From Verrucomicrobia bacterium UBA1211 (GTDB lineage: Bacteria > Verrucomicrobiota > Kiritimatiellia > RFP12 > UBA1067): 15,439 bases of DNA. The position numbers and the translations under genes were made by a program. The notes under the pieces are model-generated. The model worked only from the letters and a program-made list of their open reading frames with translations. It did not search any database and was not told the origin of the DNA. How positions within the stretch are numbered: position 1 is the first letter of the stretch; the number at the start of each line of letters is the position of its first letter. The stretch is from positions 1-15,439 of the forward strand of contig DBXN01000137.1 in NCBI GenBank assembly GCA_002309585.1, in the 5' to 3' direction. Shown piece after piece: positions 1-15,439 of this stretch.

Positions 1-533
1 TCGAGGATGAAGGGCGTACCGTCCTTCCGGATCATCACGTTGGCGGGCTTGACATCGCGGTGCACCACCCCCTGTCCATGCGCGTAGTCCAAGGCCGCGG
101 CGATGGGCGTGAGGATGCGGACCACCTCGGCCTCCGGCAGCCCGGAAGCCTGCGACGGCGAGGGCGCCGCCGCCACATCCGCAAGATACTCGTCCAAAGT
201 TCGGCCGTCGATATAGTCCATCACCAGGAAGGGGTTACCGCCGTTCTCCTCGAAGGCGCGGAGCTGGACGATGTTGGGGTGGACGAGCTTCAGCGAGACC
301 AGCGCCTCCGCCTTCAATTGCGTGTAGGCCCGTTTGTTCTGGACCAGGATACTCGGCAACAGCTTCAGCGCCACGGGACGGTTGTCCAGCTGCGTGTCCT
401 CCGCCAGCCACACTGACCCCATCCCGCCCTGGCCGAGCTGCCGCACCGCGCGGTACCGCCCCGCCAGCAACGTCCCCGCCGCGCTCCCGCCCATCGTCAC
501 ATCATCGTTGATCGTGTTGCTATCCATCGCCAT
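1..533 (-). CDS. Ser/Thr protein kinase (Hanks-type), N-terminal catalytic domain; partial, the 3' end runs beyond the window start
   Basis: Reverse translation reads MAMDSNTINDDVTMGG..GRYRAVRQLGQGGMGSVWLAED..VALKLLP..HRDVKPANVMI... The Gly-rich loop, the VAxK motif and HRDxKPxN are all present. ATG at 531-533 (alternative 525-527) is preceded by a GGAGAAGG SD. It is near-identical to the 5' region of the 12882..14153 kinase gene. Confidence 0.85.
   Translation of the reverse strand, partial: MAMDSNTINDDVTMGGSAAGTLLAGRYRAVRQLGQGGMGSVWLAEDTQLDNRPVALKLLPSILVQNKRAYTQLKAEALVSLKLVHPNIVQLRAFEENGGNPFLVMDYIDGRTLDEYLADVAAAPSPSQASGLPEAEVVRILTPIAAALDYAHGQGVVHRDVKPANVMIRKDGTPFIL
1..533. repeat. Copy A of a ~0.53-kb direct repeat (kinase 5' region). 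Copy B lies at ~13590..14153 in the same orientation.
   Basis: By-eye alignment of 1-533 against 13590-14153 gives roughly 85-90% nt identity, with identical runs over 30 bp (e.g. ggttgtccagctgcgtgtcctccgccagccacac and agctgccgcaccgcgcggtaccgccccgccagca). Confidence 0.75.
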
Positions 534-764
534 GCCCTTACCTTCTCCAACCCCAAGACTCCGGACTTCAGACATCAGACTTCATTTTCATTCTGAAATT
601 CTGACATTAATCCATTATGAAATTCCACTCCGTCCTTCGCCGCGTTTCTCTTCCCTCTTCCCTCTTCCCTATTCAACCGTTGAGGGTTGCGCGTTGAGCG
701 TTGAGGGTCCACTAACCACCGCACCACCCAACCGCAGACCCGCCGCACTCACGCGGACGGGGCT
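534..764 (-). promoter_or_regulatory. Intergenic region upstream of the kinase paralog; AT-rich island with short direct repeats and a presumed promoter
   Basis: 231-bp gap between the Vps4-like stop (765) and the kinase ATG (533). A local AT-rich stretch (570-630) sits in a ~65% GC context. Direct repeats ctgaaattc (593-601) and atgaaattc (617-625), gacttca x2 (564-570, 578-584), ccctctt x3 (646-671) and gttgag x3 (679-705). A gagggttgcgcg motif resembles a REP half-site from 12871-12881. No clean -35/-10 could be assigned. Confidence 0.3.
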
Positions 765-1919
765 TCATTGCCCGAAGCGCTGCTGGTTGAACTGGTCATA
801 CTGTTTGATCATCGCGGGGGTGACGGAGGAAGGAATGACCTTCACCGCATTCTCCAAATCGGAAACGAGGACCATGGGATCATCCCCCGTCTCCACCCCC
901 CGTCTAAAGGCGGCGAGCCGCGCCTTGCGGACGATACCGACGATATCGCTGCCGGTATAGCCGTCCAGACGCTCCGCCCACACCGAATGGTCGATCTGCG
1001 GTTCGCAGGCGACACCCTTGAACGAACGCTCCAGCATACCCAGACGCGCCTCTCGGTCGGGAAGGCCGATATACAACTTCTCATCGAACCGGCCGGTACG
1101 GAAAACCGCCTCGTCAATCGCCCAAGGTTTGTTGGTCGCCCCGAGGATCAGCAGGATATTGTCGCTCTCCCGGAAACCGCCGACATCGGAGAGAAACTGC
1201 GTCACGATGCGGTTGTCCACCACGGAGGAGCTGGCGGTACGGCGCGGCAGCAGCCCGTCGATCTCGTCCAGAAAGAGAACCGCGACGGGACGCGAAGCCG
1301 CCGTCTTCAGCAGACGGCTCAAGTTCTGCTCGCTCTCGCCGTGCCACTTGGAACGCAACTGCGCGCCGGAGGCGTAGAAGAACGGCGCGGCGATCTCATG
1401 GGCGATGGCCTTGCCGAACATGGTCTTGCCGTTTCCCGGAGGCCCGTAGAGGATCACGCCTCCGCCCGGCTTCAGTTTCATCGCCTTCGCCTTCTCGGGT
1501 TCGCGCATCGGATAGATGATCATCTCCCGGATCGCGGCCTTGGCCTGGGTCATCCCGGCGATGTCGTCAAAGGTCACATCCGGAATCTCAGCAACTTCGA
1601 ATGACTCCCCACCGTTCTCCCCGCCGGCATCCGTCTGAGGCGGGTTGCTGGCCGAAGCGGACTGCGGTCCGCCACCATGCGCGGTGGCGTTATTCCGCTT
1701 CGGCAGTTTCGCGGTTGCGAGCTTCTCGGCGATCTCCAGCCATCCTTCCGCCGTTGTCACATAACTGGCGGCGACCGGTCCCGTCGTCTGCTTCGCCAGC
1801 GCGAAGCAGAACTCCGCCGCCTTGGCGGCATGCAACCGGGCGGCGGGGGCATCACCCGCCTGGATGGCGGCTTCGCACGCCTTCTCATGCTCCGTTTTTT
1901 TATCCGAAAGAAAACTCAT
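765..1919 (-). CDS. AAA+ ATPase of the Vps4/katanin/spastin-like type with an MIT-like N-terminal three-helix bundle
   Basis: Walker A GPPGNGKT, Walker B LFLDEID, second region of homology ATNKPWAIDEAVFRTGRFD. The C-terminal helix IPSSVTPAMIKQYDQFNQQRFGQ resembles the Vps4 C-terminus (..RPSV..DLLK..KFTEDFGQ). The N-terminal ~75 aa is predicted helical and MIT-like. Located 9 bp downstream of the peptidase gene. Confidence 0.85.
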   Translation of the reverse strand: MSFLSDKKTEHEKACEAAIQAGDAPAARLHAAKAAEFCFALAKQTTGPVAASYVTTAEGWLEIAEKLATAKLPKRNNATAHGGGPQSASASNPPQTDAGGENGGESFEVAEIPDVTFDDIAGMTQAKAAIREMIIYPMREPEKAKAMKLKPGGGVILYGPPGNGKTMFGKAIAHEIAAPFFYASGAQLRSKWHGESEQNLSRLLKTAASRPVAVLFLDEIDGLLPRRTASSSVVDNRIVTQFLSDVGGFRESDNILLILGATNKPWAIDEAVFRTGRFDEKLYIGLPDREARLGMLERSFKGVACEPQIDHSVWAERLDGYTGSDIVGIVRKARLAAFRRGVETGDDPMVLVSDLENAVKVIPSSVTPAMIKQYDQFNQQRFGQ

Positions 1920-1928
1920 GGCAGATTC

Positions 1929-3059
1929 CTATTCATGACGGTCCGACAGATCGACCCCGATCGTCTTGAGCAACGCCAAAATCTCCCCCATGCCGATCGC
2001 TTCGGCGGCGGAGGGATTGGCCTGAATAAAGTTGAGGAGCCGTTCGATCGAATGCGGATGGGTTGTCGCGGCCACTCCGCGGATAGACTCGAAAACCGCC
2101 AGCGCAAGTTCCCAGATGATCGTCCCGAGCCCCAGCGTCTCCCGGTATTCGCTGGCGCTCACGACCGAGGAGGCGAACGAATCGGCCTCCCGTTCATGGT
2201 TACGGCTGATCTCGTCATTGAGAGCGGATCCGCAACAGTGCCCCAACGCGAGATGGCCGAATTCGTGGGCCAACACACCGATGACTGTCCCGCAGGCGAG
2301 TTCGACAGTCTTCGTCTTCCACTCCTCAACGGAGAGTACGCCGTTGAGATGACAACTGTTCGCGAAGGTGGCGGCGAGTTCCGATGTCAGGCGTGTACCG
2401 TTCCGCTGAAAGTGCTCCACCATCGCGGCGATCACCCGCTGGAAGGGGACAATCCCGACCCGACCCCCCCACGCCGGATCGTCAACGGCCATTTTCCAGC
2501 CGGTATACGCCGCGGCCATCAGCATGGCGTAACGGACAGCGCCGGAAAAGAGGCAGATCGTGGGGAAGCCCTCAAGCGGATCCATCCGCGCGTAGGCGTT
2601 GACCTGGGCGTGATCCAAAAAACCGCCCAACTCCTTCGAGCGTTCCAGCGAGGTCTCGATGAACTTCAGCTGGAGCCGGGGAACCAATGCCGCATACTGG
2701 CTATTGCTGACGACCGATGGCGAGGAACAGACCATCTCCATCAGTCCTTTGACGAGCTGGGCGTTGAAGGTCCAGACATCCCCGCAAACATCGGGGAAAG
2801 GCGACGGCGCAGAAACCGCCGGCAGGGCAGACACGCCCTCCCCCCGGAACGCGGGAACATCGCCATTTCCGGCACCGTAGTTGGGAAGCGCCTGGCCGAC
2901 GCCACCCGACACCCCGATCCCGGCGCTCCGGCTCTCCGGTCCCTGACCCATGCGCCGCCCAAGATCCTGCTGGCGTTGCGCAAGCCGCTGCTCCAAATCC
3001 CGTTGCCGGTCAGCCAACCGTTTGTTGATGCCGTCCAATGCTGACATAACGTTGCTCAC
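1929..3059 (-). CDS. HExxH zinc-metallopeptidase-like protein (ImmA/IrrE M78-like or M48-like catalytic motif) with an N-terminal coiled-coil/low-complexity region
   Basis: Motif LAHEFGHLALGH, then 14 aa, then NHEREADSFA (an HExxH followed by an ExxA(D/N)xFA third-ligand motif). The track start at 3059 is a GTG that overlaps the upstream stop as GTGA; an in-frame ATG lies at 3045-3047. No signal peptide. Confidence 0.7.
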   Translation of the reverse strand: MSNVMSALDGINKRLADRQRDLEQRLAQRQQDLGRRMGQGPESRSAGIGVSGGVGQALPNYGAGNGDVPAFRGEGVSALPAVSAPSPFPDVCGDVWTFNAQLVKGLMEMVCSSPSVVSNSQYAALVPRLQLKFIETSLERSKELGGFLDHAQVNAYARMDPLEGFPTICLFSGAVRYAMLMAAAYTGWKMAVDDPAWGGRVGIVPFQRVIAAMVEHFQRNGTRLTSELAATFANSCHLNGVLSVEEWKTKTVELACGTVIGVLAHEFGHLALGHCCGSALNDEISRNHEREADSFASSVVSASEYRETLGLGTIIWELALAVFESIRGVAATTHPHSIERLLNFIQANPSAAEAIGMGEILALLKTIGVDLSDRHE

Positions 3060-3694
3060 TTTCCGCCAAGAAGATCTTTCACCCGCTGCTGTCCGGCGGC
3101 GATCCGGTCATCAATGGCCTGGCCGGCCGAGGCGGGCGCCGCCGCGCCGCCGATCTCCGCCGCGACCTGCTGTTCCAGCTCCGACGCCATATCATCGAGC
3201 GACGGGATGTGGTCCTGAAGCGCGCCGTTCGCGCCCGCCATCTCATTCTCGTACATCCGGTTCCAGAAACGGTCGGCGTTCACCTGCTCGCCCAGCATCT
3301 CCTGGGCGGTCCCGAAGACATCCTCGACCCGTTCCGGATCGATCCGGATGATCGCATTGATCTGGCCCAGCGCCTCGGCGAACTGGTTGTCGGACTGCGC
3401 GACCTCCATCTTCGTCAGATACTGCTCGAAGACCCAGCGTTTCTGCTCCAGCTTCATCGCCAGCACCTGCGCCGCGCGAGCCGCGGTCAGCGCACGGTTG
3501 GCCGCCGCCTTCTCGCCGCTCTTCAGCGCCTCGCGCGCCTTCTCCCAACTCTCCTTCGCCTCTTTCTCCAACCGCTTCTGACGGTCGATCACATCCTGCT
3601 TGGCGTTCTCGGCGTCCCGGAACGCATGACGGCGCTCACGCCGCTCCAGACGGCGGCGGGCGGCGGGAAACATGAAATATTTTAAGAATGACAT
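3056..3694 (-). CDS. ESCRT-III/Snf7-like protein (PspA/Vipp1/ESCRT-III superfamily)
   Basis: 212 aa with a basic N-terminus and an acidic C-terminus. The segment IDRQKRLEKEAKESWEKAREALKSGEKAAANRALTAARAAQ follows the CHMP alpha1-alpha2 pattern (LDRExxKLE..IKKAxKxGN..A). The C-terminal amphipathic helix IDDRIAAGQQRVKDLLGGK looks MIM1-like. A strong SD (AAGGAG) lies 6 nt upstream of ATG 3694. Confidence 0.7.
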   Translation of the reverse strand: MSFLKYFMFPAARRRLERRERRHAFRDAENAKQDVIDRQKRLEKEAKESWEKAREALKSGEKAAANRALTAARAAQVLAMKLEQKRWVFEQYLTKMEVAQSDNQFAEALGQINAIIRIDPERVEDVFGTAQEMLGEQVNADRFWNRMYENEMAGANGALQDHIPSLDDMASELEQQVAAEIGGAAAPASAGQAIDDRIAAGQQRVKDLLGGK

Positions 3695-3732
3695 AAGGGT
3701 TTCTCCTTCCTTCGAGGCAGCGGACCACCGTT

Positions 3733-4653
3733 TCAGAAATCGGCCAACGGATCGGCGGGGACAGAAGGTTCCCCGGGCCCTTTCTCCGCCTCCGACGGCT
3801 CCGTCAAAGGCACATCCGGAAGCTCGTCCCCAAACGCGGCCAACGCATCGCTGAAGGATCCGTCATCTTCCCGTTCGTGGCGAACGCCGGCTTTGTCGAG
3901 ATCGCCGATCGCCCCGTCGATGTCATCGGCGGTATCGGCGGCATCCTCAACCTCATCCGTCAGTTTATCGATACCCGCCTCGCTGATACCCTTGAGGTTC
4001 ATCGCCACCAGCTCGTTCATGCGGCCCTTCACCTTGGTCAGTACCGTCTCGTTCTTCAGGTAGGCGGCCATCTGACGTTCCAGCGACTGGTATTCGGCGA
4101 GCGCGCTCTTCAACTCCATCTCCAGAATCTTCTTCCGGGCGGGCGGCGCCGACTGATAGAGCTTCTTCTTGGCGACAATCAACCGGTAAAGCTCATCATA
4201 GCGGCGCGCCACCGGCTCGCGTCGAGCCCGATTCTCCTCGATCTGCGCCTCAATCGTCCGCATCGCCTCCTCGGGATCGCGAATCCCGGCGAGCCGTTTC
4301 GCGAGACTGCCCGCCCCTTGCCCGAGCTTCACCGCGAACTCCCCGATCTGTTTGAGGATCGACGCTTTCTTCGCGGCCGGCAGTTTCGCCGCCGCATTCG
4401 GATCCACTGTCTGGCCCGCTTCGTTTCCATCAATCATTTTCAATTCCTCCGTCTTCTCATGAACGCGACTCTCCGGGCTCAACATCCCGCCGGATTTCCA
4501 ACCGTGTGCCGGACACCGCCGGTTACCATTATGCCAGTGAAAGGCGCAGAAGACACTTCCGCACCCTTCACTCTCACACCGACCGGCGACCGCGTACCGA
4601 TTGGGCAGGACGCGGCCGCAGACCGAACAGACTTGTGGCTCAGAACCGGCCAT
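3733..4653 (-). CDS. Zinc-ribbon / Snf7 (ESCRT-III) fusion protein
   Basis: N-terminal zinc ribbon CSVCG..C.SEGCG..C..H...C.H. The core ARKKILEMELKSALAEYQSLERQMAAYLKNETVLTKVKG...VAMNLKGISEAGIDKLTDEVEDAADTADDIDGAIGDLD aligns with the CHMP4/Snf7 alpha2-alpha4 pattern (KNKRAALQALKRKKRYEKQL...KAMK..DIDKVDELMQDI.DQQE). The C-terminal tail ELPDVPLTEP...PSVP is MIM2-like. SD GAGGTG; the stop of the upstream gene is 1 nt away. Confidence 0.75.
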   Translation of the reverse strand: MAGSEPQVCSVCGRVLPNRYAVAGRCESEGCGSVFCAFHWHNGNRRCPAHGWKSGGMLSPESRVHEKTEELKMIDGNEAGQTVDPNAAAKLPAAKKASILKQIGEFAVKLGQGAGSLAKRLAGIRDPEEAMRTIEAQIEENRARREPVARRYDELYRLIVAKKKLYQSAPPARKKILEMELKSALAEYQSLERQMAAYLKNETVLTKVKGRMNELVAMNLKGISEAGIDKLTDEVEDAADTADDIDGAIGDLDKAGVRHEREDDGSFSDALAAFGDELPDVPLTEPSEAEKGPGEPSVPADPLADF

Positions 4654-4654
4654 C

Positions 4655-5764
4655 TCACCTCACACGCGTGGACGCTTTGATGAACATCACAACCAGCGCC
4701 AGCGCGGCCAGAATGGCCAGCGGCACCACCACCGCCAAAACCGGTTTCGCGCGGAGCGCAGGGAAAAGGGTGCAGATCCGCTCCCACCACCCGTACTCCG
4801 GCGTGTAGGGTTCGGAGATGCAGATCGTGTCGCTCCAGAGCTGTTCGCGCGTGGAGGCCTTTTCGATGCAGGCCTGGATCTCGGCCGTCAGCGTATACTT
4901 CTTTTCGGTCGGAAGCGTCGATACGGGCGTCACCGACAAATCCCGGAGCGATCCGATCAGCAGGGCATCCGCCTGGTCGGGCTTGTCACGGAGCGCGAGC
5001 CGAGCCTCGCCCGGCGTGGCGATGTCGAGATTGACCGTCGTCAGGTCTGTACGGGCAACGGCGTCCCGCACGATATCGGCGGCATAATGGTCCCGATCGC
5101 CCGCGAAGGGCAGGAAGGCGACCCGTTTCACACCCGCCAGTTTCGGCGAACCTTTAATCGAGGCGATGATGGCCTCACGGAGTTTCCCCTGCATGATGTT
5201 CCGCAGCGAGACGGGGATGTCGGTCAACCCTTTCTCCGAGGCGGAGGCATCGGGAATATAGTACCGCTTGGCGAAGATACCGCCCCAGAGATGGCGCTTT
5301 TCCGCGATGGAGGTCGCATGCAGCTCGATCTCAAAGAAGACACACCGCTCGTTGCGCGAGGTATTCCGGATGAATGCGGAGAGGAGAACCTGCGCCGACT
5401 TCAGTTTTCCGAATCGGTCCACCGTGGCGGGATCCAGAATGTCCTCTTTGCGGGCATCCCAGGTGATCTCCTTGAGAATCTCGTTCCACAGCGGATCCTC
5501 CTTACCCTCGACGCAGGTCTTGCCAGCGCGGGTCAACGCGATCTTCAACTGCCCCGCGATCCACCCGTCCGTATCGCCGGCGACCGGAAGGATCGCCACG
5601 GCGGCGGCCGCCGGGATCCCCGCCGTTTTCAAGGCCGCCTCGGCATCCTGAACCGCGCCCTGCACCGCCTGCCTGAAATGCTCATCGACAGGAACCGTCT
5701 GCGCCGCAGCCATCCACGCGACCGCCGCAACCGCCATCCATATCCACCGTTTTTTCATCGTCAT
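4655..5764 (-). CDS. Exported protein with two tandem CsgG/LpoB-like (TolB-N-like) modules and a C-terminal transmembrane anchor
   Basis: Signal peptide MTMKKRWIWMAVAAVAWMAAAQ (start at 5764 or 5758 chosen over the track's 5812; SD AAGGAGG directly upstream). Modules AILPVAGDTDGWIAGQLKIALTRAGKTCV...ILKEITWDARKEDILDPATVDRFGKLKSAQVLLSA and VAFLPFAGDRDHYAADIVRDAVARTDLTTVNLD...ALLIGSL match the CsgG-family pattern. C-terminal hydrophobic helix PVLAVVVPLAILAALALVVMFI. Paralog of 5788..6972. Confidence 0.65.
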   Translation of the reverse strand: MTMKKRWIWMAVAAVAWMAAAQTVPVDEHFRQAVQGAVQDAEAALKTAGIPAAAAVAILPVAGDTDGWIAGQLKIALTRAGKTCVEGKEDPLWNEILKEITWDARKEDILDPATVDRFGKLKSAQVLLSAFIRNTSRNERCVFFEIELHATSIAEKRHLWGGIFAKRYYIPDASASEKGLTDIPVSLRNIMQGKLREAIIASIKGSPKLAGVKRVAFLPFAGDRDHYAADIVRDAVARTDLTTVNLDIATPGEARLALRDKPDQADALLIGSLRDLSVTPVSTLPTEKKYTLTAEIQACIEKASTREQLWSDTICISEPYTPEYGWWERICTLFPALRAKPVLAVVVPLAILAALALVVMFIKASTRVR

Positions 5765-5787
5765 CTCTCCCTCCTTTTCCAGAAAAC

Positions 5788-6972
5788 TCATTTGACGTAA
5801 CCGAGATCCCATTCGGGATGTTTGACCATCAGCGTGTTCAGAAAACCGTCCGAGAATTGTTCCGCATCAAAAACGATCCGGAACGTGAACGTTCCCGTCT
5901 TCGCATCCTGGCGGATCAGCCGCGCCGAGCGCACGCCCTTTTCCGCATTCACCGTCTGGCAGAATTCGGCCTGCAACTTCAACTCATCCGCCGACACCAC
6001 CTTCTCACGAAGCTTCAGCTCAACCGTCGAAACCTTCAACCCGACCTGTTCCGGCGTGAAAGAGGCTTTCACCCACTCGCCCGCCTCGGCGGTCAGCGCG
6101 TTCGCCAGATTCTTCTCCGCGGCGGCCTCGCCCAACCCGCGCGCGCCACTCTTCGTCACCGTCTTCTCAGCGAGCGTACGGGGATTGCCTCCCAAGATCC
6201 GGGTCTTCAGCGAGAGGGAACCGGTCAGTTTGTACCACTCGCCCGTGCGGTCAAACACCTCGCGGGACGCGGAGACTGTAACCTCGACATCGGGAGGGAA
6301 CGGGCTGTCCACGACATAACCCGCCTTGGCCAATGCGTTGCGGATGGCTGACGCGGCATCATCGATCACAACCGCCGCATTTCCCTTCTCGCAACGGACC
6401 GCAACCCGGATCCGGGAAGGATCCGCCATACCCTGCGCCGTCTCACCGATCGTCTTGATCGGCGCGAATTTACCGTCGATCACATTGGCGCCCCACACAT
6501 ACTGCTTGGTCTTGATGGCATAGGCCAACAGATTCAGTTCCGCCACCGTCTCCTTGGGACCGTTCTTGACGATCTCAACGGCGCTTTCGAGGAGGATCTG
6601 CGTGGACTTCAGCTCACCCAACGTGTCGATCGTCGCCGGATCGACGCTCCTCAGGATCGCCTGGCGCTCGTCCCATTTGATCTCGGAGAGAATCCGCTTG
6701 AACCGCGCGTCCTTCTCCTCGTCATTGGCGGTCACGCACGTCTTTCCGGCGCGGGTCAGCGCCTGGATCAGAAGACCCTCGAAATAACCTTCCTGATCAC
6801 CCTTGACCGGAAGGACCGTGATCGCCTTCCCGTCCAACACGGAAACGGACCGGATCTCCGACTCCACCGTCCCGGCGAGTTGCCGTAACGCCGCGCGCTC
6901 CTTTTGGTCAAACGCCAGCAGCGTCAACGGGGCGAGAAAAACCAGCATCAACCCTTTTGCCATTGCCTTCAT
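5788..6972 (-). CDS. Exported protein with CsgG/LpoB-like modules (paralog of 4655..5764)
   Basis: Signal peptide MKAMAKGLMLVFLAPLTLLA. Modules ITVLPVKGDQEGYFEGLLIQALTRAGKTCV...FKRILSEIKWDERQAILRSVDPATIDTLGELKSTQILLESAV are near-parallel to the downstream paralog. The ATG abuts the stop of the upstream lipoprotein gene (TAAATG). Confidence 0.65.
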   Translation of the reverse strand: MKAMAKGLMLVFLAPLTLLAFDQKERAALRQLAGTVESEIRSVSVLDGKAITVLPVKGDQEGYFEGLLIQALTRAGKTCVTANDEEKDARFKRILSEIKWDERQAILRSVDPATIDTLGELKSTQILLESAVEIVKNGPKETVAELNLLAYAIKTKQYVWGANVIDGKFAPIKTIGETAQGMADPSRIRVAVRCEKGNAAVVIDDAASAIRNALAKAGYVVDSPFPPDVEVTVSASREVFDRTGEWYKLTGSLSLKTRILGGNPRTLAEKTVTKSGARGLGEAAAEKNLANALTAEAGEWVKASFTPEQVGLKVSTVELKLREKVVSADELKLQAEFCQTVNAEKGVRSARLIRQDAKTGTFTFRIVFDAEQFSDGFLNTLMVKHPEWDLGYVK

Positions 6973-7554
6973 TTATTTCCTTCCTTTCACGTTTTGATCC
7001 AACCAATCCGCAATCGCGCAGGCCAAAGGCGCAACCAAGACCTTCTCTGCATCGGCGCGGCCCAATTTGCGGGGCCCCTGCACGACAAAACGTTTGTCTA
7101 CCGTCTCTGTCCCGTCCGCAGCGGCAAACGCGATCCGTGCGTCAACCTGCCCATCGCAAACGAACCACTCGTCCAGCCTGGCCTTCACGGAGGAGGACGC
7201 GGAGAGAGTCAACCCGGCATAGGGCACGTTTCCGTCAATGAAACGATACCCGCGTTTCGTCAGCTCCTCACGGAGCCGGACGGCGATATCCGCCGCAAAT
7301 GTCGCTCCCGTCGCCCCGCTCGCCGCCACGCTGACCGTCACGGTATCGGTCACGGGTTTCGGCTGTTCCTGAACCGGCGCGGACTCGGCGACCGGCGCGG
7401 GAACGGGTTCAGCAACCGGCGCGGGCGCTTGAACCGCCGGAGACTCCTGGACCACCACAACCTCCACCGGTATCGGCCGCTGCGTGACGCATCCCGAAAA
7501 CACAACCGCCGAAAACGCGGCTACCGCCGTCAATAGACCATTCACCTTCTTCAT
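6973..7554 (-). CDS. Lipoprotein with a Pro/Ala-rich linker and a C-terminal alpha/beta domain
   Basis: Start chosen at MKKVNGLLTAVAAFSAVVFSGC (lipobox VFSGC; ATG 7552-7554; AAGGA ~10 nt upstream) rather than the track's 7761. Linker PAVQAPAPVAEPVPAPVAESAPVQEQPKP. The C-terminal segment FAADIAVRLREELTKRGYRFIDG resembles the CsgG/LpoB-like module of its neighbours. Confidence 0.65.
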   Translation of the reverse strand: MKKVNGLLTAVAAFSAVVFSGCVTQRPIPVEVVVVQESPAVQAPAPVAEPVPAPVAESAPVQEQPKPVTDTVTVSVAASGATGATFAADIAVRLREELTKRGYRFIDGNVPYAGLTLSASSSVKARLDEWFVCDGQVDARIAFAAADGTETVDKRFVVQGPRKLGRADAEKVLVAPLACAIADWLDQNVKGRK

Positions 7555-7570
7555 TTCATAATCCTTTCGT

Positions 7571-8989
7571 TTACTCTTTACGCTGATGATAACGTCCGGC
7601 TCTGTACGGAACGCCAGCCACCTCAACCGACATTCCCGGTACGATCTTTCGCCCAGAAACCAAGAAACACTTTCCATTCCAAACCCAGTCACATCCCCCG
7701 CACGGAACTTTTCGGCTGACAATGGCGACAACCTGTTCGTCCAACCCGTCATCACGGACAAGCGTGAAACCGGAAATCAGGCCGTCGTCACAGATGAAAA
7801 GTTCCAACGTGAATCCCACAACCCCCTCCGGATAATTCGGAGCCTTCGCGCCAAAAGTCAGGTGTGAGACACCCCGGGGAATAACCATCCCGCCCGGGCC
7901 GACCTCATTCCCCTCCACCTGGACACCCCAGGTGGACGGCTCCCCTTCCATTCCGTCAAAGATCCGCAGTCTTCTCCCATCAGAGACCGTGAGCCTGAAG
8001 TGGCGGCGGGAAAGACACATCGATCGGCTCTTATCCATCTGATGACATTCACGGTCAAACACCCGGACCACGTAATCACAGGTGTCGTGACGGCCGCAGA
8101 CCATTGTCTCGTCGGAGCCCAACGCCCACAGTTGGATCATTTTCCCCGCACCCGTCAACGTCAGTCGGGGGGCGCCCCCCTCAAGGTCGACCGCCAACTG
8201 ATGCGTCACCGCCCGCGACTGCTCAACCCGCGGATCCCGCAGATTGATCCCGCTCACGGCCGGCGAATGGTACTGGAGCAAACTCGCGCCCGCCCCGTTC
8301 ACTTCCACCTTCGTATCGATAGTGATGCTGTTTGGGCTGGCGTGATCCAGCACCCGAACGGGGAAAACCGCGCTGAACACATCCGGATCATCCATCCCGT
8401 CCCGTACGCAGAAGAAGCGCACCGTCAACTCAACGGTTCCCGCAACCTTCGGACAGACATTCAGAGGGAAAGTCAACCGCTCCGTGGTGGGCCGGTAACC
8501 CAGCGGATGGCGCTGCACCTCATTCGGCCCGTTGAAAAGCGCCACCGTCACATCGGCATAGAGATCCTCCACCGCCTGGAACACAATCTTGACCGGCGAT
8601 GACCACCCCTTCCACATGGTTTCTGGGAACGTCACCGTCGCACCGAAGGGCATTCCATCCGGGATTTCCACCGGCGGCGCCACCGACGCGCCGAAGGGCG
8701 GATACCCCGTCATCCCGCCGAACGGTGCGATCGGATCAAGCGGCCGCAACGGCGGCAGGTTCGCGGGAGCCGCCGGGTTGAACCCGGAGGGCGCTCCCGC
8801 AGGAGGAGCCGCGGGTTGCGGACACGCGCGTTGCGCGACATCCGGCACGGGCGCGGGGGCCGGCGCGGGCACAGCGACGGGCTCCGGCTCGCAGAGCCGC
8901 CCCGCCGCCGGGCCGCAATTCTCGCAAAAGGTGCCGACCTCGCCCAGCAACCCGCAAAGGGGACATTTGACTTCCGCCATGCGAACCAT
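7571..8989 (-). CDS. Zinc-ribbon / Pro-rich linker / beta-rich middle domain / C-terminal FHA domain protein
   Basis: N-terminus CPLCG...CENCG. FHA-like region GRHDTCDYVV..SRRHFRLTVSDGRRLRIFDGMEGEPSTWGVQVEGNEV (GR...SRxH...D..StnGt.vng pattern). The SD AGGAAGGA abuts ATG 8989, so the in-frame ATG at 8980 (MAEVKCPLCG) may be the true start. Confidence 0.75.
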   Translation of the reverse strand: MVRMAEVKCPLCGLLGEVGTFCENCGPAAGRLCEPEPVAVPAPAPAPVPDVAQRACPQPAAPPAGAPSGFNPAAPANLPPLRPLDPIAPFGGMTGYPPFGASVAPPVEIPDGMPFGATVTFPETMWKGWSSPVKIVFQAVEDLYADVTVALFNGPNEVQRHPLGYRPTTERLTFPLNVCPKVAGTVELTVRFFCVRDGMDDPDVFSAVFPVRVLDHASPNSITIDTKVEVNGAGASLLQYHSPAVSGINLRDPRVEQSRAVTHQLAVDLEGGAPRLTLTGAGKMIQLWALGSDETMVCGRHDTCDYVVRVFDRECHQMDKSRSMCLSRRHFRLTVSDGRRLRIFDGMEGEPSTWGVQVEGNEVGPGGMVIPRGVSHLTFGAKAPNYPEGVVGFTLELFICDDGLISGFTLVRDDGLDEQVVAIVSRKVPCGGCDWVWNGKCFLVSGRKIVPGMSVEVAGVPYRAGRYHQRKE

Positions 8990-8996
8990 ATCCTTC

Positions 8997-11198
8997 CTAC
9001 TTCACGAGGTTGATTGAAGGCGGCGGAGGAGGCGGGGGCGTCTGCGTCTGATTGATCACGTTCACCGGACGCTCCACCGCGCGGGCGGCGATATCATGAA
9101 GCATCCGCATCGTCTCCTCATCATGGGCGACCCGCTGGTCAGTCATGCGCTTCATCTCTTCGACAAGCTTGTCATGCTGGGCGACCTCGGCCGCGGCTTG
9201 CGCGGAAGCCGCCTGGGCTTCCGCCTGAGCCTTGGCCGCGAGAGCCTGCGCGGCAGTCGCCGACCGTCCCGCCTCCCGGGCCAGAAGCTGCTCCGCCGTC
9301 ATCCCCTTCTCCGCCTCAAGCCGCGCCTTCTCCAACTCCTGCTCCTGCTGGAACCGCGCCAGTTCCATCAGTTGCCGCCGCTGTTCCGGGTCCTTCTCCA
9401 GCGCAGCCATCTCCACCGGGCTGAGGCCCTTAATCACCGTTGCAAGGCTCTCCCGTTCCTTGGCGTCCAACTCCTGAAGCCGCGCGAGATTCTTGAGCTG
9501 GTTCTCCATCCCCTCCTGTGCGATCTCCTGGGCGGTCCGGGTTTCATAGTTTTTGACGTCGATCCCGGTTTTCGCGACCGTCGCGTCGGCTTGGGCATCC
9601 TTGATCCGATCGGAACGGTGGATGTCTCCGATGCCCGACTGGTGCTCAGCGTCTTTCCGTTCTTCATCCCGCAACACGTCACTGACCGCGCTCTTCCCCT
9701 GCGCGGTGGCGAGCGACTCGGCGATCTCATGTTCCCGGATACGGCTGTCCTTCTCGAACCGATGGTCAAGCTCGCGGCGTTCCCGCTCAAACTGGTGCTC
9801 AAGCTCCGCAAATTCACGATCATGTTCCCGCGACAGCTTCGCCAGCTCCTCCTCCGCTCCCTTGGCATCGATTTGCCCATCGGCGGCCATCCGCGCGATC
9901 TTCAGCTCGACCTCGCGGGAGAGATCGGAAAGTCCCTTCTCCTGCGCCAGTTGCTTGATGTACTCCTCGGAATCCTGGGCGCGCCGGGCCGCCTCGCGCT
10001 TCCGCCGCTCCTCCAGATCCGCCTGATCCCGTTCGGAATCCGCCGTAATGACCAGTTCACGGTAACGCTCCGCCTCGGACTCCGCGCGCTGCGTCAGCTT
10101 ATGCTCGCGACTCTCGCGCTCCTCGTCAAGGATGTGCTCATGCAGTTTCTTATCATATTCCAGCTGACGGCGCTTTGCGTCCAGCTCGCCGTACCGCTTA
10201 CGCATCTCCTCGTATTCGGCGCTGACGAAATCGACATATCCCACCCGCACCAGCTCAAGGCCGGAGCGTTTCAGCAGATCCTTGAGCGCGCGCCCGATCG
10301 CATCCTCAAACCGGGGTCTGCGTTCCGGATCTTTCACCAGATCTTCGATCTTCGACTGCAGGCAGAGATCCTTCACCGCAGCCGAAGCCTCGGACAGCAG
10401 CCACGTCCCGATATCTTCCGCGAAAAGTCGGTTCGCCCGGTCCTGCCCCGTGCCGTCCGTCCCGGCATCCGGCTGCCCCGCGCCGCCCGACGCCTGAACA
10501 CCCCGTTCCGATTTCATCACATTGGCGAGGAACGCGTTCGCCTCACCCGGATTGAAACGGATCGTCACCTCCGCGATGACCTTGACCGGAAGCTCCTCGG
10601 CAGTCCTCATTCCCGGGAAATCCACCCGAAAAACGCAGTCGCCTGAATCGACCATCACCACACTGTGCGGCGGCGGATTGCCGAACCAGTTGATGGTCCG
10701 GAGCGTCCCCTCCGGGTTGTGCCGCCCAGGCCCCAAAATCGCCGCCTTCTTCCCGGCATCCAGAAGGATCGCCACCGTCCCCTCCTGGATTTTGAGTCCG
10801 CCCTTGGCGATGCCCGTCACGTCGGAAAGCTCAATCCGCTGGGCGAAAACGCCCGGATCGCGGTCCCAGACCCCGCCGGCGAGATTCGGCCGCTCTTCGG
10901 GATGAAGCGGATAGTTGCAGTGCGGGCAGAAGCGGGAATCGTTCCCGACCCATGCGTGGCAGGAGGGGCACTTCACCCAGCCGTTCGGCGCCCCGTGTCC
11001 GCATTTGGAGCAGAACCGCGCCTTCTTGGAGACCGAATGCCCGCAAATCCCCCAGCCCTTCTGGGCGAGCACGGATTCCTTGTTCCATCGCGACGCGCCA
11101 AGCAGCAGCGTCTTCGCCTCATCCAGCTTCGCACCCGTGAGCGCCTGCCCCGTCTTCAAATCAACAATCGCCTCGCACGTATCATGAAAGAGTCCCAT
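8997..11198 (-). CDS. Double zinc-ribbon / SPFH (band-7) domain / long flotillin-like coiled-coil protein with a poly-Pro C-terminus
   Basis: N-terminus CSKCG..CPSCH..CPHC. SPFH-like segments IQEGTVAILLDAGKKAAILGPGRHNP...VDFPGMRTAEELPVKVIAEVTIRFNPGE and RALKDLLKRSGLELVRVGYVDFVSAEYEEMRK. Then ~400 aa of charged coiled coil with flotillin-like EA repeats (AKAQAEAQAASAQAAAEVAQ), ending TPPPPPPPS. SD AGGAGAA upstream. Confidence 0.7.
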   Translation of the reverse strand: MGLFHDTCEAIVDLKTGQALTGAKLDEAKTLLLGASRWNKESVLAQKGWGICGHSVSKKARFCSKCGHGAPNGWVKCPSCHAWVGNDSRFCPHCNYPLHPEERPNLAGGVWDRDPGVFAQRIELSDVTGIAKGGLKIQEGTVAILLDAGKKAAILGPGRHNPEGTLRTINWFGNPPPHSVVMVDSGDCVFRVDFPGMRTAEELPVKVIAEVTIRFNPGEANAFLANVMKSERGVQASGGAGQPDAGTDGTGQDRANRLFAEDIGTWLLSEASAAVKDLCLQSKIEDLVKDPERRPRFEDAIGRALKDLLKRSGLELVRVGYVDFVSAEYEEMRKRYGELDAKRRQLEYDKKLHEHILDEERESREHKLTQRAESEAERYRELVITADSERDQADLEERRKREAARRAQDSEEYIKQLAQEKGLSDLSREVELKIARMAADGQIDAKGAEEELAKLSREHDREFAELEHQFERERRELDHRFEKDSRIREHEIAESLATAQGKSAVSDVLRDEERKDAEHQSGIGDIHRSDRIKDAQADATVAKTGIDVKNYETRTAQEIAQEGMENQLKNLARLQELDAKERESLATVIKGLSPVEMAALEKDPEQRRQLMELARFQQEQELEKARLEAEKGMTAEQLLAREAGRSATAAQALAAKAQAEAQAASAQAAAEVAQHDKLVEEMKRMTDQRVAHDEETMRMLHDIAARAVERPVNVINQTQTPPPPPPPSINLVK

Positions 11199-11212
11199 TT
11201 CCGTTCTCCTGT

Positions 11213-11569
11213 TTACTGATGTTGGTCATTTCCCGTTAAAGTGTGTTCCGTGCACTTCCGCACGCCCCGTCGCGTCCAGCAGTCGAAGCAGATCGGTTTC
11301 CCGCATCCCTCCTCCGTGCATCCCTGCCGAAGCGACCCGTTCGACCGGTAGAACGTCCCGCATACGCTACAGACGCCCCCTTCGGCCGCGGTCCGTTTAC
11401 TCCGTTCCAAATACCCGTCAAGATCGCTCTTCGCCACACGATACAGCTTACCCAGCCGCGCCGCCGGCAGCTCCCCGCTCCGGACCAGCCTGTAAATGAG
11501 CTGATAGGTGACACCCAGCATCTCCGCCACCTCCTCAAGGCTCATGTATCCCGTCTCTTTCCCATCCAT
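11213..11569 (-). CDS. Excisionase/MerR-type HTH DNA-binding protein with a C-terminal zinc ribbon (putative regulator of the cluster)
   Basis: MSLEEVAEMLGVTYQLIYRLVRSGELPAARLGKLYRVAKSDLDGYL matches the excisionase-family HTH. C-terminal zinc ribbon CSVCG...GCTEEGCG..C..C...C. Perfect SD AGGAGG lies 5 nt upstream of ATG 11569. It is the first gene after a promoter-like region. Confidence 0.8.
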   Translation of the reverse strand: MDGKETGYMSLEEVAEMLGVTYQLIYRLVRSGELPAARLGKLYRVAKSDLDGYLERSKRTAAEGGVCSVCGTFYRSNGSLRQGCTEEGCGKPICFDCWTRRGVRKCTEHTLTGNDQHQ

Positions 11570-11587
11570 CGCATCCTCCTATCGGTC

Positions 11588-11613
11588 CTTTGATGGTTAT
11601 GACTTTATCAAAG
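11588..11613. promoter_or_regulatory. Candidate operator: 7-bp perfect inverted repeat ctttgat-N12-atcaaag overlapping the -10 region of the HTH gene
   Basis: ctttgat at 11588-11594 and atcaaag at 11607-11613 (8/8 except one position if extended). It sits between the predicted -10 and the transcript start of the HTH gene. Confidence 0.45.
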
Positions 11614-11668
11614 TTACTTTCTGATGTCAATTAGGTATTTTATTTTATTTTTGTTTATTTTTGTTTTA
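11602..11668 (-). promoter_or_regulatory. Sigma70-like promoter for the HTH-led operon: A/T-rich UP-like element, -35 TTGACA, 17-bp spacer, -10 TAAAGT
   Basis: On the minus strand, TTGACA is the reverse complement of 11625-11630. A 17-nt spacer (rc 11608-11624) leads to TAAAGT (rc 11602-11607). The upstream 11636-11668 is an A/T-tract block (ttgtttattt repeats), unusual in a ~65% GC sequence. The leader is ~25 nt to the SD/ATG. Confidence 0.5.
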
Positions 11669-11672
11669 CAAC

Positions 11673-11699
11673 CTTGCAACCCTTCAAGGGGGTTGCAAG
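11673..11699. repeat. REP-like palindrome cttgcaaccc-ttcaagg-gggttgcaag (10-bp perfect stem)
   Basis: Read directly from the sequence. It shares the GCAACCCC/GGGGTTGC core with the palindrome at 12855-12881 on the other side of the RAYT gene. No U-tract follows on either strand. Confidence 0.55.
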
Positions 11700-11703
11700 C
11701 AGG

Positions 11704-12708
11704 TCACACCGAGTGTTCCATATACACAACCCCCTCACCACCCCCTCGCCCAACCTGGTTACCACCCCCTTGAGGGGTTGTAACATACACCGTCCGCCCC
11801 CCCTCATTCCCCCGTGCAATCGCGGCCGCGATGTAATTGAGCCCCAACAGCTCGCCGCGCCGCGGCGGCTCATCCGGATCGGCCATCCGCGAAAGGACCA
11901 GCAACCGTTTCTGAGCGAAGAGTTGCGGCTCGACCCCATGCGGCCGGTATGCCAAATCCAAAAAAGTCGGCGCGAGCCGGATCATCGGTACGCCATCCGT
12001 TTCCGACAACGTCTTGAACACCATTCGCTCGCCCGGCGAGAAGAAGGTGGAAATGTAGAGATACCCCTTCTCCACCGCGCCGCGGCGGCACACCGCGACC
12101 ACCCGCGGTAACGCCGCCTCCGGCACCTTCCGCGAAATGCGGAGCGACACCAGACGTCCCTTTTCCAGCAGGTCACAGTTCCCCACCGCGCGCCAAAGAT
12201 CATCCTCCCCCGCCTCCGGCACGGCAAATGGCTCGACCACATGCATCAGTGATCGGTCCCCATGCATCAACCACCATTTGAGCGGGTTGTTTCGAATGTA
12301 GGCATCCACCGCACGGTTCATGCGTTCCGATGTGCAGATGAGATCGTGGTAGCCCGCCTCCCAAATGCCCGGCGCACGCCCGGCAATGTGGTAGTGGGAA
12401 AACTGCTTGAAACGACCGACGAACGCGCCGATCTTCTTCACGGCATCAGCGCACCCCGCCGGCCAAGTGAAACGGAGATGCGCATGGTCGGGCATGACCG
12501 TCCAGGCACGAAGGGTGATGAATCCCGCGAAATGACCCGCTGCTTCGAGAAGGTCACGCTTCACGATCCCGCCCGCCTCCGAAAGCGCCACGCCATCGTG
12601 ATCCACACGGCCAAACAGCGGGCGGCGCGGTTCGAGGCAGATCGTCACAAACATCGATCCCCCGCGCGCATAGTCATACCCGCTGAATCTCCGGTGTGTC
12701 TTGTGCAT
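11704..12708 (-). CDS. REP-associated tyrosine transposase (RAYT / IS200-like Y1 HuH transposase) with a C-terminal extension
   Basis: MHKTHRRFSGYDYARGGSMFVTICLEPRRPLF (RAYT N-terminal signature), HuH motif MPDHAHLRF, catalytic Tyr motif AVDAYIRNNPLKW. Start placed at ATG 12706-12708. The 59 codons upstream of it in the track ORF are encoded by the tandem repeat array and are judged non-coding. The 3' boundary is uncertain; a core of ~165 aa is followed by ~170 aa of unknown function. Confidence 0.8.
   Translation of the reverse strand: MHKTHRRFSGYDYARGGSMFVTICLEPRRPLFGRVDHDGVALSEAGGIVKRDLLEAAGHFAGFITLRAWTVMPDHAHLRFTWPAGCADAVKKIGAFVGRFKQFSHYHIAGRAPGIWEAGYHDLICTSERMNRAVDAYIRNNPLKWWLMHGDRSLMHVVEPFAVPEAGEDDLWRAVGNCDLLEKGRLVSLRISRKVPEAALPRVVAVCRRGAVEKGYLYISTFFSPGERMVFKTLSETDGVPMIRLAPTFLDLAYRPHGVEPQLFAQKRLLVLSRMADPDEPPRRGELLGLNYIAAAIARGNEGGRTVYVTTPQGGGNQVGRGGGEGVVYMEHSV
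11765..11780. repeat. Small palindrome cccccttgaggggttg, related in reverse orientation to the 11673-11699 REP-like element
   Basis: cccct-tg-agggg with a flanking ggttg. It approximates the reverse complement of the first palindrome (caacccccttgaagggttg). It lies inside the 3' end of the RAYT ORF. Confidence 0.35.
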
Positions 12709-12740
12709 CACCCACGCGCCCTTTTCCCACTGCCGTTGTT

Positions 12741-12881
12741 CCAACCCGCGCGCACCCCCCCGCGCCCAACCCGCGCGCAACCCCCTCGCACCCAACCCGC
12801 GCGCAACCCCCTCGCGCCCAACCTGCGCGCAACCCCCTCGCGGGGCCCAACCTGCGCGCAACCCCCTCGCGGGGTTGCGCG
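12741..12881. repeat. Tandem array of about five 26-bp REP-like units (cccaaccYgcgcgcaaccccctcgcR). The last copy forms an 11-bp perfect-stem palindrome (12855-12881).
   Basis: Copies at 12741-12764 (degenerate), 12765-12790, 12791-12816, 12817-12845 and 12846-12881. Last copy cgcgcaacccc-ctcgc-ggggttgcgcg. The array begins 1 nt after the kinase stop codon (12882-12884). There are no unique spacers, so it is not CRISPR. Confidence 0.7.
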
Positions 12882-14153
12882 TCATCCCGTAACCGACCGC
12901 GCCGAGATCTGCCCGGTAACCCTATTGGTCGATAGGATGATCACGGGGGCGTCCACTTGAATGCCAGCCCGCCCCCAGGCCATCTTGAATGTCAGCCGAT
13001 CGCCGCGCGGCACCTTCACCACGATCTTCTCATTGCGCCCCACTTTCCCGATGCACACCCCGTTATGGTAAACCGAGACGGCGGGCGGAAACAGGTACCA
13101 CTCCCGGTAGCCATAGATGGTGACGGAGATCTCCTCCGCCAATTCCCCGCGACGCGGCGGATCGGAACGGGAAATGTCCACGCCCTCCCTCGGCGCCGGC
13201 GGCGGCACGTCCGGCACATCATACGGGACCGCTTTCCGAGTCTCAACAACCGCCGCCGACTCTCCGGAGACGATATCCAGACAGCTCGCCGGCCGGTCCT
13301 CCGGGCGCTTCATGAGCCCCCGCATGACGGCGGTGGCGAAGGGCGTGGCGGAGGGCAGGGGCGGAGGCGGCTCGTTCTTGATCTGATCCTCGATCGCGCC
13401 GCGCCAAAAGGGCGGATGCCCGGCAAGGCACTCATACGCCATCGCGGCGAAGGAGTAGATATCCTGACCCTTCGCCGGGGCGGAACCCCGCAGCTGCTCG
13501 GGCGACATGTAGGTGAGCGTCCCGCTCGCGGACTGCCCCGTCACCCGCGTCATCGACTCCTGCGCCTCCCGGGCGATCCCGAAATCCAGAACGAACGGAT
13601 GCCCGTCGCGCTTACGGATCATCACGTTGGCGGGCTTGACGTCACGGTGGACCACCCCCTCGCCGTGCGCGTAATCGAGCGCGGCGGCGACAGGCGTGAG
13701 GATACGGATCACATCGGCTTCCGGCAGCCCCTGGGTGCCATCCGTTCCCCGCTTGTCCGCCATAGCTTTAGCGAAGGCGGATTCCCCATTCCCCGTTCCC
13801 CATTCCCCAAGATAGTCGTCCAGCGTCTGGCCCTCCACGTAGTCCATCACCAGGAAGGGGTTGCCGCTGTTCTCCTCGAAGGCTCGGAGCGTCACAATGT
13901 TGGAATGCGAAAGTTTCAGCGAGACCAGCGCTTCCGCCTTCAGCTGCGCATAGGCCCGTTTGTTCGCGACCAGGATACTTGGCAGCATCTTGATCGCCAC
14001 GGGCCGGTTGTCCAGCTGCGTGTCCTCCGCCAGCCACACCGAACCCATCCCGCCCTGGCCCAGCTGCCGCACCGCGCGGTACCGCCCCGCCAGCAGAGTC
14101 CCTTGGGCGCCGCCGCCCATCGTCACGTCATCGTTGATTGTATCGTAGGTCAT
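12882..14153 (-). CDS. Ser/Thr protein kinase (Hanks-type) with a C-terminal ~120-aa beta-rich extension
   Basis: GQGGMGSVWLA, VAIKML, HRDVKPANVMI, DFG, TLTYMSPE and a Pro-rich linker, followed by a beta-rich C-terminal domain. The ATG at 14151-14153 overlaps the stop of the upstream ATPase gene (ATGA). Confidence 0.9.
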   Translation of the reverse strand: MTYDTINDDVTMGGGAQGTLLAGRYRAVRQLGQGGMGSVWLAEDTQLDNRPVAIKMLPSILVANKRAYAQLKAEALVSLKLSHSNIVTLRAFEENSGNPFLVMDYVEGQTLDDYLGEWGTGNGESAFAKAMADKRGTDGTQGLPEADVIRILTPVAAALDYAHGEGVVHRDVKPANVMIRKRDGHPFVLDFGIAREAQESMTRVTGQSASGTLTYMSPEQLRGSAPAKGQDIYSFAAMAYECLAGHPPFWRGAIEDQIKNEPPPPLPSATPFATAVMRGLMKRPEDRPASCLDIVSGESAAVVETRKAVPYDVPDVPPPAPREGVDISRSDPPRRGELAEEISVTIYGYREWYLFPPAVSVYHNGVCIGKVGRNEKIVVKVPRGDRLTFKMAWGRAGIQVDAPVIILSTNRVTGQISARSVTG

Positions 14154-15328
14154 AAGCCGACTCCGTTTTCATCGTCAGAAGAGAACATCGAGCGCAGATT
14201 CCTGGCCCGTACACCGTCCGAAAAGTCGTAGTCTTCGCCGTCGTAGATGACGCTGGCCGTGCTGACGCGCGCATCATCCCGTTTGAACGTGCGGAGATTC
14301 TTCGCAAAATCGTCGTGGAAGGTCATGGCGGACTTCACCTCGGCAATGTCCAGTTTGCGGCAACCCTCGGACACAAGGTCTATTTCAAAACCGCTTTCCG
14401 TGCGAAGAAAATGCAGATTGGCCTCCTTCCCGCGATTGGCCCGCGACTTGACCGCTTCCATCACCACGAGATTCTCGAACAACGCCCCGCGCAAGGGATC
14501 GTGCGCGACATGCTCCGGTGTCTCCAGATGCAGCAGGTACGCGGCGAGGCCGGGTTCCGTGAAATAGAGTTTCGGCGACTTGACAAGCCGTTTGGACCGG
14601 TTTGTGAAAAAAGGCTGAAGGCGAAAAACGATGAACGACGATTCAAGGACGGAAATCCAGCTGGAAATCGTCGTCGCGGACACGCCGACTTCCCCTGACA
14701 GCGCGGCATAGTTGACCAGCTGCCCCGTACGTCCCGCGAGCAGGCGGACAAACCGCTCGAACAGCGCGACATCCTTGACGTTCACGATCTTGCGCACATC
14801 CCGCTCAACGTAAGTCTGGAAATAGTTCCGGTAATAATCGTGCGGATCGATCTCCGCCACATGGAGCTCCGGCATGAATCCGCGCCAGATCAGCTCGTCG
14901 GTCGCGAGCGCCTTTGCGGACGCGCCCAGCTCCTCCAGCGACGGCGGATACAACGTCAGCAGAGAGGTGCGCCCGGCAAGAGACTGCGAAACCGCCTCCA
15001 CGAGAAGCGGCTGGTGCGAACCGGTCAGGATAAAGTGTCCGGCCCTGCGGCGGTCGGCGTCGATCATCACCTGAATCTGCGAAGTGAGCTCCGGCACACG
15101 CTGCACCTCATCGATGACCACCGGCGGCTTGAACCTGCGGAAAAACGCCTCGGGGTCGCCCGCCGCCAATCTGCGCGTTTCAAGATGCTCGAGATTGGCG
15201 TAGGCGTAGTCGGGGAAAAGTGCCCGGGCAAGCGTCGTCTTACCGCTCTGTCGGGGACCGAACAACGTCACAGATGGATACTGCCGCGCCGCTTTCAAGA
15301 CGCACGATGCTATTTTTCGCGTAATCAT
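14150..15328 (-). CDS. AAA-superfamily ATPase of the COG1373 type (AAA_14 + DUF4143-like)
   Basis: N-terminus MITRKIASCVLKAARQYPSVTLFGPRQSGKTTL (P-loop), Walker B VVIDEVQ, and the typical ~390 aa length. The ATG at 15326-15328 is preferred over the track's TTG start at 15334. Confidence 0.85.
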   Translation of the reverse strand: MITRKIASCVLKAARQYPSVTLFGPRQSGKTTLARALFPDYAYANLEHLETRRLAAGDPEAFFRRFKPPVVIDEVQRVPELTSQIQVMIDADRRRAGHFILTGSHQPLLVEAVSQSLAGRTSLLTLYPPSLEELGASAKALATDELIWRGFMPELHVAEIDPHDYYRNYFQTYVERDVRKIVNVKDVALFERFVRLLAGRTGQLVNYAALSGEVGVSATTISSWISVLESSFIVFRLQPFFTNRSKRLVKSPKLYFTEPGLAAYLLHLETPEHVAHDPLRGALFENLVVMEAVKSRANRGKEANLHFLRTESGFEIDLVSEGCRKLDIAEVKSAMTFHDDFAKNLRTFKRDDARVSTASVIYDGEDYDFSDGVRARNLRSMFSSDDENGVGL

Positions 15329-15336
15329 TTTCAAAC

Positions 15337-15345
15337 GTTATACCA
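15337..15345 (-). promoter_or_regulatory. Possible extended -10 element (TGgTATAAC) 8 nt upstream of the ATPase ATG; this would give a near-leaderless transcript
   Basis: The reverse complement of 15337-15345 is tggtataac. No convincing -35 was found. Confidence 0.3.
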
Positions 15346-15439
15346 TATTTCAGACGGAAAACGCAAGTTCAACTTTGGATTTACGTTTGCTCAGGTGCAA
15401 TTCACCGTCGAAGTCCATGATGGTTGAAAACAACTCTTT

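Follow-up and report, generated by a model that had tools for sequence, protein, structure and literature searches.

Does any bacterium possess the pairing of an ESCRT-III protein with a Vps4-like AAA ATPase, a pairing that reviews deny to bacteria, where a Vps4-like ATPase appears absent (PMC7619361)? The question is raised by a 15,439-nt stretch of DNA from Verrucomicrobia bacterium UBA1211, referred to in its entirety as the window. At 765-11569 it carries ten genes (G1 to G10), all on the minus strand, in which a reading made from sequence alone (the sequence-only reading) recognized ESCRT-III-like proteins, an AAA ATPase, a membrane scaffold, signaling proteins, a peptidase and an envelope arm. 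That reading considered the combination undescribed, and no published description was found in a literature search.

The ORF coordinates agree with a co-directional series having gaps of 0-38 nt and two 4-nt overlaps. The successive gaps from G1 to G5 are 14, 7, 16 and 0 nt; G5 and G6 overlap by 4 nt (ATGA, with the G6 start at 5791), followed by gaps of 1 nt (G6-G7) and 38 nt (G7-G8), a second 4-nt overlap (GTGA) between G8 and G9, and a gap of 9 nt between G9 and G10. For G6, a start at 5791 or later is probable, as against the longer ORF reaching 5812. For G4, a 262-aa ORF with a TTG start was rejected as an over-extension, the real start being the ATG of MKKVNG. The promoter proposed ahead of the HTH regulator gene was recovered as a predicted sigma-70-like site on the minus strand at 11602-11630 (TTGACA-17-TAAAGT, extended TG) with 10 of 12 consensus matches, preceded by an A/T-rich tract (11636-11667) and followed by an AGGAGG ribosome-binding site. 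It is the better of two minus-strand sigma-70-like sites in total between 500 and 12000, both intergenic and upstream of the HTH gene. No convincing intrinsic terminator was found beyond 765.

The expectation that the neighborhood would be conserved in related genomes was borne out: it recurs in ~30 distinct contigs from the classes Kiritimatiellia and Lentisphaeria, and the locus is a conserved operon of these bacteria. Where downstream sequence suffices (27 loci), the Snf7 gene is followed by the AAA gene in 23 cases. Of the 22 loci that extend 7 kb or more upstream, 19 have a second ESCRT-III-like gene, 16 an SPFH gene and 12 an HTH gene (counts by tblastn at E≤1e-5, a threshold that gives too low a count for the divergent FHA and envelope genes). 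Because the peptidase is a variable accessory, the conserved core comprises nine genes, not the ten originally taken as the unit. The family was recovered in 28 of 185,579 representative species genomes, flanking genes differ between closely related genomes, and the relatives found include none on a plasmid or on a contig of phage or viral origin.

Judged by profile matches, G8 (3056-3694, minus strand) is a bona fide member of the Snf7 family, as the sequence-only reading had supposed. The protein itself matches Pfam Snf7 (PF03357) at 4.8e-5, its 23.5 bits falling just under the 27.3 cut-off, and 23 of 24 diverse family members match the same profile at E≤0.01 (best 1.8e-7). Yeast Snf7 is the top PDB match of the family profile (E=0.046), and one relative bears the NCBI name ‘Snf7 family protein’. 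G8 has a hydrophobic and basic N-terminus, a charge of +10 in its N-terminal half and -12 in its C-terminal half (kept in the family at +10 and -13), and, beyond a Gly/Ala-rich linker, a conserved C-terminal helix with the consensus IDxRIAAGQxRVKxxLEGK.

The same reading had counted a second Snf7-like protein, G7 (3733-4653, minus strand), for which no significant profile or fold match was obtained. Against Pfam Snf7 it scores E=0.17, with 0 of 30 family members matching at E≤0.01; matches to Snf7 in the PDB are sub-significant (E=0.1-0.6), and hhalign of G7 against the G8 family found nothing. Its top Foldseek match is Asgard ESCRT-IIIB (E=0.16), and the ESCRT-III superfamily is among its best fold matches, at sub-significant levels. 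G7 is predicted to consist of an N-terminal Zn domain, an ESCRT-III-like helical hairpin (core charge +12) and an acidic C-terminal tail (-21), with a conserved C-terminal helix of consensus DALAxF. The ESCRT-III superfamily is marked by a basic N-terminal core and an acidic, autoinhibitory C-terminal region; this charge pattern is present in both G7 and G8, and it is from predicted topology, charge pattern and sub-significant matches that we call G7 ESCRT-III-like. The PspA_IM30 profile (PF04012) matched neither G7, G8 nor their relatives.

G10 (765-1919, minus strand) is a single-cassette classic AAA protein (Pfam AAA, 9e-34) with a predicted three-helix N-domain and a Vps4_C-like tail. It matches NCBIfam CdvC at 5e-56 (model positions 87-366 of 370; 190 bits versus an equivalog cut-off of 650) and CDC48 at 7e-60 (203 bits), and Foldseek returns p97 D2 (8e-21) and Metallosphaera sedula Vps4 (1.5e-19), both at ~33-34% identity; by these sequence and fold scores the AAA core appears no nearer to one of Cdc48 and Vps4 than to the other. 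For the lid and tail the nearest match is a Cdc48-like D2, and core plus lid score best against Cdc48/p97 D2 and VAT. Vps4_C is matched by 8 of 15 family C-termini, the best (4.5e-4) below the cut-off. The AF2 model has N-terminal helices at 2-21, 24-43 and 48-69 (pLDDT 85-94), a disordered linker at 76-106 and a C-terminal helix at 368-382, and the Vps4 beta-domain insertion in the small AAA domain is absent between its lid helices. Of the proposal that G10 is an MIT-AAA Vps4-like ATPase, the AAA cassette stands, and the MIT domain stays putative: neither Pfam nor the family profile searched against the PDB found MIT in the N-domain, and hhalign against VPS4A, VPS4B and yeast MIT gave a local match to helix 3 alone (E=0.073). 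Adjacency to ESCRT-III genes is criterion 2 in the definition of archaeal Vps4 (PMC11188069), and G10 is encoded beside such genes.

The upstream genes encode a candidate scaffold and putative signaling components. G2 (8997-11198, minus strand) contains a double zinc ribbon, an SPFH/Band_7 domain, a ~350-aa coiled coil and a Pro-rich tail (Pfam Zn_Ribbon_1 2.5e-8, DZR 3.5e-7, Band_7 4e-7). Its Band_7 match (PF01145, residues 136-347) scores 30.7 bits, above the 23.6 cut-off, and relatives are also annotated Band_7, in keeping with the SPFH/flotillin-like protein that had been suggested. No membrane anchor of its own is predicted for G2. G3 (7571-8989, minus strand) comprises a zinc ribbon, a Pro-rich linker, a middle domain, an FHA domain and a C-terminal domain. 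Its identification as an FHA protein was upheld mainly through relatives: G3 itself matches FHA (PF00498) at 2.9e-3 (18.4 bits versus a 20.7 cut-off), and 10 of 14 family members match at E≤0.01 (best 9.3e-8). The best PDB match of the G3 family profile is the Sulfolobus Zn-ribbon plus FHA protein ArnA (1.4e-5, via the Zn-ribbon region), and the profile also matches the Rad53 FHA domain in the PDB. The Hanks-type kinases noted on the flanks are likewise present: directly downstream of the AAA gene lies the 5' part of a Ser/Thr kinase gene (1-533, minus strand), which runs off the window and has a paralogue in the kinase gene at 12882-14153. Of 20 loci long enough downstream to judge, 12 have a same-strand kinase no more than 2.5 kb past the AAA gene. 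G1 (11213-11569, minus strand) is an HTH_17/excisionase-type DNA-binding protein (Pfam HTH_17 2.8e-16, TIGR01764 6.8e-17) with a C-terminal Cys/His Zn domain. This domain and the Zn domain at the start of G7 can be aligned over 48 aa (38% identity, E=1e-7), and every Cys and His is matched.

Three proteins with signal peptides form the proposed envelope arm. G4 (6973-7554, minus strand) is a lipoprotein with the lipobox FSGC and no Pfam match, and its C-terminal domain is common to the second half of G5, as tblastn searches with G4 and with G5 residues 176-387 give overlapping matches in loci L004 and L013. G5 (5788-6972, minus strand) is a secreted protein with an N-terminal LpoB-like module and further domains, and G6 (4655-5791, or to 5812 in the longer ORF, minus strand) has an LpoB-like module, a C-terminal transmembrane helix and a short basic tail. 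The transmembrane anchor and basic tail are kept in the relatives L001_7202, L002_7023 and L007_5255. G5 and G6 have in common a domain of ~150 aa (blastp 1e-20 to 1e-25), of which 11 of 20 copies match Pfam LpoB (PF13036, best 7.3e-6) and one matches CsgG (PF03783, 0.042); the copies in the window match neither profile, and the domain profile found nothing in the PDB. CsgG/LpoB-like modules, earlier ascribed to all three proteins, are thus retained, via relatives, for G5 and G6, and G4 is without one. Some relatives add an outer-membrane beta-barrel-like protein.

The peptidase slot is occupied in the window by G9 (1929-3059, minus strand), a Lit/U49-like metallopeptidase with an N-terminal helical tag. 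The anticipated HExxH domain is present (HEFGH), in a protein of Lit/U49 type instead of the M78 family. Matches to Pfam Peptidase_U49 (3.9e-5, 23.8 bits versus a 23.9 cut-off), PADLOC Lit (1.7e-8) and NCBIfam Lit (1.1e-6, 28 bits versus a 274 cut-off) indicate a distant relative of Lit, not an orthologue. A G9-like gene is present in 4 of 33 related loci; in L032 and L036, whose G8 is 90-91% identical to that of the window, a caspase-like Peptidase_C14 fills the slot, and in L001, L002, L006, L024, L028 and L034 it is empty. M4 and trypsin-like peptidases sit elsewhere in related loci, outside the G9 slot, and only about a third of loci carry any recognizable peptidase. An N-terminal helical tag is common to the Lit-like, caspase-like and M4 peptidases, three unrelated families. 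The variable peptidases and differing genomic neighborhoods fit a conflict system too.

Taken with the conserved gene order, these assignments incline us, if not strongly, to the reading that the locus encodes a bacterial ESCRT-III/AAA membrane-remodeling machine, phospho-regulated, located at the inner membrane and equipped with a trans-envelope arm. In Bacillus, SPFH proteins mark the site for PspA, and they have this role in archaeal ESCRT loci too; G2 would similarly oligomerize at the inner membrane, on its cytoplasmic face, and mark the site. There G8 and G7, each with a basic hairpin core and an acidic tail, may co-polymerize on the membrane. G10 would grip their C-terminal helices via its three-helix N-domain, and its ATP-driven extraction of subunits would remodel or sever the membrane. 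Assembly could be placed under phosphorylation control by G3, with its zinc ribbon and FHA domain, and by the Hanks kinase encoded next to the operon, and G4, G5 and the membrane-anchored G6 could link the site with the cell wall and the outer membrane. The homologous Zn domains of G1 and G7 offer a possible feedback route analogous to PspA-PspF, and the interchangeable peptidases may be recruited via their common, amphipathic N-terminal helix. The machine most likely serves the cell when its envelope is damaged or attacked, through repair or through abscission of damaged membrane or vesicles. Housekeeping division is probably not the role, because the family is found in so few species genomes and has differing neighbors in close relatives.

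The same machine could serve another purpose, as an anti-phage, abortive-infection or programmed-death system, in which the kinase, FHA and HTH proteins would sense attack, the tagged peptidases would be effectors, and the ESCRT-III-like proteins and AAA ATPase would constitute a regulated platform or a membrane-damaging or membrane-sealing effector. We consider such a conflict role unlikely, though deserving of serious attention. Four peptidase classes (Lit-, caspase-, thermolysin- and trypsin-like) occur at the loci, the Lit-like enzyme of the window is swapped for C14 in close relatives, and the common tag resembles the adaptor logic of effector-associated domains, but most loci have no recognizable peptidase and the slot is empty in the six named above. 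The match of G9 to the Lit phage-exclusion protease and the resemblance of the G1 HTH to MAD1 of MADS (PADLOC mad1) point in the same direction, but PADLOC-DB 2.0 gives no system-level match, only isolated ones (mad1 for G1, Lit for G9, IetA and TRIP13 for G10), and the IetA matches (5e-28) are weaker than those to CdvC/Cdc48 and reflect generic AAA similarity. The rarity of the family and the different flanking genes in each genome would also suit a conflict system, but relatives were not found on phage or viral contigs or plasmids, and a large periplasmic arm is unusual among defence systems.

A further alternative, which we regard as improbable, dispenses with ESCRT-like remodeling: G10 would be a Cdc48-like unfoldase feeding an adjacent peptidase, with the coiled-coil proteins as adaptors or substrates. 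This would suit the best scores of its core and lid, against Cdc48/p97 D2 and VAT, its match to IetA, the ATPase of an ATPase-protease pair, and the peptidase gene that directly precedes the AAA gene in three loci (the window, L032 and L036). However, most loci have no peptidase beside the AAA gene, and the Snf7 gene is adjacent or nearly so throughout; the four peptidase folds are unrelated and have no known docking to AAA rings; and the Snf7-family membership of G8, together with the SPFH and envelope proteins, points to the membrane. Chance co-location, or mis-called genes in a high-GC contig without joint function, might be suspected from the many long spurious ORFs in such DNA and the several sub-threshold assignments in the window, but it is refuted by a gene order recurring in ~30 independent contigs of two bacterial classes, and by consistent family-level profile matches, and is left with a negligible probability.

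Among known systems, the membrane-remodeling machine proposed here resembles the archaeal ESCRT systems outside Asgard (the ‘Halo_FHA’, ‘Meth_adaptin’ and ‘Main’ groups; Makarova et al. 2024, PMC11188069) in combining one or more ESCRT-III genes with a single-cassette Vps4-type AAA ATPase. These archaeal groups add, depending on the group, an FHA protein, an SPFH protein with coiled coil and zinc ribbon, and Ser/Thr kinases, and the window unites all these partner types in one operon. It differs in its diderm bacterial host, in having no sequence-detectable MIT and no wH/ESCRT-II-like, adaptin-like or CdvA components, and in adding a periplasmic LpoB-like/lipoprotein arm, an HTH-Zn regulator and tagged peptidases. 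Our wider proposition is tentative, and we give it slightly less than an even chance: that PVC diderms possess a genuine machine of Snf7-type ESCRT-III and Vps4-like ATPase, the first in Bacteria, with an SPFH scaffold and FHA/kinase signaling as in archaea and, as unique additions, LpoB-like lipoproteins across the periplasm and tag-recruited, interchangeable peptidases, either acquired from archaea or a relic. If true, either archaea passed on a machine that was then fitted to an envelope of two membranes, or ESCRT-III and an AAA ATPase were partners before Archaea arose.

Within bacteria, the Bacillus pspA-ydjGHI genes likewise encode an ESCRT-III-superfamily protein together with SPFH and zinc-ribbon protein(s), and YdjI, as the work is cited in PMC11188069, brings PspA to the membrane. 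Proteobacterial PspA-PspF offers a possible parallel in coupling a transcription factor to an ESCRT-III protein, the corresponding link in the window being the G1/G7 Zn domain. Unlike the PspA/Vipp1 systems, the window has a Snf7-matching rather than PspA_IM30-matching protein, G8, and a classic AAA ATPase. Vps4-like ATPases have been described in bacteria, among them Verrucomicrobia and other members of the PVC group (Ravi et al. 2024, PMC11237479; e.g. ACB74714.1 of Opitutus), and the authors infer action near the membrane; there a TPR-6TM gene takes the place of snf7 in the operon, whereas in the window two ESCRT-III-type genes are kept, with other partners. Lit (e14 prophage) and IetAS resemble the window in the Lit/U49-like HExxH domain of G9 and the IetA matches of G10, but the scores lie far below family cut-offs, as for Lit above, G9 is facultative, and the window has no IetS-like subtilase.

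Eukaryotic ESCRT-III/Vps4 is comparable in its Snf7 subunit with basic core, acidic tail and hydrophobic N-terminus, in its second, divergent subunit and in the peptidases associated with the machinery. By contrast, the window is without ESCRT-0, -I and -II and a ubiquitin link, and G10 lacks the Vps4 beta-domain and has an AAA core that is no nearer to Vps4 than it is to Cdc48. An analogy for the peptidases is offered by calpain-7 and by AMSH and USP8, two deubiquitinases, which ESCRT-III recruits via MIT-MIM contacts, whereas the peptidases of the window and its relatives carry a short helix in place of an MIT domain.

The ten tightly packed minus-strand ORFs at 765-11569, numbered G1-G10 in order of transcription, form a system that is real and conserved, is apparently previously undescribed and, on present evidence, appears to operate like an ESCRT-III/Vps4 machine. 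They encode an HTH regulator (G1, 11213-11569), an SPFH scaffold (G2, 8997-11198), an FHA protein (G3, 7571-8989), an envelope arm of three proteins (G4, 6973-7554; G5, 5788-6972; G6, 4655-5791 or 4655-5812), an ESCRT-III-like protein (G7, 3733-4653), a Snf7-family protein (G8, 3056-3694), a peptidase (G9, 1929-3059) and an AAA ATPase (G10, 765-1919), all on the minus strand. The co-directional close packing described in the sequence-only reading is confirmed, with intergenic gaps of 14, 7, 16, 0, 1, 38 and 9 nt (range 0-38 nt) and 4-nt overlaps at two junctions, G5/G6 (given the 5791 start) and G8/G9. A 262-aa ORF with a TTG start was rejected for G4 as an over-extension, the true start being the ATG of MKKVNG.... 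The promoter proposed ahead of the HTH gene is likewise supported. Just two sigma-70-like matches were found on the minus strand in the 11.5 kb scanned, both immediately upstream of G1. The best of these, TTGACA-17-TAAAGT with an extended TG (11630-11602, minus strand), matches the consensus and lies between an upstream A/T-rich tract and a downstream AGGAGG ribosome-binding site. No clear intrinsic terminator was found 3' of G10, and an Rfam scan of the window found no RNA families.

G7 and G8 had both been described as Snf7-like, a description that is established for G8 but not for G7. Clustering at 90% identity divides the G8 family into at least 271 groups, and 23 of 24 diverse members match Pfam Snf7 (best 1.8e-7), with none of the members scanned matching PspA_IM30; among solved structures, yeast Snf7 ranks top against the family profile. 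The exact G8 sequence has no record on look-up. The N-terminus of G8 is hydrophobic and runs into a basic cluster (MSFLKYFMF...RRRLERRERR); the first half of the protein carries a charge of +10 and the second -12, and an invariant C-terminal helix comes after a Gly/Ala-rich linker. G7 consists of an N-terminal Zn domain and a helical part, and the helices predicted in its AlphaFold model (pLDDT 81; residues 127-168, 171-221, 225-258 and 265-272) match those of ESCRT-III in order and length, with a charge of +12 in the hairpin and -21 in the tail. All its scores to ESCRT-III are sub-significant (Pfam Snf7, E=0.17; PDB Snf7, E about 0.1; Foldseek, in which Asgard ESCRT-IIIB ranks first, E=0.16), and G7 is therefore called ESCRT-III-like, not a proven member. 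No G7-G8 homology was found by hhalign. The public annotation of the contig (NCBI-derived P0241, 3733-4434) gives a 234-aa product that starts at G7 Met73 and lacks the Zn domain; this domain is kept in relatives, whose matches span about 90-100% of the 306-aa ORF.

G10 is a single-cassette classic AAA ATPase (AAA, 9e-34), which aligns nearly end to end with the NCBIfam CdvC model at 190 bits and scores as high with the CDC48 model (203 bits), both far under cut-off. In its structural model (pLDDT 77), residues 2-69 form an N-terminal three-helix bundle predicted with confidence and residues 76-106 a disordered linker; the AAA domain has no beta-domain insertion, and a helix lies at the C-terminus. 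The tail (...IPSSVTPAMIKQYDQFNQQRFGQ) matches Vps4_C in 8/15 relatives, and the solved proteins nearest to the lid and tail are Cdc48-like D2, p97 D2 and katanin. Of the proposed MIT-AAA ATPase the AAA part stands, but an MIT domain is not recognised by sequence: the N-domain is strongly conserved across the family, yet MIT was found neither in a Pfam scan of 16 G10-family N-domains nor by comparison of the family profile with the PDB, and an hhalign comparison with three known MIT domains (human VPS4A, human VPS4B, yeast Vps4) was negative or insignificant. G10 is not established as a Vps4 proper; it would count as one under the second criterion of PMC11188069, an ESCRT-III gene neighbourhood, the first being an MIT domain. 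Two other routes to its placement were rejected. An exhaustive search (1.84 billion representatives) was uninformative because the scores of multi-cassette AAA proteins add up and dominate, and its full-length single-cassette matches showed no MIT in a Pfam scan; Foldseek of the whole model did not distinguish p97 from Vps4.

The neighbourhood is conserved in related genomes, as anticipated. When GTDB was scanned with one genome for each species, 28 loci came up, every one in a metagenome-assembled genome of Kiritimatiellia or Lentisphaeria (some labelled Verrucomicrobia); exact-protein look-ups added eight contigs. ORFs in the related loci were picked on the operon strand alone, because antisense ORFs win six-frame selection in high-GC DNA. 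At a tblastn threshold of E<=1e-5, the AAA gene lies 3' of G8 in 23/27 loci, G7 is present in 19/22, SPFH in 16/22 and HTH in 12/22, and a kinase lies directly 3' of the AAA gene in 12/20. In Kiritimatiellia the HTH, SPFH and FHA genes are followed by the envelope genes, then G7 and G8, then a variable slot and the AAA gene, often with a kinase after it. Lentisphaeria loci also begin with HTH, SPFH and FHA, go on to G8, AAA and kinase, and have G7 and the envelope genes a few kb further. The genes flanking the locus vary genome by genome, and no relatives were found among the viral contigs of IMG/VR or the plasmids of PLSDB.

The SPFH/flotillin-like assignment of G2 is secure: its SPFH/Band_7 domain, which scores above the Pfam cut-off, lies between a pair of zinc ribbons and a ~350-residue coiled coil, and the protein has a proline-rich end. 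For G3 the window copy matches FHA weakly, and the assignment is carried mainly by the architecturally equivalent proteins of related loci, of which 10/14 match FHA, the strongest at 9.3e-8; among solved structures the family's best match is Sulfolobus ArnA, a zinc-ribbon and FHA protein. Of the three proteins thought to carry CsgG/LpoB-like modules, G5 and G6 do share a ~150-aa periplasmic module (Pfam LpoB in 11/20 copies, best 7.3e-6; CsgG in one), but G4, whose signal peptide carries the lipobox FSGC, is a lipoprotein, and its C-terminal domain corresponds to the second half of G5. In G6-type proteins a C-terminal transmembrane helix leads into a short basic tail. In one related locus (L022:4908-7358) a single protein carries four tandem LpoB-like modules, G5 and G6 having one each. 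The envelope arm of two others (L001:7929-8597, L002:8245-8928) includes a ~225-aa signal-peptide protein ending ...GF(R/K)QEF; it matches OMP_b-brl weakly (E=0.003) and may be an outer-membrane beta-barrel missing from the window version. G1 is an HTH regulator as supposed, its DNA-binding domain being of the HTH_17/excisionase type (2.8e-16), and after it comes a Cys/His-rich domain (11213-11390). The latter is homologous to the Zn domain at the N-terminus of G7 (4474-4653), the two being 38% identical over 48 residues (E=1e-7), with every Cys/His ligand aligned; the G7 domain is weakly zf-CRD-like by Pfam in 20/30 relatives.

G9, previously taken for an M78-like peptidase, instead has a Lit/U49-like HExxH domain (Pfam U49, 23.8 bits against a cut-off of 23.9; PADLOC Lit, 1.7e-8). 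The peptidase is an accessory at a variable position. In related loci the slot between G8 and the AAA gene is empty (L001, L002, L006, L024, L028, L034), or holds a caspase-like Peptidase_C14 (L022, and L032 and L036, close relatives of the window with G8 90-91% identical), a small membrane protein (L007, L013, L025) or apparently selfish or unrelated inserts (L008, L009, L031). Outside the slot, one locus has a thermolysin-like M4 peptidase (L004_6676) and two have a trypsin-like one (L012_4215, L029_2209), while L004, L007, L016 and L025 contain additional Lit-like copies. The small membrane proteins form a single-pass family (L013:10077-10505, L025:10654-11022, L007:10653-11195) with the motif KPLLEWTEAEKA...NPxLWTxAEKKxEWW and no Pfam matches. 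By eye, the inserts resemble a GxxExxY family protein (L009:7100-7705), a four-helix bundle (L008:920-1354) and a Y1 transposase (L031:647-1171); in a fourth locus the slot holds an AAA_14/DUF4143 ATPase (L015:10907-12061). The Snf7-AAA intergenic region appears to tolerate insertion.

Three unrelated peptidase families, Lit-like, M4 and C14, share an N-terminal amphipathic helix, or tag (e.g. LDDIERRIDERMAEIDRRIG, LEEIEAKVNARMKEINERIG and IDARIDARIKEIDAKIG), which ends ...EIDxRIG and in the window occupies the N-terminal ~40 codons of 1929-3059. Searched against 514 ORFs, an HMM made from the N-termini of three Lit-like proteins alone recovers those of the caspase-like proteins (1.9e-6, 1e-5) and that of the M4 peptidase (1.4e-5), the next-best match being 0.018. 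Tagged peptidases of related loci lie at L004:6676-8553, L004:8573-9535, L016:2345-3319, L032:10648-11655 and L036:10648-11637. Derivation of the tag from the G8 C-terminal helix is speculation and carries no weight as evidence; an HMM of the G8 C-terminus misses the tags, and the reverse search matches that helix at E>1 only.

We favour, on balance, a machine in which G2 would provide a membrane-proximal scaffold, G7 and G8 would polymerise on the inner membrane, and the three-helix domain of G10 would grip their C-terminal helices for ATP-driven subunit extraction. In Bacillus, PspA is localised by the SPFH protein YdjI, and archaeal ESCRT loci contain SPFH/coiled-coil/zinc-ribbon proteins (PMC11188069). 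Assembly may be gated through phospho-threonine by G3 and the kinase, G4-G6 may connect this site with the cell wall and outer membrane or signal the state of both, and the tag may recruit the peptidase to the assembly. The Zn domain common to G1 and G7 could let the two compete or pair, which would provide feedback like that of PspA-PspF. The small number of representative genomes, the varying neighbours and the peptidase swaps among close relatives count against a housekeeping function, for example in division, and a response to envelope damage or attack fits. The main rival, a dedicated conflict or abortive-infection role, is possible but doubtful, being weakened because most loci have no peptidase and no known defence system matches. 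A plain AAA-plus-protease module is improbable.

The closest known systems are the non-Asgard ESCRT systems of archaea, in which Vps4 and ESCRT-III occur with FHA proteins, SPFH/coiled-coil/zinc-ribbon proteins and Ser/Thr kinases (PMC11188069). In the current view, Snf7/CdvB-type ESCRT-III with Vps4 belongs to archaea and eukaryotes, and bacteria have PspA/Vipp1 alone, without a Vps4-like partner. Snf7-type proteins were described in archaea and eukaryotes by Liu et al. (PMC8281802), ESCRT components were considered not identifiable in bacteria (PMC11188069), and a 2025 review states that a Vps4-like ATPase 'appears absent in bacteria' (PMC7619361). Ravi et al. reported scattered bacterial Snf7 homologues and bacterial Vps4-like ATPases, Verrucomicrobia included, with a TPR-6TM gene displacing snf7; the G1-G10 operon is not among the systems they reported (PMC11237479). 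A full-text literature search of partial coverage found no description of the operon, so that the combination appears new as far as the search reached, and an earlier description is possible. A bacterial machine of this kind would be a new case in which to test the timing and mode of origin of the ESCRT-III/AAA partnership, in PVC bacteria, long discussed for eukaryote-like cell biology, and would let coupling to a peptidoglycan wall and outer membrane be studied. It would also provide a compact biochemical system of two subunits, one ATPase and one scaffold, with mechanistic hooks in the shared peptidase tag and in the Zn domain common to the regulator and one ESCRT-III-like subunit.

The flanking Hanks kinases noted in the sequence-only reading are present as two paralogues on the minus strand (1-533 and 12882-14153) with near-identical N-termini (...TINDDVTMGG...), the first starting ~230 nt downstream of G10 on the same strand. 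Two related contigs (L014, L018) carry up to five Hanks kinases within 20 kb, and the background frequency of kinase genes in these genomes is therefore high. Five tandem copies of a 26-nt unit, CCAACCCGCGCGCAACCCCCTCGCGC (12741-12871), separate the upstream kinase gene from an ORF that weakly resembles an IS200-like Y1 transposase (11704-12885; Y1_Tnp, E=0.006) and may be a REP-like array; since the array falls inside the annotated 5' end of this ORF, the ORF is probably over-extended. The 230-nt spacer from the AAA gene to the downstream kinase gene contains two short 7-nt tandem arrays (648-705), CTCTTCC x3.9 and CGTTGAG x4.

Follow-up and report, generated by a model that had tools for sequence, protein, structure and literature searches.

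The analysed window, a stretch of 15,439 nucleotides from a gut/environmental member of the Kiritimatiellia, carries an operon on the minus strand that leads from a gene for a DNA-binding protein to a gene for an AAA+ ATPase, with the start of a kinase gene directly downstream. In the order of transcription, the genes are as follows.

11213..11569, minus strand: first operon gene, HTH_17/excisionase-type DNA-binding domain (Pfam HTH_17, E 2.8e-16) plus a Cys/His zinc domain
8997..11198, minus strand: 733-aa protein with double zinc ribbon (Pfam Zn_Ribbon_1, DZR), SPFH/Band_7 domain (30.7 bits, above cutoff) and long coiled coil
7571..8989, minus strand: 472-aa zinc-ribbon and FHA-domain protein (Pfam FHA in 9/10 orthologues, best E 3.7e-8)
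6973..7554, minus strand: probable lipoprotein with the start MKKVNG... and the lipobox FSGC, read off the sequence
4655..6972, minus strand: two paralogous exported or membrane-anchored proteins of 385 and 394 aa (signal-peptide-like N-termini, mutual cross-matches)
3733..4653, minus strand: 306-aa protein (ZnCC), N-terminal Cys/His zinc domain and helical region, conserved C-terminal F..LA.F motif
3056..3694, minus strand: 212-aa Snf7/ESCRT-III family protein, proposed substrate of the ATPase (Pfam Snf7, PDB profile search, hhalign)
1929..3059, minus strand: HExxH metallopeptidase, Lit/U49- or M48-like (Pfam Peptidase_U49 23.8 bits against a cutoff of 23.9, M48 21.2 bits; NCBIfam and PADLOC Lit)
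765..1919, minus strand: 384-aa single-cassette classical AAA+ ATPase with MIT-fold N-domain, linker, AAA cassette, lid and C-terminal helix
1..533, minus strand: Ser/Thr protein kinase, start only, running off the window

Promoter-like sites were located at 11671-11602, ahead of the HTH_17 gene. The Cys/His zinc domain of this first gene is common to the 306-aa protein, and the zinc-domain part of the ZnCC profile matched the C-terminal half of the HTH_17 protein in many loci. The FHA model scored 18.4 bits, below its cutoff, on the window copy of the 472-aa protein, and neither Pfam nor NCBIfam assigned a family to the two exported paralogues. The N-terminus of the kinase at 1..533 is nearly identical to that of the kinase at 12882-14153, and in many loci the ATPase gene is followed by a kinase gene. 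Beside the operon, the window also contains an IS200/Y1-like ORF and a DUF4143 ATPase.

The ATPase ORF (765-1919) starts with ATG, has an AGGA-like site 7-8 nt 5' of the start and is separated from the stop of the preceding gene by 9 nt. When 5.8 billion proteins were searched by word index, 811 of the 8000 candidates that were scored matched at E<=1e-10; the best 120 of these were full-length with 62-100% identity, except for one truncated copy with 87% coverage, and 56 loci came from species-representative genomes. The ORF is thus a real gene and not a chance ORF. Pfam identified it as AAA (E 9e-34) with AAA_lid_3, and AlphaFold2 modelled it with a mean pLDDT of 81.7.

Domain architecture of the ATPase

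The ATPase was divided into four parts.

1704..1919, minus strand: N-terminal three-helix bundle with MIT fold, aa 1-72 (AlphaFold2)
1599..1703, minus strand: low-complexity linker of variable length, aa 73-107 (pLDDT <50 at 77-105; gap-rich, unconserved alignment block)
837..1598, minus strand: AAA cassette and lid, aa 108-361 (invariant alignment columns; motif table against references)
774..818, minus strand: C-terminal helix, aa 368-382 (AlphaFold2 helix after the lid; conserved motif)

A preliminary description made from the sequence letters had called the protein a Vps4-like ATPase, and its account of the ORF, motifs, N-domain and C-terminal helix was confirmed as an observation. It had placed a three-helix bundle of about 75 residues in the position of an MIT domain, and the structure prediction that it proposed bore this out: the N-terminal 72 residues form helices at 2-20, 24-44 and 48-69 (pLDDT about 90-97), and the model superposes on the MIT domains of VPS4A/B and yeast Vps4 with TM of about 0.7-0.76, its best fold match being specifically the MIT domain of Vps4. 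The N-domain therefore has the asymmetric three-helix bundle and flexible linker of the MIT fold, with residues 77-105 predicted to be disordered. The two profile searches proposed at the same time, with Pfam MIT PF04212 and Vps4_C PF09336, left the ATPase unmatched (PF04212 at E<=0.1). None of 21 family N-domains matched PF04212 at E<=10, and in hhalign the N-domain aligned in register with five MIT references, but without significance (probability 0.7%). The N-domain HMM detected no second MIT-like protein in 63 loci.

The motor itself is a single classical AAA cassette with intact Walker A and B, aromatic pore loop 1 and sensor-1. Across 38 aligned homologues, Walker A GPPGxGKT (K165; GPPGNGKT in this copy), the Walker B residues D218/E219 within DEID, sensor-1 N263, pore loop 1 SKWHGES (KWHG at 191-194), the PW motif P265/W266 and the second-region-of-homology (SRH) arginines R274/R277 are invariant, as is the first SRH residue, F273 (F273RTGRFDE). 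The claim that Walker A/B and SRH are canonical stood for the Walker motifs; the SRH of the family, FRTGRFD, is canonical in the sense of Cdc48, PAN and FtsH, whose RxGR form it has, and not in the sense of Vps4, katanin and spastin. The two-residue SRH deletion that brings the arginine fingers together in Vps4, CdvC, katanin, spastin and Msp1 is absent from the family.

The PW motif and C-terminal helix had also been likened to Vps4, katanin and spastin. The PW motif is indeed common to CdvC and Vps4. The predicted helix is present, with a conserved IPSSVTP..Y..F...RFG motif that begins ahead of it at aa 362, and is not specific to Vps4: the C-terminal segment aligned to Msm0858, VAT, AFG2 and p97 D2, its alignments to archaeal Vps4 and katanin being weaker, so that Cdc48-type D2 domains fit at least equally well. 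A reading of the C-terminal RFG as a proteasome-activator motif was dropped because the terminus varies among homologues; PVC bacteria are also not known to have 20S proteasomes.

The Snf7-family neighbour and its linkage to the ATPase

The gene for the 212-aa protein is located two genes upstream of the ATPase gene in the window, with the metallopeptidase gene between them. Pfam Snf7 PF03357 matched 33 of the 34 members of its family (best E 1.5e-7), and the window copy scored 23.5 bits, below the cutoff of 27.3. The five best PDB matches of the family profile were yeast Snf7 and Heimdallarchaeal ESCRT-IIIB, and hhalign against five eukaryotic ESCRT-III references, which all match PF03357 (the first at E<=1e-52), gave a probability of 70.5% (E 3.9e-5). 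One homologue is labelled 'Snf7 family protein' at NCBI, and Pfam PspA_IM30 matched no member of the family. With the Snf7 profile and solved ESCRT-III cores matched in register, sequence comparison assigns the 212-aa protein to the Snf7 family. Its C-terminus carries a candidate MIT-interacting motif, which follows an Ala/Gly-rich variable linker.

3059..3115, minus strand: Snf7 C-terminal helix, aa 194-212, consensus IDxRIxAGQxRVKxLLEGK (G201, R204 and L209 invariant; Q202, G211 and K212 conserved at >=90%)

The 306-aa protein is probably a divergent second ESCRT-III-like subunit. A PDB search with its family profile returned the Snf7 core as the top match (E 0.17, in register), Pfam Snf7 weakly matched 5 of 30 family members, and hhalign against the ESCRT-III references gave E 0.003 with a probability of 10% over 144 columns; hhalign between the 306-aa and 212-aa families found no detectable homology.

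The preliminary description had regarded the Snf7-like gene beside the ATPase as its key feature, and both the family assignment and the linkage supported it. Among 32 well-flanked loci from Kiritimatiellia, Lentisphaerae and Verrucomicrobia, the Snf7 gene accompanies the ATPase in 28, the ZnCC gene in 26, where it often abuts the ATPase gene, and the SPFH/zinc-ribbon gene in 19. The ATPase and the Snf7 protein diverge in step across loci (r = 0.95), and the core components vary in identity in a correlated way from locus to locus, as a module inherited as a unit would be expected to do. The metallopeptidase, by comparison, is a variable cargo gene: U49 peptidases occur in 12/32 loci, here inserted between the Snf7 and ATPase genes, and C14, S8, M4, C1 or PrsW peptidases take the same place in other genomes.

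The peptidases raise two other explanations. The ATPase could be a Cdc48-like unfoldase of general type that serves protein quality control or regulated proteolysis, with a TPR-like adaptor head, and feeds the neighbouring peptidases (Lit/U49-like here; C14 caspase, S8 subtilisin, M4, C1 and PrsW elsewhere) while Snf7 is a mere scaffold or neighbour. We consider this unlikely, as the peptidases vary in family and are often missing whereas Snf7 and ZnCC are constant, the ATPase co-evolves with Snf7, it has neither a Cdc48-type N-domain nor a second cassette, and the top fold match of its N-domain is specifically Vps4 MIT.

Alternatively, the locus could be a conflict or anti-phage (abortive infection) island in which the ATPase, kinases, HTH protein and protease 'effectors' act together with ESCRT-III-like proteins as membrane-directed effectors or sensors. 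The Lit-like and caspase-like peptidases, their variability as cargo, an HTH protein related to MADS1, the matches to PADLOC IetA and Lit models and the IS200/Y1-like ORF and DUF4143 ATPase beside the operon would all fit such an island. Nevertheless, PADLOC matched no known defence system, only the generic IetA/TRIP13 and Lit models, and the ATPase scored 93.5 bits on IetA/IteA against a cutoff of 510, where the single-cassette references Vps4, spastin, katanin, CdvC, PAN, FtsH, Msp1 and PSMC5 reach 96-131 bits. The core is found in >50 PVC species with the co-varying identities of a jointly inherited module, it adjoins housekeeping genes at locus L063, and its exported and lipoprotein components are atypical for defence islands. 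A defence island is therefore quite unlikely; a defence role and ESCRT-like mechanics are compatible and not mutually exclusive.

Lineage of the motor

The closest solved relatives of the AAA cassette are Cdc48-type D2 domains, including mycobacterial Msm0858. On NCBIfam models, the ATPase scored 203 bits for CDC48 TIGR01243 (cutoff 803), 190 for CdvC NF041006 (cutoff 650), 182 for PAN (cutoff 500) and 149 for FtsH (cutoff 600); the CDC48, CdvC and PAN models cannot discriminate the lineage of the cassette because even bona fide katanin obtains a better score from the CDC48 model than from the CdvC one. An exhaustive representative search returned mainly multi-cassette Cdc48-like proteins, since cassette scores add up, and cluster look-ups yielded almost no names.

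We compared the family with Vps4, VPS4B, spastin, katanin, CdvC, p97, PAN, FtsH, Msp1 and PSMC5 references, which were validated by profiles (CdvC 699 bits, p97 818, PAN 642 and FtsH 1170, all above cutoff). In a neighbour-joining tree of Scoredist distances with 200 bootstraps, which holds no euryarchaeal Vps4 sequences and leaves the deep nodes unresolved, the ATPase family was monophyletic (99%), fell outside the katanin/spastin/Vps4 group (87%) and joined bacterial multi-AAA proteins that are uncharacterised; support for it as sister of the meiotic clade was only 26%. The FtsH or proteasomal placement that the preliminary description had named as contrary evidence was not obtained, the FtsH+PAN clade excluding the family with 87% support, and Pfam found neither the M41 protease domain and TM helices of FtsH nor the coiled coil and OB domain of PAN. 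The tandem D1-D2 arrangement and double-psi-barrel N-domain of Cdc48 are likewise absent, as the ATPase has one cassette and a helical N-domain. The term Vps4-like thus holds for the MIT-fold head beside a Snf7 gene and probably fails for the lineage: judged by the RxGR SRH and this rough tree, the ATPase is probably not a Vps4 orthologue and appears to form a separate bacterial clade.

These results bear on a further explanation, that a true Vps4 orthologue was horizontally acquired from archaea along with ESCRT-III and later diverged. The MIT-AAA architecture beside Snf7, the presence of the SPFH, FHA and kinase companions known from euryarchaeal ESCRT loci, a PW motif and KW.GES pore loop that also occur in CdvC and Vps4, and the CdvC NCBIfam model, which spans the AAA part end to end, would agree with such a transfer, and Ravi et al. 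infer one from archaea to bacteria for a different bacterial MIT-Vps4-like family (PMC11237479). Against it speak the SRH without the deletion, the position of the family in a tree that holds no euryarchaeal Vps4, and CDC48 model and structure scores that equal or exceed those of CdvC and Vps4, and we regard it as very unlikely.

Proposed mechanism and comparison with known systems

Taken together, we favour, at a probability of roughly 60%, the reading that the ATPase fills in bacteria the functional place of Vps4/CdvC, with a motor from another AAA lineage, one related to Cdc48-type D2 domains; it would probably act on bacterial ESCRT-III in the manner of Vps4 without being a Vps4 orthologue. 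In this mechanism, the ATPase would be a hexameric, substrate-threading classical AAA+ unfoldase, whose MIT-fold N-domain on its flexible linker would recruit the motor to the conserved Snf7 C-terminal tail and perhaps also dock on the tail of ZnCC. Powered by ATP hydrolysis, the motor would then draw subunits through the KWHG pore loops and in this way take apart or remodel a polymer of ESCRT-III type at the cytoplasmic membrane, in a system that would include an SPFH scaffold and FHA/Ser-Thr-kinase control. Its role may lie in membrane repair, remodelling or vesicle formation.

The gene content, as predicted here, echoes archaeal ESCRT loci (TACK CdvB/CdvC; euryarchaeal Main, Halo_FHA and Meth_adaptin; Makarova et al. 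2024, PMC10936438). Common to both are the MIT-fold head, flexible linker, one AAA cassette and C-terminal helix without a beta-domain, the Snf7-family gene upstream of the ATPase gene, and companions with SPFH, coiled coil and zinc ribbon, FHA or Ser/Thr kinase domains. In contrast to CdvC/Vps4, the PVC cassette lacks the SRH deletion and does not group with either, and its MIT domain is undetectable by sequence; the PVC loci showed no wH/ESCRT-II-like, CdvA or adaptin-like genes, and the operon adds exported proteins, an HTH protein with a Cys/His domain and variable peptidases in a bacterial host. With eukaryotic Vps4 and ESCRT-III (Snf7/CHMP), the system has in common the MIT fold, the KW.GES pore loop, the PW motif and a partner that matches Pfam Snf7 and yeast Snf7 structures. 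It differs in the missing beta-domain, Vta1 site and Vps4_C match, in an SRH of RxGR rather than RR, and in a Snf7 tail motif that is neither canonical MIM1 nor MIM2.

According to recent reviews, a Vps4-like ATPase 'appears absent in bacteria' (PMC7619361), and the disassembly of bacterial ESCRT-III-superfamily polymers has been described as an open question (PMC8281802). No description of this operon was found in the literature searched. The pairing of an MIT-fold AAA+ head with a genuine Snf7/ESCRT-III gene, which reviews confine to archaea and eukaryotes, is here found in Kiritimatiellia, in a PVC group long discussed for eukaryote-like membrane features. The operon is thus a concrete and widespread bacterial candidate for a Snf7-type protein tied to an MIT-fold AAA+ unfoldase, and two small soluble proteins make the bacterial ESCRT-III/ATPase question directly testable. 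As the motor probably lies outside the Vps4 lineage, it also speaks to the question of an ancient or a convergent origin of the ESCRT-III/AAA partnership. More tentatively, and at somewhat short of even odds, the ESCRT-III machine of PVC bacteria (Kiritimatiellia, Lentisphaerae, Verrucomicrobia) may be complete, driven by ATP and inherited vertically. It would consist of a Snf7-type polymer, perhaps with two kinds of subunit, an MIT-AAA disassemblase dedicated to it, a scaffold of SPFH type and control by FHA and kinase proteins; it would have arisen apart from archaeal Vps4 or be an ancient sister to it. If so, ATP-powered ESCRT-III remodelling would not be an archaeal/eukaryotic invention, and MIT-fold AAA motors would have been paired with ESCRT-III either before bacteria and archaea diverged or on two separate occasions.

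Other bacterial systems resemble the operon in part. Bacterial 'MIT+Vps4-AAA-ATPase' genes such as Opitutus terrae Oter_1429 pair with a TPR+6TM protein, whose gene is reported to have displaced snf7, and two-cassette Cdc48-like AAA+ ATPases are associated with PspA (Ravi et al. 2024, PMC11237479). The Oter_1429 type likewise has a bacterial MIT-type AAA+ ATPase, occurs in the PVC group and is inferred to act near the membrane; here, the partner is of the Snf7 family and no TPR-6TM gene is present, a distinction drawn from the published description. The PspA-associated ATPases differ in that the PVC partner is Snf7-type, not PspA-type. In Proteobacteria, PspA-PspF also combines an ESCRT-III-superfamily protein with an AAA+ ATPase and DNA-binding regulator. 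There, the AAA+ protein is PspF, a sigma-54 enhancer-binding ATPase, which PspA inhibits and which is not known to remodel PspA. The PVC ATPase, unlike PspF, is a classical-clade AAA protein in which Pfam finds no Sigma54 or HTH domain.

The PVC cassette, its RxGR SRH and its C-terminal helix resemble the D2 domain of Cdc48/p97/VAT most closely, without the D1 cassette or double-psi-barrel N-domain of those proteins. Msm0858 (PDB 5e7p) gave the highest single-stretch PDB score for the ATPase (211 bits) and the best match to the lid and C-terminus (54.8 bits over two stretches). In the neighbour-joining tree, P0251 and P0258, tandem-AAA relatives that are uncharacterised, cluster near the family; the PVC ATPase differs from all of these in its one cassette and MIT-fold head. 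For the small helical proteins encoded beside distant relatives (L064, L066, L068), single-sequence Pfam and PDB searches gave nothing significant. One tandem-AAA relative adjoins a Band_7 and zinc-ribbon gene and helical proteins of ~200 aa.

Gene order and linkage

The window belongs to a PVC bacterium and has a G+C content of ~62%. Its real genes all occupy the minus strand; long ORFs on the opposite strand are antisense artefacts that the high G+C produces. A closely packed run of genes extends from a promoter-like site at ~11671–11602 down to the gene of a 384-aa single-cassette AAA+ ATPase.

Genes of the run and flanking kinase genes (positions, strand, product)
11213–11569 (−), HTH_17 and Cys/His domain protein, first gene in the run
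8997–11198 (−), double zinc-ribbon/SPFH/coiled-coil protein
7571–8989 (−), zinc-ribbon/FHA protein
6973–7554 (−), probable lipoprotein
4655–5812 and 5788–6972 (−), two exported paralogues, signal-peptide-like N-termini
3733–4653 (−), 306-aa Cys/His-domain helical protein
3056–3694 (−), 212-aa protein assigned to the Snf7 family
1929–3059 (−), HExxH peptidase
765–1919 (−), the ATPase
1–533 (−), Ser/Thr kinase gene, start ~533, extending beyond the window
12882–14153 (−), second Ser/Thr kinase gene

The two kinases flanking the operon have near-identical N-termini (…TINDDVTMGG…LLAGRYRAVRQLGQGGMGSVWLAEDTQLDNRPVA…), and kinases encoded behind the ATPase in other genomes carry fused FGE-sulfatase-type domains. 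Also upstream of the operon are a 393-aa ORF (11704–12885, minus strand), with a weak IS200/Y1-transposase match and a repetitive Arg/Gly-rich N-terminus, and an AAA_14/DUF4143 ATPase (14150–15334, minus strand). At locus L045 a homologue of the 393-aa ORF (71% identity) lies within the cluster, between the Snf7 and ATPase genes. The lipoprotein and the exported paralogues, one of which also has a C-terminal membrane anchor, were assigned to no family by Pfam or NCBIfam, and are exported components within an otherwise cytoplasmic ESCRT-like operon.

The ATPase ORF is plainly a real gene and lies exactly where the preliminary description placed it; its ATG is 9 nt past the peptidase stop and preceded by an AGGA-like site. 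A word-indexed protein search found 811 proteins at E<=1e-10 among 8000 candidates scored; the best 120 of the 811 were full-length homologues (62–100% identity), bar one truncated copy, and the closest named homologue among the matches listed was 'Kiritimatiellae bacterium' (90% identity). Scanning one genome per species gave 56 loci, spread over Kiritimatiellia, Lentisphaerae/Victivallales and Verrucomicrobia (Puniceicoccaceae among them). In the 32 non-redundant loci whose flanks were long enough, the window genes had homologues as follows: Snf7 28/32, zinc-domain helical protein 26/32, kinase 20/32, SPFH 19/32, HTH 16/32 and U49 peptidase only 12/32. The Snf7 gene was usually immediately 5' of the ATPase gene, and in one subgroup of loci the 306-aa gene was directly 3' of it. 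Identities relative to the window copies were correlated between the ATPase and Snf7 (r = 0.95, n = 37) and between the ATPase and the 306-aa protein (r = 0.85), and the three behave as a single inherited module. Even for a 45%-identical ATPase relative from an unrelated metagenome, a Snf7-family gene (92 bits) was directly upstream.

The peptidase slot varied by genome, containing a Lit/U49-like, caspase C14, subtilisin S8, M4, papain C1 or PrsW peptidase or a PDDEXK nuclease, a pattern that is cargo-like or effector-like. The hydrolase between or beside Snf7 and ATPase differs between the window (1929–3059, minus strand) and loci L001, L003, L061, L062 and L063, and one papain C1 variant is a papain C1, lectin and U49 fusion. 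A conflict or defence island, with which such variable cargo would agree, is an unlikely description of the locus, and one compatible with an ESCRT-like role.

Snf7-family and probable ESCRT-III-like neighbours

The Snf7-like neighbour proposed earlier was borne out for the 212-aa protein. Pfam Snf7 matched 33 of its 34 homologues (best E 1.5e-7), PspA_IM30 matched 0/34, and the top five PDB matches to the profile of this family were yeast Snf7 and Heimdallarchaeal ESCRT-IIIB, in register. Alignment with validated eukaryotic ESCRT-III references by hhalign gave a probability of 70.5% (E 3.9e-5, 137 columns), and one homologue carries the NCBI name 'Snf7 family protein'. These profile matches make the 212-aa protein a member of the Snf7 family. 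Its C-terminus is a strongly conserved helix, IDxRIxAGQxRVKxLLEGK, preceded by a variable Ala/Gly-rich stretch; the helix is located where ESCRT-III proteins bear MIT-interacting motifs, but the motif is non-canonical.

The 306-aa protein is probably a second ESCRT-III-like subunit behind a zinc domain, with signs weaker than those for the 212-aa protein but consistent: Snf7 was the top PDB hit of its family (E 0.17), Pfam Snf7 weakly matched 5 of 30 members, and hhalign against the ESCRT-III references gave E 0.003 in full register. Its C-terminus has a conserved F..LA.F motif. In L034:7654–8256, L039:8648–9271 and L043:7790–9277, loci without a BLAST hit to the 306-aa protein, its helical region was picked up by the family HMM in proteins of roughly 200 aa, the zinc domain being absent; the helical module therefore occurs alone, at ESCRT-III size. 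The zinc domain, CxxCG..LPNR..G.C...C..FC..H....N..C..H, is common to the N-terminus of the 306-aa protein and the HTH_17 protein's C-terminal half, so a putative transcription factor and a putative ESCRT-III-like subunit may compete for a single partner, or associate, a pairing that recalls PspA sequestering PspF. A zinc-domain helical gene followed by an ATPase start (48% identity) is present on L057, a contig of 1871 bp from the bin of a Methanomicrobiales archaeon, and a short contig of another non-PVC bin, Candidatus Kapaibacterium (L032), carries a further family member; these reflect either mis-binning or transfer.

Head and motor of the ATPase

In a 38-sequence alignment, the Walker A Lys and Walker B DE were invariant, as were the SKWHGES pore loop, the Asn of sensor-1, the PW pair and F273RTGRFDE, including both arginines. 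Invariant positions of the N-domain include H11, E12, C15, E16, H30, K33, F37, L41, W60 and L67, and residues ~73–107 form a low-complexity linker of varying length. An AlphaFold2 model built from this alignment had a mean pLDDT of 81.7 and showed helices at 2–20, 24–44 and 48–69 (pLDDT ~90–97), disorder at 77–105, and then a standard AAA fold, lid and last helix (368–382); the N-domain modelled by itself reproduced the three helices (pLDDT 89.9). These models support the N-terminal three-helix bundle, but its likeness to MIT did not extend to sequence: Pfam MIT matched neither the ATPase at E<=0.1 nor any of 21 N-domains at E<=10, and hhalign against MIT references was insignificant (probability 0.7%), with the alignment in register helix for helix. 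At the sequence level the head is not an MIT domain. In P0246, a 696-aa relative whose AAA cassette matches at 64% identity over residues 104–383, an unrelated 413-residue N-terminal extension replaces the MIT-fold head.

Family models scored the ATPase at 203 bits for CDC48, 190 for CdvC (alignment reaching the C-terminus), 182 for PAN and 149 for FtsH, but cannot decide the motor class because in controls they poorly separated even genuine katanin. The HMM of the PVC ATPase family scored VAT D2 at 220 bits, p97 D2 196, p97 D1 192, katanin, spastin and Vps4 184, CdvC 177 and PAN 162. The 50 best matches in the full-model structural search were all p97/Cdc48, and the top single-stretch PDB score was 211 bits, with D2 of mycobacterial Msm0858. 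The lid and C-terminal helix alone matched Msm0858 in two stretches at 54.8 bits (D2 C-terminus 28.4), and scored 38.9 with VAT, 37 with AFG2, 29.6 with p97, 28.7 with katanin and 24–27 with archaeal Vps4. The helix described as Vps4-type is therefore a feature common to Cdc48-type D2 domains.

The clearest signal on motor class, among the tests made, was the SRH motif table, in which a two-residue deletion (R--RF) is common to Vps4, VPS4B, CdvC, spastin, katanin and Msp1, and the PVC family has R-T-G-R-F, as in Cdc48, PAN and FtsH. By contrast, the N.PW motif and SKW.GES pore loop are common to the family, Vps4 and CdvC. A neighbour-joining tree on Scoredist distances (260 columns, 200 bootstraps) recovered the PVC family at 99% support, outside the Cdc48-D1 group (76–79%), FtsH+PAN (87%) and katanin/spastin/Vps4 (87%), and placed it beside uncharacterised multi-cassette AAA proteins of bacteria, behind a split with 68% support; its position as sister of the Vps4-containing clade had only 26% support. 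Motif table, scores, tree and N-domain models thus gave neither a firm Cdc48, FtsH or proteasomal placement with a different N-terminal fold nor membership of the Vps4 clade, and by these tests the motor is not Vps4. A true Vps4, horizontally acquired and since diverged, would fit the common pore loop but not the SRH, and is improbable. A general Cdc48-like unfoldase working for the adjacent peptidases would sit poorly with the changing peptidases, and is unlikely.

Proposed role and related systems

Building on the observed architecture, motifs, fold, family assignments and linkage, the best-supported reading (probability about 0.6) is that the ATPase serves a bacterial Snf7 polymer as Vps4/CdvC serves archaeal and eukaryotic ESCRT-III. 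We infer binding, polymerisation, disassembly and physiology as follows: the head would bring the motor to the tails of ESCRT-III-type subunits, the motor would form a hexamer and pull subunits through the KWHG pore, and threading would drive turnover of the polymer at the membrane, where the SPFH protein would be a scaffold, with phospho-control provided by the FHA protein and the kinases. The operon would represent ESCRT-III/Vps4 logic within Bacteria, built from a different AAA lineage and with other accessory genes.

Archaeal ESCRT loci are surrounded by the same kinds of companion genes (PMC10936438), and resemble the PVC operon in SPFH, FHA and kinase companions. Bacterial MIT+Vps4-like ATPases have been reported, including one in the PVC bacterium Opitutus, with snf7 'displaced' in their loci by a TPR-6TM gene, and PspA and divergent Snf7 genes are associated with a two-cassette AAA+ ATPase (Ravi et al. 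2024, PMC11237479). In a literature coverage that was not exhaustive, we found no publication on a PVC operon that pairs Snf7 with a single-cassette ATPase bearing an MIT fold.

Two relatives at 34–36% identity, P0251 (L066:3223–8115) and P0258 (L064), have two AAA cassettes each. Single-sequence searches with the small helical neighbours at these loci gave nothing significant. At L066 the tandem-AAA gene comes after one for a Band_7 and zinc-ribbon protein and three for small helical proteins; one of these three, of 197 aa, looks ESCRT-III-like, and its tail, DDEISRIKKMLDSGEGI, is similar to the tail of the PVC Snf7 protein. There are hints here of a wider bacterial class that may pair ESCRT-III-like proteins with this AAA clade.

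Follow-up and report, generated by a model that had tools for sequence, protein, structure and literature searches.

Two Snf7-branch ESCRT-III relatives and a Cdc48-like AAA ATPase encoded in a conserved operon of PVC-group bacteria

Introduction

The locus described here raises the question whether an ATP-driven ESCRT-III machine may exist in bacteria, because two very divergent relatives of Snf7, the membrane-cutting protein of eukaryotes and archaea, were found to adjoin the gene of a single-ring AAA ATPase in a conserved operon. The locus belongs to a Kiritimatiellae-group bacterium (Verrucomicrobia bacterium UBA1211, GCA_002309585.1 DBXN01000137.1:1-15439), and the whole stretch of 15,439 nucleotides that was analysed is called the window. 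PspA systems have been reviewed as having no Vps4-type AAA partner (PMC7619361), and two cases of a bacterial AAA link have been described (Ravi et al. 2024, PMC11237479). One is an MIT+Vps4-like AAA protein with a TPR-6TM gene replacing snf7, Verrucomicrobia and Planctomycetes included, and the other is a signal-anchored Snf7 with a double-AAA protein, one cassette of which is inactive (PMC11237479). The original prediction, that known bacterial systems lack a Vps4 partner, agrees with the reviews (PMC7619361), although sporadic bacterial Snf7/PspA-AAA links were already reported (PMC11237479).

Results

Organization and conservation of the operon

The two predicted open reading frames, here named P1 and P2, were confirmed at their exact coordinates and lie on the minus strand (Table 1). 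More than 100 homologue clusters were found for P1 and more than 100 for P2, and both are genuine conserved genes. The P2 homologues (n=125) covered P2 over its full length and were mostly 290-340 aa long; the public gene call of P2 (P0121, 234 aa) was found to be too short. This region forms the core of an operon of ten genes on the minus strand (about 765-11569), which contained close-packed or overlapping genes with a single promoter-like site upstream, named from its consensus match only.

Table 1. Features of the window with their coordinates, strand and description
Feature	Coordinates	Strand	Description
Ser/Thr kinase gene, 5' part	1..533	minus	from translation; downstream of ATPase, runs off the window
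AAA ATPase	765..1919	minus	384 aa, single-cassette, classical; two genes downstream of P1
ATPase N-terminal domain, aa 1-72	1704..1919	minus	three predicted helical segments; candidate substrate-recognition domain
HExxH metallopeptidase	1929..3059	minus	376 aa, Lit/U49- and M48-like; start overlaps P1 stop by 4 nt
P1	3056..3694	minus	212 aa; ESCRT-III protein of the Snf7 branch, by sequence and model
P1 C-terminal motif [IL]DxRIxxGQxRVKx[LIM]LxGK-COOH	3059..3115	minus	candidate ATPase-docking element
P1 N-terminal hydrophobic/basic segment MSFLKYFMFPAARRRLERRERRHAF	3620..3694	minus	candidate membrane-binding alpha0
P2	3733..4653	minus	306 aa; two-zinc module, disordered linker, divergent Snf7/CHMP4-like helical domain
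LPDVP of P2, aa 278-282	3808..3822	minus	'MIM2-like' element, unconserved
SFSDALAAFGD ([DE]xLAxF) of P2	3826..3858	minus	aligns with Snf7 helix alpha5
P2 ESCRT-III-like helical domain, aa 93-272	3838..4377	minus	from AF2 helices and remote Snf7 homology
P2 zinc module CxxC-x13-C-x4-C-x4-CxxH-x7-CxxH	4504..4629	minus	eight ligands
Three envelope proteins	4655..7761	minus	hydrophobic segments, lipobox VFSGC
Zinc-ribbon + FHA-like protein	7571..8989	minus	472 aa; Pfam FHA E 0.0029, below cut-off
Double zinc ribbon + SPFH/Band-7 + long coiled coil	8997..11198	minus	733 aa; from Pfam
HTH_17 (excisionase/MerR-like) protein	11213..11569	minus	118 aa; first operon gene; HTH_17 2.8e-16
Promoter-like site TTGACA-17-TAAAGT	11602..11630	minus	upstream of HTH gene; 10/12 match, TG extension

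Conservation was followed in 27 loci from species-level genomes of Kiritimatiellia, Lentisphaerae, Victivallales and Verrucomicrobiota (PVC group). Within 10 kb of P1, the ATPase gene was found in 21 of these genomes, P2 in 19, the kinase gene in 18 and the SPFH gene in 16, with the order mostly kept and the ATPase gene usually directly downstream of P1. Alongside the P2-P1-ATPase core, genes for SPFH/zinc-ribbon, FHA and kinase proteins were usually found. In three fully flanked loci (L007, L013 and L015), P1 was present and no ATPase gene lay within 10 kb of it. Two unrelated metagenome contigs (L028 and L033) were found to contain a triad of P2-like, P1-like and AAA genes with the same ATPase N-domain, without the zinc module and among other neighbours. 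The predicted pair of divergent ESCRT-III-like paralogues, of which one carries a fused zinc module and which share an operon with an AAA ATPase, was borne out, and this arrangement is conserved both in PVC bacteria and outside them.

The 733-aa SPFH protein was found to contain Zn_Ribbon_1 (2.5e-8), DZR (3.5e-7) and Band_7 (4e-7) matches in Pfam, and no transmembrane segment was found in it. The 472-aa FHA-like protein carried a CxxC..CxxC N-terminus, read from the sequence. The envelope set contained a lipoprotein (likely start 7554) and two paralogues, one a secreted protein of 394 aa and the other a protein of 385 aa that has a signal peptide and a C-terminal membrane anchor; the genes g385 and g394 matched each other, and about 10 loci had them upstream of P2. 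The peptidase matched Peptidase_U49 (3.9e-5) and M48 (2.7e-4) in Pfam and Lit in NCBIfam (1.1e-6) and PADLOC (1.7e-8), and is a variable accessory gene, present in 4 of the 27 related loci. The kinase gene followed the ATPase gene in most related loci.

Family, fold and N-terminus of P1

The Pfam model Snf7 (PF03357) matched P1 with an E-value of 4.8e-5 and 23.5 bits, under the cut-off of 27.3, and all 63 P1 family members tested were matched by it (E <= 0.1; best 7.1e-8). Many P1 orthologues carried a precomputed PF03357 assignment and the name 'Snf7 family protein'. When the P1 family profile was compared with the PDB, yeast Snf7 and Heimdall ESCRT-IIIB were found to be the top matches and the only ESCRT-III chains reached, and no chain of CHMP1, CHMP2, CHMP3, Vps24 or Did2 was matched at E <= 10. 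An A-type assignment of P1 (CHMP1/2/3, Vps2/24/46) was not supported by this comparison; the CHMP1/2-type hairpin that had been proposed gave way to Snf7 and Asgard ESCRT-IIIB as nearest solved relatives. The PspA_IM30 model (PF04012) gave no listed match to P1 or P2 at E <= 1 and was absent from the 25 commonest matches listed for either family (E <= 0.1).

The AF2 model of P1 (pTM 0.70) contained helices at residues 10-58, 62-97, 102-116, 126-134, 140-147, 166-181 and 188-209, which match in order and length those of ESCRT-III, where alpha3, alpha4, alpha5 and a C-terminal helix come after the alpha1-alpha2 hairpin. Structure prediction had been set as the check that could refute the ESCRT-III assignment, and the hairpin was found to be present with the helices in the right order. 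The top 15 Foldseek matches of the model in the PDB were ESCRT-III, PspA, Vipp1 or Ist1, all of the ESCRT-III superfamily, with probabilities of 0.66-0.99 and E-values of at least 0.05. By its profile matches and predicted fold, P1 is an ESCRT-III protein of the Snf7 branch. At the N-terminus M1, R22 and A24 were invariant and F7, R13, R18, R19, R21 and F25 nearly so, and by analogy with the Snf7 N-terminus this segment is a candidate for membrane binding.

C-terminal tail of P1

The C-terminal tail of P1 contained a conserved R-h-x-x-h-h pattern in 119 of 120 homologues, with G201, R204 and L209 invariant. The motif persisted down to 34% identity, and the distant P1-like proteins encoded by L028 and L033 have it in the form GxxRLxxL[LI]; the tail had a pLDDT of <50 in the AF2 model. 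It had been likened to MIM1, the helical Vps4-docking motif with the consensus (D/E)xxLxxRLxxL(K/R). A conserved amphipathic motif was indeed found, but the likeness is partial: the MIM1 pattern, strict or loose, was present in none of the 120 tails, and the conserved GQxRVKxLLxGK has just the R-h-x-x-L core in common with it.

Helical domain and tail motifs of P2

The AF2 model of P2 (mean pLDDT 81) contained two short amphipathic helices (93-109 and 112-122), followed by a hairpin of 42 and 51 residues (127-168 and 171-221), a 32-residue helix (225-256) and a short helix (266-272). The Pfam Snf7 model reached P2 at E 0.17 and matched none of 69 homologues at E <= 0.1. Among 1.84 billion (1.84e9) proteins, the profile of the helical domain reached the Snf7 protein P0331 with E 5.5e-4, itself a bona fide Snf7 (Pfam Snf7 3.6e-33, yeast Snf7 1e-24). 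The hhalign comparison of the two gave 93% probability and E 3e-7 over 164 collinear columns. The real score of 50.8 was 17 sd higher than that of shuffles (12.2+/-2.2) and twice the reversed-sequence score, and a natural coiled coil of 390 aa, used as control, was not recognised by the P2 profile. Just 98 proteins of the 1.84e9 were matched, so the profile is not promiscuous. The top two Foldseek matches of the P2 model in the PDB were Asgard ESCRT-IIIB. From these comparisons P2 is a remote relative of the Snf7/CHMP4 type with statistical support, and the predicted CHMP4/Snf7 type was supported by the controlled P0331 match, while a long hairpin with later helices was predicted for the fold. 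The P1 and P2 families cannot recognise each other by sequence and each is conserved, which points to an old duplication.

P2 contained the motif [DE]xLAxF, in which L271 and F274 were invariant in 69 sequences; the motif was present in 112 of 120 homologues, and SFSDALAAFGD was aligned by hhalign to DIEDELNMLDEE of P0331. A second copy, DPLADF (3736-3753), was found at the C-terminus and was carried by about one third of the P2 homologues. The Pro-rich tail had been read as MIM2, a proline-rich Vps4-docking motif with the pattern [LV]Px[VL]P. LPDVP fits this pattern, but it is located in a variable part of the alignment and the pattern was present in 1 of 112 tails, the window's own (0.35 expected in shuffled tails), and is therefore unconserved; the conserved motif of P2 is instead [DE]xLAxF.

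Zinc module of P2 and its counterpart

The N-terminal module of P2 was found to contain invariant C9, C12, C26, C31, C36, C47 and H50 in an alignment of 16 sequences. In the alignment of 69 P2 sequences C9, C12 and C36 were invariant, and C26, C31, H39, C47 and H50 were present in at least 90%. The module was modelled with a pLDDT of about 96 (AF2), zf-CRD of Pfam gave sub-threshold matches in 58 of the 69 members, and no solved relative was found when one was looked for. The N-terminal zinc ribbon originally described is thus a conserved zinc-binding module, but the eight conserved Cys/His ligands indicate two zinc ions and not a simple ribbon. The C-terminus of the HTH protein was found to be homologous to this module (36% over 50 aa, E 3e-7), and the HTH gene was located directly upstream of the SPFH gene in 12 of the 27 loci.

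The AAA ATPase

The ATPase contained a helical N-domain of about 72 aa, followed by a low-complexity linker of about 35 aa and the AAA module, with the Pfam matches AAA (9e-34) and AAA_lid_3 (7e-9). Vps4_C matched residues 348-380 with E 0.15 (0.042 in the L028 orthologue), and this segment aligned with VAT D2 as well. The NCBIfam scores were 203 bits for CDC48, 190 for CdvC and 182 for PAN, all far under the cut-offs (650 for CdvC). By phmmer, VAT D2 scored 190 bits, followed by yeast Vps4 (161), VAT D1 (159), CdvC (149.5) and VPS4B (148.5), the Vps4 and CdvC values being approximate. An intact Walker A and the pore loop SKWHGESE were kept, and the ATPase was found to contain FRTGRFDEKLY where Vps4 has a two-residue gap. 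By sequence, the ATPase is Cdc48/VAT-D2-like and lies outside the Vps4 clade. Placement of its AAA module with Vps4/CdvC (meiotic-clade AAA) was rejected on the higher VAT D2 score and the absence of the shortened RR-RF(E/D)KR motif.

The N-domain was conserved in 22 orthologues and in L028. No MIT domain was detected by profile comparison of the N-domain with all PDB chains, by Pfam in the 22 N-domains at E <= 10, or in the precomputed Pfam assignments of 120 ATPase orthologues. An hhalign comparison with an approximate alignment of four MIT sequences gave 7.5% probability over 62 collinear columns, and the size and the three helix-like segments of the domain are compatible with MIT. Of the predicted MIT-AAA ATPase, what remains is an AAA ATPase whose N-terminus is a small helical domain, but it is Cdc48/VAT-D2-like and MIT was undetected. 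The Vps4-type recruitment logic of paired MIM1 and MIM2 with MIT was not established: conserved motifs that are candidates for docking were found in both proteins, but the MIM2 match is a one-off and the MIM1 consensus is absent.

Discussion

Comparison with known systems

The operon resembles the archaeal CdvB/CdvC and the Asgard ESCRT-IIIA/IIIB and Vps4 systems in that divergent Snf7-family paralogues adjoin a single-cassette AAA ATPase gene, a small helical domain on a flexible linker forms the N-terminus of the ATPase, and both paralogues carry conserved C-terminal peptide motifs; among solved structures, P1 and P2 have their nearest relatives in Snf7 and Heimdall ESCRT-IIIB. It differs from them in its bacterial host, in the lack of CdvA and ESCRT-I/II and in the two-zinc module of P2. 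The ATPase, in which the Cdc48-type motif RTGRFD is retained, is nearer Cdc48/VAT D2 (190 bits) than Vps4/CdvC (149-161 bits), and in contrast to Vps4 systems MIT was undetected and neither MIM consensus was conserved.

In archaeal 'Meth_adaptin' ESCRT loci, an SPFH + coiled-coil + zinc-ribbon protein accompanies ESCRT-III-family genes (Makarova et al. 2024, PMC10936438). Those loci belong to another domain of life, and here no adaptin-like or ProX genes were seen whereas kinase, FHA and HTH genes are extra; the SPFH proteins are likened by domain make-up alone. The B. subtilis ydjFGH(I/L) operon contains an ESCRT-III-superfamily protein together with Band-7/SPFH and zinc-ribbon proteins (PMC11237479). 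The present operon shares this combination and a presumed membrane role at the cytoplasmic face with it and with PspA/Vipp1, but contains two paralogues siding with Snf7 and not PspA_IM30, plus a dedicated classical AAA ATPase. The cases of Ravi et al. are alike in having bacterial Snf7-clade or Vps4-like genes, for which ATP-dependent membrane remodelling was proposed (PMC11237479). They differ from the present operon, in which both Snf7-type paralogues are soluble, the ATPase has one cassette and no detected MIT, and an SPFH, FHA, kinase and HTH-zinc gene set is present. The ESCRT-III plus AAA variant described here is genuine and previously undescribed.

Proposed function and alternative explanations

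The reading favoured here, with a probability of about 60%, is that the operon encodes a bacterial ESCRT-III-type membrane-remodelling module in which a P1/P2 polymer is worked by the ATPase. As in composite ESCRT-III polymers, P1 and P2, anciently diverged proteins of the Snf7 branch, would assemble together at the cytoplasmic side of the inner membrane. P1 would be attached through its hydrophobic/basic N-terminus, and P2 through its amphipathic pre-hairpin helices and the two-zinc module. As the HTH protein ends in the same module, this module probably docks P2 to some other product of the operon. The polymer would be recognised by the small helical N-domain of the ATPase, for which P1 offers its near-invariant C-terminal motif and P2 its [DE]xLAxF motifs as the best candidate docking sites. 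Subunits would then be threaded through the KWxGE pore loop, leading to turnover or constriction as with Vps4/CdvC. Placement and control of the assembly would fall to the SPFH/zinc-ribbon scaffold, the FHA protein and the Ser/Thr kinase(s), and the three envelope proteins may tie it to the state of the envelope.

An envelope-stress system of the Psp kind, considered unlikely, would use P1 and P2 to coat damaged membrane or to repair it, like PspA/Vipp1, with help from the SPFH scaffold and no Vps4-type action, the ATPase being a Cdc48-like unfoldase for other work, such as feeding the HExxH peptidase or extracting damaged membrane proteins. The kinship of the ATPase with Cdc48/VAT D2, the undetected MIT, the envelope proteins and the joint occurrence of an ESCRT-III family member with SPFH and zinc ribbon, as in ydj, all suit it, as does the peptidase gene placed between P1 and the ATPase in the window with its 4-nt overlap. 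However, the peptidase was present in just 4 of the 27 loci against 21 for the ATPase, usually next after P1; the triad of L028 and L033 recurs without SPFH or peptidase, and a near-invariant motif at the extreme C-terminus of P1 is what is expected of a docking peptide. A reading of P2 as a generic coiled-coil adaptor that bears a zinc module, which would leave P1 as the sole ESCRT-III protein, is very improbable, given the selectivity of its profile with a full-length collinear Snf7 match among the 98, the shuffled, reversed and coiled-coil controls, and the finding that P2-like genes always adjoin P1-like and AAA genes.

A conflict or anti-phage (abortive-infection) system, in which kinase/FHA sensing would lead ESCRT-III-like, SPFH and protease effectors to damage or seal the membrane, is judged improbable. 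It draws on domain-level PADLOC/NCBIfam matches of the ATPase (IetA, 5e-28), the peptidase (Lit, 1.7e-8), the kinase (PD-T4-6, 3e-65) and the HTH protein (MAD1, 6.8e-9), on weak EAD9 matches in 12 of 69 P2 homologues, and on a DUF4143 ATPase, an unassigned ORF and a duplicated kinase in the window, which suggest a variable neighbourhood. These matches, however, are to generic domains (AAA, kinase, HTH, HExxH) with none system-specific, PADLOC gave none for P1, P2, the SPFH, FHA or envelope proteins, the Lit-like gene is variable, and the order is conserved over several PVC classes, like that of a vertically inherited cellular system. Domain-level matches of several operon genes to anti-phage families and the three ATPase-less loci were counted against the membrane-remodelling machine, together with the undetected MIT, the grouping of the ATPase with Cdc48/VAT and the lack of a MIM consensus in both families' tails.

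Implications

A broader reading of the membrane-remodelling module, offered tentatively and with the odds somewhat against it, is that PVC bacteria and some other uncultured lineages have a native ATP-driven ESCRT-III machine, made of two ancient Snf7-branch paralogues and a dedicated Cdc48-derived ATPase with its own N-terminal recognition domain and tail motifs. If true, this would be a bacterial sister of the archaeal ESCRT-III/Vps4 partnership, or its convergent re-invention, and would overturn the view of bacteria as being without a Vps4-type partner.

Snf7-branch ESCRT-III protein P1

The 212-aa protein P1 belongs to the Snf7 branch of ESCRT-III. In the window it was found to match Pfam Snf7 at 23.5 bits (E 4.8e-5), slightly below the 27.3-bit cut-off, and Snf7 was matched by 63/63 aligned members of the P1 family (best 7.1e-8, Pfam); many P1 orthologues have been annotated with PF03357 and named 'Snf7 family protein'. 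PspA_IM30 gave no signal in P1. The AlphaFold model (pLDDT 76, pTM 0.70) contained helices at residues 10-58, 62-97, 102-116, 126-134, 140-147, 166-181 and 188-209, an order that corresponds to the alpha1-alpha2 hairpin, then alpha3-alpha5 and lastly a helix at the C-terminus. All of the top 15 Foldseek PDB matches of this model belonged to the ESCRT-III superfamily, each at E of at least 0.05, with Asgard ESCRT-IIIB, CdvB2, CdvB, PspA, Vipp1, Ist1 and Snf7 among the families. The sole ESCRT-III matches of the P1 family profile in the PDB were yeast Snf7 (E 0.014) and Heimdallarchaeal ESCRT-IIIB (E 0.09), and no CHMP1/2/3-type chain was present among its matches; the CHMP1/2-type label of the original prediction is therefore unsupported, and P1, if anything, leans towards the B type.

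Remote ESCRT-III likeness of P2

The 306-aa protein P2 carries a fused two-zinc module and is, judged by remote sequence comparison, probably a far more divergent relative of ESCRT-III. Pfam Snf7 reached only E 0.17 in P2 and was found in none of 69 P2 homologues, and NCBIfam contained no match for P1 or P2. The P1 and P2 family profiles showed no relation in profile-profile comparison (0.6%) and P1-like and P2-like proteins never matched each other; the term 'paralogues' is therefore valid at the superfamily level only. PDB searches with single sequences and with family profiles gave marginal results. In the P2 model (pLDDT 81), a small, confidently modelled zinc domain (aa 1-55) is joined by a disordered linker to a helical region. 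This region opens with a pair of short amphipathic helices and continues with a hairpin of 42+51 residues, a helix of 32 residues and a further short one.

The profile of the P2 helical domain alone, searched against 1.84 billion representative proteins, reached only 98 proteins at E <= 0.001. One of these, P0331 (E 5.5e-4, matched across almost its full length), is a true member of the Snf7/CHMP4 type, with Pfam Snf7 at 3.6e-33 and yeast Snf7 at 1e-24. The hhalign alignment of the two (probability 93%, E 3e-7) was collinear across 164 columns and ran from the N-terminal segment as far as alpha5. The real score, 50.8, stood well clear of its controls: 12.2 +/- 2.2 for 100 shuffles (maximum 18.5) and 24.1 for the reversed sequence. 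The predicted likeness of P2 to CHMP4/Snf7 was thus recovered, and with it the claim of two divergent ESCRT-III-like genes. As regards the expected helical hairpin, the helix order of P1 and the hairpin of P2 were present in the predicted models.

Five scattered proteins of 190-215 aa (P0324, P0327, P0328, P0330 and P0332), related to the P2 helical domain, were found to contain hydrophobic N-termini and C-terminal RLKxLL-like motifs. None was matched by Pfam Snf7, and they appear to form an ESCRT-III-like family that lacks annotation.

Two-zinc module

The N-terminus of P2 was found in the alignment to contain eight conserved ligands, CxxC-x13-C-x4-C-x4-CxxH-x7-CxxH, and therefore two zinc sites, not a four-Cys ribbon; the zinc-binding N-terminus predicted for one of the two proteins is conserved, but it is not a plain ribbon. 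Sub-threshold matches to Pfam zf-CRD were present in 58/69 P2 homologues, and a search for a PDB relative of the module found none. The module is kept by most of the 120 listed P2 homologues; the public gene call for P2 (P0121, 234 aa) begins at Met73 and leaves it out. The distant P2-like proteins of two metagenome contigs, L028 and L033, are without it, so the module is an accretion on the ESCRT-III core.

Over 50 residues, the module (4504-4629) and the C-terminal half of the HTH_17 protein (11213-11389) were 36% identical (E 3e-7), and the latter ends in the same eight-ligand arrangement. This common module suggests a shared docking partner; by analogy with PspA-PspF coupling, it hints at competition for one partner, or sharing of it, between an ESCRT-III-like protein and a transcription factor.

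AAA ATPase and its N-terminal domain

The ATPase contained a single classical AAA cassette (Pfam AAA 9e-34, and AAA_lid_3) with the Walker A motif GPPGNGKT and the pore loop SKWHGESE. The NCBIfam scores for CDC48 (203 bits), CdvC (190) and PAN (182) were similar and all far under their cut-offs, and the CdvC match covered positions 87-366 of 370, leaving the MIT part uncovered. In local phmmer comparison, with hand-entered Vps4 and CdvC sequences, VAT D2 (190 bits) was followed by yeast Vps4 (161), VAT D1 (159), CdvC (149.5) and VPS4B (148.5). The Cdc48-type FRTGRFDEKLY was found to be retained, where Vps4 has a two-residue deletion.

The N-domain of 72 residues was conserved, with three helix-like segments. 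MIT was matched neither in Pfam (22 sequences, E <= 10) nor by a profile search of all PDB chains, and was absent from the stored Pfam annotations of 120 ATPase orthologues; hhalign against a small MIT alignment (four hand-entered sequences) gave a collinear match at 7.5%. The MIT identity of this domain is unproven. In architecture and gene context the ATPase thus resembles Vps4, but it lies outside the Vps4 clade and is Cdc48-like rather than a Vps4.

C-terminal tail motifs

The MIM1 and MIM2 patterns were scored across 120 homologues each, and both were rejected as consensus matches. The segment LPDVP of P2 (aa 278-282) matches (L/V)Px(V/L)P; it falls in a variable stretch of the alignment, and the pattern was present in 1/112 homologous tails against 0.35 expected by shuffling. 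The MIM2-type pattern is not a feature of the P2 family, and the MIM2 claim fails. The conserved element of the P2 tail was found to be [DE]xLAxF (SFSDALAAFGD, with L271 and F274 invariant), which aligns with Snf7 alpha5, followed by a second copy, DPLADF, at the extreme C-terminus; about one-third of the homologues contain a second copy.

The last 19 residues of P1 contained the near-invariant motif [IL]DxRIxxGQxRVKx[LIM]LxGK (119/120 homologues). Distant P1-like proteins were found to retain GxxRLxxL[LI], and zinc-less P2-like proteins contained C-terminal RLKxL-type motifs similar to the P1 tail. The motif has the R-h-x-x-L core in common with MIM1, with an invariant Gly in place of the first Leu and no basic residue after the last Leu; even a loose MIM1 pattern was found in 0/120 homologues. 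The predicted MIM1 thus stands in its core but not in its consensus, and is unproven. From its near-invariance and its retention in distant P1-like proteins, the P1 tail is thus a good candidate for an ATPase-docking peptide; it is not a MIM1 by definition.

Operon organization and conservation

All the long conserved ORFs of the window were found on the minus strand, with ten closely packed or overlapping genes downstream of a promoter-like site. By the names of its homologues, the source organism belongs to Kiritimatiellae.

Features of the operon and its flanks in the window
Feature	Position	Strand	Remark
AAA_14 + DUF4143 ATPase	14150-15334		far end of window
Close paralogue of Ser/Thr kinase	12882-14153
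393-aa ORF	11704-12885		between promoter region and upstream kinase
Promoter-like site	11630-11602
HTH_17 protein ending in Cys/His module	11213-11569	-	head of operon
733-aa protein	8997-11198	-	double zinc ribbon, SPFH/Band-7, coiled coil
472-aa protein	7571-8989	-	zinc ribbon, FHA-like
Three envelope proteins	4655-7761	-	lipoprotein, secreted protein, signal-plus-anchor paralogue
262-aa ORF	6973-7761
Two secreted proteins	4655-6972		second and third of the envelope proteins; mutually paralogous; one with C-terminal membrane anchor
P2	3733-4653	-
P1	3056-3694	-
HExxH peptidase	1929-3059	-	Lit/U49-M48 kind
384-aa AAA ATPase	765-1919	-
Ser/Thr kinase	starts at 533	-	after ATPase
Direct repeats	24-477, 13611-14103		85-86% identity; 5' parts of both kinase paralogues

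The kinase paralogues bracket the whole cluster, 13.6 kb apart, which suggests a local duplication. The 262-aa ORF, the first of the three envelope genes, overlaps the FHA gene solely through an upstream TTG; its start is likely Met70 (nt 7554), giving a lipoprotein with the lipobox VFSGC. None of the three envelope proteins was assigned in Pfam or NCBIfam. The peptidase showed weak likeness to M48 and to Lit (U49), a protease of phage exclusion, and no assignment was found for its N-terminal 250 residues. It begins at a GTG, with a 4-nt overlap with the P1 stop. The 393-aa ORF contained a repetitive Arg/Gly/Ala-rich N-terminus (ARGLRAGWA repeats), without a Pfam match and with a counterpart in 0/27 related loci. 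Four related loci (L007, L012, L018 and L020) also have the AAA_14 + DUF4143 ATPase close to P1; this family is frequent in variable genomic regions.

P1 was found to be encoded in 27 species-level genomes of Kiritimatiellia, Lentisphaerae, Victivallales and Verrucomicrobiota, with the gene order mostly as in the window. Within 10 kb of P1 in these 27 loci, several on incomplete contigs, were the ATPase (21), P2 (19), the Ser/Thr kinase (18), the SPFH protein (16), the HTH-zinc protein (12) and, in variable position, the peptidase (4). The ATPase was not within this distance in three loci with full flanks. In the unrelated contigs L028 (3590-8479) and L033 (3527-9410), a papain-like (Peptidase_C1) protein of ~800 aa is followed by a P2-like gene, P1-like genes (one or two) and an ATPase orthologue that has the same N-domain. 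No SPFH protein or zinc module was found in these sets, so that the invariant core consists of a P2-type gene, a P1-type gene and the AAA ATPase.

Proposed function and alternatives

The ESCRT-III pair is a real observation, with both genes correctly assigned to ESCRT-III. The favoured reading, with a probability of about 0.6, is a bacterial ESCRT-III-type remodelling module in which P1 and P2 would co-assemble on the inner membrane, the ATPase N-domain would dock on the conserved tail motifs, and the ATPase would extract subunits via its pore, with localisation and control from the SPFH protein, the FHA protein, the kinase and the zinc module.

A Psp-like repair system, with the ATPase serving another purpose, is considerably less probable; a B. 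subtilis operon of PspA, Band-7 and zinc-ribbon proteins has been described (Ravi et al. 2024, PMC11237479). A conflict or defence system is more doubtful still: its supporting PADLOC matches were limited to generic domains, so this label was not adopted, and the synteny looks vertical. Slightly less credit is given to P2 being a mere coiled coil; a 390-aa natural coiled coil of the same operon, used as a further control, scored 12.3 against the real score of 50.8.

Recent reviews place the ESCRT-III/Vps4 pairing in archaea by origin (PMC7619361, PMC10936438). A 2025 review holds that a Vps4-like ATPase 'appears absent in bacteria', the bacterial ESCRT-III relatives being PspA/Vipp1 (PMC7619361), and Makarova et al. 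2024 report ESCRT components in archaea 'but not in bacteria', along with archaeal loci containing an SPFH/coiled-coil/zinc-ribbon protein (PMC10936438). Bacterial MIT+Vps4-like ATPases with a partner TPR-6TM protein in place of Snf7, and a membrane-anchored Snf7 with a double-AAA protein, were described by Ravi et al. 2024 (PMC11237479). No specific description of the PVC operon was found in the literature searched.

In this operon, which is conserved in Kiritimatiellia, Lentisphaerae and their relatives, a dedicated AAA ATPase is coupled with two proteins of the Snf7 branch; the arrangement is of real interest for the evolution of membrane remodelling. The SPFH/zinc-ribbon and FHA proteins, the kinase and the shared two-zinc module make up a compact set of candidate partners. 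If the ATPase acts on P1 and P2, ATP-driven ESCRT-III remodelling would be directly testable in bacteria, and the system would bear on when the polymer-plus-unfoldase logic arose and on how far the PVC superphylum has eukaryote-like membrane biology, a matter long debated.

Follow-up and report, generated by a model that had tools for sequence, protein, structure and literature searches.

A two-zinc finger shared by a helix-turn-helix regulator and a coiled-coil protein in a bacterial operon with Snf7-like, AAA ATPase and SPFH genes

Gene content of the operon

The window, i.e. the whole stretch of DNA analysed here (15,439 nucleotides of contig DBXN01000137.1 from Verrucomicrobia bacterium UBA1211), carries an operon on its minus strand, and all coordinates given for genes and features below refer to this strand. 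Gene 1 of the operon (11213..11569) encodes a regulator of 118 amino acids, which consists of an HTH_17 domain (residues 8-57, 11399..11548; Pfam HTH_17, E 2.8e-16) and a C-terminal zinc-binding module. The N-terminal half of this protein is a clear HTH_17 domain as in the small DNA binders of the HTH_17/excisionase family (Xis, BldC), and its scores place it within this family (60 bits vs. a cut-off of 27 for Pfam HTH_17, 61.6 vs. 28.8 for NCBIfam TIGR01764). To our knowledge, none of the characterised Xis/BldC-type members carries a C-terminal zinc finger. The upstream region (11570..11700) contains a sigma-70-like promoter with TTGACA as -35 element, a 17-nt spacer and TAAAGT as -10 element. 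Before this promoter, we found AT-rich repeats (11636-11666; period 10, 3.1 copies, 90% matches), which are a candidate operator or UP element, and in eight other loci repeats of the TAAACAAA type lie 5' of a TTGACA that precedes the regulator gene. Some members of the HTH_17 family bind phased AT-rich direct repeats as head-to-tail multimers. An Rfam scan of the whole window did not return any RNA family.

The regulator gene is followed by a gene for an SPFH/Band-7 protein (8997..11198; Pfam DZR 3.5e-7, Zn_Ribbon_1 2.5e-8, Band_7 4e-7), which combines an N-terminal double zinc ribbon with a long C-terminal coiled coil. The FHA-domain protein encoded next (7571..8989; Pfam FHA E 0.0029, below cut-off) starts with a single-zinc ribbon (CPLCG...CENCG), and the precomputed matches of its ortholog in one related locus (L037), to Zn_Ribbon_1 and to FHA, are weak. 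Three further genes (4655-5812, 5788-6972 and about 6973-7761; together 4655..7761) encode products with hydrophobic N-termini, which are likely to be exported or to be lipoproteins. Pfam gave no significant match and no known domains for these three proteins, and their genes are conserved across many related loci.

The second carrier of the zinc-binding module is a zinc-finger/coiled-coil protein of 306 amino acids (3733..4653). A ribosome-binding site resembling AGGTGA lies upstream of its start ATG at 4653, which comes 2 nt after the stop codon of the preceding gene. The public annotation shortens this protein and thereby hides the module on this contig. Its homologs are mostly about 290-340 amino acids long and cover 90-100% of the query including the N-terminus. 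In the AlphaFold model (mean pLDDT 82) the N-terminal module (pLDDT 95-97) is followed by a disordered linker, a long helical hairpin and more helices, and helices were modelled at residues 127-168 and 171-221. The first-pass annotation had described this protein as a Snf7 fusion, and our searches did not bear this out. Pfam Snf7 was absent from the window protein and touched one of 44 family members (E 0.022), a PDB profile search reached Snf7 at E 0.22, and fold searches did not separate its fold from generic helical hairpins. When the profile of its family was aligned (hhalign) with that of the adjacent Snf7-family gene, the probability was 0.3%, and paralogy of the two genes is out at the sequence level. 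Alignment with the Snf7-like families of other phyla gave 0.2%, and neither the coiled-coil-210 nor the Snf7-200 families there showed any similarity. Weak Pfam EAD9 matches were seen on nine of the 44 family members (best E 0.009).

The Snf7-family (ESCRT-III-like) gene itself (3056..3694, 212 amino acids) lies directly downstream of the zinc-finger/coiled-coil gene. The window protein matched Pfam Snf7 below the cut-off (E 4.8e-5; 23.5 bits vs. 27.3). All of its 14 orthologs matched Snf7 (best E 2.2e-8), and its family aligned with the Snf7-like 200-aa family of other phyla (hhalign 74% probability, E 3e-5), one member of which has a precomputed Pfam Snf7 match that is not flagged as weak. 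These data provide good family-level support for the Snf7 identity of the 212-aa protein, with the window sequence itself below cut-off. Its neighbour, the 306-aa carrier, is not demonstrably a Snf7-family protein.

At the operon end, we found a putative metallopeptidase gene (1929..3059), which is Lit/U49- or M48-like (Pfam Peptidase_U49 3.9e-5, M48 2.7e-4; NCBIfam Lit 1.1e-6, below cut-off) and is present in some related loci, and the gene of a classic single-domain AAA ATPase (765..1919; Pfam AAA E 9e-34 plus AAA_lid_3) whose first 105 or so residues form a helical domain. The closest solved relatives of this ATPase are VAT/Cdc48/p97 (E 1e-102), and its NCBIfam scores for CDC48 (203 bits vs. 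803) and CdvC (190 vs. 650) remained far under the cut-offs. Pfam detected neither MIT nor Vps4_C in the window ATPase, and it matches (2e-63) an ATPase of locus L040, in which Vps4_C and a weak MIT are found. From these similarities the enzyme appears to resemble CdvC/Vps4 and Cdc48.

The two-zinc module and its fold class

According to the first-pass annotation, the C-terminus of the regulator and the N-terminus of the coiled-coil protein share the same module, and this proposal held. The segments compared there encode the peptides CSVCGTFYRSNGSLRQGCTEEGCGKPICFDCW (window:11276-11371, regulator) and VCSVCGRVLPNRYAVAGRCESEGCGSVFCAFHWHN (window:4527-4632, 306-aa protein), and BLASTP aligned the two copies with 18/48 identities and one gap (E 2e-7). 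The similarity extends beyond these segments and includes a fourth ligand pair (RKCTEH vs. RRCPAH). The complete module spans 11243..11371 in the regulator (C67-x2-C70-x13-C84-x4-C89-x4-C94-x2-C97-x8-C106-x2-H109) and 4504..4629 in the coiled-coil protein (C9-x2-C12-x13-C26-x4-C31-x4-C36-x2-H39-x7-C47-x2-H50), so that the common pattern of about 45 residues reads C-x2-C-x13-C-x4-C-x4-C-x2-[C/H]-x7/8-C-x2-H with eight ligands (seven Cys plus one His in the regulator, six plus two in the coiled-coil protein). The Smith-Waterman score of the two modules was 86, and this value was not reached in any of 2000 full shuffles (maximum 53) or in any of 2000 shuffles with all Cys/His residues fixed (maximum 85). 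The profile comparison proposed together with the original claim aligned the two family modules with 97.6% probability (E 3e-12). In a search of 1.84 billion representative proteins, the module profile retrieved about 173 clusters at E<=1e-3. This narrow yield marks the domain as rare, and we conclude from it that generic ribbons are not picked up by the profile; when the short profile was used for a word-index protein search, there were no matches. BLASTP, shuffle controls, profile-profile alignment and search yield all place the likeness well above that of generic CxxC...CxxC motifs and indicate that a single small domain is present here in two paralogous copies.

Identity between the two module subfamilies is about 30-38%, and their conserved non-ligand surfaces differ (TFYKSRDSLKQT vs. 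RELPNRYAVAGR). These differences make one shared binding surface unlikely, and identical binding of both modules to one partner is not implied. Both consensus modules carry a basic net charge (8 K/R vs. 5 D/E, and 5 K/R vs. 3 D/E plus histidines). We found 387 regulator homologs, and in the best 120 of them the module was kept in all 120. Among homologs of the 306-aa protein it was kept in 101 of 120, and in 44 homologs C9, C12, C26, C31, C36, C47 and H50 did not vary and the conservation of H39 and W40 was 90% or more.

The first-pass annotation had also counted four zinc-bearing proteins among ten gene products. In part, this count is correct since the SPFH and FHA proteins do begin with zinc ribbons (Pfam DZR/Zn_Ribbon_1 on the SPFH protein, C-x2-C-x9-C-x2-C in the FHA protein), but these ribbons are of a different, single-zinc type. 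Their Smith-Waterman scores against the modules were 27-45 only, compared with 86 for the two modules, and they were neither aligned with the modules nor hit by the module HMM, which rejects one module common to all four zinc-bearing proteins of the locus.

The name zinc ribbon, which had been given to the module itself, does not fit either. A ribbon binds one zinc through four ligands in two CxxC knuckles, which sit on a small beta sheet, whereas the module has eight conserved ligands in four pairs, of which pairs 2 and 4 are lost jointly, and on these grounds we rejected the label. Among 134 coiled-coil-type proteins, all four pairs were present in 127 and pairs 1+3 alone in six (two sequence types), while proteins with only pairs 1+2 or only pairs 3+4 were not found in this set. 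The Pfam ribbon models Zn_Ribbon_1 and DZR did not match the modules, though both match the SPFH protein. The interleaved ligand arrangement (1+3 / 2+4) is that of cross-brace binuclear treble-clef fingers, and it identifies the module as a member of the FYVE/RING/PHD class, in which pairs 1+3 are predicted to hold one zinc and pairs 2+4 the other. Both modules were modelled at pLDDT of about 90-97 with identical order of secondary structure elements.

The top structural matches of the module were FYVE domains, and it shares its fold class with these domains (Hrs/Vps27, EEA1, RUFY1) and with the FYVE-like fingers of rabphilin/RIM. However, the FYVE motifs WxxD, R(R/K)HHCR and RVC, with which phosphatidylinositol 3-phosphate is bound, are missing from both module consensus sequences, which places the module outside the FYVE family, its second pair is mostly C-x4-C and its last ligand is His. 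With the threshold relaxed to E 10, Pfam FYVE still left both window proteins unmatched, and one distant long HTH_17+module protein (P0281) gave a weak match (E 0.026, 15 bits vs. a cut-off of 27.8). A RING finger, for which C3HC4 or C3H2C3 would be expected, was rejected because of the Cys as fourth ligand, the gap of four residues between ligands 4 and 5 and the RING_2 score (17.6 bits vs. 27.3, with the consensus sequence only). The zf-CRD model scored 21-22 bits (cut-off 26.3) and B-box reached E 5, so that no family in the searched copies of Pfam and NCBIfam attained its cut-off with the finger. Literature searches on zf-CRD, PF17979, PF28219 and bacterial Vps4 returned nothing relevant. 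The FCxxHW motif of the coiled-coil-type module is reminiscent of FCxxHR in AN1 fingers, but spacing and last ligand pair differ from AN1. Prokaryotic binuclear treble clefs stand outside the ubiquitin context in bacteria and have been proposed as peptide-binding partners of membrane-associated proteins. The module belongs to the same structural class as these fingers (RING, B-box, AN1, LIM, ZF-UBP), of which Burroughs, Iyer and Aravind reportedly gave a survey in 2011. Taken together, the fold class is familiar, and the finger family, its mobility and its gene company are unfamiliar.

Gene pairing and distribution of the module

The first-pass annotation had made its claim dependent on conservation of the pairing in orthologous loci. 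We found both carrier genes in 13 of 25 related loci, and in 13 of the 14 loci where the 5' end of the SPFH gene is visible. The order regulator-then-SPFH with direct adjacency was seen in 13/13 loci and also in L037-L039. The two halves of the operon can come apart: the coiled-coil/Snf7/AAA half occurs without a regulator within 10 kb upstream in three loci (L001, L008, L020), and in two others (L037, L038) the regulator/SPFH/FHA half has none of the coiled-coil, Snf7 and AAA genes in a range of 10 kb. In five loci (L017, L021-L024) the coiled-coil protein carries a one-zinc derivative of the module. The regulator keeps its full module in three of them (L017, L021, L024), and no regulator was found in the other two (L022, L023), both of which end early upstream. 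The loop motif LPNR[YW]AVA is retained in the derivatives that miss one zinc site, and this retention, together with that of the module in the homologs, indicates purifying selection.

Among the matching clusters, the module is joined to HTH_17 in 38, the most frequent architecture (HTH_17+module), and to Ser/Thr kinases in 6; further fusion partners are two FHA domains and proteases of the CHAT, caspase and papain-like types. The module also occurs as tandem arrays with 2-5 copies. Repeatedly, and also in Anaerolineae, carrier genes stand beside Snf7-like, AAA-ATPase or SPFH genes. In locus L029, the gene of an FHA-FHA-module protein is followed by those of a lipoprotein-like product, a coiled-coil protein (216 aa), a Snf7-like protein (200 aa) and an AAA ATPase, which shares 37% identity with the window ATPase. 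Long HTH_17+module genes lie directly upstream of a cassette of 200-225-aa coiled-coil and AAA genes in all four informative contexts (L034, L036, L040, L041), and L040 additionally encodes a Pfam Snf7 protein and the ATPase with the Vps4_C and weak MIT matches mentioned above. The C-terminal parts of these long proteins were not matched by the coiled-coil HMM, which rejects the idea that they are regulator/coiled-coil fusions. HTH-less module proteins are encoded directly upstream of SPFH-DZR genes (L030/L031, L032/L033), and L026 has two kinase+module genes 1.7 kb apart. Since L029, L034, L036, L040 and L041 have a single module carrier each, two carriers are not a general requirement. This distribution fits a transferable adaptor that would link its carrier to Snf7-like/AAA/SPFH machinery.

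Possible functions of the shared finger

We favour, with somewhat less than even confidence, the reading that the module serves for docking: as an adaptor, it would connect the two carriers with a single assembly at the membrane and include the regulator in a feedback. The domain would plug its fusion partner into an SPFH / ESCRT-III-like / AAA assembly at the membrane, presumably by binding a protein, and candidate partners are the respective other copy of the module, the SPFH and Snf7-like proteins and the N-domain of the ATPase. The coiled-coil protein would be recruited to the assembly through its module, and the regulator would be held there or freed according to the assembly state. If, as we infer, the HTH protein regulates its own operon, this would close a feedback loop and operon transcription would track demand. 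PspF and PspA offer the same proposed logic, namely a transcription factor held by, or reporting on, a polymer from the ESCRT-III superfamily, and PspF is inhibited by bound PspA (PMC7619361). The first-pass annotation had drawn this parallel, and it can be kept for the logic only, since neither carrier belongs to those families. PspF is a sigma-54 AAA+ activator that is bound by PspA without a shared domain, whereas our regulator is an HTH_17 protein; Pfam Sigma54_activat and PspA_IM30 did not match any of the operon proteins, and the second module carrier has no detectable PspA or Snf7 relationship. The docking model would thus arrive at PspF/PspA-style logic from unrelated parts. Effector-associated/Death-like adaptors are mostly alpha-helical and act in NTPase-centred conflict systems. 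The module differs from them in being a zinc finger and in its link to Snf7-like/AAA/SPFH gene sets. They likewise place a small domain on two neighbours and on kinases and caspase/CHAT proteases, and the presence of one adaptor on two co-encoded proteins serves there as an argument for coupling in bacterial conflict systems (Kaur et al. 2020, PMC7159879).

Shared ancestry does not necessarily mean coupling, and it is conceivable, if somewhat unlikely, that the finger was drawn for separate local roles from a pool of domains frequent in these lineages and that the two copies never share a partner; in the regulator, for instance, it may multimerise or stabilise the small HTH_17 protein on repeated DNA sites. 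The low identity of the two subfamilies with their different conserved loop residues is what one would expect in this case, the separable operon halves and the presence of the commonest architecture, HTH_17+module, in loci without a second carrier point in the same direction, and the phased AT-rich direct repeats at the regulator promoter would suit multimeric binding. However, one operon keeps both carriers in nearly all informative loci (13/14), and the neighbourhood of carriers to Snf7-like/AAA or SPFH genes across architectures and phyla is hard to reconcile with a purely local structural role. We consider it improbable that the finger works as a FYVE-like lipid binder, which attaches its carrier to anionic membrane lipids, so that anchoring of the coiled-coil protein would occur through its N-terminus, the usual place of the ESCRT-III membrane-binding element, and the regulator would be membrane-held until release. 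The structural matches to FYVE domains, the weak Pfam FYVE match on the long HTH_17+module protein, the basic net charge and the N-terminal position in the coiled-coil protein are consistent with such binding, but the lipid-binding motifs of FYVE are missing, Pfam FYVE was silent on both window proteins, and fusions to soluble signalling enzymes suit a protein adaptor at least equally well.

The zinc-bound redox sensors RsrA and Hsp33 illustrate how the carriers could instead respond to a common chemical signal, a wording that is compatible with the 'common signal' of the first-pass annotation. Both modules would unfold together in the presence of oxidants or when their zinc is lost, and regulator activity and assembly of the coiled-coil protein would change in parallel. 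The cysteine-rich ligand sets and the envelope-associated functions of the operon make stress sensing plausible, and still we regard a thiol/zinc switch as very improbable: there is no specific sign of redox regulation, zinc fingers of the structural type with these ligand sets are usually inert, and one-zinc derivatives retain the loop between the ligands. This loop is as conserved as the ligands themselves, which indicates a binding surface.

A more far-reaching reading, which we regard as unlikely at present, sees the HTH_17+finger proteins as the dedicated winged-helix component of a widespread and essentially undescribed bacterial ESCRT-like machinery. This machinery would consist of Snf7-family subunits and a Vps4/CdvC-like AAA ATPase, in some lineages with SPFH, FHA and kinase partners. 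Candidates for it were seen in Kiritimatiellae and Lentisphaerae, and Anaerolineae also have these HTH_17+finger proteins. The finger would be its recruitment device, by analogy with FYVE, MIT-MIM or winged-helix contacts of archaeal/eukaryotic ESCRT, and the 'regulator' might act on the polymer as well as on DNA. In archaeal ESCRT variants, FHA, kinases and SPFH-zinc-ribbon-coiled-coil proteins surround an ESCRT-III plus Vps4-like core, and a winged-helix protein has been proposed to contact ESCRT-III (Makarova et al. 2024, PMC10936438). The parts list given in the passages on these variants matches that of the gene sets described here, but the variants are archaeal and those passages do not mention the two-zinc finger (PMC10936438). 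For bacteria, a 2025 review states that a Vps4-like ATPase appears to be absent (PMC7619361), and passages of the 2024 survey describe ESCRT components as not identifiable (PMC10936438). If true, a bacterial ESCRT-like machinery would contradict this claimed absence of Vps4-type ATPases and ESCRT components.

Our data also correct the public annotation, in which the truncated coiled-coil protein had concealed its module. The finger appears to be a mobile domain for docking that has not been described before, and in several phyla it is found repeatedly near such gene sets for membrane remodelling. It labels, and perhaps links physically, the components of sets that comprise Snf7-family proteins, Vps4/CdvC/Cdc48-like ATPases, SPFH scaffolds, FHA proteins and kinases. 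Being short and recognisable, it provides a handle to search for such systems, and it offers a testable idea of how their parts may be brought together and how their expression may be tuned.

A shared zinc-finger module in the window

All relevant genes of the window are located on the minus strand. The first gene of the operon (11213-11569) encodes the 118-aa regulator, in which residues 8-57 form an HTH_17/excisionase-type DNA-binding domain (Pfam E 2.8e-16; NCBIfam TIGR01764, 61.6 bits). The 306-aa protein (3733-4653) carries the module at its N-terminus. The first-pass annotation had aligned one cysteine-rich peptide from each of these proteins and we found both where it had placed them. 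When the two proteins were compared by BLASTP, we obtained 18 identities over 48 residues with one gap (E 2e-7). The local alignment score of the two copies (86) was reached by none of 2000 full shuffles and by none of 2000 shuffles in which every Cys and His was kept fixed. Against the two module segments, the zinc ribbons at the N-termini of the SPFH and FHA proteins scored only 27-45, and a six-frame scan of the window with a module HMM matched no proteins beyond the regulator and the 306-aa protein. Taken together, these data indicate that the shared module is real and that the similarity is not generic CxxC likeness.

The similarity extends past the originally aligned segment to a fourth ligand pair. 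In the regulator (window 11243-11371, minus strand) the ligands are C67, C70, C84, C89, C94, C97, C106 and H109, and in the 306-aa protein (4504-4629, minus strand) C9, C12, C26, C31, C36, H39, C47 and H50. The spacing C-x2-C-x13-C-x4-C-x4-C-x2-[C/H]-x8 or x7-C-x2-H is conserved in 118 of 120 regulator homologs and in 94 of 101 module-bearing homologs of the 306-aa protein. All four ligand pairs are present in 127 of 134 coiled-coil-type proteins. One of the 134 has lost the last His alone, and six, belonging to two sequence types, have kept pairs 1 and 3 and jointly lost pairs 2 and 4; retention of only pairs 1 and 2, or of only pairs 3 and 4, was found in none (0/134). This pattern of loss matches the prediction of an interleaved (cross-brace) two-zinc site. 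With eight ligands in four pairs, of which pairs 2 and 4 are lost together, the initial label of a zinc ribbon should be dropped. AlphaFold modelled the module with a pLDDT of 95-97 in the full 306-aa protein and of about 90 in a regulator fragment, and both models show short strands followed by two short helices in identical order. A Pfam scan of the module gave no family at cut-off; the nearest entry was zf-CRD (21-22 bits vs a cut-off of 26.3), which was matched by 37 of 44 family members, and there was a weak match to RING_2. The module is a new family in a known fold class. One homolog of the 306-aa protein (P0129) has a precomputed match to Pfam PF28219 and was unmatched in the Pfam copy searched here, which lacks this entry, so that a recent curated entry may exist.

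Separately built module alignments of the two protein families aligned with each other at 97.6% probability (profile-profile, E 3e-12). Besides the ligands, both subfamilies have a Gly following the second Cys, G-C ahead of the fourth ligand, [F/I]-C at the fifth, a Trp following the sixth and R-x-C ahead of the last pair. Each family has its own 13-residue loop between pairs 1 and 2, which is very well conserved within the family (TFYKSRDSLKQT in the regulators, RELPNRYAVAGR in the coiled-coil proteins). In 44 homologs of the 306-aa protein, L16 and P17 never vary, and N18, A21 and A23 are kept in 90% or more. Since even the one-zinc derivatives have retained this loop, it is probably the working surface of the module. 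Identical binding of one partner by both copies is improbable, given that the loop is not the same in the two subfamilies.

Module carriers and operon architecture

In the public annotation of this contig, the 306-aa coiled-coil protein begins at Met73 (P0121, 234 aa), which leaves the conserved zinc module unannotated. Most homologs measure about 290-340 aa and cover the N-terminus, and the ATG at 4653 is preceded by a ribosome-binding site and follows the stop codon of the gene before it at a distance of 2 nt. The same start-site error probably explains several other short homologs (about 230-260 aa). In the AlphaFold model of the 306-aa protein, a disordered linker is followed by a long hairpin (127-168 and 171-221) and more helices. 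This protein had been described as a Snf7 fusion and we suggest that this label be abandoned: only one of 44 family members matched Pfam Snf7 (E 0.022), the family had no profile similarity to the adjacent Snf7-family protein or to Snf7-like or coiled-coil families of other phyla, and a Foldseek search gave no significant match.

As judged from Pfam matches, the neighbouring 212-aa protein (3056-3694, minus strand) is well supported as a member of the Snf7 family at family level, and all of its orthologs (14/14) match Pfam Snf7 (best E 2.2e-8). The ATPase gene (765-1919, minus strand) encodes a protein with a helical N-domain and a single AAA domain of the classic type. It resembles Cdc48/VAT and CdvC to about the same degree and matches at 2e-63 an ATPase of locus L040 that has weak MIT and Vps4_C matches. 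A DPL[AS]DF motif is conserved at the C-terminus of close homologs of the coiled-coil protein (3733-3770, minus strand), and the Snf7-family protein has a conserved C-terminal helix, ...RVK.LL.GK (3056-3110, minus strand). By analogy to the MIM motifs of ESCRT-III, either could be a candidate docking motif for the N-domain of the ATPase. The last operon gene (1929-3059, minus strand) weakly resembles the Lit phage-exclusion peptidase (U49) and M48 metallopeptidases, with every match below its curated cut-off.

A Ser/Thr kinase gene lies on each side of the operon (1-527 and 12882-14153, minus strand), the former running off the window end, and the N-terminal regions of the two kinases are almost identical. 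These kinases and the FHA protein suggest regulation through phosphorylation. A 393-aa ORF (11704-12885, minus strand) with a repetitive Arg/Gly/Ala-rich N-terminus and no Pfam match lies between the operon and the upstream kinase, and a DUF4143/AAA_14 ATPase gene (14150-15334, minus strand) lies beyond that kinase.

The region 5' of the regulator gene (11570-11700, minus strand) is AT-rich in a window of about 62% G+C. It contains a sigma-70-like promoter site (TTGACA/17 nt/TAAAGT) preceded by phased AT-rich repeats with a 10-bp period (11636-11666). Repeats of the TAAACAAA type precede a TTGACA in eight other loci (e.g. L002 3031-3109, L006 1983, L017 2499, L021 4911), and the AT-rich tract is missing from the Lentisphaerae loci L013 and L014. 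Because the regulator gene comes first, downstream of promoter and phased repeats in a layout kept in these eight loci, the regulator probably controls its own operon.

Distribution of the module and conservation of the pairing

When species-representative genomes were scanned with the coiled-coil-protein alignment, we obtained 25 loci, all from Kiritimatiellae, Lentisphaerae/Victivallales or related PVC metagenome-assembled genomes; the window matches Kiritimatiellae records. The regulator was found in 13 of these loci, always directly upstream of the SPFH gene (13/13), and its module is intact in most of them. In the Lentisphaerae loci L013, L014, L016 and L018 pair 2 of the regulator has the simple CxxC form, and L018 has Cys in place of His as the last ligand. 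Several of the remaining loci end at contig or flank limits. The 5' end of the SPFH gene was visible in 14 loci and 13 of them have the regulator (exception L025), which indicates that the pairing is conserved in orthologous loci. The locus consists of two separable halves with exactly one module carrier in each: regulator/SPFH/FHA/exported proteins, and zinc-finger coiled-coil/Snf7/AAA (with the peptidase in some loci). L001, L008 and L020 have the second half, with no regulator in the 10 kb upstream. L037 and L038, obtained by working outward from regulators on long contigs, have the genes of the first half and lack coiled-coil, Snf7 and AAA genes within 10 kb.

A search of 1.84 billion representative proteins with the module profile yielded 173 clusters at E<=1e-3, of which 51 reached E<=1e-10. 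Among the 150 matches listed, 38 were HTH_17 fusions (many of 390-475 aa, eight with two modules), 37 were of the coiled-coil type and six were Ser/Thr kinases; 23 lacked the motif and resemble unrelated cysteine-rich repeat proteins. Pfam scans of further matches identified CHAT, caspase (C14) and papain-like (C1) proteases and a double-FHA protein as carriers, and some proteins hold 3-5 tandem modules. In L029, genes for an FHA-FHA-module protein, a lipoprotein-like protein, a 216-aa coiled-coil protein and a Snf7-like 200-aa protein occur with an AAA ATPase gene (37% identity to that of the window). In all four contexts with a visible downstream region (L034, L036, L040, L041), a long HTH_17+module gene is followed by a cassette of a 200-225-aa coiled-coil protein and an AAA ATPase, and L040 also encodes a Pfam Snf7 protein. 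One member of a cluster of such long HTH_17+module proteins is assigned by name to Anaerolineae. HTH-less module proteins are encoded directly upstream of SPFH-double-ribbon genes (L030/L031, L032/L033), and L026 has two kinase+module genes 1.7 kb apart.

Other proteins of L030/L031 and L032/L033 (a DZR-TPR protein, FGE-sulfatase proteins, a kinase, a caspase and a DUF4384 protein) carry shorter eight-ligand fingers of the type C-x2-C-x8-11-C-x2-C-x4-5-C-x2-H-x7-9-C-x2-C (L030 3302-3664, 8847-8957, 10325-10834, 13382-13504; L032 11669-11782, 13342-13458), which may be a related adaptor family.

Possible role of the module

The module is a mobile domain, found repeatedly on different parts of a single type of system. 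Where the same small domain occurs on co-encoded proteins and on many alternative carriers, such effector-associated domains have been called coupling adaptors (PMC7159879). For these reasons we favour a docking role, in which the module would tie both carriers to the same assembly and docking of the regulator would provide feedback on the operon. Our confidence in this reading falls short of even, because the loops differ, the halves are separable and some loci have a single carrier. The same observations fit shared ancestry of the two copies with no coupling between their carriers, which we consider rather unlikely given the recurrence of the module within one system kind. We regard FYVE-like lipid binding as improbable; the module has none of the FYVE lipid-binding motifs. 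A common redox or zinc signal to both modules, to which the shared ligands would lend themselves, appears very improbable beside strongly conserved loops that even one-zinc derivatives keep.

According to a phage-shock survey, Snf7 is mainly archaeal and eukaryotic, and Vps4-like ATPases were transferred to bacteria, where snf7 was displaced (PMC11237479). A 2025 review describes the Vps4-like ATPase as apparently absent from bacteria (PMC7619361), and a 2024 ESCRT survey reports no identifiable bacterial homologs (PMC10936438). This survey also describes archaeal ESCRT variants that include FHA, kinases and an SPFH protein with both a zinc ribbon and a coiled coil, and proposes a winged-helix protein as ancestral ESCRT partner (PMC10936438). 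Neither this finger nor these bacterial operons were described in the literature searched. Here, Snf7-family or Snf7-like genes are paired with classic AAA ATPases near CdvC/Cdc48 on bacterial contigs (window 765-3694, minus strand; L029, L034, L036, L040, L041). The pairings occur in PVC bacteria, with linked HTH_17+finger proteins in Anaerolineae too. According to recent reviews, bacteria lack such ATPases and ESCRT components. The system that carries the module brings together ESCRT-III-like proteins, a classic AAA ATPase, SPFH, FHA and kinases, and its gene context makes it plausible that the module may serve there as a shared adaptor with regulatory feedback.

Follow-up and report, generated by a model that had tools for sequence, protein, structure and literature searches.

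A diverged direct repeat formed by the 5' regions of two predicted paralogous Ser/Thr kinase genes in Verrucomicrobia bacterium UBA1211

The window, that is, the whole stretch of DNA that was analysed, comprises 15,439 nucleotides of contig DBXN01000137.1 (assembly GCA_002309585.1), and all of its long genes lie on the minus strand (Table 1). Read in that direction, they encode a COG1373-type ATPase and kinase B, which are followed by REP-like units and a RAYT-like gene, an HTH_17 gene, a zinc-ribbon/SPFH gene and a zinc-ribbon/FHA gene. Three proteins come next, whose N-termini, read by eye from the translations, are hydrophobic and signal-peptide-like, and then a zinc-finger/coiled-coil protein, a weak Snf7-like protein, a peptidase U49/Lit-like protein, an AAA ATPase, a spacer and kinase A. 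This gene order bears out an earlier note on the same DNA, which had a kinase gene closing each of two gene blocks and took the two kinases for paralogues with a common orientation. Indeed, the COG1373-type ATPase leads into kinase B, and the series that starts with the HTH gene and ends with the AAA ATPase leads into kinase A.

Table 1. Predicted features of the window and, in the last row, of related loci (numbered from L001).
Feature	Position	Strand	Remarks
Repeat copy A	1..515	-	two ungapped blocks, 178-515 and 1-143
Kinase A, 5' part, 177 codons	533->1 (alternative ATG 527)	-	Pkinase 1.8e-24, above gathering score
Perfect match, 26 nt	28-53 / B 13615-13640		
Divergent loop	A 144..177; B 13731-13803	-	39-nt (13-codon) indel
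Perfect match, 23 nt	214-236 / B 13840-13862		
Longest perfect match, 35 nt	379..413 (B: 14005-14039)	.	
Perfect match, 34 nt	436-469 / B 14062-14095		
Spacer between AAA ATPase and kinase A, 231 nt, lower GC	534..764	-	
Single-domain classical AAA ATPase, last gene ahead of kinase A	765..1919	-	'Vps4-like' in the earlier note
Peptidase U49/Lit-like	1929-3059	-	phage-exclusion protease Lit 1.7e-08
Snf7-like, weak	3056-3694	-	Snf7 4.8e-5, sub-threshold
Zinc-ribbon + FHA protein	7571..8989	-	FHA 0.0029, below cut-off
RAYT-like gene	11704..12880, probable start 12708	-	NCBIfam REP_Tyr_transpos 3.8e-11, below cut-off
Kinase B, complete, 423 aa	12882..14153 (14153->12882)	-	Pkinase 2.2e-39
Repeat copy B	13588..14141	-	homologous span within kinase B
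COG1373-type ATPase (AAA_14 + DUF4143)	14150..15328	-	PADLOC PDC-S01 1.6e-94
Kinases with a common C-terminal domain	L005 10004-12385; L007 8233-10146; L008 10001-13639		

Kinases A and B are, judged from profile scores and motifs in their translations, Hanks-type Ser/Thr protein kinases. Against the Pkinase profile PF00069, kinase B scores 135.9 bits (cut-off 31.7) and the fragment of kinase A 87.0 bits. In kinase B the catalytic motifs GQGGMGSV, VAIK, HRDVKPAN and DFG are intact; the kinase domain covers approximately residues 25-290 and is followed by a C-terminal region of about 120 aa, a homologue of which was absent from the related loci. Kinase A displays the N-terminal tag MDSNTINDDVTMGG, the Gly-rich loop GQGGMGSV, VALK and HRDVKPAN, and it runs off the window at residue 177, two residues short of DFG. 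The tag, in the general form x-T-I-N-D-x-V-T-M-G-G or, more narrowly, x-T-I-N-D-D-V-T-M-G-G, precedes the catalytic domain in nearly every homologue of the family, and in the window it is encoded at 491-527 (A) and 14111-14147 (B). The best solved structural relatives of kinase B are StkP, PknB and PknA.

The stop codon of the ATPase gene overlaps the start codon of kinase B (ATGA), so that the two form a two-gene module in which kinase B would be translationally coupled to an ATPase of the COG1373/PDC-S01 type. Between kinase B and the HTH gene lie the RAYT-like gene and the REP-like units: five tandem 26-nt units (GCGAGGGGGTTGCGCGCAGGTTGGGC) occupy 12740-12880, just upstream of the RAYT-like gene, and related inverted copies are found just downstream of it (11674-11783). 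Since the 393-aa ORF 11704..12885 runs through the REP array, the true start of the RAYT-like gene is probably the ATG at 12708. The label of an ESCRT-like cluster, used in the earlier note for the genes ahead of kinase A, derives from the sub-threshold Snf7 match and from the AAA protein, which scores best with CDC48/VAT and archaeal CdvC, and also with IetA, in all cases below the family cut-offs. A Vps4-like ATPase appears to be absent in bacteria according to a 2025 review (PMC7619361), and no description of a bacterial Snf7/Vps4/SPFH/FHA/kinase system was found in the literature; given the statement of the review, a proper test of the Snf7-like/AAA cluster would be worthwhile. The spacer ahead of kinase A does not resemble the sequence that precedes kinase B, and a scan of it for promoters and terminators found none.

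Several of these genes resemble components of known or candidate defence systems. In particular, kinase B matches PADLOC models of PD-T4-6 (3.2e-65) over residues 22-312, that is, over the catalytic domain only, and the ATPase matches PDC-S01, with the Lit-like peptidase and the IetA-like AAA protein nearby. PD-T4-6 is a single-gene anti-phage kinase, whereas the kinase found here is coupled to other genes, and the matched domain is the generic catalytic one. The neighbourhood appears to have a defence-island flavour, and each kinase may provide the regulation or the output of its block. It is also possible that the FHA protein works as a phospho-threonine reader for the kinase. On a more speculative note, threonines of the N-terminal tag could be phospho-docking sites for the same protein. 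A search of viral contigs gave no relevant match and therefore no sign of a phage-borne segment.

A repeat search of the window recovered a direct repeat, far above chance, in the regions 1..533 and 13590..14153, where repeats of about 0.53 kb and 88% identity, bracketing some 13.6 kb, had been reported. The repeat is real, and its copies both lie on the minus strand at a spacing of 13.6 kb, but its limits and its identity have to be corrected. Two ungapped matches were found, one of 300 nt (178-477 versus 13804-14103, 86%) and one of 120 nt (24-143 versus 13611-13730, 85%), which are shifted in register by the 39 nt of a 13-codon indel. In a codon-aware alignment of 175 codons, copies A and B share 419 of 525 nucleotides (79.8%) and 80% of their amino acids, with 82%, 91% and 67% identity at codon positions 1, 2 and 3, respectively; nucleotide identity is 85.2% across 178-515 and 82.5% for both ungapped blocks pooled. 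The value of 88% is thus too high, as the ungapped blocks reach 85-86% at most. The reported runs of more than 30 identical base pairs are present, the longest perfect matches measuring 35, 34, 26 and 23 nt. The homologous span extends from about 515/14141 to 1/13588, so that it starts 12 nt inside both ORFs and leaves out the flanks, and the DNA upstream of the two copies is unrelated (16-36% identity). Because copy A is cut at the left edge of the window, the length of 0.53 kb is a minimum set by that edge. The two blocks are separated by a divergent loop, in which identity between A and B is lowest (62-66% of nucleotides) and whose length differs between members of the kinase family; judged from the order of the motifs, the loop may be placed after helix alphaD and ahead of helix alphaE in the kinase fold. 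As an observation, the repeat of the earlier note is therefore confirmed in part.

The similarity of the copies had been taken to point to recent duplication or gene conversion. By the Nei-Gojobori method, the divergence of A and B amounts to pS 0.41, pN 0.13, dS 0.60 and dN 0.14. Among the 134 degenerate codons that specify the same amino acid in both copies, 92 are identical, while saturation would leave 56 (sd 5.5) by the codon usage of the window and 67 by that of the kinases; saturation is thus rejected, and the synonymous sites are below it with z about 6.5. A recent segmental duplication was considered and rejected as well, given the unrelated flanks and a homology that halts at the ORF boundary, which excludes segmental duplication for A and B, and given a dS of 0.60, which speaks for no recent event of either duplication or homogenisation. 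A scan for a conversion tract, that is, a segment of low synonymous divergence, was not significant in A and B (P = 0.23) or in the pair of kinases of the related locus L004 (P = 0.28), and the 35-nt run is not exceptionally long when compared with codon-column shuffling (P = 0.08). For this pair, recent duplication or conversion can thus be set aside. The earlier note had also named what would refute its proposal, namely identity at protein-constraint levels only, with saturated synonymous sites; the alignment gave sites short of saturation. The actual situation falls between what the note proposed and what it said would refute the proposal, so that the interpretation as a whole is partly supported.

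The closest matches in genome collections come from rumen or gut Kiritimatiellae MAGs of other species (63-77% protein identity), and a search of metagenome contigs yielded two distant loci. Kinase A shares 70-77% protein identity with dozens of homologues from other rumen Kiritimatiellae or metagenomes and 80% with kinase B, which is only marginally its best BLAST match (279 vs 268 bits). The identity shared with foreign homologues and a genomic GC3 of 0.76 indicate that much of the nucleotide identity between A and B reflects constraint on the catalytic core and codon usage. In related loci, several copies stand on the same strand within about 20 kb, four in L004, three each in L009 and L097 (a 481-kb contig), and two each in L005 and L008; the complete copies recovered measure 423-1212 aa. 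Most related copies lie directly downstream of a gene block. Indeed, L004 contains an ATPase-kinase pair with overlapping stop and start, as in the window, and in L009 a kinase comes directly after a Lit-like peptidase; in L005 a kinase is found one short ORF downstream of a Lit-like peptidase, and likewise a kinase one short ORF downstream of an AAA gene. Tandem kinase-terminated blocks are the normal layout, from which the bracketing of a gene block by kinase 5' regions follows. Other arrangements were observed as well. At 7689-18002 of L097, coding sequence for RCC1/WD40 repeats alternates with three tandem kinases; two of these kinases, L097b and L097c, share 96% protein identity, and an HTH_17 gene is next. 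At 17833-20501 of L008 (MAG RGIG6350), a DUF4143-type ATPase is directly followed by HTH_17 and then by zinc-ribbon/SPFH genes, with neither kinase nor RAYT between the ATPase and HTH_17, unlike in the window.

Expanded families of Hanks-type kinases occur in the PVC group, myxobacteria and actinobacteria. The kinases of the window share with those of the PknB/StkP type the Pkinase fold and all catalytic motifs, and the family likewise combines many paralogues per genome and a conserved catalytic domain with variable C-terminal domains. It differs from them by its own N-terminal tag, by a kinase B in which neither PASTA nor a transmembrane part was found, and by the position of its copies as the last gene of tandem defence-like blocks.

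The favoured reading, to which a probability of about 75% is assigned, is that the repeat consists of the 5' coding regions of paralogous kinases from a multi-copy family of rumen Kiritimatiellae, that is, of ordinary paralogy and no dedicated recombination device. The repeat codes for the N-terminal tag and the N-lobe through the catalytic loop of two kinases, each the 3'-terminal gene of its own block, with kinase A closing the block of HTH, SPFH, FHA, Snf7-like, Lit-like peptidase and AAA genes. The similarity of the copies would stem from common descent, from a catalytic core under strong purifying selection (dN/dS about 0.24) and from the GC3-rich codon usage that both share as genes of one genome, and their last common ancestor or homogenisation would not be recent. 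As the succession of block and kinase, block and kinase recurs in relatives, the bracketing of 13.6 kb would be a by-product that requires no dedicated device. The paralogy, the divergence values, the multi-copy family, the recurring arrangement and the breaks in assemblies are observed, whereas infrequent recombination and the part that each kinase plays in its block are inferred.

Purifying selection alone is insufficient, since A and B are each other's nearest relatives and their dS is lower than that of either copy against all other genomes (at least 0.95); lineage-specific duplication or homogenisation must thus have contributed to some extent. Within genomes, dS amounts to 0.39 in L004, 0.52 in L009, 0.60 in the window and 1.24 in L005, so that three genomes fall within 0.39-0.60, compared with 0.5-2.8 between genomes. 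Same-genome nucleotide identity is 83% in L004, 88% in L009 and 90% in L097, the latter with a 50-nt perfect run, so that these pairs equal or exceed the window pair in similarity. In bootstrapped nearest-neighbour counts over 102 ungapped codons, N-lobes of the same genome are mutual nearest neighbours in four of five genomes (the window, L004, L009 and L097), and the result is the same for amino acids, nucleotides and third positions, with 97-100% bootstrap for the window pair. It is at this level of the family that the earlier proposal of gene conversion retains some ground, none being detectable within the A/B pair. On the sequences at hand, the clustering by genome fits lineage-specific duplication or slow concerted evolution, which give the same pattern when, as here, sampling comprises one genome per species.

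Concerted evolution would mean that conversion repeatedly homogenises the 5' kinase segment among the paralogues of one genome, and that this segment serves, over evolutionary time, as a recombination joint for new combinations of upstream blocks and C-terminal domains. Besides the clustering and the within-genome dS, it is favoured by the two L004 kinases, L004a and L004b, whose same-codon fraction falls from about 0.9 in the N-lobe to about 0.5 in mid-domain. It is also favoured by L005b, L007 and L008a, which have a homologous C-terminal domain (33-45% identity) and N-lobes that do not group together, a mismatch that points to re-assorted domains or homogenised N-lobes within the family. 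On the other hand, neither the window pair nor the L004 pair contains a low-divergence tract, a dS of 0.60 means no recent event, independent lineage-specific duplications would cluster alike, and the codon bias of the genome raises third-position identity. Taken together, these points make concerted evolution rather unlikely, albeit with some weight. The more far-reaching proposal that the segment is a recombination joint in rumen Kiritimatiellae, where conversion homogenises N-lobes and occasional crossovers delete, duplicate or re-assort defence-like blocks and C-terminal domains, is doubtful; if true, a protein-coding repeat would be the basis of a cassette-shuffling architecture. A comparison may be drawn with tufA/tufB, rrn operons and rhs elements, dispersed paralogues of bacterial chromosomes between which ectopic recombination or gene conversion takes place. 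As in these, copies A and B are closer to each other than to cross-genome homologues, and their direct orientation is such that a crossover would delete or duplicate the interval. In these classical cases the copies share about 99% identity across at least a kilobase, whereas A and B reach only 80-86% within some 0.5 kb, their perfect runs do not exceed 35 nt, and no rearrangement between them was observed.

The kinase family also affects assembly. The best 120 database homologues measure 122-308 aa and are all shorter than any complete copy (at least 423 aa); 58 of these 120 reach the DFG motif, and the NCBI-named entries among them are labelled partial. A search with the C-lobe of B, aimed at the missing 3' end of kinase A, retrieved truncated proteins only, none of them more than 81% identical. 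Exact-protein matches are confined to contigs of only 0.6-5.3 kb; of these, every Logan contig and a single ENA contig match the window at 99.6-100%, and three shorter ENA contigs at 97-99%. Metagenome runs are the source of the contigs identical to the window, in which its junctions recur at 100% identity: from the AAA gene into kinase A in L001-L003, from the ATPase into kinase B in L096, and from kinase B through RAYT and HTH to SPFH in L089. These five derive from three Logan runs (SRR5324824, SRR094437 and SRR094926), SRR5324824 being the only source of both kinase-B junctions. The ends of L089 and L096 fall exactly 30 nt (k-1) inside the 35- and 34-nt runs, which shows that copies A and B coexist in SRR5324824. 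The three independent unitigs L001-L003 all end at 490, a position at which A differs from B, and at least a third paralogue that has a 31-mer in common with the tag region of A is thereby implied in their samples.

Copy A, or positions 1-489, might accordingly be a contig end that ran into another paralogue and does not truly lie downstream of the AAA gene. Such an artefact would agree with the independent unitigs, which support the junction between the AAA gene and kinase A down to 490 only and evidently meet a third sequence there, with a window that ends within a kinase domain like essentially all database homologues, and with a right end (15439) only 4 nt away from the point where a unitig stops (15435); the window is probably a whole contig bounded by repeats. 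It is very unlikely nonetheless, as the ORF is open and in frame from the ATG at 533 to position 1 with the expected motifs present, and as the kinases of L005 and L009 directly downstream of equivalent blocks make a kinase expected here, whatever its sequence.

RecA-dependent recombination requires some 25 nt or more of perfect match, and homologous recombination declines steeply, in a roughly log-linear manner, as divergence grows, with mismatch repair acting against it. Copies A and B do not form a long near-identical direct repeat, being 80% identical overall, 85-86% in blocks, with perfect runs no longer than 35 nt; at 15-20% divergence and with only three perfect segments of 26-35 nt, they are a poor RecA substrate. 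The three segments do reach the minimal pairing length, and the copies are direct and in frame, so that an ectopic crossover between them would leave an intact in-frame B/A hybrid kinase behind the ATPase, with loss of 534..13589. Ectopic RecA recombination of this kind should be possible and rare. The 100%-identical contigs from other samples, which are unitigs too short to reveal a hybrid junction, carry only the junctions of the window, and no deleted or amplified form was seen among them. In a relative, L097b and L097c, 90.3% identical over 722 nt and 5.6 kb apart, remain collinear in a second assembly (L098) that matches the first at 99.9%. With tandem kinase-terminated blocks as the normal layout of the family, a working switch, in which RecA-mediated deletion or tandem amplification of 534..13589 would turn a RAYT and ESCRT-like cassette ON or OFF or change its copy number, is unsupported and very unlikely.

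Collectively, the repeat taken alone matters little, because conserved catalytic cores make two paralogous kinases look repeated, and such repeats should not be called switches without read-level evidence. In practical terms, the kinase family systematically breaks short-read assemblies of Kiritimatiellae, whose contigs end inside kinase genes, as the window probably does too. For the biology of the family, the tandem kinase-terminated blocks, the N-lobes clustered by genome and the discordant C-terminal domains provide a modest lead on the re-assortment of gene blocks.
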